A stretch of DNA of 64,000 bases from an uncultured delta proteobacterium (GTDB taxonomy: Bacteria > Desulfobacterota > Binatia > Bin18). This document shows, in pieces, positions 1-64,000 of this stretch. Made by a program: the position numbers and the translations under genes. The first letter of the stretch is position 1, and each line of letters opens with the position of its first letter. The stretch covers positions 2,589 to 66,588 of the forward strand of contig CAVTCR010000057.1 of the NCBI GenBank assembly GCA_963733195.1, given 5' to 3'. The notes beneath the pieces are model-generated. The model was not told the DNA's origin. It did no database searches and saw only the letters and a list, made by a program, of their open reading frames with translations.

Positions 1-829
1 TTTTTGTTCGAGGTTCTGCATCTTATGAAACCAACACCGAATCCGTAACGACTTGGGCCACATCGTGTCGATGGCTTTAGTCAGCCCCAACGCCCCATCC
101 GTGGTAATTGTCACCGGGGGCTGCATGCCACGCTTGACCAAGTCCCGCAGCACTTCCACACAACTCTCATAACTCTCACTATTGGTAAGGGAGAGGCTGA
201 GGAGCACTTTGCGCCCGTCCTCACAGATTGCCCACACACAGAGGACGCCAGTTTTCTGCCCCCACCGCCGTAACGGTTCGTACACGGTATCAATAAAGAG
301 GTAGGCTACCGGCTCGTGGCTGAGATCCCGCGTACGAAACGCTTCGTATTCCTCCGTTAAACTCTCGGCAATGTCACTGACCGTGCTTTTGGACAGGACA
401 AACTGCCCCACTGCTTGCTCTAAGCCGTACTCAATATCCCGTTGTGACATCCCGCCCACATACATCTCCACAATTAATTTCCTGAGCACGTCACTGGTAT
501 TGCCCACGTTGCCCCACAATTGCGAGCGATACGCGTCCTGCTGTCCGCGAATCTGTGGCACTTTGACATGCAGCACCCCTTCGCCCGTTTTCAGCGTCCC
601 GGTCTCATAGCCATTGCGATAGCCCACCTTCTCGCCACGGGCTTCGTACCGTCCGCGCCCTAAGGCCACCGCTTGTTCCTCCTCCAACGCTTCTTGCAAA
701 ATCCGTTCGGTCGACAGTCGCACCAACAAACTCAATAACTCTTCTCCACTTTGCCCGTTGGCCTGGCCTTGCAGTAAGGCACGGAGTGCCTGGGCCTTTT
801 GCTCACTTGGTGCTATCCTCTTCTCCATA
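1..829 (-). mobile_element. IS256-family (mutator-type) transposase gene, 5' part; runs off window edge
   Basis: Reverse-strand translation from ATG at 829 reads MEKRIAPSEQ...GYRNGYETGTLKTGEGVLHVKVPQIRGQ...RCWFHKMQNLEQK without a stop to position 1. GYRNGY and RCW.HK..N motifs are typical of IS256 transposases. Not in the ORF track because it has no stop inside the window. Confidence 0.8.
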
Positions 830-901
830 CGGGAGTCCTCCTTCTTCTTGGTGGTTAATCGTCTTCACAATCTGATTACCTACCGCAGAAGTGTCTCCCG
901 T

Positions 902-2268
902 CTACTCCCCTCCGGTTACAGGGATTCTAGGACATAACCCTCGTTCGCCAAATGCCACCAGCGCCTCCGCGCGCTCCTGGGCGATGCGTCCGTCCCCGCG
1001 CGCTAGATGAAACAAGGTCGCAAGCATTAAGGCATGCCCGAGACTAAAAGGCTGGCCGAGCTCCCGCGCCAAGTGTACCGCCTCGTACATCCGCCTCAGG
1101 GATTGATCGGGAAACCCCAGAACCCAGAGGGTCCGAGCTATATTGGCGAGACTCACAACCTGCGGGTTGAACCCTCCGTAGAGGGACGCCAGCGCTTGGT
1201 GCTGAGGCTGGTAGAGCGCTAAGCTCTGCTCCAGCGCCCCCCAGCACGGACAAACTCCCCGCGAAATAGGCAGGTTGTCCCTACGGCAACGTGTGCTTCG
1301 AGGAGCAACCCAGCGTCGTTCGTCTGCTCTGCGACCTGTAAGCACTCCTCTGCCAGCGCCTGCGTCATGCGCAGCTCGCCCCGGATCAGGTGAAACACCC
1401 AAAGGCCCCACAGCGCCGGAAAGCGCTGTAGGGAGTCACCCAGTTGGGCACACAACGCGCGGGCACGGCGGTAGTATTGTTCCACCGCTGGTGCGGTATA
1501 CCCTTGAGCGGCCATGAAGGCTGGTCCCAGTGCGAGTTGCAGCGTGAGTTCCTGCGCGGCCCGTTCTGGCGTCTCTGGGCGCGTCATGAGCAGCTCCAGT
1601 GCTGCATTGAGCTGGCTGATCGCTTCGAGGTTGGCTGAGCGTTGCACCGCTTGTTGTCCGGCCAAGTGGAGATACTCGATGGCCTTCTCTGTGTTGGCAC
1701 TCCGCCGGTAATGATGGGCCAAGTCACTGTAGTGCTCAGGGAGTGTCGCGGCGTACACGGTTTCGAGCCCCTGACCGGTGCGCTCGTGGAGCACTTTGCG
1801 TTGCTCCTGCAGTACCGTGCCGTACGCCACCTCCTGCGTCAGCGCATGCTTGAAAATATATTCGACTTCGGGAAAGGCGGGTTGCTCATAGAGAAACTCC
1901 TTGCGCTGCAACGAGGCCAGCAGGCGATACAGCTCTGCTTCGGGTTGAGCAATGACCTGGCGGATCACGCTCATCGGGAATTGCCGACCAATGACGGAGA
2001 GCCGCTGGAGCAGGGCTTTTTCATCCGGGGCTAAACGATCAATGCGCGCGGCGAGGACGCCTTGGACGGTGGGCGGAATATGAAGGTCGGTAGGGGCGCT
2101 GCTTGCTGCGCCCTCGGTGGGCAGGGCAAGCCCTGCCCCTAAAGCATCGCGGACCAATACTCCCTGCTCCACTAGCTCCTGCACGATCTCTTCTATGAAG
2201 AACGGCGTACCTTCGGTTTTGTCTAGGATGAGGTGTTTGAGGGCGGGTAGGGGCGCACCAAGGTGCAC
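902..2268 (-). pseudogene. 3' portion (AAA ATPase and TPR region) of a large cyclase-ATPase-TPR regulator, cut off from its 5' part by an IS4 insertion and frameshifted
   Basis: ORFs 1219..2268 and 902..1411 overlap in different frames. Motifs HLILDKTEGTPFFIEEIVQELVEQGVL and LAARIDRLAPDEKALLQRLSVIG are typical of LuxR/AfsR-like AAA+TPR regulators. The 5' border abuts the IS4 inverted repeat at 2268. Confidence 0.6.
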
Positions 2269-3722
2269 TGGTCACAACTTAACGAAGGAGGATGAGAGCG
2301 TGACAGCGGAAGGAGATGCCGAAGGGAAGGTGGTACGCTATCTTCTGCCTACCCCAAGCCAGGAGGTAGGAGATGGCCAAACGCCGCCCGCGGCAGCATC
2401 ACAATCCCGATTTTCGGCACCGCGTCCCCGGACCGCTGCCCGCCGTGGCGGAGATTGAGGCGGAGCTCTTCGCGTTGCTCACCCCGGCATTGCTGGCACC
2501 CCGCCAATTGGAACGGTCTGACCCGCGCAATCCCCAGCGGCGCATTCGGCTGCGGGCGCGGATTTTGACGTTGCCGGTGATGGTGGCGCTGGTCGTGAGT
2601 TTGGTCTGGCGGCGGTTGGGCTCGATTGCGGAGGTCCACCGCGTGTTAGTCCAAGACGGGTTGCTATGGGTGTCGCCCCTGCAGGTCAGTGAACAAGCAA
2701 TCGCCAAGCGACTCGATACGCTGCCCGCCAGTGCACTGGCGACCCTCTTCACAGAGGTAAGTGCACGGTTGCAAGCCCAGCCCCCACCGCAGTTACCCGG
2801 GCTGGAAGGCTGGACGGAGATGCGCAAGCAGTTTCCGCGCGTTGCGATGGTGGATGGCTCGACGCTGGAAGCAATTCGGAAAAAGACGCAGACGCTGCAA
2901 GCTCAGCCCGGTCTCGTGCTCGCGGGCCGGATGATGGTGATGGTCGAAGCCTTTACCCATCGCCCCCTGTGGCAACTCTATACCGAGGAGGCAGCGGCCA
3001 ATGATAAACGCTTTGCCCCGGAGATTCTGACGGCGCTTCCAGAAGGGGGATTGCTGATTTTTGACCTGGGCTTCTTCAGCTTCTTGTGGTTTGATGACTT
3101 CACGGAGCAACACAAGTATTTTGTGACCCGCCTACGGCAAAACACGGCGTACCGCACCACGCACGTGCTCAGTCACGGCCCGTACTACCGGGACGAACTC
3201 ATTGAGGTGGGCCTCTACCGCTCCAATCCCTGTCGGCATCCGTTACGCCTAGTCTCCGTGTTGTGGCACGGGCAGTGGTATCGCTACCTCACCAACGTCC
3301 TCGACCCCGCTCAGCTCTCCGCGCGGCAGGTCTGTGAGCTGTATCGCCGCCGCTGGCGCATTGAAGATGCCTTCTTGGTGACTAAACGCGTGCTTGATCT
3401 CGCCTACCTCTGGAAAGCCTCGGCCAATGGCATGCAGCTCCAACTCTATGCCACGCTTCTCTTCTACCTTGTCCTCCTCCATGTCTGCCAGCAGGTCGCG
3501 CAGAGTCTCAACGAACCCTTGGAGCAGATCTCGGTCGAGATGGTTTTTCGCGCCTTCTATCACTATAGTCGCGCCCTCACGCGAGGCGAGACCCTAGAGT
3601 TGGTGCCGTACCTGGTCCACCATGCGAAGCTCTTAGGTCTCGTCAAACGTCGCCGCCAGCGCCATCGCGAGATCCAGCAAACCGAGCAATAGTGTGGGGC
3701 TGTCCTTAAGTTGTGACCAGTG
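2268..3722 (+). mobile_element. IS4-family insertion sequence with 17-bp terminal inverted repeats
   Basis: CACTGGTCACAACTTAA at 2270-2286 and its reverse complement TTAAGTTGTGACCAGTG at 3706-3722 flank the transposase ORF. Confidence 0.75.
2373..3692 (+). CDS. IS4-family DDE transposase
   Basis: 439 aa. The C-terminal signature Y-x2-R-x3-E-x6-K (YRRRWRIEDAFLVTKR) is characteristic of the IS4 family. Confidence 0.85.
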   Translation: MAKRRPRQHHNPDFRHRVPGPLPAVAEIEAELFALLTPALLAPRQLERSDPRNPQRRIRLRARILTLPVMVALVVSLVWRRLGSIAEVHRVLVQDGLLWVSPLQVSEQAIAKRLDTLPASALATLFTEVSARLQAQPPPQLPGLEGWTEMRKQFPRVAMVDGSTLEAIRKKTQTLQAQPGLVLAGRMMVMVEAFTHRPLWQLYTEEAAANDKRFAPEILTALPEGGLLIFDLGFFSFLWFDDFTEQHKYFVTRLRQNTAYRTTHVLSHGPYYRDELIEVGLYRSNPCRHPLRLVSVLWHGQWYRYLTNVLDPAQLSARQVCELYRRRWRIEDAFLVTKRVLDLAYLWKASANGMQLQLYATLLFYLVLLHVCQQVAQSLNEPLEQISVEMVFRAFYHYSRALTRGETLELVPYLVHHAKLLGLVKRRRQRHREIQQTEQ

Positions 3723-4818
3723 TATTGCAATACGCCCCTACGAATTCATGGAACAACCGCGACTTGCCTAACCCTGGCTCCCCCATTACGCCGACGACTT
3801 GGCCGTGCCCGGCTTTGGCTTGTTCCAACGCTACCTTCAGCTGTTCCATCTCGCTCTGCCGTCCGACAAACCGTGTTAGCCCTCGTCGTGCTGCTACTTC
3901 AAACGCGTGCGTAAGGCTCCCACACCCAGCACTTCGTAGATGTGCAGCGGTTCCTCTACTCCCTTAATCTGCGTGGGGCCCAGCTCCTTGAACGCAAAGT
4001 AGCCATCGGTGAGACGATGCGTGTAGGTTGAGACGACGATCGTGCCGGGAGTGGCGAACTGTTCCATGCGCGCCGCTAGGTTGGTCGAGTGGCCCACCGG
4101 CACGTAGTCCGCATGCAAGTCGTCTTTACGAATCGAGCGTAGCACCACTTCGCCTGTGTTTACCCCTACCCGCATCAACAGCGGGCGGATAGCCCTTTCG
4201 CCGCGTAACGTATCCGCATAGCGCCGCATTTCTTCTTGCATGCGTAGCGCGGCATAGAGCGCGCGTTGGGGATGATCTTCATGGGCCAGCGGCGCGCCGA
4301 ACAGGGCAAAGATGCCATCCCCCAAGGCTTGCGCGACATAGCCCTCATACTGATGTATGGCGTCCATCATGAGCTGCAGCGCAGGATCAATAATCGCCCG
4401 CGCCTCTTCGGGATCGAGTCCTTCGATCAACGCCGTCGAGCCTTTGAGATCGGCAAAGAGGGCCGTAATCGTCTTGCGTTCACCCTCCGTCAGCGAGACC
4501 GCACGAATGCGCTCGGCCAGATGGGCAGGCGTGTAGTCGATGGGTCTAGGGTCTGGGTCTGGTGTCTCGCGTCTGGGGACGGGGAGGCTTTGACTCTGGA
4601 CTCTGGACCCTAGACTCTGGACTGCTTTGACCGACCCACACCAACACTTTACCATCCTCATCTACAGCGAGTCGCTTGGCCTCTATGATTTCGGCAGTGA
4701 GGTCCGCAAGATAATCATCCTCCAAATCAAAGCGCCGCTTCAACGCGCGATACGTCACCCGCCCGTCTCGTTGTAAGAGACCAATGATTTGTGCAAGCAG
4801 ATCATCGAACGTTGGCAT
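3723..4818 (-). pseudogene. 5' portion of the same regulator gene: N-terminal domain, low-complexity linker, class III nucleotidyl cyclase domain, start of AAA domain
   Basis: ORF 4546..4818 (MPTFDDLLAQIIGLLQRDGRVTYRALKRRF...) shifts frame inside a GGGTCT/GGACTCT tandem repeat (4541-4640) into ORF 3894..4661, which holds the cyclase domain (ITALFADLKGSTAL...GDGIFALFGAP). After a TAG at 3891 the reading continues in another frame as FVGRQSEMEQLKVALEQAKAGHGQVVGVMGEPGLGKSRLFHEF (AAA Walker A) up to the IS4 end. Confidence 0.6.
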
Positions 4819-5144
4819 TGCTCCCGCCTCCTAGAGAATCCCGACACGTTTGCTTAGCAACTACAGATTTCTTTTTCCCGATTGATCCGCGGAGTATAGG
4901 GCAAGCATGCGTAAATCACCAGGTTCTCGACAGTTCGTCTTATAAGGGAGTGTACGTCAAGCGTGGGAATGGTATAGGACGAACAGTATTCGCCATAAAA
5001 CTTTCATGAGACGAATGGATTGAGTGTATGCAGAGGAGACAAAAATGAGCCAAAAAAACACTCTATGAACGTCTTGGCGGCTACGATGCCATCACGGCTG
5101 TGGTGAATGATCTGTCTTCAGAGTGAAAATTATGGAGGACCTTC

Positions 5145-5964
5145 ATGGCAGAAACTAACATCAGTTTTTCTGGTTCCATTCCGCAAATGTACGATCGCTA
5201 TCTCGGCCCGGTGCTGTTTGAGCCCTATGCTGCCGATCTTGCCCGCCGCGTAGCTATGTCCATGCTACTGGTCCAGTGTTGGAAATGGCTTGTGGCACTG
5301 GCATTGTCACTCAACAGTTACGTGCTCACCTTGCCCCTGAGATTGAGATCGTTGCCACCGATCTTGAGTCAGCCGATGCTCGACTATGCGCGGACAAAAT
5401 TGCCAACGCTGAAGAATGTGACTTGGCGACAAGCAGATATTGCGGCCTTGCCATTTGCGGATGCCGAATTTTCTGCCGTGGTGTGTCAATTCGGCTTGAT
5501 GTTTGTACCCGACAAGCAAGCTGCCTTTCGTGAAGTCCGTCGGGTGTTACGCAAAGGTGGGGTGTTCGCTTTTAACGTGTGGGACAGTATGGCTGCCAAT
5601 CCCTACACCCAGCTCATTCAGGAGACACTTGCCAAAATATTCCCGGTAGACCCGCCGCAATTTTTCACGGTGCCCTTTAGCCTTCATGATCGTGAAGACG
5701 TTGCGACAGTTACTGACTACGCATGACTTCAGTGACGTACAGCTTGAGACCGTAACGCTAGAGGCGCGCAGCGAGAGTGCCAAAGCCCTTGCTACCGGAT
5801 TCATTCAAGGCTCGCCGCTGAGTACCGCGATTCAAGAGCGCGGGGCGTCCTTCGAGTCCGTCATTGAGGCGGTGACGGAAGCCTTAGCGCAGCATGGTGG
5901 CGCAGCACCGTTTCGCTCAACTATGCAAGCAGTGGTTGTGACTGCACGAGCAGGCGCAGTGTAA
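5145..5964 (+). pseudogene. Class I SAM-dependent methyltransferase with at least three frame changes
   Basis: Three overlapping ORFs (5145..5726, 5276..5533, 5686..5964) together give YDRYLGP...LEMACGTGIVTQQL (motif I)...ALPFADAEFSAVVCQFGLMFVPDK...LRKGGVFAF. No single frame spans the gene. Confidence 0.55.
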
Positions 5965-6201
5965 AGTGATGACAGCCTAGAGAAACGCTGCGGCATGATG
6001 TGGAGCTGCACTTATGGGTTCCTTCTCCCTAAGGGAGAAGGTCAGGATGAGGGAAGAGGAAGGGTCATCTTTGTTGAATTCCCTCACCCTTGCCCTCTCC
6101 CAGAGGGAGAGGGAATTACGTCCTCCAACGCCAGAAGTTGAGCCGAACAGTGTTGATCCTTGCAATCGCAATCAGAACAGTGCTCGTAGGAGAAAGCCAT
6201 T

Positions 6202-8238
6202 ATGGAGACCAGCCAACAACGCACGATTCGCACGATGTGCCCCATGAACTGCCATCCTACACTGTGTGGCATGCTGGTGGATGTCGAGAATGGGCGACTC
6301 GTGGGCGTGCGGGGTGATAAAGAGAATCCTGATAGTCAGGGTTTCCTGTGCGTGCGTGGGCAGGCTTCGCGGGAAATTATCGACAATCCAAAACGGCTCT
6401 TATATCCGTTGATTCGCGACCGCCGTACGGATGATGCCTGGCGACAAGCCAGTTGGGATGAAGCACTCGATCTGATCACAACGCGTATGCAAGCGGTAGG
6501 GCGAGAAGCGGTCGGCGTCTGGTCTGGGCATGGCGTCTCCAGCACCAATTATGGAACCCGAATCTATGGCCACTTGCTGCGCCGCTTTGCCAATTTCTAT
6601 GGCTGTCAGTGGTGGAGCCCGACAATGATCTGCTGGGGACTCGGCGCGTTTGGGCTCGGTGTGACTGGTGTCCTGGAGACCAACACCAAAGAAGATATGG
6701 GGCAGCATGCGCAGTGTATTCTTCTCTGGGGTGCTAACCTGGCGAGCCAGCCAAACACCGCCCGCCATCTGGTAGCAGCAAAACGACGCGGAGCGTACAT
6801 AGTCACGATCGATGTACGGCAGACCGAAGCCGCGGCGCAGTCAGATGAAGTGCTGTTGCTACGACCGGGGACGGATGCAGCGCTGGCCCTAGCCATGATG
6901 TATGTCATTATCGAGGAAAAGCGGTATCACAAAGAGTTTGTTACACAGCATACGGTAGGTTTTGACGAACTAGCTGCTCATGTTCGGCAATATACTCCAG
7001 CCTGGGCGGCAGAAGTCACAGGTATTGCCGCCGAACGGATTGTCGCTCTTGCTCGTCGCTATGCGACAACGCAGCCAGCGATGATTGTGATAGGTGGCAG
7101 CTCGATGCATAAGGGCACCAACAGTTGGCAGGCAGGCCGCGCGATTTCCTGTTTGCCGGCGCTGACTGGCAACCTCGGGATTGCAGGTGGTGGCTTTGGT
7201 CCACGGCATGGCAGTTCGGCGCATGGCCAAGCGCTAGCCAATATCACTGCTGAAGAGCAACGCCCGCCTGGTAACTATATTCCCAATCAGATGGAACAAA
7301 TCACGGCGGCGTTGTGTGATGGTCGGGTGCGAGTCATGCTCCTGTTCGGCACCAATATGATGTCCTCGTTTGCCGACACCGAGCAACTGGCTGTCGGGCT
7401 TGGCCGGACAGATTTAGTGGTGAGCTACGACCTGTTTATGAATGATACGGCACGCCGCTTTGCTGATGTCATCCTGCCGAGCACCTCATGGTTGGAAGAA
7501 CTCGGTTGTAAGGCGACCAACACGCATCTGTATCTCATGGAGCAAGCGCTGCCACCGGCAGGCGAAACACGGACATTAAGCCAGGTTCTGCAAGGTTTAG
7601 CGCAACGTCTAGGTTTGCAGGGCTTCTTTCCGTGGGATTCCCAAGAAGGGCTCATCAATGCGATTTTAGACCATCCTTGTACGGGCCATGCCACAGTTGC
7701 GACGTTGCGACAGCATGGAGGAATGGTTCCACTCCAAATCTCGCATGTTGCCTATCCTCACCGACAGTTCCACACTCCTTCGGGTAAAGTTGAGTTCTTC
7801 TCCGCTCGTGCGCAGTCTTTGGGATTGCCACCGCTTCCGGTCTACGAAGAATCCTCGCCATCAGCATACCCACTCGCACTGAGCCAGGGACGAACACTCA
7901 CTCATTTCCATGGTTTCTACGACCACGGCCAGGCGCTGCCCACCTTAGCTCAGCTTGATCCTGAACCCTACCTGTGGATCTCTCCCAGTGATGCTGCTAC
8001 GCGTGGTGTACACGATGGAGTACCCATTCGCATCTACAATCAACGCGGTTCTCTCACTGCGCGTGCGCGCGTCACCGATCAGATTCCTGCTGGAACTGTG
8101 TGGATGCGTGATGGATGGGTTGGCTTGAACAATGTGACTGAAGGACATGCTGTCTTGCCTGATACTGCCGTGGACATATTCAGCTTCTCTGCTGGACAAG
8201 CAACCTTTGAGGCGAAGGTCGAGGTTGCTTCGTTGTAA
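6202..8238 (+). CDS. Molybdopterin oxidoreductase (MopB/DMSO reductase superfamily), catalytic subunit
   Basis: 678 aa. N-terminal Cys cluster CPMNCHPTLCGM...FLCVRG (4Fe-4S ligands), molybdopterin-binding core and C-terminal MGD-binding barrel (GTVWMRDGW). No partner subunit gene is adjacent. Confidence 0.85.
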   Translation: METSQQRTIRTMCPMNCHPTLCGMLVDVENGRLVGVRGDKENPDSQGFLCVRGQASREIIDNPKRLLYPLIRDRRTDDAWRQASWDEALDLITTRMQAVGREAVGVWSGHGVSSTNYGTRIYGHLLRRFANFYGCQWWSPTMICWGLGAFGLGVTGVLETNTKEDMGQHAQCILLWGANLASQPNTARHLVAAKRRGAYIVTIDVRQTEAAAQSDEVLLLRPGTDAALALAMMYVIIEEKRYHKEFVTQHTVGFDELAAHVRQYTPAWAAEVTGIAAERIVALARRYATTQPAMIVIGGSSMHKGTNSWQAGRAISCLPALTGNLGIAGGGFGPRHGSSAHGQALANITAEEQRPPGNYIPNQMEQITAALCDGRVRVMLLFGTNMMSSFADTEQLAVGLGRTDLVVSYDLFMNDTARRFADVILPSTSWLEELGCKATNTHLYLMEQALPPAGETRTLSQVLQGLAQRLGLQGFFPWDSQEGLINAILDHPCTGHATVATLRQHGGMVPLQISHVAYPHRQFHTPSGKVEFFSARAQSLGLPPLPVYEESSPSAYPLALSQGRTLTHFHGFYDHGQALPTLAQLDPEPYLWISPSDAATRGVHDGVPIRIYNQRGSLTARARVTDQIPAGTVWMRDGWVGLNNVTEGHAVLPDTAVDIFSFSAGQATFEAKVEVASL

Positions 8239-8266
8239 CGTGAGAGGAGCAAGCATTCGTGCTTGA

Positions 8267-8458
8267 AGGTGATGGAACGTAAGCTCACCGCTATAGTGAG
8301 CTAGGCCGAGACGCAGGAGGCACGAGCTGAGGTGGCAGAACTCCTGCGGATTAGCCCTAACTTTCTCTCTGGAAGGAGTGAAACGGGTGAGTGTCTTCAA
8401 AAATCCAGATGACTTAGAGCGCTGGCTTGCTGCCCTGCGCAAGGCGGGACTTAAATAA
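8267..8458 (+). pseudogene. Collapsed remnant of a cyclase/TPR family gene: first ~8 codons fused to last ~50 codons
   Basis: ATGGAACGTAAGCTCACCGC (MERKLTA, the family N-terminus) is joined directly to GCTATAGTGAGCTAGGCCGAG...CTGCGCAAGGCGGGACTTAAATAA. This matches the 3' ends of the paralogs at 30100-30273, 22440-22637 and 11600-11769. Confidence 0.5.
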
Positions 8459-8461
8459 ATG

Positions 8462-8545
8462 AAGAATGAAGTTAAATTAAAAATGATGAAGAATGAATAC
8501 GGAATGATGAATGAAGAACGAGAGTTGAGTGCTGAGTAAAAGAAA
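8462..8545. repeat. Purine-rich GA repeat (AATGAAGAATGAA / GAATGATGAATG / ACTGAGT units) that follows cyclase/TPR family 3' ends
   Basis: Same composition and unit motifs as 11771-11990, 13895-13960, 22638-22765, 24108-24215, 30274-30325 and, in reverse orientation, 63846-63880. Confidence 0.5.
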
Positions 8546-8572
8546 GAACAGGAAAGAGTCCCAACGCCCTTC

Positions 8573-8923
8573 CTACGACTTATTCCCCTCCTTGCTTGGC
8601 ACCAACGGTTCTAGCAGCTTGATCAGGCGTGGCACATCGGAGTTTACGGTTTTCCACACTTCATTCAGATCGACATCGTCGTACTCGTGAATGAGTTTAT
8701 CGCGCATACCCACAATTTTCCTCCAGGGAATCTCCTTGTGCTGCGTGCGAAACTCTTGGGACAGCCGTTTCCCTGCCTCGCCAAGAACAAGCAATTGGTG
8801 GAGGACAGCCGACAGCGTCTTAGCATCATCGAGGAAGGCTCTTTTGTTCATGCCTTCCCTAAATTCAACCGCCAAGCGGGCCGCTTTGAGCATATCCAGG
8901 AGCGTAGCACTATCGCGCGACAT
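8573..8923 (-). CDS. hepT: HepT-like (DUF86) toxin of a HepT/MntA TA pair
   Basis: 116 aa. R-x4-H-x-Y motif (MRDKLIHEY). Overlaps the upstream MntA-like gene by 14 nt. Confidence 0.8.
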   Translation of the reverse strand: MSRDSATLLDMLKAARLAVEFREGMNKRAFLDDAKTLSAVLHQLLVLGEAGKRLSQEFRTQHKEIPWRKIVGMRDKLIHEYDDVDLNEVWKTVNSDVPRLIKLLEPLVPSKEGNKS

Positions 8924-9224
8924 AGATTGGCTCCGCCGTACTCAAGATAGCCTCCCGGCGAATCCAGTTATCACTACGCTCAATTGCCCGTCGGCTGACC
9001 ACGTCTACCTTTCGACCGAGAATCGCTGACAACTCTTCTTCCATATCCACGTGGTCAAATAAGCTCCAGTCCGCATCCGACGCAAAGGTCGCCAGAATAT
9101 CCACATCGCTATCGGAACGAAAGTCATCACGCAGGACGGAACCAAAAAGAGCGAACTCAGTGATCTTCCACCGCTGGCAGAATTCGGTGATCTTGTCATG
9201 ATCAATAGAGATATGGGTACTCAT
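8910..9224 (-). CDS. mntA: MntA-like nucleotidyltransferase antitoxin
   Basis: 104 aa. GS...DxD nucleotidyltransferase motif (FGSVLRDDFRSDSDVDIL). Confidence 0.8.
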   Translation of the reverse strand: MSTHISIDHDKITEFCQRWKITEFALFGSVLRDDFRSDSDVDILATFASDADWSLFDHVDMEEELSAILGRKVDVVSRRAIERSDNWIRREAILSTAEPIYVAR

Positions 9225-9290
9225 ATTTCGATCTCCTCAAGATGTACACTTCCTTTAGCTCTATCCTCAAATACAAGATTCTCACAACGA

Positions 9291-9320
9291 TTGACAGATA
9301 CAAAGCAACAGCAGAATATC
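9291..9320 (+). promoter_or_regulatory. sigma70-like promoter of cyclase paralog 1 (TTGACA-N18-AATATC, CAGCAG before the -10)
   Basis: TTGACA at 9291-9296, 18-nt spacer ending CAGCAG, AATATC at 9315-9320. The same architecture sits upstream of the other paralogs. Confidence 0.45.
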
Positions 9321-9341
9321 TCTTCCCAGGAAAGCGAAACG

Positions 9342-11769
9342 ATGCCCACACACACCACGTCGGGTGGCATGGAACGCAAACTGGCCGCCATCTTTAGCAC
9401 GGATGTCGCAGGCTACAGCCGCCTCATGGGCGACGATGAAGAAGCAACCATCCGCACCCTCACAGCCTATCGCGACTGTGATCTCCTCCCTCATCCAGCA
9501 CATCGTGGCCGAGTGGTCGATTCCCCGGTGATAATCTGCTGGCCGAGTTCGCCAGTGTGGTCGATGCCGTGCGCTGCGCGGTCGAAATCCAACACGCACT
9601 CAAAGTGAAGAATGCCGAGTTGCCTGAACATCGGCAAGATGCAGTTTCGCATCGGCATCAACCTGGGCGATGTGATCGTCGAAGGCGAGCGGCTCTACGG
9701 CGATGGGGTCAACATCGCCGCGCGACTGGAAAGCTTAGCGATCCCGGCGGTATCTGTATCTCTGGGACGGTCTACGACCATGTCGAGAACAAACTTGCGC
9801 TGAACTACGAGTATCAGGGCGAGCAGACGGTCAAGAACATCGCCAAGCCGGTGCGAACGTATCGGGTAGTGATGGATGAAGCCGCAGCGGCCCTGGCCGA
9901 GCAAGCCGTGCTTCGACAAGCTCAGCACCGTAGCCCAGATGAAGCGCAGCGGAATCTCGGAAACACACCGGGTCCTGGATTGCGCTCCGCTCCATCCAGG
10001 CTACTTCCTGTGCCCGCGATGGGACATGTGGCAGGGCTGCTGCTCATCGCGGCAGCAATCGTAACCGTATGGTATATTTCTCGTTCCCCACTCAGTCCTC
10101 AGTCCTCAGCACTCAGTCCTGACGCCGCGCCAGCGGCGCTGCCGCTCCCCGACAAACCCTCCATCGTCGTCCTGCCCTTCGACAACATGAGTAAAGATCC
10201 CGCGCAGGACTACTTCAGCAACGGTATCACCGAAGTGCTCACCTCTGACCTCTCCCGCATCTCCAGCCTCTTCGTCATCGCCCGCAACACGGCCTTCACG
10301 TACCAGGGGAAAGCGGTGAATATCCAAGCCGTGGGGAAAGAACTGGGCGTACGGTACGTCCTGGAAGGCAGCGTCCAGAAGGCGGGGGAGCAAATCCGGA
10401 TCGTGACCCAGTTAATTGATACCACGACCGGCGGGCACCTGTGGTCGCAGCGCTACGACCGTCCGCTGCAAGACCTCTTCGCGCTCCAAGATGAGATCGT
10501 GCAGAAGATCGTGACCACGCTGAAGCTGCAGCTCACGTTGCAAGAGCAAGGGTACGTCGTGCGCAAACACACCGACAACCTGGAGGCCTACGATGCCTTC
10601 TTGCGCGGGCTGGAGTATCATTTACCGCTTCACGAAAGAGGCCAATGCCCAGGCGACGGCAGCTGTTTGAGAAAGCCATTGCGCTGGACCCACAGTATGC
10701 GGAGGCGTACGCGTTGCTGGGTTAGACCTACTGGATAGAGTGGGTCTTTCGCTGGAGCGCGGACCCCCAGACCATGGAGCGTGCGTTGGCGCTCGCGCAA
10801 CAGGCTCTTGCCCTGAATGATTCCCTGCCGACAGCCCATTCGCTCTTGAGCATCGTCTATGCCCAGAAACAGCAGTATGACCAAGCTATAGCCGAGGGCG
10901 AACGGGCGGTCGCTCTCGATCCCAACTATGCGGACAGCTATGCCGTACAGGCGGAGGTGCTGAACTTCGCGGGCCGGCCAGAGGAGGCTCTGCAGTCAGT
11001 GGAGCAGGCGATGCGGCTCAACCCCCGCTGTCCACCCTGGTACTTATACTAGGTTGGGCTTGGCCTACCGCATGACCGGGCGGTATGCCGAGGCGATCGC
11101 CACGCTGAAGGAAGTCATCAGCCGGGACCCCAATTTTATCTATGCCCACCTTCAGCTGGCTGGCAGCTACCTATGGCAGTGGATCGCTCAACAGAGCCCA
11201 GCTGCCCAGACGTTGGAGCCGGCAGTGGCGGCGGGGCAACGGGCCCTGGCCCTCAATGACTCCCTCCACTGGAACCACATAGTCTTGGGCTCTATCTATC
11301 TCTACCAACAGCAGTATGACCAGGCCCTGGCGGAGATGGAGCGGGCCGTGGCCCTCGCTCCTACTGAGGCGGGGAGCTATGCGGCTCTGGCGGAGGTGCT
11401 GAGCTATATGGGCAGGACGGAGGACGCCCTGGAGGCCGCCGCACAGGCGCTGCGCCTGAAGCCCATTATTGTGGACGCCCACTTAGACAGCGTCGGCGCT
11501 GCCTATGCCGTGGCCGGGCGGCCACGAAGAGGCGACTTGCCCCCTTGCAGCGTTATATCAGCCGCTATCCCAACATACTGCGCTGCCCATCTCATGCTGG
11601 CAGCGGTCTACAGCGAGTTAGGCAAAGAGCCGAGGCGCGAGCCGAGGTCGCAGAAGTGCTGCGGCTCAATCCTAAGTTCTCACTGGAGGTTCACAAGAGA
11701 GAATGCCGATCAAAGATCCAGCGGTGTTGGAGCGGCATATTGCGGCGTTGCGCAAGGCAGGACTCAAAT
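9342..11769 (+). pseudogene. Cyclase family paralog 1: class III nucleotidyl cyclase - TM - TolB-N-like periplasmic region - TPR; multiple frameshifts
   Basis: ORFs 9198..9608, 9557..10738, 10774..11052 and 11054..11815 are in different frames. Motifs: MERKLAAIFSTDVAGYSRLMGDDEEATIRTL; LPLPDKPSIVVLPFDNMS...YFSNGITE...RYVLEGSVQKAGEQIRIVTQLIDTTTGGHLWSQRYDRPL; TPR repeats. Ends at the conserved ...RKAGLK stop. Confidence 0.7.
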
Positions 11770-11770
11770 A

Positions 11771-11990
11771 ATGGAGAGTGGAGAATTGAAAATTAAGAAT
11801 GGGGAAACAAGCTGAAGGCTGAAGGCTGGAGGGGGAAATGAAGAGAGATGAAGGGAAAACGAAGAATTAAAAGTGATAAAGAATGAATGCGGAATGATGA
11901 ATACATTAGTAGTCAGTAGGCTCAGAATGCTGAATTATGAATGCAGAATGATGAGTGAAAGAAAAACTCGTGATCTTCCATTCATCGTTC
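11771..11990. repeat. GA-rich repeat block with an internal inverted copy (hairpin-capable)
   Basis: GAATGAATGCGGAATGATGAATAC ... TTCCATTCATCGTTCATCATT are inverted partners. GGCTGAAGGCTGGAGG units are also present. Confidence 0.5.
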
Positions 11991-12093
11991 ATCATTTATC
12001 GTTCAGCGTTTTTTGCCATGCTGGCTACTGTGTTCTCATTACGTTTTACGGCTCCGTTAGCCCTTAGCGCTCAGTTATGAGAGGCAGGAGAGA

Positions 12094-13884
12094 ATGGAAG
12101 AGCGTGTACTGCGGATCAGCTACGGAGTTCTCGTCAGACCCGTGGCCGGTTTTTTCTTGTTGGGCGTTCTTGGGTGGAGTGAACCACTATGGGTTGGCGC
12201 AGAAACCCGGCACGAGCAGTTGCCTGCTTACACCATTGCTTTTTCCTCGCTAGCCCCCTGGGACCTAGACGTGTTCATAGCCAACGCAGACGGCTCCGAA
12301 CCCCAGCCGCTCGCGTCACATCCAGACCTCGACTATAACGCTGCCTTCTCACCGGACGGACAGTGGATCGTCTTTACCTCGCACCGTGACGGTAATGCGG
12401 ACCTGTATCGGGTTCACCCCGACGGTAGCGACCTCCAGCGGCTCACGGATCATCCGGCCTTTGATGATGCCGCTGCCTTCTCCTCTGATGGGAACAGGAT
12501 CGCGTTTGTCTCCAGCCGCTCGGGGCAGGCTGACCTCTGGGTGCTGGAGGTAGAGGGTGGGAAAATCTGGAACGTCACTAACGCGCGAGGCGGAGACTTT
12601 CGTCCCGCCTGGTCTCCAGATGGTCAATGGCTCGCCTTCTCTTCCAACCGTGGCTCATCCTGGGATCAGAGCGAGATTTATATCATTCGACCCGATGGAA
12701 CCGAGCTGCGCCGCTTAACTGTTGCGCCTGGCTGGGACGGGAGTCCCATCTGGTCACCAGATGGTGCACGGGTGGCGTATTATTCTGAGCAGGACGGGAA
12801 TGCACAGATCTTTACGGTGGGGATCGAGAACGAGGCTTCTCCCCGAAGAGTAACAAAGAGTTCTTTTCCTACGCTCTCGCCGTACTGGATAGCGAAGGGA
12901 CGGCTGTGCTTTTCCCGCGCAGGGAGCGAGGGCGCACTTGGCTGTGTCGATCCTGATCAGAAGGAAGAGAACGCCATACAGTTGACCACCCGAGGCGAAT
13001 TTCTCTCCCCCAAATGGTCTCGGGATGGAAAACACGTGGTGTTTCATCGTCCGATCAACCGTCCCGCGCCAACTGTCCGCGAGCGGCGCAGTCCGGTGCC
13101 CGAAGTTCGTCTCCTGCGCATCGAGGGCGTATTTCCCTCGTTTGCGCCGACTGGTGACACGTTGAGCTTCACCGCCAATTTCCGCTCCATCGAACGCATG
13201 CGGCGTGACGGATCGGACCGACATGAGGTCTACCGAGATCCCCAGAGCCCCGCGTTTTTCCCCGCCTGGTCCCCGGTGGGCGACGTGATTGCGTTCACCA
13301 GAGGGCGAGTGTTTGCGGGTGCCAGCACGGATAACGAACTGTATGTGGTGCGGTCCGATGGCGCCCACCCACGAAACATCACCCAACACCCGGCGAACGA
13401 CGCACTGCCCAGTTGGTCCCCTGATGGCCAACGGCTAGTCTTTCGTTCGACCCGCGACGGGGACAAGGAGTTGTATGTGATCGGCATCGACGGCTCAGGG
13501 CTGACCCGCCTAACCATCTCGCCGGGCACCGACACGTTTCCTCACTGGTCTCCTGTGGGCGACCGCATTGTCTTTGCCAGTGACCGCACTGGGGACTTTG
13601 AGATCTACACCATGCGGCCCGATGGTGGCGATGTCCGACAACTGACCCACTCACCAGGGTTCGATATGCATCCGGTGTGGTCACCTGATGGCAAGTGGAT
13701 CTGCTTCACCAGCATGCGTGGTGGCTTGAAAGACGAGCATCCTCTCACTGGCAATCCGCAACCGTATGGGGACCTCTATCTCATGCGACCGGACGGCTCA
13801 GAGGTACAGGCGCTCACTGACGACCAGTTTGAAGATGGCACACCCGGTTGGGCGTCGCTGCTGCACGTCCCTGCGGCAGACTGA
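12094..13884 (+). CDS. Secreted PD40/TolB-like beta-propeller repeat protein
   Basis: 596 aa. N-terminal hydrophobic signal/anchor, then many PD40-type repeats (SPDGQWIVFTSHRDGNADLY; SWSPDGQRLVFRSTRDG...). Confidence 0.8.
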   Translation: MEERVLRISYGVLVRPVAGFFLLGVLGWSEPLWVGAETRHEQLPAYTIAFSSLAPWDLDVFIANADGSEPQPLASHPDLDYNAAFSPDGQWIVFTSHRDGNADLYRVHPDGSDLQRLTDHPAFDDAAAFSSDGNRIAFVSSRSGQADLWVLEVEGGKIWNVTNARGGDFRPAWSPDGQWLAFSSNRGSSWDQSEIYIIRPDGTELRRLTVAPGWDGSPIWSPDGARVAYYSEQDGNAQIFTVGIENEASPRRVTKSSFPTLSPYWIAKGRLCFSRAGSEGALGCVDPDQKEENAIQLTTRGEFLSPKWSRDGKHVVFHRPINRPAPTVRERRSPVPEVRLLRIEGVFPSFAPTGDTLSFTANFRSIERMRRDGSDRHEVYRDPQSPAFFPAWSPVGDVIAFTRGRVFAGASTDNELYVVRSDGAHPRNITQHPANDALPSWSPDGQRLVFRSTRDGDKELYVIGIDGSGLTRLTISPGTDTFPHWSPVGDRIVFASDRTGDFEIYTMRPDGGDVRQLTHSPGFDMHPVWSPDGKWICFTSMRGGLKDEHPLTGNPQPYGDLYLMRPDGSEVQALTDDQFEDGTPGWASLLHVPAAD

Positions 13885-13894
13885 CGGAGGAATA

Positions 13895-13960
13895 GAAAGA
13901 TAGGCTAAAGGCTGAAGGGAAAGGAAATAAAGAAGGGAAAATGATGATAACTACTCAGCC
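13895..13960. repeat. GA-rich repeat copy
   Basis: GGCTAAAGGCTGAAGGGAAAGGAAATAAAGAAGGGAAAATGATGATAACTACTCAGCC. Same family as 8462-8545. Confidence 0.45.
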
Positions 13961-13993
13961 GCAGAGCGGCGAATGTAGGAAGACTGGCAGCAT

Positions 13994-14023
13994 TTGACAA
14001 ACACGAGGAGCCAGCAGGATAAT
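13994..14023 (+). promoter_or_regulatory. Orphan copy of the cyclase-family promoter (TTGACA-N18-GATAAT) with no gene behind it
   Basis: TTGACA 13994-13999, spacer ending CAGCAG, GATAAT 14018-14023, then ATCGCCGC as in the other copies. An inverted-repeat-flanked element follows immediately. Confidence 0.4.
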
Positions 14024-14042
14024 CGCCGCTGGGGAAGTAGGT

Positions 14043-14268
14043 GTCATTGCGAGTTGTCCATAGCGCTGACGCTAAGCCTTCAAGTAAAAACGGGACACAT
14101 GCTCGTCCCCAGGCTCTGCCTGGGGACGGAATGAGACGGAGTCTCCTGACTACTGCCGTTCCAGGCAGAGCCTGGGACGGAGGACTGAAGATTTGTTTCT
14201 GAGCAGCGCAGCGAAGCAATCTTTGCCGAAAAGAGATTGCTTCGTCGCCTGCGGCTCCTCGCAATGAC
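14043..14268. mobile_element. MITE-like composite element: 11-bp terminal inverted repeats enclosing a REP hairpin pair and a 12-bp-stem hairpin
   Basis: GTCATTGCGAG (14043-14053) and CTCGCAATGAC (14258-14268) are inverted repeats. Inside are REP hairpins at 14106-14126 and 14159-14178, plus GCGAAGCAATCT...AGATTGCTTCGC. Confidence 0.45.
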
Positions 14269-14373
14269 AGGCCCCTGCATCTTCGCATGAAGTCAGGTAG
14301 TTATTAGATTTCTGATCCTTATGGGGAGAATGAGGAAGCAACCCTTCGCAAGAGCTAAGCGACGAGGGCAGGG

Positions 14374-15420
14374 ATGTTACGGATTGCACAGATTACTAGT
14401 GTTTCGATCGCCGTGCCGCCTAGCACCCACGGCGGGACCGAACGCATGGTCTATCAACTCATCGAGGGCCTAGTACGGCGCGGCCATGCGGTCGAACTCT
14501 TTGCCTCTGGTGACTCACGGGTGTCCTGCCCGGTGCGCAGCGTGACACCGACAGCCCTTCTCGATCGCCCGGACTGGTCCACATACCTGGAGCGAGAATA
14601 TGAGGCCATGAACGCCTTTCAGCTTTTCCGCCAGGCCGAGCGCTTTGATCTGATCCACGGTCACTGGCCGTGCCTGGCCCCCTACTTTTCCCCCTTCACG
14701 CAGACCCCCATGATCCTTACCTACCACTACATTTCGCCCGAGTTGCTTGAGTTCTATGAAAGGAGCTTTCCGCGTTGTCGCGGCGTTTTTGTCAGTCACA
14801 CGCAGGCCGTCGGGCTCGACCGCCCGCATGGCCGGGTGATTCACAACGCCGTGCGTGGGGAAGATATCCCCTACGGGAGCGGCTCCGAGGACCGGCTGAT
14901 CGTTGTTGCCCGTATGGTGCCGCGCAAGGGCATCGCCGAGGCGATCCGTATTGCCCGTCATGCCGACAAACCGCTGCTAGTGATTGCGCCGGTTATGTAC
15001 AACCTGGCCGAGAGCCCAGTCTACTTTCGTGATGTGGTCGCACCATTAATCGACGGCAAAGAGGTCCGCTACATTCCAGCTCTGTCCAACGACCTCGCCT
15101 TGCGAGAGGTTGGACGTTCGCGAGCCTTTCTGTTTCCGTTGCAGTGGGAGGAGCCGTTTGGTCTCGCGGTGCTGGAGGCCATGGCGACTGGAACGCCGGT
15201 GATTACCTACCGACGCGGGGGTATGCTGGAGTTGGTGGAAGATGGGGTCACGGGGTTCCTGGTGAACAACGAAGACGAGATGATTGCAGCGATTCGTGAG
15301 GTCGGCAAAATTGATCGGCAACGCTGCCGCGAGCGCACCCTGGCCCGCTTCAGCGTCGAGCGCATGGTGAAGGCGTATGAGCAATTCTACTACGAAATTC
15401 TGGCTGACCACCGTACCTGA
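14374..15420 (+). CDS. GT4-family glycosyltransferase (group 1)
   Basis: 348 aa. C-terminal EPFGLAVLEAMATGTPVI...GGMLELVEDGVTGFLV is the GT-B/GT4 donor-binding signature. Confidence 0.85.
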   Translation: MLRIAQITSVSIAVPPSTHGGTERMVYQLIEGLVRRGHAVELFASGDSRVSCPVRSVTPTALLDRPDWSTYLEREYEAMNAFQLFRQAERFDLIHGHWPCLAPYFSPFTQTPMILTYHYISPELLEFYERSFPRCRGVFVSHTQAVGLDRPHGRVIHNAVRGEDIPYGSGSEDRLIVVARMVPRKGIAEAIRIARHADKPLLVIAPVMYNLAESPVYFRDVVAPLIDGKEVRYIPALSNDLALREVGRSRAFLFPLQWEEPFGLAVLEAMATGTPVITYRRGGMLELVEDGVTGFLVNNEDEMIAAIREVGKIDRQRCRERTLARFSVERMVKAYEQFYYEILADHRT

Positions 15421-16399
15421 AGTGCAGCCAGAATGGAATGAAGAGCGGTTTCGCCAGGCCTGTTCGTATTGGCAGAGCAGAATCCTGCTCACTGCTCTGC
15501 GCCTGGACCTCTTCACCGTGCTGGCGGATCAGGCCCTCGGCGCGGCAACCCTCGCCGCACGACTCGGCGCGGCAGAGCGGGGGCTCACCGCTCTGCTTGA
15601 CGCGTTGGTCGCCCTCGGGCTGCTGACAAAGCAGGACCACTGCTACGCGAATACCCCTTTTGCTCGCACTGCCCTGGATCGCACCAAGCCCTCTTTTTGC
15701 GGCTATACGCCGCTCTTCGACGCTCACTGCTGGGAGTTATGGAGTAAGCTGGAAGACACGGTTCGCGGGGGTTTCTGCCCGACTCACGACACCGTCTTTC
15801 ACGCGGACCCGGTCGGCACTGAGCTGCTGCTGCGCGGCTTACACACCGATGCGCTGCGCCTGGCTCCAGCCCTCGCCGCACGTCTTGACCTGGGACGGCA
15901 TCGACACATGCTCGACCTCGGCGGCGGCGCTGGTACGTATGCCATCACTTTTTGTCAGATTCAGCCGGAGCTGCACGCGGTGATTTTTGACCTGCCCGGG
16001 CCGTTGACCCTCGCCTCTCAGTTGGTTTCTGCTGCCGGGCTTACAGACCGCATTAGGCTGGTCGTGGGAGACTTCCGCACCGCTCCCCTGCCGCGCGGAT
16101 TTGACCTGGCGCTCCTCTCCAACATCCTGCACGGCCAGAGCGCGGAAACGAATCAACAGCTCCTGACTGCTGTCTTCGCGGCCCTGGAACCCGGGGGAGA
16201 GCTGGTCCTGCGCGACGTTCTCATGAACGAGGACTGCACCACTCCCGTGTTTGGCGCGCTCTTTGCGGTCAATCTGTTACTGCACAGCCCTGCGGGTCGC
16301 TGTTACACGTATAGCGAGGTCCATAGCTGGCTTACGGCGGCAGGTTTCCATAACCTGGAAGTGCTTGAGACCAACGCCGTTCTGCGAGCCTTCAAGTAG
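15377..16399 (+). CDS. Class I SAM-dependent O-methyltransferase (family 2, with N-terminal dimerisation domain)
   Basis: LDLGGGAGTYAI motif I, dimerisation-like N-terminus. The true start may be the in-frame GTG at 15422 immediately after the GT4 stop, which would avoid a 44-nt overlap. Confidence 0.8.
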   Translation: MSNSTTKFWLTTVPEVQPEWNEERFRQACSYWQSRILLTALRLDLFTVLADQALGAATLAARLGAAERGLTALLDALVALGLLTKQDHCYANTPFARTALDRTKPSFCGYTPLFDAHCWELWSKLEDTVRGGFCPTHDTVFHADPVGTELLLRGLHTDALRLAPALAARLDLGRHRHMLDLGGGAGTYAITFCQIQPELHAVIFDLPGPLTLASQLVSAAGLTDRIRLVVGDFRTAPLPRGFDLALLSNILHGQSAETNQQLLTAVFAALEPGGELVLRDVLMNEDCTTPVFGALFAVNLLLHSPAGRCYTYSEVHSWLTAAGFHNLEVLETNAVLRAFK

Positions 16400-16406
16400 G
16401 TGAGGT

Positions 16407-16730
16407 ATGGCACGTTTTGTGAAAGTCGCAAAAGTCGAGGAAATTCCTCCGGGGCAGGGCAAGCAGGTGATAGCGCACGAGAAGCCTATGGCCCTGTTTA
16501 ATGTTGACGGCGTCTTTTATGCCGTTAACCAGATCTGCCCGCATATGGGTGGTCCCCTGTCCGAGGGGACCCTCACCGGCACGGTTGTCCGCTGTCCCTG
16601 GCACGGCTGGACCTACTGTGTGGACACCGGCTTACCCGACCATCCTGGCGGACACTCGGTGGCGGCCTACGAGGTGCGGGTGGAGGGGGACGACATTTTG
16701 GTGGGCTGGCTGAAACGAGCTAGGCGATAG
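16407..16730 (+). CDS. Small Rieske [2Fe-2S] ferredoxin-like protein (NirD-like)
   Basis: 107 aa. CPHMGGPL ... CPWHGW Rieske ligands. Confidence 0.85.
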   Translation: MARFVKVAKVEEIPPGQGKQVIAHEKPMALFNVDGVFYAVNQICPHMGGPLSEGTLTGTVVRCPWHGWTYCVDTGLPDHPGGHSVAAYEVRVEGDDILVGWLKRARR

Positions 16731-16796
16731 GCTGTAGGCTACAGGCTATAGGGTTCTGAAGGCTGACAGCATATCACCTAACTTTGACCTTGTGGC

Positions 16797-16863
16797 TCAG
16801 GCTCTGCCTGGGCACGCACTGCCTGGTAGGTTCCGTTACTCTTGTGCCCAGGCAGAGCCTGGT
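16797..16863. repeat. REP hairpin pair (CTCAGGCTCTGCCTGGGCAC / GTGCCCAGGCAGAGCCTGG)
   Basis: Two imperfect palindromes in inverted orientation, about 30 nt apart. Same family as the RAYT-flanking REPs. Confidence 0.6.
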
Positions 16864-16931
16864 TATGCGGAAGACTCCATGCTAGAGCTATGAGCATGAG
16901 CGTAGCGACGAGCCATACGCCATCAAGCGAG

Positions 16932-17762
16932 CTATTTGCCAAAAGCGCCGACGCCGTAGGCAAAGCGCAGGAACAACGCGACAATCACACTCACAGCTGC
17001 GGCGCTCATCACTAACCAATCGCGCGCACGGAGCTGCAGAGGTACGAGATAGGTGCGTTCTGCACTGCCTGAGAAGGCTTTGCTCTGTAGCACGACTTCG
17101 AGCTGCTGCGACTTGATAAGTGCCCCTAAAATCAATGGCACCGCGATCCGTGCATACGCACGACCGCGGGTCCAAAAGCTTAATCTTTCTAGCGCCAAAC
17201 CCCGCAGGCGTTGGGCCTCAAGCAAAGCCGCAGCCTCGCTGAGCACCAGCGGTAGGAAGCGTAAGGCCGAGGAAAAGACGAAAGCCGCGGTGTACGGCAC
17301 TTTGAGCCGCACCAACCCGACTACCAGGGTATTGGGATCGGTGGTAAGAACAACCAGCGGTACGGTCAGGATGAGTGCGACAGTCCGGCAAATCACCACA
17401 AAGCCGTAAAGCAGTCCCTCGCTCGTCACGCGCAGCCGTCCGCCTACGAGCGGCACCCAGGCCGGGATCGGTCCGAGCAGGGTCGTACGTCCGACGACCT
17501 CGTTCAGCACCCCGTGCACAAGCAGAACGATCAGGAGAAACGGGGCCATGAGGAGCAGTAAACGTTTGAGATCTCGCCCGGCAAGCCGAGCTAATGGCCA
17601 CAGGAGCAGCACGACGCCGGCGAGCGCACCGCTGAGCACTGGACTCTCCCAGGAAAACGCCAAAACTACCGTGGCCGCGAGGATGGCGAGCTTGGCGCGG
17701 ACGTCGAGCGAGGAGAAAGGTGAGCGGAGCGTCATGCCGCCGAATTCGTTGACGGATAGCAT
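16932..17762 (-). CDS. ecfT: ECF transporter transmembrane T component (EcfT/CbiQ family)
   Basis: 276 aa polytopic membrane protein with an EcfT/CbiQ-like composition, directly downstream of two ABC ATPase genes. Confidence 0.75.
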   Translation of the reverse strand: MLSVNEFGGMTLRSPFSSLDVRAKLAILAATVVLAFSWESPVLSGALAGVVLLLWPLARLAGRDLKRLLLLMAPFLLIVLLVHGVLNEVVGRTTLLGPIPAWVPLVGGRLRVTSEGLLYGFVVICRTVALILTVPLVVLTTDPNTLVVGLVRLKVPYTAAFVFSSALRFLPLVLSEAAALLEAQRLRGLALERLSFWTRGRAYARIAVPLILGALIKSQQLEVVLQSKAFSGSAERTYLVPLQLRARDWLVMSAAAVSVIVALFLRFAYGVGAFGK

Positions 17763-17929
17763 ATGGCTTATAGCTTATAGCCCGCTCGCTACGCTCGCTC
17801 TATGGCGTATGGTTCATTCACTATGACTTACTCATAGAGTGAGCGAGTCGCTGCGCATCTGCTAGTAATAGCCGACATGCGATAAGTTGCATCTGACGCC
17901 ATGCTGACACGACTACTGACTACTGCATG

Positions 17930-18905
17930 CTATTTTCTTTTGATAGTGAAGCAGGCCGCCAGCTCTTCCACCGTGAGCGCGCGGCAGGGTTGCCCTTCCC
18001 AGGCGGTGATCGTTTGGGCCAGCTCGACGATCTGTGGCGCCTTGAGGTGCGTAGCGGCGAGAATCTCAGGTCGATAATAGGCTTCGGCAAGCGAAGCATC
18101 GAGCAGCACGCGGCCCTGGCCCAGCACCAGCACCCGTTCGGCAAAACCAGGCAGAAGATGGAGATGGTGCGTGATAGCGATCACTGTCTTCCCGGCTGTG
18201 TGGAGTTGACGCGTCAGTTCGAGAATGCGCATGGCGCCCTGGTAGTCTTGTCCAGTAGTCGGCTCATCGAAGATCAAGATTTCCGGCTCTCTAATCAAGG
18301 TCGCCGCAAGCACCACACGACCACGGTCACCTTTAGACAGGGCGAACGGGTGGAGGTCGCGTTGCCTGGTCAGATCCATCGCTGCCAGCGCATCGTCCAC
18401 CCGGCGGTGAACCTTGCTCGGCGGCAGTCCCGCCTGCTCCAAGGCAAAGCCGACTTCTGCGGCGACACTGAAGGTGAAAAGCTGTGTGTCCGGGTTCTGG
18501 GGCACAAAGCCAATCCGTTGCGATATGTCACCAACGGCGAGGTTTTCCAGACGACTTCCGTCGAGGGTCAGGATGACCGGCGCTCGGCCCCAGCAAACCG
18601 AGGAAGCTGCGCACGAGCGTGGTCTTGCCGGCGCCATTCTGCCCAACGATGGCGACATAGTCGCCCGCACGGATGTCGAGCGTGACACCAGCGAGCGCGC
18701 GGGTTCCGTCAGCATAGGTGTATGTGAGATCTTGGGTAGCAAGGCGCACGGCCCCACGACGGCTTGGTGTCGCGGTGACCGTCTGCGGATGGAAATCCAG
18801 GGAGTGGCGCACCGCTTCATACGTGGACAGCGCCCCTGGCAGAGTGACCGGGAGAGAGTCGAGCACAAGTCCGCGTTCCCGCAGGCAATGAAAAAATGCA
18901 GTCAC
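17930..18905 (-). pseudogene. ecfA: ECF transporter ATPase EcfA (second ATPase), frameshifted
   Basis: ORF 18528..18905 carries Walker A (GQNGAGKTTL). ORF 17930..18868 carries the ABC signature region, Walker B (ILIFDEPTTGQD) and H-loop. The two are in different frames. Confidence 0.65.
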
Positions 18906-18927
18906 TTGGGGCGGGCGTATGCGATGG

Positions 18928-19653
18928 TTAGTCAGGAATGTCGACGTCCTGAAAGAATTGGCGAGTTGGCGCCACGCGGATGAGCCGACCGTTGTCCAGC
19001 AACGCCACTCGGTCGGCGAACTCCGCGACCTCCTCGCTTTGATGGCTGGCCACGATAACGGTTATCCCCAACTCACGGTTGAGCGTGCGGATCAGGGCGA
19101 ATACCTCGGCCGCACCCACCGGATCGAGCTGCGAAGTTGGCTCGTCGAGGACCAGGAGCCGGGGTTTAAGGGCCAGGGCCGCGGCGATCGCGAGACGCTG
19201 CTTTTGCCCACCTGATAGTGCATGGGGGTGTTTCTTTTCCAGGCCCGCGAGCCCGACCGCCGGCAGAGCCTCGTCGATGCGCTTTCGTATCTCGGCGGTT
19301 TTGAGGCAGAGGTTTTCCAGGGCAAAGGCAACCTCGTGTTCGACCGACGTGGCCGTGAGCTGCATCTCCGGATCCTGAAAGACGATGCCCACCGTGCGAG
19401 CGAGGGTGCTGACCGGATGAGCAAGCGTATCCAGGCCGGCTACCCCCACGGTGCCGTACAGCTCTCCGCCAAAGAACTGCGGGACAATCCCCGTCAGAGC
19501 CAGACACAGCGTAGTTTTGCCTGCGCCGGTCGCTCCCATGAGCGCGAGACACTCCCCTTGTTCGACCGTGAAACTGACGTCACGCAGGGCCAGCGACGGC
19601 GCCCCAGGATAGCGGAAGGATAACCGATCAACATGGACAATCGGCTCAGCCAT
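18928..19653 (-). CDS. ecfA: ECF transporter ATPase EcfA (first ATPase)
   Basis: 241 aa. Walker A GATGAGKTTL, signature LSGGQKQRLAIA, Walker B LLVLDEPTSQLD. Confidence 0.85.
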   Translation of the reverse strand: MAEPIVHVDRLSFRYPGAPSLALRDVSFTVEQGECLALMGATGAGKTTLCLALTGIVPQFFGGELYGTVGVAGLDTLAHPVSTLARTVGIVFQDPEMQLTATSVEHEVAFALENLCLKTAEIRKRIDEALPAVGLAGLEKKHPHALSGGQKQRLAIAAALALKPRLLVLDEPTSQLDPVGAAEVFALIRTLNRELGITVIVASHQSEEVAEFADRVALLDNGRLIRVAPTRQFFQDVDIPD

Positions 19654-19659
19654 AACACA

Positions 19660-20460
19660 TTAGTATCCCGCCTCCTTAGCTTTGACCAGGTTTACCTGCC
19701 GGAGCCCCCGGATTACGCCGACGCCGATAAACGTGCCGACGGCGGTGAGCCCCAGGCGTTCGAGCGGGATCAGCGGGGCTAGGACAACCCACACCTCGGC
19801 TGGCCAACCAATGCGAACATACTCGACCGTTGCGTTCACCGTATTGACCGCGGTGGTTGCAACGTAAGTAATGAACGCCAACCCAGCAACCGGCCTGGGT
19901 CCGCGGAGCCAGCGGATGGCCAGGACGCGAAGCGGAGAGACCCATAACAAGAGCGCGAGCCAATTGGCCGCAGTGGTGACCAAGGCGAGGCGCAGAGAGA
20001 CATCGAGTGTAAGTGCTCGACCAACATACGCAGCATAACAGAAAGCGCAGAAAATCCAGGGCGCAATCCACCTTTTTCCTGGCCGGCACATCGTGCCAGC
20101 GGCGATGGGTCCGATCACCGCGCAGCAGGCCGAGAGCACCCCGCTGCCAGCAGTATGTGGAGCGAATCCCACGCCGATCAGACGGCCAACCAAAACTGTC
20201 ACTGCACCAGCGCTCGGCCCTAAGACCACCCCCACCAGCGCGAACAGCGCCTCACTGAGGGGAAAGGTCCCGCCACCAGTCCCTAACACGATCGAGAAGG
20301 GGATGAGGGAAAGCCCTGCGACTACTGCGGCGAGCATCGCGACATAGGCGACTGGCGCACCGGCAATAGTTGCCCGGCTGTGGATGCGCACCTCACGCCG
20401 TGGACCAGTCGGGGGCTCAAGATCGTTCTCTCGCTCTATAGTGTCTGACATACGGCTCAT
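19660..20460 (-). CDS. Probable ECF transporter substrate-specific S component
   Basis: 266 aa polytopic membrane protein at the head of the EcfA-EcfA-EcfT module. Substrate unknown. Confidence 0.5.
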   Translation of the reverse strand: MSRMSDTIERENDLEPPTGPRREVRIHSRATIAGAPVAYVAMLAAVVAGLSLIPFSIVLGTGGGTFPLSEALFALVGVVLGPSAGAVTVLVGRLIGVGFAPHTAGSGVLSACCAVIGPIAAGTMCRPGKRWIAPWIFCAFCYAAYVGRALTLDVSLRLALVTTAANWLALLLWVSPLRVLAIRWLRGPRPVAGLAFITYVATTAVNTVNATVEYVRIGWPAEVWVVLAPLIPLERLGLTAVGTFIGVGVIRGLRQVNLVKAKEAGY

Positions 20461-20640
20461 TTACTATGCTCGCTCTAGGGCGTTTGGCAAATGGCTTATA
20501 ACAGACAGCTCGCTCGTTTCACTCGCTCTATGGCAGATGGCTTATGGCAAGATCCTCTGACCATAAAGCGAACGCGGTGAGCGGGCTATAGAGCGAAGCG
20601 GGCTATCAACCTTAAGCCATATACCGACGGACTCGTAACA

Positions 20641-20670
20641 TTGACATCCACTCCACTCTGGCAGGATAAT
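20641..20670 (+). promoter_or_regulatory. sigma70-like promoter of cyclase paralog 2 (TTGACA-N18-GATAAT)
   Basis: TTGACA 20641-20646, spacer ending CAGCAG, GATAAT 20665-20670, AAGGATAAG ribosome-binding site (RBS), ATG at 20692. Confidence 0.5.
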
Positions 20671-20691
20671 CGCCCGCGGTAAAGGATAAGT

Positions 20692-22637
20692 ATGGAGCGC
20701 AAACTCACTGCCATTCTCAGTGCCGATGTCAAAGGCTACAGCCGCCTCATGGGCGAGGATGAGGAGGCCACCATCCGCACCCTCACGGCCTATCGGCGAA
20801 GTGATGACTACGCTGATCCAGCCAGCATCGCGGCCGGGTCGTCGACTCGCCCGGCGATAACATGCTGGCCGAGTTCGCCAGCGTGGTGGATGCCGTGCAA
20901 TGCGCAGTCGAAATCCAACAAGACGCTCAAAGTCAGAAAATGCGGAGTTGCCGACCGATCGCAAGATGGAGTTTCGCATCGGCATCAACTTGGGCGATGT
21001 GCTTAGTCGAGGGCGAGCGGCTCTATGGGGACGGGGTCAACATCGCCGCACGGTTAGAAGGCTTAGCCGAGCCGGGCGGCATTTGCATCTCGGGCACGGT
21101 GCACGAACAAGTCAAGAACAAGCTGGCCTTGCAGCTACGAAGATCTGGGCGAACAGCAGGTCAAGAACATCGCCGAGCCGGTGCGGGTGTGGCGGGTACG
21201 ATGGGAGACGGCAATCAAAGGCAGAGGACTCGGCAAATCAAAAGGCAAAAGGCACAAGGGCAAAAGACAGAAAAAGTTGTCAGTCGTCAGTTCTCAGTTG
21301 TCAGTCCCCAGCCCCCACGCCGAAGCCGAATCGCACTGATTATCATAGGACTTCTCATTGCTGTCGGGGTCTTGGCCTTCTCGTTTCTTTCCCCATTCAT
21401 CACTCATCATTCATCACTCATCACTCAGGAGGCGCAGCCTCCGTCGCTGCCCTTGCCCGACAAACCCTCCATCGTCGTGCTGCCCTTCGTCAACATGAGC
21501 GAAGATCCCAAGCAGGAGTATTTCAGCGACGGGCTCACCGAGGACCTCACCTCCGCTCTCTCGAAGATCTCCAGCCTGTTCGTCATCGCTCGCAACTCGG
21601 CCTTCACCTACAAAGGCAAAGCGGTGAAAGTGCAAGACGTGAGCAAGGAGTTGGGCGTGCGGTATGTGCTGGAAGGCAGTGTGCGCAAGGCTGACAACCA
21701 GGTGCGGATCACGGCGCAGTTGATCGATGCCACCACCGGCGGTCACTTGTGGTCCGAGCGTTACGACCGCCCCCTACAGGACATCTTTGCCCTGCAAGAT
21801 GAGGTCGTACAGAAGATCGTGACGACGCTGAAACTCCAGCTCACGTTGCAGGAGCAAGGGATTCTGGTGCGCAAGACCACGGACAACCTGGAGGCCTATG
21901 ACTACTACTTGCGCGGGAGGGAGCATTTTAATCGCTTCACGCAAGAGGCCAATGCGCAGGCCCGGCAGATGTTTGAGAAAGCCCTTGAGCTGGACCCACA
22001 GTATGCGGAGGCGTACGCCTTCCTGGGTTGGACCTACTTTAGGGAGTGGGGCTTGCAATGGAGTCAGGACCCCCAGACCCTGGAGCAGGCGTTTGCGCTG
22101 GCGCAAAAGGCCGTGGCCCTGGATGACTCCCTACCCCAGGCCCACGTGGTATTGGGCGCTGTCTATCTGTGGAAAAAGCAGCATGACCAGGCCATCGCCG
22201 AGGCAGAGCGGGCCATTGCCCTCGATCCCAACTATCGCTGAGGCTATGCGTGGCTGGGGGAGATCTGAACTGTGCGGGGCGGCCGGAGGAAGCCATCGGG
22301 TTGATAGAGAAGGCGATGCGCCTCAACCCCCATTATCCGCCTTTCTACTTATTCTTCTTAGGCGAGGCCTACCGCTTGACGGGGCGGTATGAGGAGGCGA
22401 TTGCAGCTTACAAGAGAGCCCTCACCCGCAACCCCGATTTTCTGCCTGCCCACCTTACCTGGCTGCCATCTACAGTGAGTTGGGCCGGGAGGAGGAGGCC
22501 CGGGCGGAGGTGGCAGAAGTCCTGCGGATCAAGTCCCAAGTTCTCTCTGGAGGTTTTGAGGCAGAGGCTCGCCCTATAAAGATCCAGCGGTATTAGAGCG
22601 CATTCTTGCCGCCCTGCGCAAGGCGGGGCTGAAGTAA
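20692..22637 (+). pseudogene. Cyclase family paralog 2: class III cyclase - TM - TolB-N-like - TPR; frameshifted in the cyclase domain and the C-terminal TPR
   Basis: ORFs 20692..21006, 20862..22241 and 22250..22579. MERKLTAILSADVKGYSRLMGEDEEATIRTL. TM plus LPLPDKPSIVVLPFVNMSEDPKQEYFSDGLTEDL...RYVLEGSVRKADNQVRITAQLIDATTGGHLWSERYDRPL. Conserved ...LAALRKAGLK stop. Confidence 0.7.
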
Positions 22638-22765
22638 ATGAAGAATGAAAAATGGAGAGTGAAGACTGGGAAGAGAGGCTTAAGGCTGAAGGCTAAAGGG
22701 AGGAGGAAATGAAGAATGAAGAGTAAGAAGAGAGGAATGAGTACTGAGTGACGAGAGACAGGATA
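22638..22765. repeat. GA-rich repeat copy
   Basis: ATGAAGAATGAAAAATGGAGAGTGAAGACTGGGAAGAGAGGCTTAAGGCTGAAGGCTAAAGGG...GGAATGAGTACTGAGTGA. Confidence 0.5.
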
Positions 22766-22862
22766 TACGTGCTGTGTTGGTTGACACTAGCGCCTAGGGT
22801 GCGCCTGAAGATAGAAGCAACAGCAGCCATGCTGCAGCCAACCGCTCAAGAAGGAGGGCGCT

Positions 22863-23255
22863 ATGGCCCAGAAAGAGATTGAAGTAATTCTTACCCGGCA
22901 ACTCGCAAGTTATCTTGCCATGCCGATCATCATCATTGACTCTGCGGGAACCCTCCTCTTCTATAATGAGCCGGCCGAGGGGATTCTGGGGAGGCGGTTC
23001 GAGGAAACAGGGGAACTCTCTGCAGACGAATGGGCGCAGACCCTCGTGGCTACAGATGAACAAGGTACGCCGCTTGCGCCGGATACGCGGCCGCTTCTGA
23101 TTGCTCTGACCGAGAAGCGGCCGACGCACTGCGATATGTGGCTCCAAGGGCTGGATCACGTGCGCCGGCACATCGAGGTTACCGCCTTTCCGTTGATCGG
23201 TCAGGCCGGAGGTCATCTGGGAGCAGTCGGAATTTTCTGGGAGGTAGAAAAATGA
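22863..23255 (+). CDS. PAS domain protein
   Basis: 130 aa with PAS-fold-like composition (IIDSAGTLLFYNEPAEGILG...). RBS AAGGAGGG. Confidence 0.55.
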   Translation: MAQKEIEVILTRQLASYLAMPIIIIDSAGTLLFYNEPAEGILGRRFEETGELSADEWAQTLVATDEQGTPLAPDTRPLLIALTEKRPTHCDMWLQGLDHVRRHIEVTAFPLIGQAGGHLGAVGIFWEVEK

Positions 23256-24106
23256 AAGTTACCCTGTGGGGCACTCGTGGCTCGGTGGCAGCACCGGGCG
23301 CAGAAACGGCACGATATGGCGGTAACACTGCCTGTGTGGAGGTGCGTGGGGCGGACGACACTGTGCTCATTCTTGATGCCGGCACCGGTATCCGCCGGCT
23401 GGGCACCACGCTCTCGCCCTCTGTACGGCGAGTGAACATTTTGTTGACCCACTTACATATGGATCACCTCCAAGGGTTAGGGTTCTTTGCTCCTTTGTAT
23501 AACCCCGCGGTCGAAGTCCACATCTGGGGACCAGCGAGTCCAACCCTCAGTCTCGAGAAACGCTTGATGCGCTACCTCTCCCCCCCGCTCTTTCCCGTGC
23601 GGCTGCGGGAGTTGCCCTGCCGTTTGTTCCTGCATGAAGTGCCCTGCAAGGACTTTGACGTTGGAGAGTTTCATATCTCTTCTTCCCTTATCTGCCACCC
23701 TGGCCCCACCGTCGGCTACCGGATTACGACGGCTCGTGCCAAGTTCGCCTACCTTACCGATCACGAGCCGACACTTGGGGTACCGAGGTTTCCCTTGGCT
23801 AGTGAGTGGACTTCCGGGTACGCCCTTGCAGCCAATGTGAACCTGCTTATCCATGATGCTCAGTACAGTAACAAGGAATACACCAATTGTGTTGGTTGGG
23901 GTCATAGTACCATGCAGGACGCTATTGCCTTCGCTGCCCTCGCTGCTGCGAAACACTTGGTACTGTTCCACCATGATCCTACTCACACAGATGAGGATCT
24001 CGATCGGCTGACCGCTGAGGCGATAGCTGTAGCGCAGCCTACCTTTCCTGTCACGTTGGGTGCAGAAGGCGCCGTGTTCGACTTGGGCTTTACAGACCGG
24101 GAATAA
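23252..24106 (+). CDS. MBL-fold metallo-hydrolase (HxHxDH = THLHMDH), possible phosphodiesterase
   Basis: Start is the ATG at 23252 after GGAGGTAGAAAA; the listed ORF 23138.. is an N-terminal over-extension. MKVTLWGTRGS...ILDAGTGI...LLTHLHMDHLQGL...GWGHS is the MBL signature. Confidence 0.8.
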   Translation: MKVTLWGTRGSVAAPGAETARYGGNTACVEVRGADDTVLILDAGTGIRRLGTTLSPSVRRVNILLTHLHMDHLQGLGFFAPLYNPAVEVHIWGPASPTLSLEKRLMRYLSPPLFPVRLRELPCRLFLHEVPCKDFDVGEFHISSSLICHPGPTVGYRITTARAKFAYLTDHEPTLGVPRFPLASEWTSGYALAANVNLLIHDAQYSNKEYTNCVGWGHSTMQDAIAFAALAAAKHLVLFHHDPTHTDEDLDRLTAEAIAVAQPTFPVTLGAEGAVFDLGFTDRE

Positions 24107-24107
24107 T

Positions 24108-24215
24108 GATGAATGAAAAATGAAGAGGGAAGAATAGGAAGGTAGGCTGAAGGCTGAAGGGGGAGGAAATGAAGAATGAAAAATGAAAGTGCAGAGGGAT
24201 GAGTAACCATTAGTT
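24108..24215. repeat. GA-rich repeat copy
   Basis: GATGAATGAAAAATGAAGAGGGAAGAATAGGAAGGTAGGCTGAAGGCTGAAGGGGGAGGAAATGAAGAATGAAAAATGAAAG. Confidence 0.5.
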
Positions 24216-24219
24216 ATCA

Positions 24220-24552
24220 GTGGTCAGATGGAAAGCGGCGTGCAAAAGAGTTGGTATCGAGCTTTCACGCATGTATCCTCGCATCTTGCAACAGATCCAA
24301 GCGTTCATAAGACAAGGAGCATACGTACTTTCTGTTCATGTGGAGAATGAGTTGGAAGACGACGGCTTTACGGATCAAGACCTTGAGACTGCGATTCTCA
24401 ATGGAGAGATTGTGCGGCGAGAGCGAGACAACATTGGCCGGCCCAAGTATGTCCTCGAAGGCACCGCCCTGGATGGACGCGGACTCACCGCCGTAGTGCA
24501 ACCATTCCAGATGCGTCAGCTCGTTGTTATTGTGACAGTCTATGAAACATAA
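24220..24552 (+). CDS. DUF4258-like putative toxin
   Basis: 110 aa, ends ...LVVIVTVYET, typical of DUF4258. Followed at -11 nt overlap by a zinc-ribbon protein. Confidence 0.55.
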   Translation: MVRWKAACKRVGIELSRMYPRILQQIQAFIRQGAYVLSVHVENELEDDGFTDQDLETAILNGEIVRRERDNIGRPKYVLEGTALDGRGLTAVVQPFQMRQLVVIVTVYET

Positions 24553-24817
24553 AAAGGTAGTAGATATGACAGGTGAGATATGCGTCCGATGCTGTGAAGG
24601 ACGCCTGGAAGCAACGCGGGGACGTGAATACTTTCGCTATGGCCAGTCCCTTGTCATTATCGAGGACGTTCCTGCTTGGGTGTGTAGAAAATGTGGCGAA
24701 CGGTATCACCACGCCCGCGTCTATAAGAAGATGCGGCAGATCGCTGCCCACAGTGATCAGCTCACCGAGCATGTGAGCATTCCTGTCGCGCGCTATCAGG
24801 AAGGTGAAGCTGCGTGA
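24542..24817 (+). CDS. YgiT/MqsA-type zinc-ribbon putative antitoxin
   Basis: CVRCCEG...VPAWVCRKCGE gives two CxxC pairs. Confidence 0.5.
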   Translation: MKHKKVVDMTGEICVRCCEGRLEATRGREYFRYGQSLVIIEDVPAWVCRKCGERYHHARVYKKMRQIAAHSDQLTEHVSIPVARYQEGEAA

Positions 24818-24856
24818 GCGGATAGGGGTATACCTATGTCACGTGTTCCGCTTTCG

Positions 24857-25774
24857 TCACTCAAGCCCCTCACGGAGCGGCACGTACGGCACACGCTCGG
24901 ACCACGGACGGTAGGAGTCGGCGTTCTCGCTCGTGATCAGGCGTCCGAGGGGAGCCAGGGCAAGTGCCCCTTCAAGCTGCTCGCCGTTGACCAGTACGCG
25001 TGAGACCAGTTCACCGACGGCAGCACCAATCTCGGTAATGTCGATATCCCATGTCCCGTGAGTGCGACCTGCCCGTACTGCTGCGACCGCTTGCGGACTG
25101 CCATTGCGTGACACCAACTTCATCTCTCCAGCGCGTCCCGCCTCGTCGATCGCCTCCAGTGTCCCCAACATGGTTTCATCGTTAAAGGGAATCAAGCCGT
25201 CCAGATGGGCGAAGTCCGCCAACACTCGACGCGCGGCCTCTCGTCCGCCTTCTTTGACATCCTCCCGGTTGCGGTGCCGATCGACAAAAGGATCGTTGAC
25301 GAGTTTGAGACCACTGCGTTGGACCCCATGGACAATACCAAGTACCAGTTCGATATCGTCGATCACCTCCGGACCGCCGATCACCGCCACGTCTGCCTGC
25401 GGGGGCAGGAGCGAGGCCAGGTACTCGGCCATGTACACGCCATGATTAAAATTCGGATACACCAACGACGCGTTGACCGGATATTGTGGTCGTTCCAAGG
25501 TGAACACAGGAATCCCGTGCTGTCGTGCGGCGGTAACTGCTTGCGCGGGTTGCGTTGGGTCCAGGACGTAGACGACAATTCCGTCTACCCCTGCATCAAT
25601 GCCGCGCTGGATTGCCGCGGTTTGCTTTTCGACCCAATCGGGCGAGCGTACGTCGGTCGTCAGCGTCCGTAGTTCAATCCCGGCTTGGCGTAGACGGTGA
25701 TCGAGGCCATGCGCCAGAGCATCAATTCCAGGGTGCGCACCGTACGGAAGGACATTGACATATAAGACTCGCAT
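24857..25774 (-). CDS. Type I periplasmic-binding-protein-fold (RbsB-like) sugar-binding domain protein without signal peptide
   Basis: 305 aa, RbsB-like pattern (...IPFNDETMLGTLEAIDEAGRAGEMKLVSRNGSPQAVAAVRAG...). N-terminus MRVLYVNVLPYG is not a signal peptide. Confidence 0.55.
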   Translation of the reverse strand: MRVLYVNVLPYGAHPGIDALAHGLDHRLRQAGIELRTLTTDVRSPDWVEKQTAAIQRGIDAGVDGIVVYVLDPTQPAQAVTAARQHGIPVFTLERPQYPVNASLVYPNFNHGVYMAEYLASLLPPQADVAVIGGPEVIDDIELVLGIVHGVQRSGLKLVNDPFVDRHRNREDVKEGGREAARRVLADFAHLDGLIPFNDETMLGTLEAIDEAGRAGEMKLVSRNGSPQAVAAVRAGRTHGTWDIDITEIGAAVGELVSRVLVNGEQLEGALALAPLGRLITSENADSYRPWSERVPYVPLREGLE

Positions 25775-25795
25775 ACTTTTCTTCCTTTGTTGACG

Positions 25796-26746
25796 TCAGA
25801 GCCCGATGGTGAGCGGCAACCACTGCACCCGTTCTGACCACGGACGCCAGGTGTGCAGATTGTCCAGCGTAATCATCCGTCCTACTGGGCTCATTACCAG
25901 AAACTCTTCGTATTGTTCTCTCTTTGTGAGGTGTCGCACGATTACCTCTCCCAGCGTGGTCCCGATGCCGGAGGCATCCAGATCCCAGGTGCCAGCGATC
26001 TTGCCTTGCCGAACGGCTTCAACCGCGGCTGGTGAACCATTGCGACAAACAATTTTCATCTCCTTGGCTCGCCCAGCCTCTTCGACGCATGCGAGTGCGC
26101 CATGCATGGTTTCATCATTGTATGGAATCAGTCCATCAATACGTGGGAACTCCGCGAGCAGCCGCGACATCGGTTCCCGTGCGCCAACCGCAATATCGGT
26201 GAGATTGCAGTACTGTGGCTGGGTCGGGTCATTGAGTAACTTACAGTGACTCTGCTGTAGAGCAAACACCAACCCGGCCACTTCTTCGGCATCGTCTACC
26301 GAGTGTGGTCCGCCAATGACGGCCACACCGCTGTTTGGAGCCAGGAGCGAGACGAGATGTTCAGCCATGAAAACACCCTGATTGAAGTTCGGATAGATCA
26401 CCGAGGCATTAACCGGGTAGTGCGGACGAACGAAGGTGAAGACTGGAATGCCAGCCGCACGAGCCTTGGCTACGGGTTCACGGAAAGCGGACGGGGTAAT
26501 GACGTAGATGACGATGGCATCAACTCGGGCAGTGATTCCTGCTGCAATCGCGTCTTCATATTGACGACGATAATCTGGAGCAGTGAAATCGGCAAAGAGC
26601 ACACGGAGTTCGATCTCTGCCGCATGAAGAGAATGTTGGAGCCCGTAGGCAATAGCATCAATGGCCGGATTTCCACCCAGCGCGAGCGGATTGATATAGA
26701 GTACACGCATGGCCATAAGCTCCTTCCTTTTCTTACGTCGCCACAA
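25796..26746 (-). CDS. Paralog of the preceding PBP-fold protein (tandem duplicate)
   Basis: 316 aa, roughly half identical to 24857..25774 (MRVLYINPLALGG...IPYNDETMHGALACVEEAGRAKEMKIVCRNGSPAAVEAVRQG). True start is probably the MAMRVL/MRVL Met near 26713. Confidence 0.55.
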   Translation of the reverse strand: MWRRKKRKELMAMRVLYINPLALGGNPAIDAIAYGLQHSLHAAEIELRVLFADFTAPDYRRQYEDAIAAGITARVDAIVIYVITPSAFREPVAKARAAGIPVFTFVRPHYPVNASVIYPNFNQGVFMAEHLVSLLAPNSGVAVIGGPHSVDDAEEVAGLVFALQQSHCKLLNDPTQPQYCNLTDIAVGAREPMSRLLAEFPRIDGLIPYNDETMHGALACVEEAGRAKEMKIVCRNGSPAAVEAVRQGKIAGTWDLDASGIGTTLGEVIVRHLTKREQYEEFLVMSPVGRMITLDNLHTWRPWSERVQWLPLTIGL

Positions 26747-26805
26747 ACTCCACCCGTAGCGGAGTACAGGTCGGGTGATTCAGTCGCTTACCGTCAATTT
26801 CTTGA

Positions 26806-27339
26806 TCAAACGGACACGCCGAGATGGCGACGAGACAATCCATCAAAGCTTTCAGGGCAATATACTCCCCCGCCTGGCCGCGGCGGGCTGGTAATTAATC
26901 GTGCCGTCCGCCTTCGGTCGCGTATTTTGAAACAGATTGACTGGGTCGGGATATCGAGATACCCCAGTCCATACGGAGTGACTGCCTGTGTGAGATTATC
27001 GCGGCAGTTGCGATGTGTCGGATCGCCCGCCGTGGCGGCATAGAGGGCGCTGCTGCACGGAGCAAACTGCAAATCATGCACGCCCTTGGCCAAATCTTCG
27101 ACAATCTCAAACATGGGGTTTTGCAGATTGGAGTAGAACTTACTCCCGACCGTCAAGTGGATGGAGCCGCTCCCTGCCAGGGAGTTGAAGTTCACGGTCT
27201 CACCCGTGGAGAGTTTCTCCCGCGGTTGATGCAGGTTGAAACAAACGAAGTCACCGATCTGGTGTCCCTCGACGTCAATGACCTTGATCGTCTCACCCCG
27301 TCGGACTACAAACGCAGCTCCTTCAGTAGCGGGAATCAC
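26806..27339 (-). CDS. DUF1989-like (urea-carboxylase-associated family) protein, C-terminus possibly disrupted
   Basis: FVVRRGETIKVIDVEGHQIGDFVCFN...EKLSTGET pattern. The C-terminal 40 aa are low-complexity and look out of frame. Confidence 0.5.
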   Translation of the reverse strand: MIPATEGAAFVVRRGETIKVIDVEGHQIGDFVCFNLHQPREKLSTGETVNFNSLAGSGSIHLTVGSKFYSNLQNPMFEIVEDLAKGVHDLQFAPCSSALYAATAGDPTHRNCRDNLTQAVTPYGLGYLDIPTQSICFKIRDRRRTARLITSPPRPGGGVYCPESFDGLSRRHLGVSV

Positions 27340-27410
27340 TAGATGTTGTTCTCTCGGGCATGGTACTGTCCTCCTCTGGCGTTTCTATGGGCGATGCTTC
27401 TGGATCCCTC

Positions 27411-27486
27411 GTGCTCAGGCTCTGCCTGGGCACGAGAAGACGTCATTCGACACTTTTTCCCTCGGTCCTAGGCTCTGCCTAGGACC
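27411..27486. repeat. REP hairpin pair downstream of the RAYT gene
   Basis: GTGCTCAGGCTCTGCCTGGGCACG (27411-27434) and GGTCCTAGGCTCTGCCTAGGACC (27464-27486). Each is an imperfect palindrome. Confidence 0.65.
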
Positions 27487-27522
27487 GCACTGTCTGACGG
27501 TCTCTTTTCACCTTTTGCCTCA

Positions 27523-28056
27523 TTACCAATCTGTCACTACGTCGATCAGTCCTTTTTCTCCCGCGTACGTCCGCGCGCTGGAGTAACGCCAATGTACGGG
27601 GTCATCCACGTAGCCACGTCGTACCGGGTTTGCGTGCATATACTCCAGCTTCTGTCTCATCATTTCCTCGTTCTGGATCTGTTGAGGATGACTTCCCTCT
27701 TGCCAGAGTTGAAATGTCTGGTCGGTCTTATGGCGCAGTTTGAAAAACCGGAGTTCTTCACGCAATGTAGAGAACCCTTCTTGTGCGAGTCTATCAATGA
27801 TCCGGCGCGCGGTGTAGGACTTGAATCGGCCTACGTACTCGGAGAGACCGTCCGCCGCGGCAATCCAATGCAGGTGGTTCTCGAGAATCACGTACCCGAA
27901 GATGCGCACCCCTCGTTCCCGCTGAAGGAACCGCCACGACTCTAAGACGATCTCGACACATTGCGGATGGGCGAAGACCGGAAGCCACGCGACTACGGTG
28001 CAGGTGAGAAAATACGGGGACTCTTCTGTGAAGATGCGGTAGCGGGTACGTGACAT
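27523..28056 (-). CDS. REP-associated tyrosine transposase (RAYT; IS200/IS605-like Y1 HUH transposase)
   Basis: 177 aa. HUH motif (ILENHLHWIAA) and catalytic Tyr region (HWRYSSARTY). Flanked on both sides by REP hairpin pairs. Confidence 0.8.
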   Translation of the reverse strand: MSRTRYRIFTEESPYFLTCTVVAWLPVFAHPQCVEIVLESWRFLQRERGVRIFGYVILENHLHWIAAADGLSEYVGRFKSYTARRIIDRLAQEGFSTLREELRFFKLRHKTDQTFQLWQEGSHPQQIQNEEMMRQKLEYMHANPVRRGYVDDPVHWRYSSARTYAGEKGLIDVVTDW

Positions 28057-28079
28057 CGGGTGTATTTCCTAGCGAGGCA

Positions 28080-28173
28080 GAGCTTAGCAAACATTGCGCT
28101 CCCAGGCGGAGCCTGGGAACGAGATGAACGAGAGGAATCACTGGTGGAGGCAAGTGACTACTACCTTTGTTCC
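28080..28173. repeat. REP hairpin pair upstream of the RAYT gene
   Basis: GCTCCCAGGCGGAGCCTGGGAACG (28080-28103) and GTTCCCAGGCTCAGCCTGAGAAC (28151-28173). Confidence 0.65.
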
Positions 28174-28209
28174 CAGGCTCAGCCTGAGAACAAGATGATA
28201 TAGTGACGG

Positions 28210-28239
28210 TTGACAGCTCGGCAACACCAGCAGAATAAT
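28210..28239 (+). promoter_or_regulatory. sigma70-like promoter of cyclase paralog 3 (TTGACA-N18-AATAAT)
   Basis: TTGACA 28210-28215, spacer ending CAGCAG, AATAAT 28234-28239. ATG at 28277. Confidence 0.45.
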
Positions 28240-28276
28240 CCAGATCTATGCAGGACAACCCCACCAGCAAGAGGGT

Positions 28277-30273
28277 ATGAAGGTGCCTACGCATACATCG
28301 GTTGGCATGGAACGCAAGCTCGCGGCGATCTTCAGCACCGATGTCGCGGGTTACAGTCGCCTCATGGGCGACGATGAAGAAGCCACCATCCGCACCCTTA
28401 CTGCCTATCGTACACTGATTTCCTCCCTGATCCAGCAGTACCGTGGCCGGGTGGTCGATGCGCCCGGCGATAACCTGCTGGCCGAGTTTGCCAGTGTGGT
28501 CGATGCCGTGCGCTGTGCGGTCGAGATCCAACACGCACTTAAAGAGAAGAACGCCGAGCTACCTGAGCATCGCCAGATGCAGTTTCGCATCGGCATCAAC
28601 TTGGGCGATGTGATTGTCGAGGGCGAACGACTTTATGGTGATGGCGTCAACATCGCCGCGCGGCTGGAAAGTCTAGCGACCCCGGGCGGCATTTGTATCT
28701 CAGGGACGGTGTATGACCAGGTCGAGAACAAACTGGTGCTGAACTACGAATATCAGGGCGAGCAGACGGTCAAGAACATCGCCAAGCCGGTGCGGGTGTT
28801 TCGCATCCTGCTAGAGTCCGATGCTGCTTCCTCAGACAATCAAGCCGTGCTTCGACACGCTCAGCACGAACGGACACCGACTCCGGTCACCCTGAGTCCT
28901 TCGACAAGCTTCGAGGACAGGCTTTATCGAAGGGTGCTCAACTGAAACGCAAGGGGGGACTGTTGCTGGCTGGGCTGCTGCTCATCGTGGCAACAATCGT
29001 AGCAGTCCGGTATTTTTCTCGTCCACCTCTCAGTCCTCAGCCCTCAGTACTCGTCACTGAGGAGGCGAAGCCTCCGTCGCTTCCCTTGCCCGACAAACCC
29101 TCCCTCGTCGTGCTGCCCTTCGTCAACATGAGCGGAGACCCCAAGCAGGACTATTTCAGCGATGGCATCACTGAAGACCTCACCACGGCCCTCTCGCAAA
29201 TTTCCAGTCTGTTCGTCATCGCCCGCAACTCCGCCTTCACCTACAAGGGCAAAGCCGTCAAGGTGCAGGACGTCGGGCAGAGAACTGGGCGTGCAGTACG
29301 TGTTGGAAGGCAGCGTGCGCAAAGCCAACGACCAGGTGCGGATCACCGCGCAGTTGATCGATGCGGCGACAGAGTCTCACCTCTGGGCGCAGCGGTATGA
29401 CCGTCCACTGAAGGACATCTTTGCCCTGCAAGACGAGATCGTGCAGAAGATCGTGACGACGTTGAAGCTGCAGCTCACCTTGCGGGAGCAAGGGTACCTG
29501 GTGCGCAAGACCACGGACAACCTGGAGGCCTATGATGCTACTTGCGTGGGCTGGAGGCATGGAACCGCTACACGAAAGAGACCAATGCCCAGGCCCGGCA
29601 GCTGTTTGAGAAAGCGATTGCGCTGGACCCGCAGTATGCCGAGGCGTACGCGAGGCTGAGTCGAACACTCTCCACGGAGTGGGTCTATGGCAATGGAGTC
29701 AGGATCCTCAGACGCTGGAGCGCGCGTTGGTCCTGGCGCAACAGGCCGTTGCCTTGGATGACTCCTTGCCTGGAGCCCATGAGGTATTGGCTTTTGCCTA
29801 TCCCTATAAAAAACAACATGAGCAAGCCATTGCGGCAGCCAAGCGGGCCATTGCTCTTGCTCCCAATGACGCGGAGGGCTATGCGAATTTGGGGCACATT
29901 TTGATCTTTGCCGGGCAGCCAGAGGAAGCCATTGAGCTTGATCGAGAAGGCGATGCGCCTCAACCCCCGCTATCCGTTCCACTACTTATCCTTGCTCGGC
30001 ATGGCCTATGTCTTGGCGAGGCGGTATGAGGAAGCGCTCGCAGTCCTGCAGAGCGCCACCTCTCCGCAACCCCAATTTTCTGCCTCCTCATCTTCATTTG
30101 CTTGTCAGCTATAGTGAGCTAGGCCGAGATGCGGAGGCCCGAGCTGAGCTGGCAGAACTCCGGCGGCTCAATCCCAATATTCTCTCTGGAGTGGTATAGG
30201 CGGGTGATGCTTCAAAGATCCAGCGGACTTGGAGCGGTATCTTGCCGCCCTGCGCAAGGCGGGGCTGAAATAA
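28277..30273 (+). pseudogene. Cyclase family paralog 3: intact class III cyclase domain ORF (222 aa) followed by frameshifted TM - TolB-N-like - TPR part
   Basis: ORF 28277..28945 has a complete cyclase domain (MERKLAAIFSTDVAGYSRLMGDDEEATIRTL...GDGVNIAARLESLATPGGICISGTVYDQV). ORFs 28963..29400, 29162..29659, 29679..30029 and 30008..30199 continue the TM/TolB-N-like/TPR part in shifting frames. Conserved ...LAALRKAGLK stop at 30271. Confidence 0.7.
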
Positions 30274-30325
30274 TGGAAAATGGAGAATTAAAAATTAAAA
30301 ATGAAGAATGAGCACTGAGGAAAAA
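30274..30325. repeat. GA-rich repeat copy
   Basis: TGGAAAATGGAGAATTAAAAATTAAAAATGAAGAATGAGCACTGAGG. Confidence 0.45.
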
Positions 30326-30408
30326 CAGAGGTCCTTTTACATTTTACGCTTTGCACCTTTGGTCAGTGGTCAACTGTCAGCTTTCAGTTTGCACGTGACC
30401 CGGAGGCG

Positions 30409-30780
30409 CTAGCTTGTTTGCGCAAGTAAAGTCTCTACCAAAGCCTGTTGTTCTTTTCTTGAAGAAGACCCTATGTGAGCAAGTAAATCATGGGAGAGCC
30501 GCAGGGCTTTTCGCTGCCAATCCACAATAGCGGCGAATTCTTTATCTAATCCTGCCTTGATCGCTTCTGTTGAAGAGATTTCCTGCTTCGTAAGTACAGT
30601 TCGCAGAAAGGTTGTATATCCGCGGACAAAAGCGCCGACGACTCGCCCGGAGTCTGGGTCTCGCCGGATGTATATTCCTGAATCTAGAGGAACTGCCTCC
30701 GCAGGTTGAGGTGCGTCCGCATCAATCAGGAGATCAAGTTCATCGGATTCCGGATCGTATCCAAGGGCCTGGATCTTCAT
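30409..30780 (-). CDS. DUF2283-like small protein (putative antitoxin) with C-terminal extension
   Basis: N-terminal 55 aa (MKIQALGYDPESDELDLLIDA...GIYIRRDPDSGRVVGAFV) fit the DUF2283 pattern. 10-nt gap to the upstream ORF. Confidence 0.4.
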   Translation of the reverse strand: MKIQALGYDPESDELDLLIDADAPQPAEAVPLDSGIYIRRDPDSGRVVGAFVRGYTTFLRTVLTKQEISSTEAIKAGLDKEFAAIVDWQRKALRLSHDLLAHIGSSSRKEQQALVETLLAQTS

Positions 30781-30789
30781 ACTTCGCCT

Positions 30790-31122
30790 TTATTTTCTTT
30801 CATACCAGCAACTTTGATAGAACTTTATCCACTTGTCACCGCTTTGTCGGACATATTTGACACTGACGATGAGGAAATGCCGAGACCATTGATTCAGGCC
30901 AGATACGCGGAGGATACGAAAGTATCTCTGCTCTTCATCAGCTGCCCGATGTTTATCAGACTCGACACTTTCTGCCGCCGTCATGGCTGCCTTCGTGAGT
31001 TCGAGTGCATCTTCGATCTCTGGCCGCTTGGCGACATGTTCTTGCCACTGGCGGCGGCTAATTTGGCATTCAACTCCGTCGCTGTCCTGACCGTTCCACA
31101 AAACATCTAGATTTTCTGCCAC
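30790..31122 (-). CDS. Hypothetical protein, possible toxin partner of the DUF2283-like gene
   Basis: 110 aa, no recognisable motif. Called on gene-pair geometry only. Confidence 0.3.
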   Translation of the reverse strand: MAENLDVLWNGQDSDGVECQISRRQWQEHVAKRPEIEDALELTKAAMTAAESVESDKHRAADEEQRYFRILRVSGLNQWSRHFLIVSVKYVRQSGDKWIKFYQSCWYERK

Positions 31123-31237
31123 GCCTACCCTACGCCTACTGTTAAAGGAATTTCATTATGACTGATCTCTAGCACGGATGGTAGAGTCAAAATTATCAAC
31201 CCTCTGTCTTGCACAGAAATGAGGTTCTCCCCGCCGC

Positions 31238-31369
31238 TTGACGGGCAGACGGGGCCGGCAGGATAATCGCCTGCGGTGAAGGGTACACATGGAACGCGAG
31301 CTCACCGTGATCCTGAGCGTTGATGTCGAACGCTACAATACGCGTAGTGTTCCAAGTAAAATACATTAA
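31238..31369 (+). pseudogene. Remnant of a cyclase family gene: promoter (TTGACG-N18-GATAAT) plus 26-codon N-terminal stub
   Basis: TTGACG 31238-31243, CAGCAG, GATAAT 31262-31267, ATCGCCTGCGGTGAAGG as in paralog 2, then ATGGAACGCGAGCTCACCGTGATCCTGAGCGTTGATGTC (MERELTVILSVDVERY...) ending at a stop after 26 codons. Confidence 0.45.
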
Positions 31370-31384
31370 AAAAAGGAGAAAGTT

Positions 31385-32437
31385 ATGGACTTCGGTGTAA
31401 TTTTTCTCGCCAATGGTGAGAGCCACAAGGATGCGGCGTTTGCCGAGAATAAAGGCTTTACCCATGTCTGGGTAGGTGATTCACAGATGGTGTGGTCTGA
31501 TGCCTTTCAGTGTTTGGCCTTGTGTACGACGACGACCAAGAAAATTAAGCTGGGTACCAATGTGACCAATCCCTGTTCACGTATTGCCCCCGTCACTGCT
31601 TGTAACTTTGCGACCCTGAATATGTTTGCTCCAGGGCGGGTGGTGATGGGCATTGGCACAGGCAACACCACGCGGCGGACAATGGGAATGCCTGCGGCAA
31701 AGCTCTCACAACTGCGTACCCACATAGACGTCTGTCGTGGATTGTGGCGTGGCGAGACTGTCCCGTATGAGGAGGGTGAACGTCACCGCATGATTAAGTT
31801 TCTCAATCCTGACAGTGGGTTCATTAACCTGAAAGAACCGATCCCGGTTTTGATTGCCGGCAGTGGACCAAAGACGCTGGAACTCGCCGGAGAAATCGGT
31901 GATGGTGTCATCCTCTTTGGCACAGTAGGTGATAGTCTCTTGAAATACACACTGAGCCATGTCCGCCGTGGTGCTGAGCGTGCGGGGAAGCGATTGGAAG
32001 ACCTATACATTCTGGTGCTCACAGCATTTCATCTCACCAAATCAGGAGAGAGTTTAGCTGATCTCCAGCAGGCGGTAGGTCCATTGGTCACTTCCGAGTG
32101 CAATATTTTTGCCCTCTCGGTCAAAGATCCTCATGAATTGCCGGGCGACATCCGTGATGACCTCATGGCTTTCAAGGATGCCTACCGCACGCCGAATGCA
32201 CCGATCGAAACTCGCCATTTAGATCTCTACACCGGATATTGCGAAGAGTTTAAGCCGGAACACGCTCGACTGGTGACGGAGAAGATGATCAAAGAAACGA
32301 CACTGACTGGTACGGCTGACGAGATTCGCGAGCGAGTTCGTGCAATGCAGTCGCTGGGAGTGAAACAGGTGGCAGTGGCTGGCGACCACACTGTGATGAC
32401 GGAATTTGCCACGCATGTGATTCAGGGGATGAAGTAG
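31385..32437 (+). CDS. LLM-class (luciferase-like) flavin/F420-dependent oxidoreductase
   Basis: 350 aa TIM-barrel LLM pattern (GVIFLANGESHKDAAFAENKGFTHVWVGDSQ...VVMGIGTGN). Confidence 0.8.
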   Translation: MDFGVIFLANGESHKDAAFAENKGFTHVWVGDSQMVWSDAFQCLALCTTTTKKIKLGTNVTNPCSRIAPVTACNFATLNMFAPGRVVMGIGTGNTTRRTMGMPAAKLSQLRTHIDVCRGLWRGETVPYEEGERHRMIKFLNPDSGFINLKEPIPVLIAGSGPKTLELAGEIGDGVILFGTVGDSLLKYTLSHVRRGAERAGKRLEDLYILVLTAFHLTKSGESLADLQQAVGPLVTSECNIFALSVKDPHELPGDIRDDLMAFKDAYRTPNAPIETRHLDLYTGYCEEFKPEHARLVTEKMIKETTLTGTADEIRERVRAMQSLGVKQVAVAGDHTVMTEFATHVIQGMK

Positions 32438-32554
32438 CGTTTGGCAAAGTCGAAGAAGGCAGGAAGTGATCGGTTCCAGACGAACGTAAACGAACACATC
32501 TAGGCTGGGGCAGCTGCTGTTGAGTGTCCGGGAAAAGCCAGTAAGGAGAATATC

Positions 32555-33745
32555 ATGGCGATAGCACCTGTTGATCAGAGTCAAGCAACACCGACACCGG
32601 CGCGTGAGTTAGTGGCGCGTGCGCGTGCGCTCACTCCGATGTTAGCAACGCATGCTGCGGAAGCCGAACGTCTACGCAAGCCGGTTGATGCGGTGATTAA
32701 GGCATTAGAAGAAGCCGAAATCTTTAAGCTCATGGTCCCGCGGTGCTACGGCGGTTTGGAACTTGATCTCGATACCTTCTTTGAAGTGGGAGTTGCGCTG
32801 GGTGAAGGTGACGCCTCGATGGCGTGGGTGACGAACTTCTATATCGAACACAACTGGATTCTCTGTCAGTTTCCAGCTTCATTTCAACAGGGGCTTTTCA
32901 CTGGACGCTCGTACGTGCTTGCTCCGGCTATGCTGGCTCCGAGCGGTGTCGCAACTCGTGAAGGGGAGGGGTATCGCCTGCGCGGACGCTGGCAGTGGGC
33001 GAGTGGCGTGATGCACGGTGATTGGGTGATTCCGGGCGCATTAGAGCAGACACCTGAAGGCAAACCTGATCCCCGTTGGTTTGCTCTGCCTGCATCGCAA
33101 GTGAAAGTCGAGGACACCTGGTATGTCGAAGGCATGAGCGGAACGGGTAGCAATGATGTCGTGATTGAAGATGTGTACATTCCCGCCGAGCGCAGCGTGT
33201 CGATGCTGGAGATGGGCAGTGGCCACGGACCGGGTTCGCGCCTACACGATGGACCCTTGTATCGCACTCCCATGCTACCAATTCTGACCTTGGCGGCAGC
33301 AATGCCAGCCTTGGGGCAAGCGCGCACTGCCGTGCGGAACTTTCATGAGCGATTGGCCAAACGGTCTCTCTTGACTGGAATCAAACAAGTGGACAAACCT
33401 GCAGCACAGATGCGCTTAGCTCGTGCTCAAGTAGAAGTTCGGGCAGCAGAACTCTTGATGCGAGATACCATTGCCGATGTGTGTACGCGACGGAACTCGG
33501 CCACTATAGAGGACCGGGCTCGGTGGGCAGCGCAACTGGCGGTGGCAGTAGATCAGTGTAAACGAGTGATTCAGATAGTGATCGAGGCGAGTGGGGCGCA
33601 CGCGCATTTTCTTGACCATCCGCTGCAGCGAGCACTGCGCGATGTGAATACCATCTCCTGCCATGTCGTGTTTGATCTCGACGGGAGACTGGAAGCCTTT
33701 GGGCGCTTGCTGCTTGGGAAGGATCCCGGCGGAGCGCTGTTATGA
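32555..33745 (+). CDS. Acyl-CoA dehydrogenase-fold flavin-dependent oxygenase component (HpaB/DszC-like)
   Basis: 396 aa with the ACAD N/M/C-domain pattern (GWVTNFYIEHNWILCQFP...YVEGMSGTGSNDVVIEDVYIP...). Confidence 0.75.
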   Translation: MAIAPVDQSQATPTPARELVARARALTPMLATHAAEAERLRKPVDAVIKALEEAEIFKLMVPRCYGGLELDLDTFFEVGVALGEGDASMAWVTNFYIEHNWILCQFPASFQQGLFTGRSYVLAPAMLAPSGVATREGEGYRLRGRWQWASGVMHGDWVIPGALEQTPEGKPDPRWFALPASQVKVEDTWYVEGMSGTGSNDVVIEDVYIPAERSVSMLEMGSGHGPGSRLHDGPLYRTPMLPILTLAAAMPALGQARTAVRNFHERLAKRSLLTGIKQVDKPAAQMRLARAQVEVRAAELLMRDTIADVCTRRNSATIEDRARWAAQLAVAVDQCKRVIQIVIEASGAHAHFLDHPLQRALRDVNTISCHVVFDLDGRLEAFGRLLLGKDPGGALL

Positions 33746-33810
33746 AAAGTGAGGGAATCAGCGAGGCGGAGAAAAAATATACCAAGAGACAGGGACATCA
33801 GAGTTCCCCT

Positions 33811-33964
33811 CAGTCCCAGGCTCTGCCTGGGACTGTACTGTGTGACTGGCTCCGCCTGCTATATTTTGTCCTTAGCCTCAGATTCTGCCGAGGTCGCACT
33901 GTCTGATAGTCCAATTGTCTTTCTCATCACTACTACCAAGCGTTCCCAGGCAGAGCCTGGGAAC
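33811..33964. repeat. REP hairpin pair (outer copies ~105 nt apart)
   Basis: CAGTCCCAGGCTCTGCCTGGGACTG (33811-33835) and GTTCCCAGGCAGAGCCTGGGAAC (33942-33964). Confidence 0.6.
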
Positions 33965-34037
33965 AGATAAACCTTCCCTTGTCGGTTTGCTACAGACTTC
34001 ATCAAGGTTACGAGCTGAAAACATGAAGTATGTTCCT

Positions 34038-34710
34038 TTAGCGCGCAGAAATCTGCACCAATGTCTCTCGCAGCTTTGCTGCAATGTCCTTGGCAAGAAC
34101 CAGATCGCTGATCATCGCGACTGCATCTGCACCGGCATTGAGGGTAGCGGGAGCGCGTTCAGTGGTGATCCCACCAATCGCCACGATTGGTAAGCGTACT
34201 ACAGCACGGATTGCACGCAACTGATCAAGGCCACGAGCTAGTGTAGCCGGTGGCCTTGGTGGTTGTGCCGTACATTGGACCGAACCCGATATAGTCCGCA
34301 CCGTCACGTTCGGCAGTTTGTGCTTGTTGTGGATCATGGGTAGACACGCCGATAATCCTATGTGGGCCGAGTACTTTGCGTGCGGCTGTAAGGGGGAGAT
34401 CTTCCTGGCCGACATGAACTCCGTCGGCATCGACGGCAAGTGCAATGTCTGCCCGATCATTCACGATGAACAAGCATCCAGAGCAACGGCATATCTTGCG
34501 TACTTCTTGTGCGATCACGAGAAAATCGCGGGACGGAACGTCTTTCGCCCGCAGTTGCAGTATCTTCGCCCCACCAGCACAGAGCTTTTCGGCGATCGCG
34601 ACGAACGATAACTCCGATCGGCCAAGTGTGTCGGCGATGGTGTAGAGAGGGCTTGGGAACGAAAAAAGGGGTCGGGGGTCGGGGGTCGGAGGTCGGTTTT
34701 GTTCATTCAT
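34038..34710 (-). pseudogene. thiE: Thiamine-phosphate synthase ThiE, frameshifted
   Basis: ORF 34225..34710 (...IVNDRADIALAVDADGVHVGQEDL...IGFGPMYGTTTKA) and ORF 34038..34460 (...LDQLRAIRAVVRLPIVAIGGIT...GADAVAMISDL) overlap by 235 nt in different frames. The N-terminal 15 codons are encoded by the G-rich repeat. Confidence 0.75.
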
Positions 34711-34765
34711 AGGTATCCGTTTTCTTTTCTTACTGATCCCTGACCCCTAACCCCCGACCCCTGTC
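34668..34765. repeat. G-rich GGGGTCGGGG repeat forming a long inverted-repeat hairpin
   Basis: GGGGTCGGGGGTCGGGGGTCGGAGGTCGG (34668-34700) and its near reverse complement CCTGACCCCTAACCCCCGACCCC (34740-34765). Related copies at 4541-4640, 50866-50900 and 58030-58062. Confidence 0.55.
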
Positions 34766-36189
34766 TTCTTCACTTCAATCTTCAGATCGGTGATTTTCTT
34801 GCGTAACGTATTGCGATTGATACCGAGTACATCAGCGGCCTTCAATTGGTTGCCGCTGGTGTATTCCAATGTTAACTCAATGAGCGGCTTCTCAACTTGC
34901 TCAATGATCGACGTGTACAAATCCGCCGGTGCGACACCAGAAGATTGTTGGAAATAGGGTTTAAGTTTCCGACGGATGACTTCTTCGAGCGACAGTTCAG
35001 CCAGGTCTTCCGGAAGAGACGCCTCTTCCTGTGGAAGGGACAGGTCTGAGAGCGTAAGCATACGTCCTGGGGCAAGGACGGCTGCTCGCAGTAAGACATT
35101 CTCTAACTCGCGAATGTTTCCTGGCCATGGGTACTGGAGGAGCAAGGCCTGCGCGTCAGGAGAAACGCCAGTGACCGATGTTCCCATTGATCGATTGATT
35201 TTATCGAGAAAGTAGGTCGTCAATTCGGGAATATCTTCGTATCGCTGCCGCAACGAAGGCAGCGTGATGGGAACAACCCGGAGCCGGAAATAGAGGTCTT
35301 CGCGGAAGAGTTGTTCGCGGACGGCGGTCGCAAGATCTTTATTCGTAGCCGCAATGATACGAACATCGCATTTGATCGTGTCGCGTCCACCAAGACGGGT
35401 GAACTCGCGCTCTTGAATGACACGCAACAGTTTTGCTTGCAACACCAGTGGCATGTCACCGATCTCGTCTAGGAACAGCGTTCCGCCCGCCGCTTGCTCA
35501 AATTTTCCAATCCGTCGCTCGATTGCACCAGTGAAGGCTCCACGTTCATGTCCGAAAAACTCGCTTTCAAGCAGGTCCATCGGGATCGCAGAGCAATTGA
35601 TCCCAACAAACGGTGCACGCCACCGAGTAGAATAGCGGTGAATCACTTTGGCAATGAGCTCTTTGCCAGTGCCACTTTCGCCCTGAATGAGGACGGTAGC
35701 ATCGTTCTTCACCACGCGACCGATGACCTTATAAATTTCTTGCATCGCCGCGCTGTGGCCGATGATCTGTTCGGTTTTCCCTGGTGTGGTCAGCACAGGT
35801 AGAACGACTTCTTCCGTGAGATGCTGTGCCTCACAGGCGCGGGCAGCAAGTGCCTTCACTTCTTCCAAGTCGAAGGGTTTGGGAAGATAGTCAAAGGCTC
35901 CCCGCTTCATTGCTTCGACGGCATTCGTGAGCGTGGTTTGCCCGGTCATAATAATGATGGATGTTGGCAGGTGCATTTCCTGGACGCGGAGGAGAAGATC
36001 AAGTCCGCTCAACTCCGGCATACGAATATCGACAAAGGCAAGAGCAAATGGTTGCGCTTGTAAGCGTTCCCAGGCGAATTTCCCTGAAGGGACAGTTTCG
36101 ACCGTATAGCCTTCCTCACTCAGAGTGTCAGCGAGGACGCGGCGGATGAGGTCTTCATCGTCGGCAATGAGAATAGCAGGGCGTGTCAT
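34747..36189 (-). CDS. sigma54-dependent response regulator (NtrC/AtoC family): REC - AAA+ sigma54 activation - Fis-type HTH
   Basis: 480 aa. D-box REC (ILIADDE...DIRMP), GESGTGKE Walker A, GAFTGA motif (ERGAFTGA), C-terminal HTH ([13 protein letters not shown]). Confidence 0.9.
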
Positions 36190-36198
36190 AGATATATT

Positions 36199-37473
36199 TT
36201 ACGCGACTACAGGAAGATAAACGTGAAAGGTCGTGCCTTGGCCGGCCTCGCTGTCAACACGAATTAATCCGCCGTGTTGTACGACAATACGCTGACTGAT
36301 TGCCAGGCCGAGACCGGTTCCTCCACTCTTAGTCGTAAAAAATGGAGTAAAGAGCTGGCCAAGATGTTCAGGGGCAATACCTGAACCATTGTCACTAATA
36401 TCGACCGAAAGAAAGCGCGCCATACGGATGGACTGCGGTGTATCAAAGCGATCAGACGGGGCGGGCGTTCTTCGCGGGCGCGGCGGGCGTTCTGTTGGTG
36501 CTGGGCGCGGTGGTTCGAGGACGGGAAACAGAGCAGTTGCTGAGCGCAAGATGTGGAAATCTGTGGCGATACGGGTCGTCACAGTCAATATACCGCCGCG
36601 AATACCCTGCAATGCTTGCAGGCCGTTCTTAATGATGTTCCTGAAGACTTGAGCGAGTTGTATTTCATCGCCCTCGACATCCGGTAAGCTCGGATCAAAC
36701 TGGGTAATGATTTTCACTCCTTTGGGCGTAGTTCCGCGTTCGAGTAAGAGGACATCAGTCAACACCTTATGTACGTTCATCGGTTGTGGTGTGAAGCGAG
36801 CATGGGGGGAGAGTTGGAGCAGCTGTTCTAGAAGGCTGCTCAGCCGATCAATCTCACGGAGCATGACGGTTGTATACTCGAAAGCTGAGGTGTCGTCTTT
36901 GATGCGCCCTTGCAGGAGTTGGGTCGCACCACGAATGCCTGCCAGAGGATTGCGAATTTCATGAGCAAAGCCGGCGGCAATCACACTAAGCTGAGCCAAG
37001 CGTGTAGTCTGCTGTTCCTCTTGGGCCAATTCTTTCTGATGAGAGAGATTGTGTAGAACGGCGACGAGCCCGAGAAACAGACCCTTATTGGTAAGGATCG
37101 GGGAGCAGGTGAGACGGACAGGGGTCGCCCGGAGCAAGCGGTTGTGCAAGTCCCCTTCTCCGGCGGTCGAACTTTGGCCGGAGGCGAGCATGCGTTTGAT
37201 GATCGTTACAATCCAGGGGTTATTGGCGAAGACTTCAGTGTAGGGGCGATGGCGGACATGAGTAGCCGAGAGACCGGTGAGCTGTTCGGCTGCCGGATTC
37301 ACGAACGCGAGACGGTGTTCCTGGTCAAGGACAAACACCCCCTCTTCTAAACTACTAAGAATATGTTCCCAATAGTCAGAAGGAAACTGGGCAGAGGAGG
37401 GAGCGAGGTCTGGGGTATGTTTTGTGCGCACAGCTACAGCACGTCCCATCGCAGACCATTTTCCCCCTGTCAA
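36199..37473 (-). CDS. PAS-containing sensor histidine kinase (NtrB-like partner)
   Basis: 424 aa. PAS region, H-box (GFAHEIRNPLAGIRG), N, G1 and G2 boxes (GTGLGLAISQRIV). A roughly 40-aa Pro/Arg-rich insertion (EPPRPAPTERPPRPRRTPAPSDRF) lies between the N and G1 boxes. Confidence 0.85.
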   Translation of the reverse strand: MTGGKWSAMGRAVAVRTKHTPDLAPSSAQFPSDYWEHILSSLEEGVFVLDQEHRLAFVNPAAEQLTGLSATHVRHRPYTEVFANNPWIVTIIKRMLASGQSSTAGEGDLHNRLLRATPVRLTCSPILTNKGLFLGLVAVLHNLSHQKELAQEEQQTTRLAQLSVIAAGFAHEIRNPLAGIRGATQLLQGRIKDDTSAFEYTTVMLREIDRLSSLLEQLLQLSPHARFTPQPMNVHKVLTDVLLLERGTTPKGVKIITQFDPSLPDVEGDEIQLAQVFRNIIKNGLQALQGIRGGILTVTTRIATDFHILRSATALFPVLEPPRPAPTERPPRPRRTPAPSDRFDTPQSIRMARFLSVDISDNGSGIAPEHLGQLFTPFFTTKSGGTGLGLAISQRIVVQHGGLIRVDSEAGQGTTFHVYLPVVA

Positions 37474-37518
37474 GACGGGGTTGCCAAAACAAACCCAGGC
37501 CAGATATGGTAGCGCTGC

Positions 37519-37800
37519 ATGAAGTACTCAGACGCTTCTTGCCGGCATGTGGCGGAATTACTGGTCGCGAGCCTGTGCGAGAAAAATCTGGTACGCCTGC
37601 CACAAGAGAAGCGGGCTACCGTCGTAACTAAAATGGCGGCTGTTCTGCTCGACAATTTCCGTCAGGAAGAAGCGATTGAAAAAGAGGCTGAGCGGCTTGC
37701 TGAGGAGCATCTGCGAAACGCTCCTCCTGGGATGGATCGCCATCGTGTGGTGCAGATGATTAAGCAACGCCTCGCAGAAGAACGGCGTTTTTCTCTATGA
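37519..37800 (+). CDS. DUF507 family protein
   Basis: 93 aa, DUF507-like helical composition. Overlaps the next gene by 4 nt. Confidence 0.45.
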   Translation: MKYSDASCRHVAELLVASLCEKNLVRLPQEKRATVVTKMAAVLLDNFRQEEAIEKEAERLAEEHLRNAPPGMDRHRVVQMIKQRLAEERRFSL

Positions 37801-38066
37801 GCCGCTTGTCTGATAACCGTATTGCCGCCCTTTCTCGGTTAGTGTTACGTACGCTGACTCCTGAGGGTGAGGTGTTGAGCGAACGGGCAGCCTTGGTCGA
37901 CGCTAAGCGCCTATTATCAGAATATTTTCAACGCGACAATAAAATCAATGATATTGTTCGTCGTAAGATCGCCTCTCTTTCCCGCCGCGTCGTGCCTGGG
38001 AGCACCGAGTGGGAGGTGCTCTACCGTCGGTACTTTGAAGAAGAGGCCAAAAAATACAAAATCTAG
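37797..38066 (+). CDS. DUF507 family protein (second member of the pair)
   Basis: 89 aa, paralogous architecture to the preceding gene. Confidence 0.45.
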   Translation: MSRLSDNRIAALSRLVLRTLTPEGEVLSERAALVDAKRLLSEYFQRDNKINDIVRRKIASLSRRVVPGSTEWEVLYRRYFEEEAKKYKI

Positions 38067-38205
38067 ACCGAGTTCCCTTGACAACCTAGCGGAAGTGATT
38101 AACTAGTTTGCGACCGTCCACGCGCGGGGAGTCCTCAACGGACATCCCCTGGAGCGGTCAAAAATCTACAACCTGGAAATATAGCGAGGAGAAAGGAGAC
38201 GAGGT

Positions 38206-38493
38206 ATGAAGATTCGACCCCTACAGGATCGAATTATTGTTAAACGGATCGCAGAGGAAGAGAAGACCAAAGGCGGGATCATCATCCCCGACACTGCTAA
38301 GGAAAAACCGCAGGAAGGCAAAGTCATTGCGGTTGGTAAAGGGAAAGTCAATGAGGACGGGAAAGTGACTCCTCTCGACGTGAAGGCTGGCGATAAGGTG
38401 TTGTTTGGCAAGTACTCTGGAACCGAAGTGAAGATTGACGGCGAAGAGCACCTGATCATGCGCGAGGATGACATCCTCGGGGTGATCGAATAA
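38206..38493 (+). CDS. groES: Co-chaperonin GroES
   Basis: 95 aa, [44 protein letters not shown]. Confidence 0.95.
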
Positions 38494-38510
38494 GCGTAGC
38501 GGACACGTGA

Positions 38511-40169
<1,659 letters not shown>

Positions 40170-40246
40170 AGCGTGAAGCGTAAAACGTAAGCTGCGCGAT
40201 TTGTATTCACGAGTCACGCAACACGTTTTCCTGTTCTGTCTCTACA

Positions 40247-40288
40247 CGGCCCTGCTGGGGAAACCTGGCAGGGCCGTTGTTCTTTTCG
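40247..40288 (+). terminator. Rho-independent terminator of groESL
   Basis: CGGCCCTGCTGGGGAAACCTGGCAGGGCCG hairpin (9-bp GC-rich stem) followed by TTGTTCTTTTC. Confidence 0.75.
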
Positions 40289-40354
40289 GAGTCCTCTTAG
40301 CAGACTTGCAAAGCGCACTGCACATGACGAAAGATACAAGAAGGAGGTGCTGAC

Positions 40355-41158
40355 ATGGCGCAACAGATGCACGAAATCGACTACAAGATCTTTGGCGACG
40401 ATATGCAGTTTGTTGAGATTGAACTCGATCCAGAAGAAGCGGTCATCGCTGAAGCTGGCGGCATGATGTACATGGACGACGGCGTTGCCATGGAAACAAT
40501 CTTTGGTGACGGGAGACAAAGTTCTTCGGGGTTTCTCGGTTCACTGCTTGGCGCTGGCAAACGGTTGCTCACCGGAGAATCGTTATTCATGACTGTCTTC
40601 ATCAACAAAGGCCAAGGGAAAAAACGTGTGGCCTTCGGTGCTCCGTATGCGGGGAAGATTATCACTGTTCATCTAGGAGACATTGGTGGTGAACTGATCG
40701 CGCAGAAGGATTCGTTCCTGGCGGCGGCAAAAGGTGTCTCTCTCGGTATCGCCTTCCAGAAAAAAATTGGCGTTGGTTTTTTTGGCGGTGAAGGATTCAT
40801 CATGCAACGGTTGCAGGGTGATGGTCTCGCGTTTATTCACGCTGGCGGGACGCTGATGGAGCGGACGCTGGCACCAGGCGAGATGATCCGCGTCGATACT
40901 GGCTGTCTTGCTGCACTTCAGCCCTCGGTCCACTATGACATTGAGTTCGTCGGTAAGATCAAATCCGCTCTCTTTGGTGGTGAAGGCTTATTCTTTGCTA
41001 CTTTGCGTGGTCCGGGCAAGATTTGGTTACAATCTTTACCGTTGAGTCGGCTTGCAAGTCGTATCTATGCTGCTGCCCCACAGGCTGGTGGTACTGGTCG
41101 TGAGAGTGGCTCACTGCTTGGTGGCCTTGCCGGCGGTCTTTTCGGTAGCGACGAGTAA
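40355..41158 (+). CDS. AIM24/TIGR00266 family protein
   Basis: 267 aa with the family pattern (GEALIAEAGAMMYMD...GESLFMT...FGGEGF..Q.L.G.G..F...GG......L..GE.I.VDTG...A.......D..F). Confidence 0.8.
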
Positions 41159-41167
41159 GTCGTAGCT

Positions 41168-42301
41168 ATGGCCTATCCTGCAGTTCTCCATGACCCTATA
41201 TCTGGTGCGACGCGACGGGTGACTGTGGCGTGGAACCCTGCGTTGAATGGGAGCCTGCGCGTCGAGGACACTGGTGATACTTATCGTGATATTGCAGCAA
41301 CAGATTTGTCTCTGACACGTGGAGGATGGCGGGGAGATGCGATCAATTTTTCGTGGCAGCAAGAAAGTCGGACCTGGGCAGTGACGGTCGACGAACCGCA
41401 GGCCGTTGCGCAATTAGTGAAAGAATTGCCCCCACACTTCTCAGGACAGATTGCCGCCTGGCAGAAACACAGCAAACGCAGCGAGCGGTGGTCGACCGTA
41501 GCGCTCACTGTTGTCGGCTTGCTTACCTTACTGCCACTGTTTGTACTGATCGCACTGTTTATGATGCGTGACCGCATTCTTGACGCAGTCATTGCCAAGA
41601 TGCCGACCAGCATTGACGCGCGAATCGGTGAGTTGATGCACCAGCAACTGCTCCAATCAGGTGAACTTGTACAGGATGGGCCCGCGGCCGAGGCAGTACG
41701 GACGGTGAGCCAGCGGTTTATTGCTCATCTCCCGAAGCAGGACTTCACCTTTCGTTTTGAGGTGGTGAACGAGAAGTCCGTCAATGCCTTTGCTGCACCA
41801 GGCGGTCTAGTCGTCGTGCATACCGGCCTCCTGGCAAAAGCAACTTCGGTTGATCAACTTGTGGGAGTCTTAGGTCATGAGATCACCCATGTGACGCGCC
41901 GACACTCGCTTCGCCAGCTTATCTATGATTTAGGGCTGAGCACTACACTTCGCTGGTTGCTTGGGGTACCTGATGGGATAGCTGACACTATTGCTGGAGC
42001 AGCAGTGAATCTCAGTGGGCTAAGGTTCAGCCGTGAACAAGAAACCGAGGCAGACCGTGGAGGTGTTGAGCTACTCCAGAAGGCTCACCTTCCCGCGACC
42101 GGGCTCCAGTCGTTCTTTGAAGAACTTGCTCGTGATAAGGGACAAGTCCCCACATTTCTCTCCACCCACCCAGCAGATGCTGAACGGTCTGCAACACTTC
42201 AACGATTGATAGCCGAGCGTGGGTCGTGGGAAATCGAACCGCTTGCGATCGACTGGGAAACCGTACGGCGAGATGCTGAAGAGCAGATTCAGAAGAAATA
42301 G
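41168..42301 (+). CDS. M48-family zinc metallopeptidase with N-terminal extra domain and TM segment
   Basis: HEITH (HExxH) at VLGHEITHV, a downstream Glu-containing helix, and a hydrophobic TM (VALTVVGLLTLLPLFVLIALFMM). Confidence 0.75.
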   Translation: MAYPAVLHDPISGATRRVTVAWNPALNGSLRVEDTGDTYRDIAATDLSLTRGGWRGDAINFSWQQESRTWAVTVDEPQAVAQLVKELPPHFSGQIAAWQKHSKRSERWSTVALTVVGLLTLLPLFVLIALFMMRDRILDAVIAKMPTSIDARIGELMHQQLLQSGELVQDGPAAEAVRTVSQRFIAHLPKQDFTFRFEVVNEKSVNAFAAPGGLVVVHTGLLAKATSVDQLVGVLGHEITHVTRRHSLRQLIYDLGLSTTLRWLLGVPDGIADTIAGAAVNLSGLRFSREQETEADRGGVELLQKAHLPATGLQSFFEELARDKGQVPTFLSTHPADAERSATLQRLIAERGSWEIEPLAIDWETVRRDAEEQIQKK

Positions 42302-42376
42302 AGATATGAGACAGAGATAGAGATCAGAGAGGGACGGAACGGGCTCTGTTTCTCTTCTCTGCCTTGTCTGGTATCA

Positions 42377-43036
42377 CTACTTGCTCGGCAATCCAGTGAT
42401 CCGAATCCCCGCGGAGTGTACTTTGTTGAGAATGTTGAGGCGAATCAGGAGTGCAGTGATTGGTTCGATCAGTCGTGCGGCTTCGATCGGTCCCACCTCG
42501 ACGGCTTTGATGCCGCTGCCGAGTTTCTCGACGAGTTGCATCACCGTCGGGCGTGCGTCCTTATCTCCACAGACCAGCACATCACAGTCGACTGGCGCAT
42601 TGAGCTCCCGCAACACGTGCGCTGAGACGTTTTGCAGCGCACAAACGACTTTCACATCAGGACCAAGCACTGCCTTCGCTTCTTCACTCGCTGATCCTGC
42701 TGCTGGCATAACGACGCGTCGTGCATTCTCAGGGTCGAGAGGGACTGAGACATCGACAAAGATCTTTCCCTTGAGTTGCTCTTTCACACTTTCCAAGGTC
42801 CCAACATGGGCCGAGTAGGGTACCGTAAGAACGGCAATGTCTGCCTCTGCGGCTGCGGTGACATTGTCCGTTCCCCGCAATATATTCTTGCCTAATTCCT
42901 GGTTCAGTTCGGCAGCGACTTTCTCGCCTTTTTCTTTTTGACGTGAACCAATAATGACCGTCTCGCCTGCTTTCGCCCAGCGCAGTGCGAGTCCTGGTCC
43001 TTGTTCCCCTGTTCCTCCGAGAATCGCAATTTTCAT
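42377..43036 (-). CDS. NADPH-dependent F420 reductase (Fno/NpdG family)
   Basis: 219 aa. MKIAILGGTGEQGPGLALRWAKAG Rossmann N-terminus and overall Fno pattern. Confidence 0.8.
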   Translation of the reverse strand: MKIAILGGTGEQGPGLALRWAKAGETVIIGSRQKEKGEKVAAELNQELGKNILRGTDNVTAAAEADIAVLTVPYSAHVGTLESVKEQLKGKIFVDVSVPLDPENARRVVMPAAGSASEEAKAVLGPDVKVVCALQNVSAHVLRELNAPVDCDVLVCGDKDARPTVMQLVEKLGSGIKAVEVGPIEAARLIEPITALLIRLNILNKVHSAGIRITGLPSK

Positions 43037-43189
43037 GTATTTGTTTCCTCCTCTCAGACCGAATCCATCTGCGGAAAATCTAATCGGGAGAGTATAAAGC
43101 GTAAAACGGAAAACGTAAAAGGGAGAGGTCAGGCCTTTAGGTGTTGATACTGCTCAGTTGTTACGTTTTACGTGTCACGTATTGCATAT

Positions 43190-44845
43190 TTAGCGTTTTT
43201 TCCCGACCGAGGCCTGAATGTATTTCCGTGTGACCGGTGAGAGATCATCGGGATCGACCATGGTTTCGATAATTACAAACGATGGAATCTTGCCTGCTTC
43301 CTTCAGCGCGTCGTGCAATTCCCCTACGGTCTCGACACGAAGACCGACCCCTCCCCAGGCTTCAGCCATTTTTGCATACGGCCAGGAGGGAAGGTTGAGT
43401 AAATCTTGCCGTTCGGTGACTGGGCGAAAGATGCCCCAGCCCGCGTTGTTCATAACAATGACTATGGGATTGAGGCCGTAGCGCGGGGCATGGCAAATTT
43501 CTGGACCAGTCATTTGGAATGCACCATCGCCACAGAGGACGATTGGCCGATTGCCAGTACCAATCTGCGCTCCGAGCGCACCGGGAATGCCAAATCCCAT
43601 CGAGGCGTAATAGCCTTGCGCAAGATACGCGCCGCTGTGGTCCACTTTAATGTCGAGCCCCGCAAACAACATATCACCTGCTTCGGCGACGACCATGTAG
43701 CCTTTGCGGCCACGGAGGAATTTATTCACTTCCCACAACATGTCTGCGACCTGAATCGTACGTTTCTCCCCGCGCGGTTGCGGCGCGAGATTGTCGCAAT
43801 AGGTCACCTTTTCATGGTGTTTCTTGAGCGGCGCTTTGAGTAAGCCTTTGACGTAGTCACGAACGGTGACGTCGGTGTACGAATGATAACTAATATCGAC
43901 TTTGTTTTGTACCGCCCAAATCGATTTCTCTTTCGATAGCTGTGGCAAGCGAGAACCCAAATTCATGTCGGTTAACAAGGTTCCCAAGTTAATGACTAAG
44001 TCGGCTTCATCAATACGTTTGCGGATCGGTGGCGGAGAGATGGGACCGATGTTCACACCCATGTACTGGGGATGGTCCATCGGAAAAGCGCCCTTGGCAA
44101 GAACCGTACTCATGCACGGCGCCCCCATTTTTTCGACTAACTCGATAATTTCTCGTTGCAGCTTGAAACGAAACGTTTCAATGCCGACGATCACCGCAGG
44201 CTTGCGTGCGCGATTAAACCGTTCGGTGGTTTCTCGTACTGCTTCCTCGACTTTTCGTGCATCTGAATGGGCAAAATCCAATTTGCCGTCCCACTCCAAA
44301 ATGTTGCGAGGTACCTCGATCTTACGATCAACCATGTCCTGATGAATCTCAATGTATCCAGGTTGATGGTGGAGCCAGGTTTGACGGACGACTTCATCAA
44401 TGTCCGTGGCCGCAGTACGAGGGTCAGCAATAATTTTCGCTGCGCAAGTGATTTCTTGGAAAATATGATACTGCGACTCGATTTCTTTGGCTTGATGATG
44501 AATAAGAACGCCGAGCTTCCGTTTCTCTTCGCCTGGTCCACCACTGATGACCAGGACTGGAACACGTTCAGAAAATGATCCTGCTACGGGATTGACGACA
44601 TTGTGGCCGCCTGCACCGTATGTGACACACAAGACGCCGAGTTTGCCGGTAGCGCGGGCGTAGCCATCAACGGCAAACCCTGCTCCGGGCTCGTGCGAAA
44701 AGGTGAGGACTTCCATTCCCCGTGGCTTACCGAATTTCATGAATAGTTGAATGACCAAGTCTCCGGGGATCCCGAAGAGATGTGTGACCCCGATCTTGCG
44801 TAGGTAGGCGACAAGGTAGTCGCCAATCTGCATATGCGATTTCAT
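43190..44845 (-). CDS. Thiamine-diphosphate-dependent 2-ketoacid decarboxylase (indolepyruvate/phenylpyruvate decarboxylase-like)
   Basis: 551 aa. N-terminal PYR domain (GIPGD...), central domain, and C-terminal TPP-binding GDG...NN motif (LCGDGAFQMT...VMNNAGWG). Confidence 0.8.
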   Translation of the reverse strand: MKSHMQIGDYLVAYLRKIGVTHLFGIPGDLVIQLFMKFGKPRGMEVLTFSHEPGAGFAVDGYARATGKLGVLCVTYGAGGHNVVNPVAGSFSERVPVLVISGGPGEEKRKLGVLIHHQAKEIESQYHIFQEITCAAKIIADPRTAATDIDEVVRQTWLHHQPGYIEIHQDMVDRKIEVPRNILEWDGKLDFAHSDARKVEEAVRETTERFNRARKPAVIVGIETFRFKLQREIIELVEKMGAPCMSTVLAKGAFPMDHPQYMGVNIGPISPPPIRKRIDEADLVINLGTLLTDMNLGSRLPQLSKEKSIWAVQNKVDISYHSYTDVTVRDYVKGLLKAPLKKHHEKVTYCDNLAPQPRGEKRTIQVADMLWEVNKFLRGRKGYMVVAEAGDMLFAGLDIKVDHSGAYLAQGYYASMGFGIPGALGAQIGTGNRPIVLCGDGAFQMTGPEICHAPRYGLNPIVIVMNNAGWGIFRPVTERQDLLNLPSWPYAKMAEAWGGVGLRVETVGELHDALKEAGKIPSFVIIETMVDPDDLSPVTRKYIQASVGKKR

Positions 44846-44924
44846 CGATTCTTACCCCCCTGAGGACATTCTAGCAAATTTCCCCCAGGGGAGGCGTGTA
44901 GAACAAGGTGAGAGGAAAGGGATA

Positions 44925-45827
44925 CTATCCAAAAAATTGTTCAACACTACCTGAGATAACCGCGATGTCACGAACAGAGTTATTACGAAAGACACGAAAG
45001 AGGATGGTCTCACCTGCGCGTTTCCCCCACAAGTAATCGTAAAATTTCCGTCGGTCTGAAACTTCTTCGCTATCGACAGCTAGGACCACATCTCCGGCTT
45101 TAAGCCCGGCTTTATCACCAGGCCCATCGGGAAGCACGCCAGCAATGACGAGATGATCACGGAGAGTGTAGGAGTACATCCCGATCCACGCCCGTGATGG
45201 TTGCGAGACCCGCCGTCCGTATTTTAATAACTCGTCTTTATGGTGGATAAAATTTTCTACCGGAATCGCAAGAGAAAACCTGCCGACCTCATTGAGGTTG
45301 AGGTAGGTGATACCGACCATACGCCCGTTCATGTCAAACATCGGGCCGCCGCCAGGGCCAGGGTTCATCGCCGTGCAGACTAATGCGCGATCTGTGGCGT
45401 ATTCCCAATAGGCATCAAACGGAGCGACCGAGGTAATTGCTCCTCCATTGACTCGTCGCCCGCTATCTTCACCTGAGCTCGCAACCAGAAACACATCATC
45501 TCCTGGCTTAAGATCACTAGAAGGGCGCAAGGGAACAGAAGGCATTCCGTTGGCGGCGATCTTTAGGACAGCTGTGCCAGAGGCGAAATCCTGCGCAGCA
45601 ATTTCAGCATCATATTGCGTGTTATCAAGTAAAGTGACTTGCAGCGATGTGGCACCGATAACAATATAATTTACCGTGAGAATGAAACCATCGGAGGACA
45701 CCACTGCCCCAGACCCCATCCTTTCAGTGCCGAGTAACATGGCGGACGGATGTTGCTGGGGGACGGTCGTGTGAATGCTGACTGTGGCCGGCAGAACTTG
45801 TTCGATAAGCTTGACCGATGCGTTCAC
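44925..45827 (-). CDS. S1C (HtrA/DegP-like) trypsin-fold serine protease with C-terminal PDZ-like region, no obvious signal peptide
   Basis: GSGAVVSSDGFILT...NPGPGGGPMFDMNGRMVGI (GxSGGP-like) plus PDZ-like GVLPDGPGDKAGLKAGDVVLAVD. Confidence 0.75.
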   Translation of the reverse strand: MNASVKLIEQVLPATVSIHTTVPQQHPSAMLLGTERMGSGAVVSSDGFILTVNYIVIGATSLQVTLLDNTQYDAEIAAQDFASGTAVLKIAANGMPSVPLRPSSDLKPGDDVFLVASSGEDSGRRVNGGAITSVAPFDAYWEYATDRALVCTAMNPGPGGGPMFDMNGRMVGITYLNLNEVGRFSLAIPVENFIHHKDELLKYGRRVSQPSRAWIGMYSYTLRDHLVIAGVLPDGPGDKAGLKAGDVVLAVDSEEVSDRRKFYDYLWGKRAGETILFRVFRNNSVRDIAVISGSVEQFFG

Positions 45828-46188
45828 TATTCCCCCTTTTCGGGTGAAGATGCTGCAAAGCTAATGACTTGTCCGAACGAAAGCAACCCCAGGACTTTTT
45901 ATCTTGGATACAACCAAAAAAAGAAAATATCGCTTGTGTCTTCCTTGCTCAATGTTTATCCCCCTATCATAAAAAGCGTTTTGTCGTCTGTAGCTGTCAA
46001 TATTTTGCCGTAGTACGTCACAAATTTGTCACTTTTGTCATGGGGATTTCCCTCTTGTCAAAGGGTATTTCCTCAAAAAGACAGGAAAGTCTTTGTTTTA
46101 AGCTGAGATATAAGCATTTTTTTCATGCCCGTTGAATATAAAAAAAGTAGATTAAAAAAAACCTTTTGGCCTTGATTTTGCGTACTAT

Positions 46189-46605
46189 ATGGTAGGTGAG
46201 CGTTCGGGGGTAAGAGAGTCAATTATGTTAGAAAATGATCATGTGAGCGTTCGGTGGACTGAGTTCTTGTCTCCAGATCAATTCTTTTCTGATCGTTTGC
46301 TGGTCGGCAATGCGTCTGAGGAGCTCTCCTTGCAATGGGCGGTATTTATGGATGGGCTGCAGCAGTATTGGACGTTAGCCGAGAACGAAATTGGCCGTAA
46401 TTCTGAAGAATTTATCCAGGAGGAAACCTGGATGCTTGTGGATGATGAAGAATGGCCGTTCTCTTTTGCTCATCTGTGCGAAACGTTTGGTTTGCAGCCG
46501 ACCTCAGTCCGTGCCTCATTGACGGCATGGAAAGATGCACAACTCTCGGCATCCTCGTCGAGTGACGCAAAGAAGAAAACCTTTCGCGGTCTTCCCCAGC
46601 TTTAA
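46189..46605 (+). CDS. Hypothetical acidic protein (start probably at the Met near 46225)
   Basis: ORF only. It follows an AT-rich promoter-like region and is followed by a 12-bp perfect-stem hairpin at 46627-46665. Confidence 0.35.
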   Translation: MVGERSGVRESIMLENDHVSVRWTEFLSPDQFFSDRLLVGNASEELSLQWAVFMDGLQQYWTLAENEIGRNSEEFIQEETWMLVDDEEWPFSFAHLCETFGLQPTSVRASLTAWKDAQLSASSSSDAKKKTFRGLPQL

Positions 46606-46723
46606 TCGACTATTGATTGTCCCGCAGGGCAGGTAACGGTTTCTCCTCCTTTTTCCGTTACCTGCCACTTCTTTCCCTTGGCAGTTCCAGACGAATCTTA
46701 TAGGCTCCCTGTGGGAGGGAGCT

Positions 46724-47515
46724 ATGTACGCGACAGTTGATGATTTGAGAATTCATTATACCCTTGAGGGGCAAGGGACTGACCTTATCTTAATTCACGG
46801 ACTCGGCGGTAGCTTGCACGATTGGGATGCTATTGCTCCCGTCCTTGCCCGCTATCATCGTGTCCTACGGTGGGACGTCCGCGGATTCGGTGAATCCGAT
46901 AAGCCAGCGGGTCCGTACTCTCCACAGCTCTTTGCTCGCGACCTGGCCGGATTGTGCCGTGCTGTGGGTGTCTCTTGTGCGCACGTCGCCGGCATTTCAA
47001 TGGGTGGGGTGATCGCACAGCGTTTGACGATTGACTACCCCGAGTTAGTGCGTTCCCTCGTGCTGATGAGCACTTCTAGTGAGGTGAGTGAGCAGGCACA
47101 AAAAGCCTGGTTGAAGATGGCCGATAGTATCGAGCAGCGTGGGTTTTCTGCCAATCCTGATGTTGCAGCGCGCGTTTTTACCCCAGGCTTTGCCAAGGCC
47201 AATCCCGACCAGATTACAGCGATGACTGAACGGACCGCGAAAAATGCTCCACATGCGTATGCGGCAGCGGCACGAGCAATCGGGACATTTAATTGGACTG
47301 CTGAACTCGATCGTATCCGCGTGCCAACCTTAATTCTTCAAGGCCTTGAGGACGTGCTGACTCCGCCCGGTGGCTCGGTCAAGCTGAGTCGCGGCATTGT
47401 CCACTCACGGCTGTTGATGTTGCCAGAATGTGGCCATGGTATGACGATGGAAAAGACGGAAGTGGTGACTCATGCACTGCTCGCGTTCGTGGCTGGCGTA
47501 GAATTCAGCCAGTAA
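46724..47515 (+). CDS. Alpha/beta-fold hydrolase (enol-lactonase-like)
   Basis: 263 aa. HGLGGS oxyanion region, nucleophile elbow GISMGG, C-terminal His (CGHGM). Confidence 0.85.
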   Translation: MYATVDDLRIHYTLEGQGTDLILIHGLGGSLHDWDAIAPVLARYHRVLRWDVRGFGESDKPAGPYSPQLFARDLAGLCRAVGVSCAHVAGISMGGVIAQRLTIDYPELVRSLVLMSTSSEVSEQAQKAWLKMADSIEQRGFSANPDVAARVFTPGFAKANPDQITAMTERTAKNAPHAYAAAARAIGTFNWTAELDRIRVPTLILQGLEDVLTPPGGSVKLSRGIVHSRLLMLPECGHGMTMEKTEVVTHALLAFVAGVEFSQ

Positions 47516-47545
47516 TACTCCCATTACAAGTGGCGCAGACACCTA

Positions 47546-49614
47546 TGGACGTTTTTCCGCAGCGCAGCACCGGGCAGTGGAGGGGACGAATCGTACTCTT
47601 TGTGATGGTTATGACAGCGGCGGTGCTCGCTTTTGCGTTGTACAAGAGCGAATTATACTCGCCTGCTTCAGATCCTCAGATGACCCAGACCCGGAAAGGA
47701 GAGCCTATGGCCCGCGAGCTCATTCATGCTCCTGAATTAGAAGGAGGAATTGCCTGGCTCAATACGGATCATCCCATTACGCTTGCAAGTTTGAAAGGCA
47801 AGATCGTCCTGCTGGACTTTTGGACTTACTGTTGTATCAATTGTATGCACGTTATTCCTGATCTCAAGAAACTCGAGGCCAAGTATCCCAACCAACTAGT
47901 TGTGATTGGCGTACACTCAGCAAAATTTCCTAATGAGGGTGAATCTGACAATATCCGCCAGGCGATTCTGCGGTACGAAATTGAACATCCAGTGGTGAAT
48001 GATCGGGACTTCCAAATTTGGCAACGCTATGGTCCGCGTTCGTGGCCAACACTGGTGCTGATCGACCCCCAAGGCTACGTGGTCGGTGGCATTTCCGGCG
48101 AGGGGCATTATGACAAGCTCGATCACGTCATTAGCCAGCTCATCATCGACCATCGTGCGCGTGGAACGCTGAACGAGGAGCCACTTAAGCTGACGTTAGA
48201 AAAATCGCGAGTTGCAACCCCTGTGCTCTCATTCCCCGGAAAAGTGTTGGTTGATCCATATCATGATCGCTTGTTTATTGCCGACTCGAATCACAACCGA
48301 ATTGTGATTACAACTAAAGCGGGAAAAATTCTTGATGTTGCAGGGGCTGGTGAGATCGGTGCCGCAGACGGGAGTTTTTCCGAAGCAACATTCAAACATC
48401 CTCAAGGGATGGCGCTCGATGGCGAGCTGCTCTACGTGGCAGATACTGAGAATCATTTGTTGCGACGGCTGGACTTGAAGGCACGAACAGTAGCAACGAT
48501 TGCTGGAACCGGAGTCCAAGCCCTGGGGCGCTACGAACGTGGTCCAGCGCGACACGTTGCTCTCAGCTCACCATGGGATCTCACGCTTGCAAAAGGGATT
48601 CTCTATATCGCGATGGCTGGGCCGCACCAGATTTGGGCAATGAATCTCCAGCATAATGAGATTGGTCCATACGCGGGATCGAGTCGAGAAGATCGGATCG
48701 ATGGTCCATTGATGGAAGCCGCACTCGCGCAACCGAGTGGTATTACCTCTGATGGCACCAACCTGTATGTCGCGGATTCTGAAATCAGCTCGATTCGTTC
48801 TGTGAGTCTCAATCCGAAAGGCTCCGTCTCGACTGTCGTCGGACTTGCACTCTTCGAGTTCGGTGACGTCGATGGCCAAGGCGAGACGGTACGGTTGCAG
48901 CATCCGTTGGGAGTTGAACATCATAATGGCGTCTTGTACGTCGCTGACACTTACAATCACAAGATCAAAGCGATTGGACCGCAGTTAAAGACCTCGGTGA
49001 CATTCCTCGGCACCGGGAAACCTGGTCTCCGCGATGGTGAGATGCCGCAATTCTATGAGCCTGCTGGGCTGAGTATCGCCGATGGCAAAATGTATATTGC
49101 TGATACCAACAATCACGTTATTCGCGTAGCTGATCTTCACACCAAACAGGTGACGACACTACAACTGACTGGACTCACCGAGAGTGCGGGCATCATGGTA
49201 GCTGACATATGGCCCAATCTTGAAGAGATCCATGTGCAAGAACAAGTCTTGCGGGTTGGCCAGAGCCGTCTGACCCTTGAGGTCGAGATCCCCGCACCCT
49301 ATAAACTCAATCCGGGTTCGCCCCTAGAATATCGTGTCGATGTGCGGACATCTGTACCTCAGATGAACAAGCGAGTAACGGTGAAAGACGGGAAGTTTCC
49401 GCTGCAAATTCCCCTTGCGCTGACATCAGGCCAGACGGAAATTCGTGCCTCAGTGAGTTTTGTCTACTGCCGTGATGGTAATGAGGGGGTGTGCATTATC
49501 AAATCTGTGCGTTGGACGATTCCGGTCAAGGCGACTAATGACGGCAAAGATGAGTTGCGAATTGAACATTCATTAGTACCGTTCCAATTGGAGAACCAAG
49601 ATCGACCACTATGA
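47546..49614 (+). CDS. Membrane-anchored thioredoxin-like (TlpA/redoxin, CxxC) domain fused to an NHL-repeat beta-propeller
   Basis: Start taken at the ATG at 47546, after the hydrolase stop; the ORF-track start 47428 overlaps the upstream gene. TM helix, redoxin domain with WTYCCINCMHV (CINC = CxxC), then repeated NHL blades (LFIADSNHNRIV; LYVADTENHLLRR; LYVADSEISSIRS; LYVADTYNHKIK; MYIADTNNHVIRV). Confidence 0.8.
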
Positions 49615-49764
49615 CCTTGCTACGTGGGCCTCTGAGCATGAGGTTCTTGCAAACGAAGAAAACAGCGAGATGAAAGAATGGATCACATAAGAGGTAACAC
49701 GTGATCCGTGCTACGTGGAATATGATAATCGGATGGAAAGCGAAGTGAGAATGAGGAGAAGACA

Positions 49765-50865
49765 ATGCGCCTACCATATCGAGTCATTGATGCAGACGGT
49801 CATGTCGATGAAAAAGCGGTGAACTGGGTAGAGTTAGTGCCGGAACAGTACCGCCGAGACGCGCCAACTTGGGTGACGTACCCTGATGGCCGCAAACATC
49901 TTATGGTCGAAGGAAAACCGTGGCCAAGCCGGCGTGATTTTTATGGGCAGCTTGGGATGTGGCCGGAACCACGCAAACCGAAACATATGTGGGGCTGGGA
50001 TCGTGAAGGGATGCAAAATTCCCATAAGCGTATTCCTGATATGGACCTCGAAGGCATCGACGTTGCCGTACTCTTTGGGACCTTCGTTGGTCTTGGTGCT
50101 GCTGCGTCTATCGAAGATCCTGGCCTGGCGATGGCAGTTTCGGTAGCGTATAACAATTGGTTATCAGATTACTGTAAGCCATATGCTAATCGTCTAAAGG
50201 GTATTGCGATGATTCCTATGCAATCGCCGGAGGCTGCACGGGCGGAAATTCGTCGCACGGTAGAAAAGCTTGACTTCGTTGGTGTGCAGGCACTGGCCAA
50301 TTTCGGCGGTAAGCTGCTGCATGAAGAGCAGTTTGATCCGATATGGCGTGAATGCGAGGGGCTCGGCGTGCCAGTCTGCGTACACATTATCTCGACCAAC
50401 TGTGCCGGGATCGATCGGTTCGATCGCTATGTTTTCAAACATGCTTTTTACCCGATGGATACAATGTTGGCGGTTGCGTCTTTCACTGCCGGTGGCATTC
50501 TTGAAAAGTATCCCAAGTTGAAGGTTGGGTTTATGGAAGCGGGGGTAGGGTGGATTCCGTGGATGATGGATCGTCTGCACGAACATTACGAGTTACTACC
50601 GCAGCAGATGCCTTGGCAGACCCGTGACCCACTCGACTGGCTGAAGAGTGAAAACTGCTTCTATGCTGTGGAGCCAGAAGAAACGACTATTGCGTATGTT
50701 GCCCAAATGGTTGGGGAAAATCGTCTTGTGTATGCCTCTGACTACTCACATTGGGATTGTTTGTGTCCCGACTCGGTTAAAGTGCTCAATGAACGGACTG
50801 ACCTGTCTGATGATCTAAAGCGCAAACTGTTTGGTGAGAATGCCGCGCGGTTGTTTAACCTATAG
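49765..50865 (+). CDS. Amidohydrolase-2 family metal-dependent hydrolase/decarboxylase (ACMSD-like)
   Basis: 366 aa. N-terminal IDADGHV metal-binding motif and TIM-barrel amidohydrolase pattern. Confidence 0.8.
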   Translation: MRLPYRVIDADGHVDEKAVNWVELVPEQYRRDAPTWVTYPDGRKHLMVEGKPWPSRRDFYGQLGMWPEPRKPKHMWGWDREGMQNSHKRIPDMDLEGIDVAVLFGTFVGLGAAASIEDPGLAMAVSVAYNNWLSDYCKPYANRLKGIAMIPMQSPEAARAEIRRTVEKLDFVGVQALANFGGKLLHEEQFDPIWRECEGLGVPVCVHIISTNCAGIDRFDRYVFKHAFYPMDTMLAVASFTAGGILEKYPKLKVGFMEAGVGWIPWMMDRLHEHYELLPQQMPWQTRDPLDWLKSENCFYAVEPEETTIAYVAQMVGENRLVYASDYSHWDCLCPDSVKVLNERTDLSDDLKRKLFGENAARLFNL

Positions 50866-50958
50866 AGACTAGGGGTCAGGGTTCAGGGGCCAGAGGTCGG
50901 TTTTGTTTATACCAGTACCTGATTTCCAAGCCCTAGCCTCAGTGAGCGGAAACGAGCA

Positions 50959-51993
50959 ATGAATAATTGGATTACTCCCGACGGTTACAAATCCGGCATC
51001 GAAGAAGTAGCCCCGAAAGTCTATGCCTACGTCCAGGCGTTTGGTGAACTCGGAGTGAGTAACGCTGGGCTGCTACTCGACAAAGATGGCGTGATGGCTG
51101 TTGATGCGCTGATGGTGCCGTCGATGACGCGCCGTTTCCTTGATGCCATCAAAAAAGTGACGAAAAAACCGGTAACGCGTCTGGTCAATACCCATCATCA
51201 TATTGATCACACAGGTGGTAACTCATTCTTTCGCGAAGCAGAAATTGTCAGCCATACGTTTTGTCGAGAGGAGATCGTTCGTACTGGGTTACCAGTTGAA
51301 TTCTTGCAAAAACGAATTCCGCGCTTCGCGGCTGAGTTTCCCAAGGTCAAACTCGCAGTGCCAGAAGTGACGTTTGAAGACCGCATGGTCTTCCATCAAG
51401 CGGGGCGAGACGTTGAGTTGCGTCACCTGGGACCGGCACATACATTTGGTGATGCTTTCGTTCTTCTGCCAAAAGACAAAGTGCTCTTTGCCGGGGATCT
51501 GGCATTCTACTACGTGACACCGTTGGCGTTTCAGGGTCACGTCGGTAACTGGATCAAAGTGGCCGATCGCATTCTCAAGATGGATGTAGAGACGATCGTT
51601 CCAGGGCACGGTCCGATCGGTGGCAAGAAGGAACTCCGTGAAATGCGTGCGTACCTCGCGCTGATCCGGCGCGAAGCTAAGAAACGTTTCGATGCAAAGA
51701 TGACCGCCGAGCAAGCTGCACGCGATGTAAAGTTAGGGATCTACGCTCGTTGGCGCGAACCAGAGCGCATTCTCCCCAACATCATGCGGTTGTATCAGGA
51801 GTTCCGCAACGAACTCGATGAGCCACTTGACGGGATGGCCATATTTGAAGGCATGCGTATACTCCGCTGCCGAATGGCACGGTCACGACACCGGCGAGCC
51901 GGATATGTGTTGTGCGTAGGACCGTTACCTCGAGTGCAACTTGGGAAGAAGCTGTGGATTCCGATGCACTCCAGACGCTCCACAGTAGCTTAG
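50959..51993 (+). CDS. MBL-fold metallo-hydrolase
   Basis: NTHHHIDHTGGN (HxHxDH). The C-terminal ~45 aa are Arg-rich and may not be part of the real protein. Confidence 0.75.
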   Translation: MNNWITPDGYKSGIEEVAPKVYAYVQAFGELGVSNAGLLLDKDGVMAVDALMVPSMTRRFLDAIKKVTKKPVTRLVNTHHHIDHTGGNSFFREAEIVSHTFCREEIVRTGLPVEFLQKRIPRFAAEFPKVKLAVPEVTFEDRMVFHQAGRDVELRHLGPAHTFGDAFVLLPKDKVLFAGDLAFYYVTPLAFQGHVGNWIKVADRILKMDVETIVPGHGPIGGKKELREMRAYLALIRREAKKRFDAKMTAEQAARDVKLGIYARWREPERILPNIMRLYQEFRNELDEPLDGMAIFEGMRILRCRMARSRHRRAGYVLCVGPLPRVQLGKKLWIPMHSRRSTVA

Positions 51994-52021
51994 GTCCGCA
52001 ACGAGTGCCTTTCAACAACGC

Positions 52022-54049
52022 CTACCCCCCGGACACGGACATTGATCGTCTCAGTTTCGCTTGCTGCCTGCCTTCTCCTGGGGGAAAATCAACACGAATC
52101 TCAGTCCCTCGGCCACGTGTGCTACTCACATACATTGCGCCACCGCAGGCTTCCACGCGCTGGCGCATGTAGAGGAGCCCGTATTGTTCATCTAATGGTT
52201 CCTCAACATCAAATCCTTGCCCGTCATCGGTGATCATGAGTGAAACCCCGGACTGTTCTTGGGTGAAGGCAATATGGACATTCTGTGCGTGTGCGTGCTG
52301 CCGGACATTGCGTAACGCTTCCTGGATGATGCGAAACAAGGTCAGACTCGTGTCGTCGGAGAGTTGAGGGGATTGAGGCGACGCCTGGAGCGTGACAGAG
52401 AACGTCCCTTGTTCTTGCACGCCAGCGATGTACTCGCGCAGTGTTTCGACGAGGCCAGCGTTATCGAGGAGAGAAGGATGGAGCTCGTTACTCAAATTCC
52501 GACCGGTGGCTGCTACCGTATCGAGTTCAGCCGCGAGATGTGTAACACGTTCCTTCAGTTCTGGCAGACGTTGTCCGACCAATTCCTGACAGGCACGGAA
52601 ATCTTTAATGACCTGAAACAGTTTCTCGCCCAAACGTTCGTGCCACTCTTCAACCTCACGTTTGCGTTCCTGTTCCTGCGCTCTAATGATCATGCGCAGA
52701 GAATCACGCTGCGAGTGTTCAGTGGTACGAGCATCCTCGAGTTCCCACGCTCGTTCAATGAGCATTGCAGTATCCTCGGCCGCGAGTGTGAGGAGTTGGA
52801 GATCAGCGGCATCAAAGGGTCCTCCGCCTTTTTTGTCGGCCAAGACTATACATCCCAAAGGGTACTGTGCATGCAACCGCACGATGATGAGATTATGCTG
52901 TGCCCACTCCTGCATTTGCGAAGTAGTCTGGAGCTGCGTCCGAATCTGATCTGAGGATTCCAAAACCACGATTCCCTGTTCCAATGCTTGATGCAGGATT
53001 CCGTTCGTGAGCGAGGCGTTGAGTTCGTTCTTCGTCGGAATGGGCAACTGACCTGAAGTAGCAATCCGATCGGTCTGTTTCCGCTGAGGGTCGACAAGGA
53101 GAACTCCCGTGCCACGGCACGGAACTAATCGGATGATCTCATCGGCCAATTGCTGCAGAAGGTCGTCAAGATCAAGCGGTGAGAGGGCACGATGGAAGGA
53201 AAGTAATCGTTCGGCTCTGCTCCGTTCTGGTGATGGTGGTTGTCTGTGTCGATGATGTTCATAGCCGAGCATGCCACAGATGCCTGCGATGACAAAGGAA
53301 TACAGGGCGGGTGGAAAGATAGCGCTGAACCAGTGCTCTCCATTTGGAGAAAGAGTTGCGAGTCCGATACTGAGGACAGTACTGACAAGCGCGGCCCTGA
53401 AGCCATCCGCAAGGCCAAACCGAGTCGCTGCTGCTATGATGATGCCATAAAAATATACATAAGCAGGGCTGTACAACCCGCCGCTGCCCGCGCACAAGGC
53501 ACCCACTAGTAGCAAATCCATCACGATTGAGAGCATGCGGGGAAGGATTCTGCCGCGATAGGCAAGCGCGTGCAGCACACCGCAATAGGCAAGACCGATA
53601 AGACTCAGCCACACGACGCTTGGCTGTGCAACCGGAGTCGCCGTATAAACACGGACACACCACGTAGCGATGGCTAGCCAACGCAGGTAAACCCAAAGCT
53701 TTTCACTACCACGTAAACGGCTAGTAGCTTGTTCGCGTAGCACAGGTGACCATGAAGTCGAATATAATGCTGACACCCCCTCCAACCTTTCCGCATGCTG
53801 CTTTACTTCTGCTAGTACATTGGCGTTTCTTGTTCTTCGTCTACGGAGGAGGTAGCATAGCTGAGCGAAACGAGCAACGGATTCCGCCACATTGGTCAAA
53901 GGACAAGTTGCCTGGATAGGCGTATGGAGAGAAAGCCGGAGAGCTACAGTAATGCACCCTGCCATTGTCCTCCCAAAAACCATCGACGAGGGAAAACCCC
54001 GTGAGGTGCAAACGCTCCTCGCCGACCAATGGCGTAAACTTGTTCTCAT
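52022..54049 (-). CDS. Membrane sensor histidine kinase: TM region - GAF - HisKA_3 - HATPase (NarL-partner type)
   Basis: 675 aa. Multiple TM helices, GAF-like middle, dimerisation/His region (EQERKREVEEWHERLGEKLFQ), ATPase (EALRNVRQHAHAQNVHI...GRGTEI). No response regulator gene is adjacent. Confidence 0.8.
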   Translation of the reverse strand: MRTSLRHWSARSVCTSRGFPSSMVFGRTMAGCITVALRLSLHTPIQATCPLTNVAESVARFAQLCYLLRRRRTRNANVLAEVKQHAERLEGVSALYSTSWSPVLREQATSRLRGSEKLWVYLRWLAIATWCVRVYTATPVAQPSVVWLSLIGLAYCGVLHALAYRGRILPRMLSIVMDLLLVGALCAGSGGLYSPAYVYFYGIIIAAATRFGLADGFRAALVSTVLSIGLATLSPNGEHWFSAIFPPALYSFVIAGICGMLGYEHHRHRQPPSPERSRAERLLSFHRALSPLDLDDLLQQLADEIIRLVPCRGTGVLLVDPQRKQTDRIATSGQLPIPTKNELNASLTNGILHQALEQGIVVLESSDQIRTQLQTTSQMQEWAQHNLIIVRLHAQYPLGCIVLADKKGGGPFDAADLQLLTLAAEDTAMLIERAWELEDARTTEHSQRDSLRMIIRAQEQERKREVEEWHERLGEKLFQVIKDFRACQELVGQRLPELKERVTHLAAELDTVAATGRNLSNELHPSLLDNAGLVETLREYIAGVQEQGTFSVTLQASPQSPQLSDDTSLTLFRIIQEALRNVRQHAHAQNVHIAFTQEQSGVSLMITDDGQGFDVEEPLDEQYGLLYMRQRVEACGGAMYVSSTRGRGTEIRVDFPPGEGRQQAKLRRSMSVSGG

Positions 54050-54299
54050 CTCCTTGCGTCAGGGAGCGCTTTTGGCCGACCATTCTGCACGTGTACCGAT
54101 TACTGTTCATGCAATTGTGGGCACGGGAGTACTGCGAGTAGGAAACGACGAGTATGCCCTCGCGCCAGGAGTAATTGTTCCGATCGACGCGCATGTCGTT
54201 CACAATGTCCAGGCTGGGCCTGACCTCGCCATCTTAGTGACGTTCTTTCGTCAAGCCGAGCACACGGGGGAGCCGGACACAACTGCACGATTCGAATAG
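53952..54299 (+). CDS. Cupin domain protein
   Basis: Start taken at the Met at 53952 (MHPAIVLPK...). The single-domain beta-barrel pattern supports a cupin. Confidence 0.45.
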   Translation: MHPAIVLPKTIDEGKPREVQTLLADQWRKLVLISLRQGALLADHSARVPITVHAIVGTGVLRVGNDEYALAPGVIVPIDAHVVHNVQAGPDLAILVTFFRQAEHTGEPDTTARFE

Positions 54300-54393
54300 G
54301 TGCGTCCTGCTGACTTTCCTTTCTCGCACTGCTGCGCTATAGGGGCGGGCGATACGTATGCTCCTCAGAGAGCAAAAGAAGAAAGGAGATGGC

Positions 54394-54713
54394 TTATGCT
54401 ATTTATGCTGAAAGCCCGGATTAATAAACCTGCGGGGATCTCGAACAAGGAGTTCTATGGTGTATGGCTGAAGGAAGCGGAGGCGGCAGTTGCAGCCCAC
54501 AAGGCCGGTGTCATTAAGGGAATCTGGAAAGTTGCGGGAAACCCAGAGGTAGTAGCGATTCTCGATGTTGAGTCTGCTGATGTTTTAGAGTCGGCAGTAT
54601 TGAGTTTGCCGATCTGGAAGCTAGGATACTCACACATGGTGAATGTGGAATGGAGTGTGCTGCGCCCATACGAGAATTGGTATGAGGATCTCAAGAAGTT
54701 AGCAGCGGAATGA
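54394..54713 (+). CDS. Muconolactone delta-isomerase-like small protein
   Basis: ~106 aa from MLFMLKARINKP. Resembles CatC-type muconolactone isomerases (MLFHV.M.V start, ...WKV.G...LPIWKL). Confidence 0.45.
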
Positions 54714-54904
54714 GAGCCTATCCAAATACCCACTGCCGCTCGGCGCTGTCATTCTGAGCGAAGCGAAGAATCTCTCAATCTCTCTGAGAGCCCCTTCGTT
54801 TCACTCAGGGTGACAACTTTCGTGTCCCAATCTTTTGTGACCAGACCTAAATCAGACCACAGAACATTTGTACACTGTAACACTTGCTGTGAAATCCTCC
54901 CTGT

Positions 54905-54982
54905 CCCTCCTTTAGGAAAAGGAGGGAACCCAATTGCCCCCTTTCGCAAAGGGGGCCGCGCGCAGCGCGGGGGGATTTTGTC
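54905..54982. terminator. Bidirectional terminator region between convergent genes (three consecutive hairpins plus a T-run)
   Basis: TCCCTCCTTTAGGAAAAGGAGGGA, GCCCCCTTTCGCAAAGGGGGC, CCGCGCGCAGCGCGGGGGG, then ATTTTGTC. Confidence 0.5.
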
Positions 54983-55017
54983 AGGGACTGCGCCAATCTC
55001 ATATGGTTCGATTTAGA

Positions 55018-56406
55018 CTACCGTTTCCCCTCGCTGAGCTTGTTGATGTCATAGCGTTCTGCGATCTCGGCAGCGGTCGGTTGGGGATAGACAATTTCAT
55101 AGGCAGAAAAAATTGTCGCCTGTTCCTTCTGGAAATCGATAATGGTGAAGCCGATGTTGCGCGGCAAACGCTGTCCGCGATCGACATCAGGCTGGCTTGA
55201 GTCTTCTGACCAGCCATGCAGCATGTCGATAATTTTCCACAGTTTTCCCTGCTTATCAAAAATCAACACCATGGCAGTTTCATACGTCTGTGCATCCCAG
55301 AAGTAGATCTTGCTACCGTAGGTACGATCGACAATCGGCGTCTGCTCCAGCACGGCACATGGACGGAGTTCCCAACGATCATTCGGAAGCCAGCCGTTGG
55401 GGCCGTAGAACCGCGCATAGGGATGTTGCGAGTTCATCACATGCAGAATGGGTTTCCAGCCGAGGAACTTCCATTGATGATCCAACACCCGACCAGAGAA
55501 GCCGGTGAAGTCATCTAACGTCATCTCTGTACCACCAACGTGATCGTCACGTTCAGTGAGAGAGAGCCGGCGCGTTTTCCGGAGCTGTGGTAAGAATCCC
55601 CACGCGTCGTCTTGTTTGCGCGGATCATCATAACGATATACGAGAAACCGCTGTCCACGCACATCATACGGTTCGAGAAATTCGACATAGTCTTTGTATT
55701 CAAACTCTCCCGCGCCTTCGATGGGGAGCATGTGACTGGCATTGCCTGCCTGCGAGAGGTGATTGTGGTACACGCGTTGATACAGTGCGACGAGGTGTCG
55801 AATCGCTTTCCCGCCACCTTGGATCAGATCGGGTGGAAACCCGGAGAGTTGCGAACCAGAACCGCCTTTGGCCATCAGCGCCCCAAGGTACCGTCTGACA
55901 TGCATGCCGTAGTTCTGCCAACGATAGTTGAAATTCCAGGCTGCTTTGAGTCCCGCCTGTGGATCACCTGGAGTGATTAACGCACGGGAAAACGGTTGGC
56001 CGGCGACATATCCTTCGAGCGCGCCATCGCCAGCGAGTTTAGTTTGACCAGAGTATTGTTCTGTTGCAGCAAGGTAGTCTGGATGTGGCGTATAGTTTCC
56101 AGAGGGAGAGACACGAAACTCAGCCTCGGAGAAATTAAACTCGTCAATGTAACGTGGAGGAAGAAAAGGTCGGAGCTTATCGAGGTCAGCCTGTTTTAGT
56201 ACCTCCCCTTCTTTGAATTTCGGCGGGGTTTCGAGGTTAGTTTCGATCCATTTCTGAATATCCTCACGGGTTGGCAATGTTGGTCCGTCAGCATGAGCAC
56301 TACATGTGAGAACTGCTCCGAGGAAGTAGAAAAGAACGAACAACCTAGGACTACCAACGGTCACATAGGAACGCAAGGCACCCTCCAACACAATTGATAA
56401 TGGCAC
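55018..56406 (-). CDS. Secreted protein with signal peptide, possibly DUF1329-like
   Basis: 462 aa. N-terminal hydrophobic signal (LFVLFYFLGAVLTCSAHA). Family assignment is from memory of sequence patterns only. Confidence 0.4.
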   Translation of the reverse strand: MPLSIVLEGALRSYVTVGSPRLFVLFYFLGAVLTCSAHADGPTLPTREDIQKWIETNLETPPKFKEGEVLKQADLDKLRPFLPPRYIDEFNFSEAEFRVSPSGNYTPHPDYLAATEQYSGQTKLAGDGALEGYVAGQPFSRALITPGDPQAGLKAAWNFNYRWQNYGMHVRRYLGALMAKGGSGSQLSGFPPDLIQGGGKAIRHLVALYQRVYHNHLSQAGNASHMLPIEGAGEFEYKDYVEFLEPYDVRGQRFLVYRYDDPRKQDDAWGFLPQLRKTRRLSLTERDDHVGGTEMTLDDFTGFSGRVLDHQWKFLGWKPILHVMNSQHPYARFYGPNGWLPNDRWELRPCAVLEQTPIVDRTYGSKIYFWDAQTYETAMVLIFDKQGKLWKIIDMLHGWSEDSSQPDVDRGQRLPRNIGFTIIDFQKEQATIFSAYEIVYPQPTAAEIAERYDINKLSEGKR

Positions 56407-56475
56407 TCAGGGTAACTGAGCTGTCAGGGGCATGCAATGTCACAAGAAGGAGAGGGGGGCTTCTTCCCTGCGAGT

Positions 56476-57630
56476 TCAGAGCGCCAGCTGAGAGCTGTTG
56501 ATCTGTTCCTCGATAATCCATTCGCCTGTACGGCTCAGAGTGATACTTTCTGGGCTTAGATCCGTAGGAAGCTGTGGTGCCGTTTGCGCTGCTCTTTCAA
56601 AGGCACTGTGGCTTTCTAGTCCGATCGCCTTCAAGACTGGAGTGTGGATCTCTTGCTGATGAATCTCGGCATTATAAAAGCTGGTCCGCAATACTGCACG
56701 GAGAAACGCGCGGGCATTCGGGATAAGCCGTATGGCTGGCATCTCAAAGCCACCAATAACCTTGGCAAGTACCTCAAACGTGCATGAAGGAAAATACTTA
56801 ATCGCGCTTTGCACGATGCGCAAGAAGAGACCATGGTGGGCAATCTCGTCAAGTGCGACAAGACGACAAGCTTCCGAAGCCCCTACTTCAAACCCGCGCT
56901 CTTGTTCTGCAGGTGTTAACGTAGTGGATAAGCCATACTCCTGACGGATACGGAGTCGGAGCTTCTGATAGTGGAAGTAGGTTGAGCGTTCTTGGAACAT
57001 GGCATAGGCCGCTGCTCCGATAGGAGTATCGAGGCCTGCATGCTGCAGCACATTCCAACGCGTGTTCTGAGCTTTCGTCATATAGACTTGCAGTTGTTCC
57101 TCCGTACGAGCACCGGAGTGTTTGAGCACGACCTCCCAGGTGACGCCGTGACGGGCTTCTTCCGCTCCCCACTGTAACTGCAAGTTGCGTCGCGTGCGAT
57201 TCTGCTGAAAGATCGCTAACCCTTCCTGGACATAGTCGCCGACGTATTCTTCGATACCGAAGAAACCTTCGATCAAGTCCACAGTTTCGGGACTGAGCTG
57301 GTGTCCCAACTGGCGTATTTCTTCCAGTGGAAGGTTGTGCCACGGCGACCAATTGCGAAGTGACATGGCGCGGCCATAGTACTCAATATAGTGTTCTGTC
57401 ACCTCACGGTCGAAGGCACGCTGGCGTGCTTCTGCTGTCCAGGGGCCAGTGATGATTTCCGGGAGGTCGCGCTGTGGCGAAGGGGTCTGAGTAAACATCA
57501 GGGGAGTGTCGCTCCGTTCAGCGTGTCCCAGTGCGCTTATTGTCACAAGGATGCGCTGGCGATGATGGAAGGTAATCGCAGCCAGGTCCCACTCGGTTGA
57601 CGAGAAAGGGAGGCTTCGTGGACGCATCAC
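56476..57630 (-). CDS. Soluble di-iron acyl-ACP desaturase family protein
   Basis: Two EExxH-type di-iron motifs (WGAEEARHG and LDEIAHHG). The real start may be the internal Met near 57498. Confidence 0.7.
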   Translation of the reverse strand: MMRPRSLPFSSTEWDLAAITFHHRQRILVTISALGHAERSDTPLMFTQTPSPQRDLPEIITGPWTAEARQRAFDREVTEHYIEYYGRAMSLRNWSPWHNLPLEEIRQLGHQLSPETVDLIEGFFGIEEYVGDYVQEGLAIFQQNRTRRNLQLQWGAEEARHGVTWEVVLKHSGARTEEQLQVYMTKAQNTRWNVLQHAGLDTPIGAAAYAMFQERSTYFHYQKLRLRIRQEYGLSTTLTPAEQERGFEVGASEACRLVALDEIAHHGLFLRIVQSAIKYFPSCTFEVLAKVIGGFEMPAIRLIPNARAFLRAVLRTSFYNAEIHQQEIHTPVLKAIGLESHSAFERAAQTAPQLPTDLSPESITLSRTGEWIIEEQINSSQLAL

Positions 57631-58065
57631 CTTGAGTGACTTTTACAAAAGTGAAATGCATAAGGAAAGTTTGATCTGACGCCGCAGAATATCAGGTCGG
57701 CCTGTCCGGGGCAATCCGGCAAATTCTTATAACTGAGAGACCGCTGCAATAGCACCATTCTGTGATGACTATTCCACCTACTTTTAGTTCTCTTTCTTGT
57801 AATAGCCAGGCATAGGAGAAGATGCTTGATCTTTTTTCTTGGTCTTCTGTTTACCATGCTGCATTCTGGATTTAAATGGTACGAATCAGCTTTGCACTGT
57901 ACCTAAGCTGCAGATTATCAGGTCATTTAAGGAAAACAGTCCTTCGATGGCTCAATCAGTCAATCGCTTAATGACTCAATTCTTCTAACGGGCGATCTCA
58001 ACCGCTTTCAGGAAGCACGCTTCGGCTTCTGCTTGGGGGGCGAAGGCCAGGGGGTCGGGGATCGG

Positions 58066-58272
58066 TCACTGATAACTGGTCGTGAGCACCGTGTCACTCA
58101 CGATTGTTCCTGCCCACACGGCATCCAAGAGTTCATCTTTGGTCACCAAGCAATCCGGATGTTCGACCAGATAGCGTAACACTGCAAAGGTCTTAGGCCG
58201 CAAAGCTATCAGCTCGTCCGCGTGCCAGAGCTGCTCAGTCTCTAGGTCCAGATGAAAGGGAGGAAAAACAAG
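58066..58272 (-). pseudogene. Truncated N-terminal winged-helix (OmpR/CadC-type trans_reg_C) domain of a regulator; remainder of the gene absent
   Basis: ...FPPFHLDLETEQLWHADELIALRPKTFAVLRYLVEHPDCLVTKDELLDAVWAGTIVSDTVLTTSYQ*. The stop abuts a G-rich repeat at 58030-58062. Confidence 0.5.
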
Positions 58273-58413
58273 GCCATCCGTTTCTCCATGTCCTCTGCTT
58301 ACCAACTCTGACACCGAAATACCACCGAAATAGCACCGTTTTGTTATGACTGCACACGCGGAGCAGTGCATAGTCTCCCTGACAGGCAGGATCTCACACC
58401 TAGGGGATGACCT

Positions 58414-58614
58414 ATGACACACATTACTATACCGGCACCACCGCTGCTTCCAGAGTGGGCCTTTGTCGTGCAGTTCCACGAAGGGACGGGCATGGAACAT
58501 GATCGTATGGAGGGCCGCGTCGAGCATATCGTGTCGGGCCAGGCAATACGGTTTCACTCACTGGAGGAGTTGTTGACGTTCATGACGCGAGTCCTGACTG
58601 CTCTGCACACATAG
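58414..58614 (+). CDS. Hypothetical small protein
   Basis: 66-aa ORF divergent from the winged-helix fragment. No motif. Confidence 0.25.
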   Translation: MTHITIPAPPLLPEWAFVVQFHEGTGMEHDRMEGRVEHIVSGQAIRFHSLEELLTFMTRVLTALHT

Positions 58615-58622
58615 CCTCAGCA

Positions 58623-59252
58623 ATGCGTAAGAGTGAGGTGCACCTGAGAACAAACACTCCCAGATCAGCATTGCGGAAGTTTCAGAACGTTGTGGATCAA
58701 TCAGCAGAAAGTAGAACACTCGATGACCGCACTACACAAAAAATACGAACTGGTCTGGCAGCGGTGGTTTTGCTCCTCGCCAGCCAAGATGCCAATGCAG
58801 CTTCGGCTGCGGATACCTGTCCAATGGAAAACAAACTACCCATTGCCCTTGACCGCGCTCAACAACATGAGCGCGAACCCCACGAATTCGCTGAGGTGGC
58901 GATGGTTGCCGGTTCATTCGAGCGCACGCAGATCATAGAGGATGTAGTGGAGTACGCTTTTCTGCTCAAAGTCGGTCCGGGCGAGCATGACCTGATCCGC
59001 TTGCAAAGGCTTCTGGCCACTGGCTTGTCAACCTCCTCGCTTCAGGATTTGATCCAGCACTACAGACAACGTGGGAACTGGAGCGACTTCTATGCCGCTT
59101 TGGGTGTGCTTATGACCCGATTGGGGCAGCGCTGGCCGATGCACAGCGTTATCATAACGAAAGATCAGGATATTGGACGCATCTTGATAATGGTAGGCAT
59201 ACATGAGCTTTGGCTCAGCCTGGCTTATGTCTACGAACTCGCGGAAGGATAA
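58623..59252 (+). CDS. Hypothetical secreted protein
   Basis: 209 aa. Signal-like segment LAAVVLLLASQDANAASAA. Confidence 0.35.
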   Translation: MRKSEVHLRTNTPRSALRKFQNVVDQSAESRTLDDRTTQKIRTGLAAVVLLLASQDANAASAADTCPMENKLPIALDRAQQHEREPHEFAEVAMVAGSFERTQIIEDVVEYAFLLKVGPGEHDLIRLQRLLATGLSTSSLQDLIQHYRQRGNWSDFYAALGVLMTRLGQRWPMHSVIITKDQDIGRILIMVGIHELWLSLAYVYELAEG

Positions 59253-59414
59253 CGTAGACCCGTCAGGAAATTGTAATGAGCCTGAGACGAAGCCCCGCAC
59301 CGCTGACCGTTGATCGACTTGCAGTGAGAGGAGGATGCCCTCACCGGAAGCGATGGTGGCGTGCAACGCTTTCTCCAGGTCTTGAACGTACTCAGGGAAG
59401 GTGGCAGCGGGCAT
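59028..59414 (-). CDS. Putative TA toxin, TumE/DUF6516-like
   Basis: 128 aa. ...LMYAYHYQDASNILIFRYDNAVHRP...SGHKHT motif recalled for TumE-like proteins. Overlaps the upstream small gene by 23 nt. Confidence 0.35.
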   Translation of the reverse strand: MPAATFPEYVQDLEKALHATIASGEGILLSLQVDQRSAVRGFVSGSLQFPDGSTLSFREFVDISQAEPKLMYAYHYQDASNILIFRYDNAVHRPALPQSGHKHTQSGIEVAPVPTLSVVLDQILKRGG

Positions 59415-59688
59415 CCTCTAGCTCTCGTAGTTCCACTTCTAAGCCTGCTAATAATTTAGCTTCTCCGGCCCACTCTACATACTCCAAGTCTCCCCCAGTG
59501 AGGTCCTCGGCTGTCATATCATGTAGAAAATGTGCCGTGTCTTTCCCATAACGTGTTTCGAACTCCGTCAGTCGCCGCTTGGTCCGCTCGATGCTTGCAC
59601 GTAGGCGTTCTTTGTAAGCATCAAGCGCTTGCAGGACTGTCTGTGCACCTTCCCGATCGCGTAGTTCAATCACCAATTGCACACTCAT
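59392..59688 (-). CDS. Small acidic protein, putative antitoxin partner
   Basis: 98 aa (MSVQLVIELRDREGAQTVLQALDAYKERLRASIERTKRRLTEFETRYG...). Called as partner from the overlap. Confidence 0.3.
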   Translation of the reverse strand: MSVQLVIELRDREGAQTVLQALDAYKERLRASIERTKRRLTEFETRYGKDTAHFLHDMTAEDLTGGDLEYVEWAGEAKLLAGLEVELRELEDARCHLP

Positions 59689-59762
59689 AGCACTCTCCTT
59701 GTTTCTATAGTTCTCCTCTTACGTCCTTTGGGCAACACCCAGCGCCCAGCCTCGCTCCGCCT

Positions 59763-59942
59763 CTCGATTCACGACAATTCTTCCAGCAGCGCCTTCGCCT
59801 CTTGCAAATCCTTCGTTATCAACTTCCCTGGATGCTCAACGAGATAACGCAGCACAGCGAAGGTCTTAGGCCGTAAAGCGATTGCCTGGTCATCGCGCCA
59901 GAGCTGTTCGCTGCTCAGGTCCAACCGAAAGGGTGGGAAGTA
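59763..59942 (-). pseudogene. Second truncated copy of the winged-helix N-terminal fragment (59 codons)
   Basis: MYFPPFRLDLSSEQLWRDDQAIALRPKTFAVLRYLVEHPGKLITKDLQEAKALLEELS*. Same upstream motif as the 58066-58272 copy. Confidence 0.5.
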
Positions 59943-60074
59943 CATCTCCTACCTGTCTCCATGCCCGCTTCTTATCATACCTTGACATCGAAATACCACC
60001 GAATGAGCATCGTTTTGGCATGACTGTGCGCCTCGCTTTCGCTATGCTTCGAGGAGCAGAAAGGAGTCGCCACT

Positions 60075-60518
60075 ATGAGCAATATCCGTATCATCCTCGA
60101 TCCCCACGCTCCGGACAGTAGCAAACAATTTGTTCAGATCGCCCTCGACTTGTATAACGTGGCGGTCACTGGACTGGCAGAGTACTACCCCGTCGCGATC
60201 TTTCTCAAGCGCGACAACGAGGAGATTGTTGGCGGCGTGCTCGGCGACATTTGGGGCATGTGGTTACATGTGACGTATCTGTGGGTTGCGGTGCCACTCC
60301 GTCACCAAGGCTATGGCAGCCAATTGCTCCTTGCGGCAGAGCAATACGCGATTGAACGGGGCTGCCAGAACGTCCATCTGGAAACCTTCAGCTTCCAGGC
60401 ACGCCCCTTGTACGAGAAGCACGGTTATGAAGTCTTTGCGCAACTTGATGATTTTCCCCCAGGGCACACGAAGTATTTTCTACGCAAGCAGTTAGGTGGT
60501 AGAACAGCGTCTGTGTGA
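60075..60518 (+). CDS. GNAT-family N-acetyltransferase
   Basis: 147 aa. AcCoA-binding motif (VAVPLRHQGYGSQLL) and a C-terminal Tyr region. Confidence 0.8.
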   Translation: MSNIRIILDPHAPDSSKQFVQIALDLYNVAVTGLAEYYPVAIFLKRDNEEIVGGVLGDIWGMWLHVTYLWVAVPLRHQGYGSQLLLAAEQYAIERGCQNVHLETFSFQARPLYEKHGYEVFAQLDDFPPGHTKYFLRKQLGGRTASV

Positions 60519-60547
60519 CGTACGTTGAATCAAGGAGGGGTAGCTCT

Positions 60548-60790
60548 ATGGACCACACTGTATTTGCCCTGGAACCCTATCTCAAACAGTTGTACTTTTC
60601 CGGCAGCCTCCAACCGACCGAGGATGGGCTTGAGGCACTCCACCGCGCAAGCCTACACGATTCCCTTCGAGAATTTCGATATTTTGCTGGGGCGTGGCAT
60701 TACGCTCGAACCGGCAATGATTTACGACAAGCTCGGGGGCACACTCAGGGCGAACGGAAAATGTATCACGAAAAGTGAAGGAAAGTGCGA
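60548..60790 (+). pseudogene. Arylamine N-acetyltransferase (NAT) 5' fragment, frameshifted and truncated
   Basis: LEPYLKQLYFSGSLQPTEDGLEALHRA in one frame, ...IPFENFDILLGRGITLEPAMIYDKL in another. Only about 80 codons are present before the convergent MFS gene. Confidence 0.45.
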
Positions 60791-60807
60791 CTCCTCTGTG
60801 GTTTGGT

Positions 60808-62128
60808 TTAGTGCTGCGTTTTTGCCTGCTCCATCATGGAGGCAACGACAACTGCTGCCGTTCCCACAAGAGCGATCCCCCCAGCACAGAGATACATGGT
60901 TGAAAAATCGGTTCGCTGCAGTACCTGCCCAAGGCCGATAGCGCTCAGTCCGACCCCGATGTCAAACGCCATCATCAAGGTTGCGAGCGCAGGACCACGA
61001 TCGTGGATGGTGGAACGGTCGACAATCCACGCCATAATTGCCGGATGCACAGCGCCAAAGCCGATCCCCTGCAAAACCGCAGTCCATAACAACCCGGCCA
61101 TTGATGTCGTATATGCTAAGACAACCATCGATACCGCGAGAAAAAACATGCCAGGAATAATTACCGCAGAGCGGCCAAAGCGATCAGACAGCCGACCAGA
61201 TAACGGGCGGAGAACAACAACGACGATCGAATAGACAGTAAAAAAGAGGCCAGCATTGCCGAGATTATGGTGTTGGACAAACAACGGGAGAAACGAAACG
61301 ATCGCACCAAAGGTCATCGTCATACACATGGCAATAAAGCCAGGAAACAAGGCCACACGGCTAAAGAGTGCTGGTCGGGCAGCTGCGGGTTGACCGGCCA
61401 TGCGCGCGAGACTGATGTGGATCATGGACTAGTTGCACTAACAGTAAGCACGCCAGCGCAAGACCGGCAGAAGTCCAGAAGAGACCAGCGAAACCCAACC
61501 AGCCAGCAAGAGTGATACCTAACGCGGGACCAATCGCCATGGACAAATTCATTGCCATGCCGTAATAACCCATCGCTTCGCCACGCCGGGCTGGAGGCGC
61601 GAGGTCAGCAATAAACACACTGCCGGCAGTCGTATAAATGGCAATTCCGATGCCATGAAAGAATCTCAGCGCAAGCATGACAGGTACTGATGTGGCCTGA
61701 GTGTAGAGGGCGGAGAAGATAACGTAGATCAACGCGCCGAGTGCCAAGCAGGATTTGCGGCTCCACGTATCTACGAGCCGGCCCGAAAGCGGGCGACTGA
61801 GTACCGCAGAAACCGCAAATGCCCCCATAATCATGCCAACTTGTGATTCTGCGCCGTGCAACTCTTGGACAACAAACAACGGCAAGACTGCGAACAGCAA
61901 GAACATACTGCCCGAAAAAAGAAAGGTACTGAGACACACCAGCAAGAAATCGCGCGTGAACAGCGCTTCCGGCTCTGCGGAAGGTGTAGCGATTTGCGGT
62001 TGCGGAGTGTGTGGTGAAAGAGATTGGGCAGGTTGAGACACTGCGGGTGAGTGTATCTGTGGCTCTGTGGTGAAACAAGGGACCTTTTTAAATACAGAAT
62101 GTAGAGCAGAATGATGAATAGAATGCAC
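60808..62128 (-). pseudogene. MFS transporter, frameshifted into two half-ORFs
   Basis: ORF 61361..62128 has the N-terminal six helices and a Pro/Gln-rich leader. ORF 60808..61425 has the C-terminal six helices. They overlap by 65 nt in different frames. Confidence 0.7.
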
Positions 62129-62151
62129 TGAAAGAGGAGAGCACCTCAGTT

Positions 62152-62973
62152 ATGGCTAGAGGTGAAAAGACAGTTTATCATTGTCTTCATATGAGAGCCT
62201 CACGTTCCTTTTTGTCCTTAGTACGGTGTGGCGGACTATCATTTCTTTTGTTGTTAGTAAGCGTGGTAAAAGCAGAAGATCACATGGCTAAAGGTCGTGA
62301 GTTGGAAGACCGCACGTTGTATGGGCCAGCGACGGCTGAGTATCAACGAGCAATCAAGAACCAACCTGAGCAAGCGGCTGAGGCGCATTACCGCATCGGC
62401 CTGTTGTCGAACAAATTAGGCAACACTGAAGGCGCAGTACAAGAATTCCGCACCGCCCTGCAAATTAATCCGAATCACGCTGAGGCGCGTAAAGGGATTG
62501 CCGCTTTTCATCTCAACCGTGGGGCAAATTTTCGCCAGCAGCGCCAACTCCCGCAAGCTATCCAGGAACTGCAAGAAGCGGCGAAAGTTGATCCTGGGTC
62601 GAGTGCTGTTTACTTGGAGTTAGGGATTGCGTACGAAGAAAGCCAACGTCTTGCTGATGCAGTGTCCGCATATCAAGCCGCTGTAACTGCAGATCCTAAG
62701 AATGGCAACGCGCAGTTACGGCTCGGACAAGGATACAATGCCCAGAAACAATACGAGCCAGCAATCGGTGCCTTCAATGCTGTGCTGGAAGGCAATCCTA
62801 ATAATGCTGACGCCTATGCTGGTCTCGGCGTAGCTTACTTTCATCAAGACAAACGCGACGAAGCCAAAAAGGCTTTTGACTTATCGATGCGTAAGCATTT
62901 AGTCGCTGGACGGCGCGACCTTGCCATCAAGGTCAAGCAGGAATCCGATGTGCTGTTTGGCGCGCAACGATGA
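62152..62973 (+). CDS. Secreted TPR-repeat protein
   Basis: Signal-like N-terminus (start probably the Met at 62191), then repeated TPR units (AHYRIGLL...; AEARKGIAAF...; VYLELGIAYE...; AQLRLGQGY...; AYAGLGVAYF...). Confidence 0.75.
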   Translation: MARGEKTVYHCLHMRASRSFLSLVRCGGLSFLLLLVSVVKAEDHMAKGRELEDRTLYGPATAEYQRAIKNQPEQAAEAHYRIGLLSNKLGNTEGAVQEFRTALQINPNHAEARKGIAAFHLNRGANFRQQRQLPQAIQELQEAAKVDPGSSAVYLELGIAYEESQRLADAVSAYQAAVTADPKNGNAQLRLGQGYNAQKQYEPAIGAFNAVLEGNPNNADAYAGLGVAYFHQDKRDEAKKAFDLSMRKHLVAGRRDLAIKVKQESDVLFGAQR

Positions 62974-63074
62974 TCTCGGCCCGACAAGGGAAATGGCGTA
63001 CAGTTTGGGAATAATTGACACCATTTACCTGGCAGCGAGGCGAAAATGAGGAAGAAGAGTTGGCAAATCTACTA

Positions 63075-63845
63075 TTAGAGCATGACATCGCCACCATTTG
63101 GGCTGATGCACTGACCGACCATATGGCGTGCTTCGTCAGAAGCGAGAAAGACATACGCTGGTGCGATATCCTCGACCGTCGCGAGGCGACCCTTAGGAAT
63201 ACTAGCGCGAATGGCCTCGATCGTGTCGGTGCTGATCCCGCTGAGGATCGGCGTTTCCGTCGCACCAGGGGCGACACAATTCGCATTGACATTACGGGTA
63301 CCGATTTCGAGCGAAAGCGCACGGGTAAAAGCGATAATGGCGGCTTTTGCGGCGCAATAATGGCTCAGCCCCGGAGCCCCTTTGTAGGCAAGCTGAGAAG
63401 CGGTGTTGATGATCTTGCCGTAGTCCTGTTGATACATAATTGGCAGAACGTAGCGTGTACAGAGAAACACACTGCGAAGATTCGTGGCCAACATTTCATC
63501 CCACATCGCGGAGGTCATACGCTCTATCGTGGAGACGGTAGCGATTCCAGCGTTGTTCACAAGAACATTGATCCTACCGTAGATCCGCATGGTTTTGTCT
63601 ACGAGCCTGACAACCTCGTCTTCTTGTGAAACATCCGCTTGCACAGTAATTGCCCGTTGACCGACGGCAGTGATGGCATTCATCACTGTCGTCGCATTGT
63701 AGGCTTGGGCCTCATTCGGATAATTAATCACTAGATGTGCTCCTTCGTTGGCGAAGGCGAGGGCCACAGCTTTTCCGATGCCACTACTTGAACCAGTGAC
63801 CAGGGCGATTTTGTTGTCGAGCTTGCCCATGATGATCTCCTGCAA
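63075..63845 (-). CDS. SDR-family oxidoreductase (FabG-like)
   Basis: 256 aa. TGSSSGIG cofactor motif, NNAG, catalytic S...YxxxK (YCAAKAA). Confidence 0.9.
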   Translation of the reverse strand: MQEIIMGKLDNKIALVTGSSSGIGKAVALAFANEGAHLVINYPNEAQAYNATTVMNAITAVGQRAITVQADVSQEDEVVRLVDKTMRIYGRINVLVNNAGIATVSTIERMTSAMWDEMLATNLRSVFLCTRYVLPIMYQQDYGKIINTASQLAYKGAPGLSHYCAAKAAIIAFTRALSLEIGTRNVNANCVAPGATETPILSGISTDTIEAIRASIPKGRLATVEDIAPAYVFLASDEARHMVGQCISPNGGDVML

Positions 63846-63880
63846 TCAGCCTTCAGTTCTCAGCTTTCAGTCAAGTCTAA
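63846..63880. repeat. GA-rich repeat family member in reverse orientation
   Basis: TCAGCCTTCAGTTCTCAGCTTTCAGTC is the reverse complement of the CTGAAGGCTGA / ACTGAGA units. Confidence 0.35.
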
Positions 63881-64000
63881 CATGCGGCTATTAACCCCTC
63901 GCTTTCTTCTGCTGAGCGCTGAAAGCTGACGCCTGACAGCTTTTTCACAACGGTTTACTTTTTACCTGAAAACTCGGTAAGACTGTATTGGTCTTATCCC

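Follow-up and report, generated by a model that had tools for sequence, protein, structure and literature searches.

The locus near 28 kb of the 64-kb stretch of DNA analysed here (the window) raises the question of how a transposase-like gene, the palindromes that stand on both of its sides and the similar palindromes found several kilobases away are related to one another. A sequence-only reading had taken the gene for a REP-associated tyrosine transposase (RAYT) lying among its own REP hairpins, in what it called the classic, BIME-like arrangement. What is understood of RAYTs and REPs comes from Enterobacteria, Pseudomonas and Xanthomonads, in which the REPs carry GTAG feet. Our analysis indicates, with a probability that we put at roughly 85%, that the locus is a REPtron, that is, a RAYT gene, single-copy within the window, which encodes TnpA-REP (an HUH/Y1 endonuclease of single-stranded DNA) and has its cognate REP hairpins on both sides; further REPs of this family are scattered over neighbouring intergenic regions, some as singlets and others as inverted doublets (REPINs).

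Results

The gene and its protein

The protein is a RAYT by profile, by motifs and by fold. Its 177 amino acids, read from an ATG start, match NCBIfam NF047646 (REP_Tyr_transpos), an equivalog RAYT model with a cut-off of 80 bits, at 108.4 bits (E 2.7e-31) over profile positions 3-146 of 146. The Pfam model Y1_Tnp gives 18.1 bits, below its gathering score of 23, so that of the two profile matches anticipated for this protein the RAYT match holds and the Y1_Tnp match stays under threshold. The HUH motif noticed in the sequence-only reading is present as H61-L62-H63 inside LENHLHWIAA (residues 58-67), and the catalytic tyrosine region as Y139-MHA-N143-P144 inside LEYMHANP, a Y-x3-NP motif at a distance of 78 from the HUH motif; W118-Q119 is there as well. 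When the protein is aligned with E. coli TnpArep (PDB 4er8), Y139 falls on the catalytic Y115 and the HUH motifs coincide. All of 33 homologues share H63, Y139, N143, P144 and W118, and H61 is nearly invariant among them. An AlphaFold2 model of moderate confidence (pLDDT 68, pTM 0.68) suggests, at the same level of confidence, a Y1 HUH transposase fold: the best 30 Foldseek matches in the PDB are all IS200/IS605 or RAYT structures (TM about 0.5-0.68), with E of 2e-5 for ISDra2 and 1.3e-4 for 4er8.

Within the 64-kb window tblastn finds one copy of the gene, and no tnpB is present there. Homologues number more than 4,300 in public data, and many carry the JGI name RayT. A weak sigma-70-like match (Table 1) is a putative promoter which, if used, would transcribe the gene through the upstream REPs.

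The hairpins beside the gene

Palindromes bracket the gene, two on each side, as had been proposed. They are REPs in the form of 25-nt hairpins with an 11-bp stem and a 3-nt loop, and the inner copies on the two sides have opposite orientations. The family consensus is CT-CGTTCCCAGGC-TCT-GCCTGGGAACG-CACTG, which with both flanks reads CT-CGTTCCCAGGCTCTGCCTGGGAACG-CACTG; from 186 REP copies the consensus is CTCGTT-core-AACGCACTG. A CT directly 5' of the stem and a CACTG 3' of it are conserved, the stem foot CGTTCC/GGAACG is invariant, and the apex is GGC-TCY-GCC. Folded as single-stranded DNA, the copies give stems of 11-13 bp with a 3-nt loop and z values from -4.2 to -6.6.

Canonical REPs are defined by a 5' GT[AG]G tetranucleotide (PMC6006769), which is absent from the foot of this hairpin on both strands, the reverse strand reading CAGTG-CGTTCC. 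The arrangement is RAYT/REP, as the sequence-only reading held, but for this reason not of the classic E. coli type to which it had been assigned; the Y1_Tnp score below threshold is a further departure from that type.

The positions of the two inner REPs fit those at homologous loci, with modes of -55 to -75 upstream and +37 to +60 downstream. Between the proximal upstream REP and the ATG lies a degenerate second hairpin, which corresponds to the smaller GAGGCTCTGCCTC hairpin that in this family comes next after the main one. The orientation of the distal upstream REP is ambiguous in the window, and we assign it to the forward strand because L002, a related contig, has at the orthologous place a perfect hairpin whose loop on the gene's strand is GGA. 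The two downstream copies are direct with respect to each other, whereas the dispersed copies form inverted pairs; two downstream copies arranged in this way are also found at L123, the homologous locus closest to this one. No terminator-like site was found in 27200-28400, no copy is followed by a T-run, and a search with all Rfam families at gathering thresholds gave no match anywhere in the 64-kb window.

Table 1. Coordinates of the RAYT gene, the REP copies and associated features in the window.
Feature	Position	Strand	Description or basis
RAYT / TnpA(REP) gene	27523..28056	-	ORF list, NCBIfam profile, motifs, predicted fold
Proximal upstream REP (CGTTCCCAGGCTCCGCCTGGGAGCG)	28097..28121	-	in the gene's orientation; core starts 61 nt before ATG
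Degenerate second hairpin / half-copy (TGCTAAGCTCTGCCTCGCTAGG)	28068..28089	-	between proximal upstream REP and ATG; from sequence
Distal upstream REP (TGTTCCCAGGCTCAGCCTGAGAACA)	28168..28192	+	one uncompensated stem change; core search, folding, L002 comparison
Proximal downstream REP (CGGTCCTAGGCTCTGCCTAGGACCG) with conserved 3' tail CACTGTCTGAC	27463..27498	+	hairpin 27463-27487, opposite in orientation to the gene; 40 nt from stop to core end
Distal downstream REP (CTCGTGCTCAGGCTCTGCCTGGGCACGAG)	27408..27436	+	13-bp stem, direct relative to proximal downstream copy; core search, folding
Sigma-70-like promoter match, weak (TTGCCG-18-TATCAT)	28195..28224	-	9 of 12; consensus match only
REPIN-like inverted pair	14104..14180		14104-14128 (+), 14156-14180 (-); intergenic, nested in unrelated palindromic element 14043-14268
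REPIN-like inverted pair	16792..16867		16792-16816 (+), 16843-16867 (-), the latter with decayed outer stem; between convergent genes
REP cluster	33811..33965		33811-33835 (+), 33872-33906 (+), 33941-33965 (-); between convergent genes

Dispersed copies in the window

When up to three mismatches are allowed, the 17-nt core CCCAGGCTCTGCCTGGG has 11 sites over the 64 kb. Shuffled sequence gives an expectation of 0.2, and none of 100 shuffles reached 11. The hairpin stands at three further intergenic loci, mostly in inverted, REPIN-like pairs. A site at 47182-47198 was set aside as probably due to chance, since it lies inside a coding ORF, has three mismatches and lacks the family's flanks. All five REP loci fall between major ORFs, and with them the five hairpin clusters of the window, which had appeared as unexplained intergenic structures, are accounted for.

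Two inverted REPs separated by a short spacer and able to form one long hairpin, the arrangement that marks a REPIN, are found at two of these loci. For the stretch 14098-14186 a pair of hairpins and a single long hairpin are alternative folds (z -6.6), and 16788-16872 folds as a single long hairpin of 18 bp (z -4.7). Around the first pair the sequence-only reading had seen a larger element flanked by inverted repeats, and this is real: an 11-bp perfect inverted repeat, GTCATTGCGAG (14043-14053) and CTCGCAATGAC (14258-14268), encloses it. In the third locus the middle copy, 33872-33906, is degenerate and retains a conserved CACTGTCTGA tail.

Although the REP pairs at these loci had been described as identical, they belong to one related family and no more than that: the dispersed copies share the core, their stems and spacers differ, often through compensated changes, and no two of them are identical beyond the core. 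A population of near-identical REPIN copies was thus not found in the 64-kb window, where the three doublets differ in stems and spacers.

Layout and covariation in other genomes

REPs flank the gene in opposite orientation at positions conserved over dozens of homologous loci. The common layout, seen across 64 loci, places one hairpin some 60 nt upstream of the ATG and another, inverted, some 40 nt downstream of the stop; a CT-footed 11-bp hairpin in the expected orientation occurs upstream at 44 of the 64 and downstream at 50. The stems are kept by compensatory change, with double changes in 10 of the 11 stem pairs and 96% of cells paired, a result that none of 500 shuffles reached. Rows from outside the window had been preselected for this alignment by requiring at least 9 of 11 paired positions, and the candidates were bimodal, with 10 or more pairs in one group and 8 or fewer in the other, so the selection is clean.

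The REP sequence also co-diverges with the protein. The two REPs of one gene differ on average at 0.65 of 14 positions, as against 2.37 between loci (permutation p 2e-4), and the divergence of the REPs follows that of the RAYTs (rho -0.50, p 0.0015). Taken together, compensatory stem changes and co-divergence imply a continuing interaction between protein and hairpin.

Most REPs elsewhere stand without the gene: among the matches listed, 118 of 120 REP-bearing stretches from other genomes have no RAYT and 2 have one. Close REP pairs in those genomes are of the inverted '+-' type in 46 of 64 cases, again among the matches listed. The hairpin recurs almost unchanged across several bacterial phyla, its core being found with family-type flanks in genomes of Cyanobacteria, Planctomycetota and Desulfobacterota among the matches listed. 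The neighbours of the gene in the window (DUF1989, cyclase-TPR, periplasmic binding protein) were found at none of 80 metagenomic RAYT loci, which says little about mobility because many of these contigs are short. A plasmid or phage as the vehicle of transfer was considered and rejected: viral contigs gave no match to the RAYT family, and plasmids only five weak ones, from Salinivibrio, Persicobacter and Bernardetia, with identities of 24.5-45.8%.

Divergence and rearrangement in close relatives

Three related assemblies, namely this contig, ERZ25039531 and ERZ25039541, allow the gene to be compared with its surroundings. Over the 534 nt of the RAYT coding sequence there are 2-4 differences, whereas the adjacent gene has 40-49 over about 637 nt, and third codon positions diverge by 1.7% in the RAYT and by 13.8% in the adjacent gene. 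Across the three genomes the RAYT gene is about tenfold less diverged than its neighbours. An antisense ORF, 27592-27945, is codon-aligned to the RAYT gene; we rejected it as the cause of the low synonymous divergence, as it is open in only 18 of 54 homologues.

In the related contig L001 the 33.8-kb REP cluster is kept at the orthologous site, in DNA that is about 95% identical. In L002 the loop of the distal downstream REP is interrupted, and in place of this REP stands a copy of the upstream one, flanks included; this replacement beside the RAYT gene may be a sign of REP-linked rearrangement. The dispersed copies are non-identical and the 33.8-kb cluster has the same place in a relative, and hence we see no direct sign of recent transposition here. 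With diverged copies in the window and at least one cluster orthologously conserved, dispersal in this genome appears to be old or slow rather than recent.

Discussion

How might such a system work? By analogy with the RAYTs of E. coli, Stenotrophomonas and Marinomonas (PMC8266576, PMC3479197), the enzyme would bind the REP hairpin extruded from single-stranded DNA, recognising its apex GGC-TCY-GCC and its stem foot CGTTCC/GGAACG, which is invariant. The cut would then fall beside the hairpin, the most plausible places being the conserved CT directly 5' of the stem and the CT in the 3' CACTG, with Y139 forming a 5'-phosphotyrosine link and H61 and H63 holding the metal ion. Rejoining of the strand elsewhere would copy or move REP and REPIN units while the gene itself stays single-copy. 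In the RAYTs studied so far it is the GT[AG]G foot that guides cleavage (PMC8266576, PMC6006769), and since the REP here has no such foot, the cleavage site and the active strand given above are guesses.

The likeness to the E. coli REPtron (TnpA-REP / YafM with REP/BIME; PDB 4er8), which is Bertels group 2 and Quentin subclass 2.2, lies in the architecture: an HUH/Y1 protein of about 165-180 aa with Y-x3-NP, a gene (single-copy, here within the window) between inverted REP hairpins, and hairpins dispersed in intergenic DNA, often as inverted pairs. In detail the two differ. Direct sequence similarity to E. coli TnpA-REP amounts to only about 20 bits, the HUH motif is NHLH rather than DHLH, the stem is a perfect 11 bp with neither the bulge nor the 5' GTAG foot of the E. 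coli REP and with a conserved CT 5' and CACTG 3' of it, and the alternation of Y and Z REP types seen in E. coli BIMEs does not occur here. Judged by motif signatures only, the protein fits subclass 2.6 of Quentin et al. 2018 (PMC6006769), equal to Bertels group 5. It agrees with that subclass in the signature NH[LIV]H / WQ / Y-x-H-x-NP, in its size (about 179 aa) and in the long distance from HUH to Tyr, which is 78 here against a median of 82; the REPs of the subclass likewise lack GT[AG]G (PMC6006769). However, that subclass is mostly from Bacteroidetes and has 'weaker' structures (PMC6006769), whereas the present branch has strong 11-bp stems and occurs in Binatia-like, Planctomycetota, Cyanobacteria and Desulfobacterota sequences. 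As to the REP sequence itself, in the literature searched the main texts and the supplements of Di Nocera 2013 gave nothing relevant, and there is one related row, in Quentin 2018 Table S1 (PMC6006769): the Desulfatibacillum alkenivorans REPtron ACL04004.1, left unclassified (subclass '0'). Its REP, GTATGCATTCCCACGCAAAGCATGGGAACGAG, reads on the opposite strand as the CACG variant of the hairpin described here.

The doublets resemble the REPINs of Pseudomonas fluorescens SBW25 (Bertels & Rainey 2011, PMC3116915) in that a short spacer separates two REPs of opposite orientation, which together can fold into one long hairpin and are tied to a RAYT gene that is single-copy (here within the window). 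SBW25, by contrast, has large populations of near-identical copies, while the three doublets in 64 kb here all differ. Their spacing of 51-52 nt from start to start is also below the 81-107 nt usual for this REP family elsewhere, among the matches listed.

Other explanations of the locus have to be weighed against the REPtron. One could suppose an autonomous insertion sequence of the IS200/IS605 family, a TnpA gene with subterminal hairpins that moves as a unit. The HUH/Y1 fold is indeed common to this protein and the TnpAs of IS608 and ISDra2, whose transposases are the nearest in fold, recognition of DNA hairpins would be shared with them by analogy, Pfam Y1_Tnp gives a weak match, and hairpins stand on both sides of the gene. 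But the IS200/IS605 elements are multi-copy and often carry tnpB, while the window has one gene copy and no tnpB; their hairpins lie on one strand, as in IS608, and those flanking this gene are inverted; and their tyrosine motif is Y-x3-Q, in place of the Y-x3-NP that is the signature of class 2, the RAYTs (PMC6006769). Moreover, the curated RAYT model is passed, hairpins without the gene are far commoner (118 of 120 stretches among the matches listed), and the family is rare on plasmids, with five weak matches, and absent from viral contigs, which together make this the least credible of the explanations that we considered. Scarcely more credible is the idea that the hairpins are primarily regulatory or structural elements of the host, such as terminators, stabilisers of mRNA 3' ends or protein binding sites, with the nearby RAYT gene incidental. 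Their location between convergent or co-directional genes is in keeping with it, and E. coli REPs have such secondary roles (background cited in PMC6006769); yet there are no T-runs and no terminator-like sites, and neither the fixed positions on both sides of RAYT homologues nor the co-divergence with the protein can be put down to coincidence. The hairpins may have a regulatory role as a secondary one, but this would leave their origin unexplained.

Harder to separate from the REPtron reading, though still unlikely, is a relic in which the REPs are no longer mobile, the hairpins are old, decaying or co-opted, and the RAYT is kept as a domesticated nuclease for some other host function. The heterogeneity of the dispersed copies, the decay of several (16843-16867, 33872-33906, 28168-28192) and the orthologous conservation of the 33.8-kb cluster in L001 all agree with it, and the near-invariant RAYT coding sequence in the three related genomes fits strong constraint at the level of the host. 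RAYTs have, moreover, been argued to resemble housekeeping genes in their behaviour (Bertels et al. 2017, PMC5581495). Set against this are the upkeep of stems by compensatory change and the co-divergence of REP and RAYT, with the continuing protein-hairpin interaction that they imply, and the apparently REP-linked replacement beside the gene in L002. A relic would in any case differ from the REPtron that we favour only in its present level of activity.

Beyond the REPtron itself, we offer a more tentative proposal, for which we would give somewhat less than even odds. This RAYT branch and its 25-nt hairpin may be a single lineage that passes horizontally from phylum to phylum (Binatia-like, Planctomycetota, Cyanobacteria, Desulfobacterota) and in which recognition of the CT foot and CACTG tail would take the place of the GTAG guide. 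Inside a species group, homogenisation or sweeps would then affect the RAYT gene, together with the REP-bearing spacer 5' of it, independently of the flanking genes. REPIN-RAYT systems are at present mostly seen as strictly vertical, species-specific replicators, and the proposal, if true, would contrast with that view.

What we have described is a known kind of bacterial repeat system from a little-described branch. For annotation, the element can be sought elsewhere with the pattern CT-CGTTCC-N5-TCY-N5-GGAACG-CA. With over 4,300 relatives in public data, a REP that has no GTAG and a hairpin that differs by hardly a base from phylum to phylum, the branch is a convenient system in which to ask how a RAYT chooses its cleavage site without the GTAG guide, and whether REP/RAYT systems are always inherited vertically.

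Results

The window encodes a RAYT-type HUH/Y1 enzyme (RAYT, REP-associated tyrosine transposase). The sequence-only reading had proposed such a gene from its HUH and tyrosine motifs, and the ORF is real: it lies on the minus strand at 27523-28056, starts with ATG and encodes 177 aa with the motifs LENHLHWIAA (HUH = H61-L-H63) and LEYMHANP, which align with those of E. coli TnpArep (PDB 4er8), the sole solved structure matched by sequence. This alignment places HLH opposite HMH and Y139 opposite the catalytic Y115. With 108.4 bits (E 2.7e-31) the protein clears the 80-bit cut-off of the NCBIfam equivalog model for REP-associated tyrosine transposases and aligns to profile positions 3-146 of 146; its Pfam Y1_Tnp score of 18.1 bits lies below the gathering score of 23, as class 2 (RAYT) proteins generally also do (Quentin et al. 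2018, PMC6006769). Across 33 homologues, no change is seen at H63, W118, Y139, N143 or P144, and almost none at H61. The AlphaFold2 model is of moderate confidence (pLDDT 68), its last 30 C-terminal residues being unreliable, and its only PDB matches are Y1 HUH transposases (ISDra2, IS608, IS200 and 4er8, E 2e-5 to 2e-3).

The gene is present once within the 64-kb window, and standard pipelines would give it the RAYT label. More than 4,300 relatives are found at E <1e-5, nearly all 177-182 aa long and many named 'REP element-mobilizing transposase RayT' by JGI. In one homologue (P0058) the annotated N-terminal extension (...VPRLRLGTHC...) is the upstream REP hairpin translated by read-through; databases probably contain many such spurious extensions, and many short ORFs over these REPs.

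Searching the window for the 17-nt core CCCAGGCTCTGCCTGGG with at most 3 mismatches gives 11 sites, where dinucleotide shuffles lead us to expect 0.2. Taken with their flanks, the core copies form 25-nt hairpins in which a 3-nt loop caps an 11-bp stem. The site at 47182 we treat as chance, because it falls inside a coding ORF and is without the family flanks. The palindromes proposed to bracket the gene are indeed REPs, and inverted REP pairs (REPINs) do recur at 14.1, 16.8 and 33.8 kb; they had been called identical, but the copies differ in their stems. As proposed, the REPs are intergenic, all five loci lying between large ORFs.

REP hairpins and related features in the window
Feature	Position	Strand	Context
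REP	27408-27436	+	3' of RAYT gene
REP	27463-27487	+	3' of RAYT gene
REP	28097-28121	-	5' of RAYT gene
REP	28168-28192	+ in window coordinates (set from L002 copy)	5' of RAYT gene
Degenerate small hairpin	28068-28089	-	between proximal REP and RAYT ATG
Inverted REP pair	14104-14128 / 14156-14180	+ / -	
Inverted REP pair	16792-16816 / 16843-16867	+ / -	
Inverted REP pair	33811-33835 / 33941-33965	+ / -	degenerate copy between, 33872-33906

Folded as single-stranded DNA, every REP copy is far more stable than its shuffles (z -4.2 to -6.6), and the pairs at 14.1 and 16.8 kb can each also form a single long hairpin. No T-run follows the REP copies. The stems of the dispersed copies vary, mostly with compensation (CGTC...GACG, CGTG...CACG, CGGTCCT...AGGACCG, CAGT...ACTG).

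The hairpins are under selection for pairing. In an alignment of 44 distinct copies, both sides change in 10 of the 11 stem pairs, 96% of cells are paired, and no shuffle or slid register comes near this pairing; the rows from outside the window were preselected at 9 or more of 11 paired positions. When candidates are instead anchored on unpaired features alone, they separate cleanly into a group with 10 pairs or more and a group with 8 or fewer. The compensated stem variants include ...CCCAGGC/GCCTGGG..., ...CCCACGC/GCGTGGG..., ...CCCAAGC/GCTTGGG..., ...CCCAAAC/GTTTGGG... and ...CCGAGGC/GCCTCGG..., while the foot (CGTTCC/GGAACG) and the apex (GGC-TCY-GCC) stay constant, as do the CT on the 5' side of the stem and the CACTG on its 3' side.

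Enzyme gene and hairpins keep a fixed geometry and diverge together. We examined 80 metagenomic loci encoding RAYT relatives of 54-89% identity, 64 of them with enough flank. The upstream hairpin has the gene's orientation, with its core 55-75 nt before the ATG, and the downstream hairpin is inverted, 37-60 nt past the stop; the REPs of the window, at -61 and +40, match this layout. A CT-footed 11-bp hairpin in the expected orientation is found upstream in 44 of the 64 loci and downstream in 50. The two hairpins of one gene differ by 0.65 in 14 nt, against 2.37 between different genes (permutation p 2e-4), and the lower the RAYT identity, the greater the hairpin divergence (rho -0.50, p 0.0015).

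The hairpins are also dispersed without the RAYT gene. An exact search for the 17-nt core, with one genome per species, returned at least 120 stretches. Among the matches listed, just 2 of 120 core-bearing stretches contain a RAYT gene and 104 have the family flanks (at least 7 of 10 bases of CTCGTT/AACG), comprising 42 from Cyanobacteria, 41 from Planctomycetota (including one Rhodopirellula locus), 10 from Desulfobacterota or 'delta' MAGs and a few from MAGs with doubtful labels. Close REP pairs among these listed matches are inverted (+-) in 46 of 64 cases, usually 81-107 nt apart, and a smaller hairpin, nGAGGCTCTGCCTCn, usually follows the main one by about 10 nt. The doublets of the window are tighter than those of other genomes, at 51-52 nt, and mostly without the small hairpin. 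The GroEL of the window (38523-40169) shares 94% identity with proteins named 'Candidatus Binatia bacterium', and therefore the host, judged by sequence, is probably a Binatia-like bacterium from a metagenome.

Two public contigs from related genomes, L001 and L002, encode an identical RAYT protein yet differ from the window, their flanking genes having 88-95% DNA identity to it. In pairwise comparisons of the three, the RAYT coding sequence shows 2-4 differences in 534 nt and its 5' spacer 3-8 in 220 nt, against 40-49 in about 637 nt for the adjacent DUF1989 gene and 101-181 in about 1,885 nt for a periplasmic binding protein gene; coding sequence and spacer together (window 27523-28276) thus lie about ten times below flanking-gene divergence. 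At third codon positions, the comparison of L001 with L002 gives 3 differences in 178 sites for RAYT (1.7%) and 29 in 210 for DUF1989 (13.8%; Fisher p 8e-6). An overlapping antisense gene or ORF does not account for the low divergence. Two readings remain: either the gene and its 5' spacer have recently been homogenised among these lineages, or the constraint is unusual; very slow evolution of RAYT groups 4 and 5 has been noted by Bertels et al. 2017 (PMC5581495).

The spacers that hold the REPs do change. At L002 2850-2910, orthologous to window ~27370-27430, the break in the distal downstream REP falls exactly within its loop (CCCAGGCA|), and beyond it the REP is replaced by a duplicate of the distal upstream one, which has that REP's own flanks (ATATCATCTTG ... 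AACAAGG) but an inverted loop. In L001 the proximal downstream loop reads TGT, not AGA. Loop flips of this kind and a breakpoint inside a loop are suggestive of hairpin-mediated recombination or of template switching. The L002 version of the 28168-28192 hairpin is perfect, with loop GGA on the gene's strand, and hence sets its orientation in the window. The 33.8-kb cluster is found at the orthologous L001 site as well, with point changes and an adjacent 37-nt indel, so that its insertion is older than the split.

Elsewhere in these genomes, a single 612-aa ORF of L002 encodes the periplasmic binding protein, whereas the gene is split into two ORFs in the window (24857-26746) and into three called genes in L001 (11348-13086). 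DUF1989 is 209 aa long in both L001 and L002 but 177 aa in the window. Either assembly frameshift errors or real pseudogenes could account for these differences. A stretch of about 870 nt in L001 (5503-6455), with genes for a 67-aa protein and for a DUF6932 protein, is missing from the window (~32448-32531) and is a small accessory-gene indel between related genomes.

The window also holds a second palindromic element, unrelated to the REPs, at 14043-14268 (GTCATTGCGAG ... inner hairpin ... CTCGCAATGAC; inner hairpin CGAAGCAATCT-loop-AGATTGCTTCG, 14212-14244). The REP doublet at 14.1 kb, with about 145 nt more, seems to have been inserted between its left terminal arm and the remainder. Compact copies of this element, about 70 nt long, are present in Cyanobacteria at loci L004 (6936-7008) and L065 (1632-1706); the copy at a Planctomycetota locus, L056, is partial. 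A 439-aa DDE_Tnp_1 transposase ORF (2373-3692, Pfam 66 bits) between 39-nt inverted repeats (2247-2285 / 3703-3741, 77% complementary) probably marks an IS element at 2247-3741; its neighbours on either side are a Guanylate_cyc ORF (3894-4661, -) and ORF 1219-2268 (-), and it may split another cyclase gene. Purine-rich simple repeats of type AATGAAGAATGA / GGCTGAAGG (as at 8475-8512, 11865-11956, 22657-22745, 24112-24186 and 30272-30323) follow each of three paralogous adenylate/guanylate cyclase-TPR genes (9.3-11.8, 20.7-22.7 and 28.3-30.3 kb), whose DNA blocks are 63-89% identical; RAYT lies directly upstream of the third gene. Downstream of the 33.8-kb REP cluster, an intergenic G-rich/C-rich inverted repeat occupies 34661-34770 (GGGGTCGGGGGTCGGGGGTCGGAGGTCGG ... 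ACCCCTAACCCCCGACCCC; arms of about 37 nt, 78% complementary, 34 nt apart).

Discussion

The system of the window is a REPtron/REPIN arrangement, a RAYT gene, single-copy within the window, with flanking REPs and dispersed inverted pairs, as known from Nunvar 2010, Bertels & Rainey 2011 and Ton-Hoang 2012 (summarised in PMC6006769 and PMC3337134). The initial observation is confirmed, and its interpretation as a classic, BIME-like RAYT/REP system is supported with two corrections: the copies differ in their stems, and the hairpin is not of the classic GTAG/BIME type. While the canonical REP has a 5' GT[AG]G foot, this hairpin is without one. By signature alone (NHLH / WQ / Y-M-H-A-N-P, 177 aa, 78 residues from HUH to Tyr), the closest group for the protein is subclass 2.6 of Quentin, equal to Bertels group 5; the REPs of that subclass have been called atypical and are without GT[AG]G (PMC6006769). 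A row of Quentin Table S1, for Desulfatibacillum alkenivorans ACL04004.1 (subclass '0'; PMC6006769), lists the REP GTATGCATTCCCACGCAAAGCATGGGAACGAG, which is the reverse complement of our hairpin's CACG variant; this is the sole literature trace of the hairpin that we found, a sequence-string search of main texts giving nothing relevant.

How might such an enzyme act on its hairpins? In the group 2 and group 3 RAYTs that have been studied, the enzyme binds the REP as a folded single strand and cuts at a CT (or CA) dinucleotide on the 5' or the 3' side of the hairpin; a Tyr-5'-phosphate link is formed before the strand is rejoined (PMC8266576). By analogy, the RAYT of the window would recognise the conserved foot and apex and would cut, via Y139, at the conserved CT beside the stem or inside CACTG, and REP and REPIN units may be copied or moved through such cutting.

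What makes this family of interest is its non-GTAG hairpin, the near-identity of that hairpin across phyla, and a RAYT divergence that is very low relative to its neighbours. Because of these three features together, we leave it as a possibility, held tentatively and at somewhat less than even odds, that the system belongs to a horizontally spreading RAYT/REP lineage.

Follow-up and report, generated by a model that had tools for sequence, protein, structure and literature searches.

Deletion relics in the window

The window is a stretch of 64,000 nt (64 kb) from an uncultured delta proteobacterium (Binatia; contig CAVTCR010000057.1, positions 2,589 to 66,588 of the forward strand). It holds two minus-strand gene fragments, relics A and B, which carry the start of an OmpR-type winged-helix (wHTH) domain. 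Each is preceded by a conserved element, and a third, partial copy of this element (copy C) lies between relic A and a desaturase gene (Table 1).

Table 1. Features of the two relics and of the three copies of the upstream element (window positions)
Feature	Position	Strand	Content	Basis or remark
Copy C, partial	57722..57770	(-)	box AGTCATCACAGAAT, unit GGTGCTATTGC, degenerate unit AGCGGTCTCTC, then TTATAAGAA	local alignment
Relic A, tail	57985..58068	(-)	TGA 58066-58068, same frame PIPDPLAFAPQAEAEACFLKAVEIAR, then TAG	tblastn
Relic A, wHTH fragment	58084..58272	(-)	family residues ~1-63	Pfam PF00486 and tblastn
Copy A, ancestral start codon	58287..58289	(-)	ATG GAG AAA CGG, now out of frame	comparison with L001
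Copy A, extended -10-like box	58296..58304	(-)	TGGTAAGCA	6 nt before ancestral ATG; conservation; promoter role putative
Copy A, array	58305..58337	(-)	three 11-nt direct repeats GGTGCTATTTC, GGTGGTATTTC, GGTGTCAGAGT	lag-11 peak
Copy A, distal box	58338..58352	(-)	CAGTCATAACAAAAC	directly abuts first repeat unit
Relic B	59769..59945	(-)	intact 58-aa ORF	Pfam, tblastn, comparison with L084
Copy B, extended -10-like box	59969..59977	(-)	TGATAAGAA	alignment; ancestral ATG 59960-59962
Copy B, array	59979..60011	(-)	three 11-nt units GATGCTCATTC, GGTGGTATTTC, GATGTCAAGGT	same units in L084
Copy B, distal box	60012..60026	(-)	CAGTCATGCCAAAAC	identical in L001 and L084

The preliminary description had read the fragments as truncated OmpR/CadC-type wHTH starts, and both were indeed matched by the Pfam Trans_reg_C model (PF00486). 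The ORF of relic A, correctly placed there at 58066-58272 (-), was matched over model positions 3-47 of 77 (E 4.9e-8; 33.4 bits, cutoff 26.2); the wHTH fragment breaks off where the recognition helix begins (VSDTVL), and it has no wing. In tblastn searches the fragment was 60-69% identical to full-length homologues. Its tail is a scrap of the C-terminal TPR region, corresponding to about residues 913-936 of roughly 1000 (L016 residues 966-979, 86%, E 0.035; L025 residues 913-936, 62%, E 0.074), and its matches were obtained with seven of the nine tblastn queries. After EIAR the relatives have Q (CAG) at the position of a TAG in relic A. At the homologous locus L001 the ancestral ATG of copy A is in frame (MEKRLALFFPPFH); in the window one T is gone from a T-run (T6 to T5) and the ancestral frame stops after 15 codons. 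Relic A lost about residues 64-910 by deletion and later gained stop codons and the frameshift.

Relic B had been given as 59763-59942, a few bases off the ORF listed in Table 1. It was matched by PF00486 over model positions 2-28 of 77, with an E value of 3.8e-4 and a score (20.9 bits) below the cutoff of 26.2. Family residues 1-46 are joined in frame to the extreme C-terminus of the family (DLQEAKALLEELS, (T)KDLQEAKALLEELS), and the tail, which corresponds to the last 14-15 family residues, is 93% identical to residues 978-991 of L017, a short match (E 0.16) that recurs with five queries. In the syntenic locus L084, 94% identity extends as far as window position 59808, beyond which the AAA_16/TPR body follows. 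Behind the same upstream element this locus retains most of the undeleted gene, which is broken up by frameshifts and reaches about residue 976 of ~1000, where the contig stops. In the B type, L084 included, the ancestral ATG is out of frame and its place is taken by the ATG at 59943-59945, which has AGGAG ahead of it. An in-frame deletion removed some 2.8 kb and brought residue ~46 next to the last 13-16 residues, the join falling inside a short L-[VI]-T-K-D stretch common to both protein ends.

The tail matches of both relics to C-terminal regions of the family are short and individually weak (E 0.035-0.83), yet they are recurrent and collinear. The relics are 74% identical to each other over 46 aa and about 75% at the nucleotide level. 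By their sequences, A and B are relics of two old paralogous genes of ~1000 codons whose interiors were lost independently by deletion; they belong to the family by descent, not as intact genes, with N-terminal parts 60-70% identical to its members. The window copies lack the ATPase, most of the TPR region and a complete wHTH with helix alpha3 and wing, A reaching model position 47/77 and B 28/77. In the alignment relic B ends ahead of the recognition helix and relic A at its first residues, so neither would be able to bind DNA and the putative operators of the window would be orphaned. Both relics are also present in L001 and are therefore not assembly artefacts. No intact paralogue was found by tblastn within the 64-kb window; the window operators could still be used only if a complete paralogue with the same helix (DTVLKSCIRELR) were present elsewhere in the genome. 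Public annotation lists one relic as a 101-aa protein, the reading frame of which crosses the operator.

A small stand-alone wHTH family, suggested by a first protein search that returned only proteins of 58-116 aa, was rejected. In L002 the start of the AAA_16 domain (LVGRDAELAQLHEWLA) follows a low-complexity linker in another frame, in L085 the gene is interrupted by an IS110 element, and the genome scan gave mostly ORFs of ~1000 aa. The small regulator of the preliminary description is accordingly to be replaced by an intact protein of ~1000 aa with wHTH, AAA_16 and TPR regions, a STAND-type regulator.

The upstream element

Ahead of each relic the element, about 65 nt long, consists of the box CAGTCATAACAAAAC, three 11-nt units (GGTGnTATTTC), the third of which is partly degenerate, and a weak TG-extended -10-like box (TGnTAAGnn) 6-7 nt ahead of the ancestral ATG. 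A 44-nt core is 86% identical between the copies (58309-58352 and 59983-60026), and the pattern GGTGSTATTTCGGTGGTATTTCG, with up to 3 mismatches, was found only at copies A and B in the 64 kb, for 0.01 matches expected. The conserved motif noted earlier was thereby recovered, as was its tandem unit, the length of which is 11 nt in three direct repeats and not 12 nt. The copy A array is the sole stretch of the window with a lag-11 self-similarity of at least 16/22. Since L084 has the units of copy B (GATG/GGTG/GATG), the deviations of copy B are specific to the B type and do not represent decay.

Homology between A and B is unbroken from the box, across the start codon and as far as codon 46; the motif is thus also the continuation of a longer homologous segment, as had been considered, but not a repeat-free one, the repeat structure being genuine. 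In the alignment the element is conserved better than the coding sequence. The B operator region differs from that of L001 at 2 positions in 129 nt, against identities of 93-96% in the other aligned blocks. A consensus scan gave no canonical sigma-70 promoter and no terminator at the motifs. The -10-like box (TAAGnn) lacks the conserved final T, and there is no recognisable -35 element. The distal box is unaccounted for by the operator model set out below. A small divergent ORF starting from it (ATGACT, plus strand) was rejected, only about four codons being conserved across loci, and so was its use as the -35 or as the -10 of a divergent promoter, for which hexamers and spacing are inconsistent.

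The third copy of the preliminary description proved real though partial. In local alignment with copy A, copy C scored 43, which none of 300 shuffles reached (20.6 +/- 3.3), and it is conserved in L001. It has one good unit, and some 225 nt separate it from the likely ATG of the desaturase gene downstream (57498). This partial copy is a weak hint that the desaturase gene may share the regulator. Around the 23 other loci whose upstream lag-11 score was 16 or more, no second operator copy was found within +/-4 kb at up to 4/22 mismatches.

The regulator family and its arrays

Full-length homologues (the family of L004, L012, L013 and L017) are proteins of 950-1070 aa with Trans_reg_C, AAA_16 and TPR regions that end in DLQEAKALLEEL; the C-terminus reads ...WFTEGFDTxDLxEAKALLEEL, the second x being Q in full-length relatives. 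Full-length relatives score 67-68 bits against PF00486 over model positions 3-77. Hosts are Binatia, Methylomirabilota, Entotheonella, Acidobacteriota and proteobacterial MAGs. In L086 the wHTH is followed by a cyclase domain. An anti-phage STAND system was considered and rejected, PADLOC matches being only marginal.

The upstream element was compared across 80 homologous loci from several phyla (582 kb) and in 79 homologue upstream regions. The box-plus-11-nt-array layout was found upstream of intact homologues in many phyla. Of ten strong arrays with an 11-nt period in the 582 kb, nine lie within 200 nt upstream of a wHTH gene. In the 79 upstream regions the mean maximum match at lag 11 was 13.25/22, against about 10 at every other lag from 6 to 18; nine loci reached 18/22 at lag 11 and none did so at other lags, compared with 0.25% of the control windows. 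The distal box (up to 3 mismatches) was present in 14 of the 79 regions and in 4 of 790 control windows, and in the homologues it always directly abuts the first repeat unit.

An identical or near-identical box and array precede the homologues of L002, L003, L004, L085 and L086, and an array of the copy A type is also found upstream in L001. The L004 array carries an insertion of exactly one extra 11-nt unit. In A, B, L001, L002, L004, L085 and L086 the ATG is preceded, at a distance of 6-7 nt, by a conserved TGnTAAG(A/C)n. A metagenome scan for the exact 21-nt core TTCGGTGGTATTTCGRTGTCA gave 0 matches in a collection that is incomplete for this purpose, as the JGI contig L085 contains the core.

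Co-variation of array units and recognition helices

The sequence of the array unit differs between paralogues, and unit types sort with recognition-helix types. The partial Mantel correlation of unit and helix, with the rest of the domain controlled for, was 0.396, a value reached in 0 of 2000 permutations; the comparison is confounded by phylogeny in spite of this control. In one MAG, four paralogues (L004, L005, L024 and L028) have four different units. Within the arrays the best-conserved part is the non-A/T half of the units (GGTG, GTTC or CGTG). The arrays thus stand on the gene's own promoter region and carry a sequence matched to the helix of the encoded protein, as would be expected of an autoregulatory operator. 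The putative autoregulatory operator of the preliminary description is strengthened by this co-variation and by the layout upstream of intact homologues.

Predicted mode of action

It is probable, on the sequences compared here, that A and B are what is left of two STAND regulators with preserved autoregulatory operator-promoters of the PhoB/SARP kind, now orphaned. The ancestral genes would have encoded large signal-sensing transcription regulators with an OmpR/PhoB-type winged helix, an AAA_16 STAND ATPase and TPRs. From the sequences we infer protein binding, the start of transcription and the sign of regulation. The array would serve as operator, its units lying head-to-tail, one per helical turn, and the winged-helix domains of the oligomerised regulator would stand side by side, one on each unit. 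With transcription starting near the ancestral ATG, units 2-3 would lie at about -37 to -16, and the array would cover the -35 and spacer region, as do the pho boxes (PhoB) and the afs box (AfsR). A regulator bound over its own -35/spacer would regulate its own gene. Activation is slightly favoured over repression. In L010 and L013 a Shine-Dalgarno-like GGAG follows close after the array, so that the array may overlap the -10 region, and repression would then fit better than activation.

The arrays might also represent an intrinsic promoter architecture that lacks a -35 element, with phased A/T tracts that curve the DNA or aid RNA polymerase in the manner of an UP element. The units recur once per helical turn and the distal box is rich in A; as every unit type holds an A/T tract (ATTT, AATTT or AATAT), phased DNA curvature contributes to the periodic signal. 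However, the non-A/T half, the best-conserved part, is paralogue-specific within one genome and tracks the recognition helix, and curvature alone would not need helix-tracking cores. Such strong arrays are, moreover, almost confined to the upstream regions of the family, and this explanation was considered unlikely.

There would likewise be no autoregulation if the operator belonged to another member of the OmpR family, for instance the response regulator of a two-component system that controls the expression of these STAND regulators. OmpR/PhoB-type response regulators also bind 10-11-bp direct repeats, and the domains are close; the unit, however, co-varies with the helix of the protein encoded downstream, and an unsystematic look gave no response regulator gene that was consistently adjacent. 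The four paralogues of one genome, each with its own units, would moreover each need a separate dedicated response regulator. An owner of this kind was likewise given little weight.

Relic B might alternatively be alive, its product being kept by selection as a small protein that acts, for instance, as dominant-negative partner of intact paralogues. Its 58-aa ORF is intact in the window and in L001, and the differences between the two number 8 synonymous and 1 non-synonymous (pS 0.205, pN 0.007). Purifying selection was nevertheless rejected as the source of this excess: codons 17-34 contain eight of the nine differences, and at most of these sites L001 agrees with L084, the undeleted orthologue, the window states being scattered among other paralogues. 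The clustered differences look like a short gene-conversion tract, which would bring in the synonymous bias of the donor without selection on relic B and explains the 8:1 excess better. As the recognition helix and the wing are missing as well, a selected small protein is improbable.

A transcribed cis-regulatory RNA leader, which would suit an element placed immediately 5' of the start codon and conserved above the coding sequence, is very improbable, given the absence of Rfam 15 matches at E <= 1 in 56000-62000, the lack of a fold signal (z-scores 0.77, -0.03, 0.96 and -0.89), the conserved ATG 6-7 nt past the -10-like box and the fact that direct repeats offer no conserved pairing. Equally hard to credit is a recent segmental duplication of a stub-plus-motif module, as the preliminary description had proposed, in which upstream conservation would merely reflect recency: the continuous A-B homology from box to codon 46 speaks for it, but it is effectively refuted by the undeleted B gene at the same locus in L084 and by the unlike deletion end points and tails of A and B, and it agrees neither with an A-B identity of only about 75%, with losses that were independent, nor with conservation of the element in distant phyla.

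Implications

Within the window the outcome chiefly corrects the record: what look like two small winged-helix "genes" were left by deletions and are not to be read as small regulators. Beyond it, a large, widespread and experimentally untouched wHTH-STAND-TPR family carries a phase-exact direct-repeat array on its own promoter. Because the unit changes alongside the helix, testable binding-site predictions are obtained for dozens of uncharacterised regulators, and the family offers natural material on how OmpR-type helices evolve new DNA specificities.

A bolder extension, which we regard as rather doubtful, is that operators would be self-addressed family-wide, with a private unit for each helix, orthogonal pairs and a readable specificity code; that a further conserved partner would bind at the invariant distal box AGTCATAACAAAAC; and that the A, B and C operators would have been kept because a surviving paralogue controls the GNAT, toxin-antitoxin and desaturase neighbours. 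If true, this would amount to a regulatory reuse of the promoters of dead genes and to a natural set of orthogonal wHTH-operator pairs.

Comparison with known systems

The wHTH of the family matches the structures of PhoB, OmpR, CadC and ToxR, response regulators of the PhoB/OmpR type being its closest solved relatives. PhoB binds tandem 11-bp repeats, each with a 7-bp conserved part and an A/T-rich 4-bp part, in place of a -35 element. The units of the family similarly consist of a conserved core and an A/T-rich part. Unlike PhoB and OmpR, the family lacks a receiver domain, and its input would presumably be nucleotide and ligand sensing through the STAND/TPR region and not phosphorylation.

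HilA and CadC share with the family an N-terminal OmpR/ToxR-type wHTH and a C-terminal TPR or sensor region, but have no ATPase. The NCBIfam models of CadC (E 2.1e-15) and HilA/EilA (E 1.1e-14) match the wHTH with scores far below their cutoffs (56.6 against 400 and 53.7 against 589). Residues 118-954, the AAA_16 and TPR body, show homology to TIGR03903, a TOMM kinase/cyclase fusion, over the C-terminal two thirds of the latter (E 1.3e-93; 314.8 bits, below the cutoff of 705.75); the output is a DNA-binding wHTH in the family and a kinase or cyclase in TIGR03903. The window also contains genes with an AAA_16/TPR body and no wHTH, the clearest being the frame-broken gene at 956-3909, which is 33-36% identical to the family core; weaker TPR matches were obtained for three paralogous window genes at about 9-12, 20-22 and 28-30 kb.

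In overall architecture the family resembles large SARPs such as AfsR of Streptomyces coelicolor (wHTH, BTA, NOD/STAND ATPase and TPR), having an N-terminal OmpR-type wHTH, a STAND-type ATPase and TPRs. Against the NCBIfam AfsR model the TPR region gives a weak match (E 2.3e-10) that stays far under the cutoff. The family differs in that the BTAD (PF03704) or BTA domain of the SARPs is absent (two full-length relatives gave no match at E <= 0.01), the PDB matches include no AfsR or EmbR chain, the ATPase is AAA_16 and not a clear NB-ARC, and the hosts are not actinomycetes. The target of AfsR-type regulators consists of head-to-tail 11-bp direct repeats over the -35/spacer region of promoters with poor core elements; the afs box spans -40 to -19, and SARP repeats have a spacing of 11 or 22 bp, with 8 bp between the 3' repeat and the -10 element (PMC10936776). 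The predicted target of the family is likewise made of 11-nt head-to-tail direct repeats, and with the unit read as ATTTCGGTGTC the distance to TAAGCA, a putative -10 assignment, is 8 nt. The family differs from AfsR in having three to four units and a conserved distal box, placed on the regulator's own promoter. Promoter recognition in the style of PhoB and the SARPs would thus extend beyond actinomycetes and two-component systems.

Winged-helix fragments and the upstream element

The truncated OmpR-type winged-helix pieces described earlier on the minus strand are real, and both matched the Pfam model Trans_reg_C (see the table). The encoded proteins, here called relics A and B, were 74% identical across 46 aa, and no further sequence resembling them was detected within the 64-kb window. 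The preliminary description of a conserved upstream element with a direct repeat was also borne out; the repeat unit is 11 nt long and occurs three times in each of copies A and B. DNA homology between the two was unbroken from CAGTCAT, which lies ~65 nt before the ancestral start, through codon 46, with 86% identity over a 44-nt core. At up to 3 mismatches the motif was found in the window only at copies A and B (0.01 matches expected), and the copy A array was the only site within 64 kb with a self-match at an 11-nt offset (lag 11) of at least 16/22.

The third, partial copy proposed upstream of the acyl-ACP desaturase gene (copy C) proved genuine: its similarity to copy A scored 43, a value reached by 0/300 shuffles (20.6 ± 3.3). 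It lies ~225 nt before the probable start of the desaturase gene (57498). In the 23 other loci whose upstream array is strong, no second site was found near the gene, and control of the desaturase by the same regulator is therefore speculative. Copy C may be debris of the upstream region of A.

Features of the winged-helix fragments and their upstream elements (window coordinates)
Feature	Position	Strand	Details
Fragment A	58066-58272	minus	Trans_reg_C model positions 3-47 of 77, E 4.9e-8
Fragment B	59769-59945	minus	Trans_reg_C model positions 2-28 of 77, E 3.8e-4
Distal box, copy A	58352-58338	minus	CAGTCATAACAAAAC
Distal box, copy B	60026-60012	minus	CAGTCATGCCAAAAC
Three 11-nt units, copy A	58337-58305	minus	
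Three 11-nt units, copy B	60011-59979	minus	
Extended -10-like box, copy A	58304-58296	minus	TGGTAAGCA
Extended -10-like box, copy B	59977-59969	minus	TGATAAGAA
Ancestral ATG, copy A	58289-58287	minus	6 nt after -10-like box
Ancestral ATG, copy B	59962-59960	minus	
Copy C	57722-57770	minus	box plus one good and one degenerate unit

Repeats of other kinds were also noted. A 27-nt palindromic element, CTCGTCCCCAGGCTCTGCCTGGGGACG, is present in at least 6 copies (14102, 16790, 27408, 27461, 28166 and 33809), recurs at 14154-14183 and 16847-16877, and looks like a REP-type hairpin repeat. An inverted repeat at 34661-34770 pairs G-rich GGGGTCGGGGGTCGGGGGTCGG with its C-rich complement at a distance of ~35 nt.

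The full-length family

The initial protein search returned short matches only (58-116 aa). A family of short proteins was rejected as misleading, being contradicted by three homologous loci and by ORFs of ~1000 aa. In L002 the "115-aa" homologue stops within a CAGTAGT linker of low complexity, and the next frame encodes the beginning of an AAA_16 domain (LVGRDAELAQLHEWLA); in L085 an IS110 element interrupts the winged-helix (wHTH) gene; and in L086 a cyclase domain follows the wHTH. A scan of the genome collection yielded 80 loci from Binatia, Methylomirabilota, Entotheonella, Acidobacteriota and assorted proteobacterial MAGs, most of whose ORFs are 950-1070 aa long with the C-terminus ...WFTEGFDTxDLQEAKALLEEL. 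The Pfam architecture was Trans_reg_C, AAA_16 and TPR (MalT-like TPR), with no BTAD match in the two full-length relatives searched; by NCBIfam, TOMM kinase/cyclase fusion proteins have a homologous ATPase/TPR body (E 1.3e-93, score below the cutoff).

Related genes occur elsewhere in the window. An AAA_16 and TPR gene lacking the wHTH (956-3909, minus) is 33-36% identical to the family core; its match shifts frame after ~1243, with an in-frame stop, and it too may be a frameshifted pseudogene. Three paralogous genes (9300-11900, 20700-22700 and 28300-30320; blocks of 63-89% nucleotide identity) carry motifs like LMGDDEEATIRTLT, suggestive of TPR-containing proteins of the class III cyclase type. 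All three end in ...AALRKAGLK followed by purine-rich low-complexity sequence (AATGAAGAATGA...), and a similar end, ...LRDGLRKAGL, was seen in ~590-aa wHTH homologues of alphaproteobacterial MAGs (L069-L082).

Decay of the two genes

Relic A comprises residues 1-63, then TTSYQ and a TGA stop. After the TGA the same frame encodes PIPDPLAFAPQAEAEACFLKAVEIAR, matching approximately residues 913-936 of relatives, and then meets a TAG where relatives carry Q; the tail matches are short (E 0.035-0.83) and recurred with 7/9 queries. The ancestral ATG is out of frame because one T is missing from a T-run, and is in frame in the close relative L001 (93-98% identity over aligned blocks). Relics A and B and copy C are also present in L001; the relics are therefore genuine and older than the split of the two genomes. 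The public 101-aa protein P0001 (MHCSACAVITKRCYFGGISV..., 58066-58371, minus), whose start lies upstream of the operator and which reads through the array, is an annotation artefact that arises from the frameshift behind the ancestral ATG. Divergent from relic A, a 66-aa ORF (58414-58614, plus) had no Pfam match; at a pN/pS of ~0.23 against L001, it may be a real small gene.

Relic B comprises residues 1-46 and an in-frame (T)KDLQEAKALLEELS, the extreme C-terminus of the family; over 14 residues this tail shared 93% identity with the C-terminal end of the L017 protein (E 0.16), a short match that recurred with five queries. The locus L084 is syntenic with the window (MFS, GNAT, then the wHTH gene) and 94% identical to it from 62100 to 59808, stopping exactly at the relic B junction; beyond it, L084 runs on through AAA_16 and TPR sequence to ~residue 976, at the contig end. 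The window copy therefore carries an internal deletion of ~2.8 kb, with the crossover placed only approximately because L084 stops short of the 3' end of the gene. The junction falls within a short L-[VI]-T-K-D stretch that family members have in both terminal regions, pointing to recombination between short, imperfectly matching sequences.

The relic B ORFs of the window and L001 differ at 8 synonymous sites and 1 non-synonymous site, and 8 of the 9 differences fall within codons 17-34. At most of these sites L001 agrees with the undeleted L084, and the window states are scattered among other paralogues. A short gene-conversion tract accounts for these differences better than selection on a 58-aa protein, and the pattern hints, weakly, that another paralogue once existed in the lineage. 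The intergenic stretch of the B operator and GNAT differs from L001 at 2 of 129 nt and from L084 at 1 of ~90 nt. Its conservation exceeds that of the other blocks aligned in this region (93-96% identity), which may reflect the divergent GNAT promoter and not the operator.

The split MFS transporter gene (60808-62128, minus; overlapping ORFs 60808-61425 and 61361-62128, probably a frameshift) and the relics mark a decaying region. A TumE module (59028-59688), 80 nt downstream of relic B, consists of a toxin gene (59028-59414, minus) overlapping an upstream 98-aa partner ORF (59392-59688); it is almost identical in L001 (3594-4811), with flanks at 93-95% identity. Between this module and relic A, L001 carries an ISAZ013-type DDE transposase that is absent from the window. 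Interior deletions or truncations look present in other homologues (L008, L037 and L064; also L014 and L062); in L008 a complete wHTH is joined to ...VEAEACFQELL, much like relic A. Interior decay may be common in the family; the alternative for L008, L037 and L064 is assembly collapse of the MAGs between paralogues.

Distribution of the upstream element

The box and array also precede homologues in L002, L003, L004, L085 and L086, with exactly one extra 11-nt unit inserted in the L004 array. Across the upstream regions of all 80 loci the layout recurred in many lineages with differing unit sequences (for example GGTGGAATATC, nTTCAATTTnn, CCGTGGAATTT, GGTGTAATTTC and TGTGAGAAAAT). The mean best lag-11 match in 79 upstream regions was 13.25/22, every other lag from 6 to 18 giving ~10; 18/22 was reached by nine loci at lag 11 and by none at other lags (control windows, 0.25%). 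Ten such arrays occurred in the 582 kb of all loci, 9 of them <200 nt upstream of a wHTH gene. The distal box (up to 3 mismatches) was present in 14/79 upstream regions against 4/790 control windows, and always adjoins the first unit.

TTTCGG-type 11-nt tandem arrays were seen at ~590-aa alphaproteobacterial wHTH-TPR homologues (L071 6423, L072 6103, L076 6067 and L081 6291), ~450-600 nt downstream of the gene and not upstream. The L076 array lies between divergent ORFs and may mark a neighbouring target promoter.

A candidate operator matched to the recognition helix

The nearest solved relatives of the wHTH domain were PhoB, OmpR, CadC and ToxR. Domains of the OmpR/PhoB class recognise direct repeats arranged head to tail at a spacing of about one helical turn. 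Unit types sorted by recognition-helix type across homologues: helix DTVLKSCIRELR with unit GGTGnTATTTC, GI(L/V)KGYIRDLR with CGGTGGAATAT, xVPxVCIRELR with TTCAATTT and SALKSCVRELR with GGTGTAATTT. With the rest of the domain controlled, unit distance correlated with helix distance (partial r 0.396, 0/2000 permutations), and one MAG with four paralogues had four distinct units. With a transcription start near the conserved ATG, units 2-3 would lie at about -37 to -16; no -35 hexamer was found at the element, and the -10-like box is weak and TG-extended. The AfsR site, from -40 to -19, is a pair of 11-bp repeats that overlaps a poor -35 element; SARP repeats lie 11 or 22 bp apart, and 8 bp separate the 3' repeat from the -10 element (PMC10936776).

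Because of the AfsR/PhoB-like repeats, the promoter position and the unit-helix matching, we infer that the array is the regulator's own operator, to which several wHTH domains of an oligomerised STAND protein would bind; binding, transcription start and sign of regulation are likewise inferred. Autoactivation is somewhat more likely than autorepression. Repression would fit a few lineages, where a GGAG follows the array so closely that the latter may extend into the -10 region. A role as RNA is unlikely, the element having no Rfam match and folding z-scores of 0.77, -0.03, 0.96 and -0.89. The operator model leaves the conserved distal box unexplained.

The recognition helix and wing are both absent from relic B, and relic A ends at the first helix residues. 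With the helix incomplete or missing and the wing missing in both relics, operators A and B would be orphaned if no intact paralogue of the same helix type is encoded elsewhere in the genome.

Comparison with known systems

The feature in the window is ordinary gene decay with promoters preserved. No account of the binding sites of the wHTH-AAA_16-TPR family was found in the literature searched. Large SARPs (AfsR) have a similar wHTH-ATPase-TPR build, but the family is not a SARP: BTAD was not found in the two full-length relatives searched, AfsR structures gave no sequence match, and the taxonomic range differs. By analogy, the upstream element would work like the pho box and the afs box. The helix-matched 11-nt operator layout across the family is useful and apparently unreported, and its mechanism is of a known kind.
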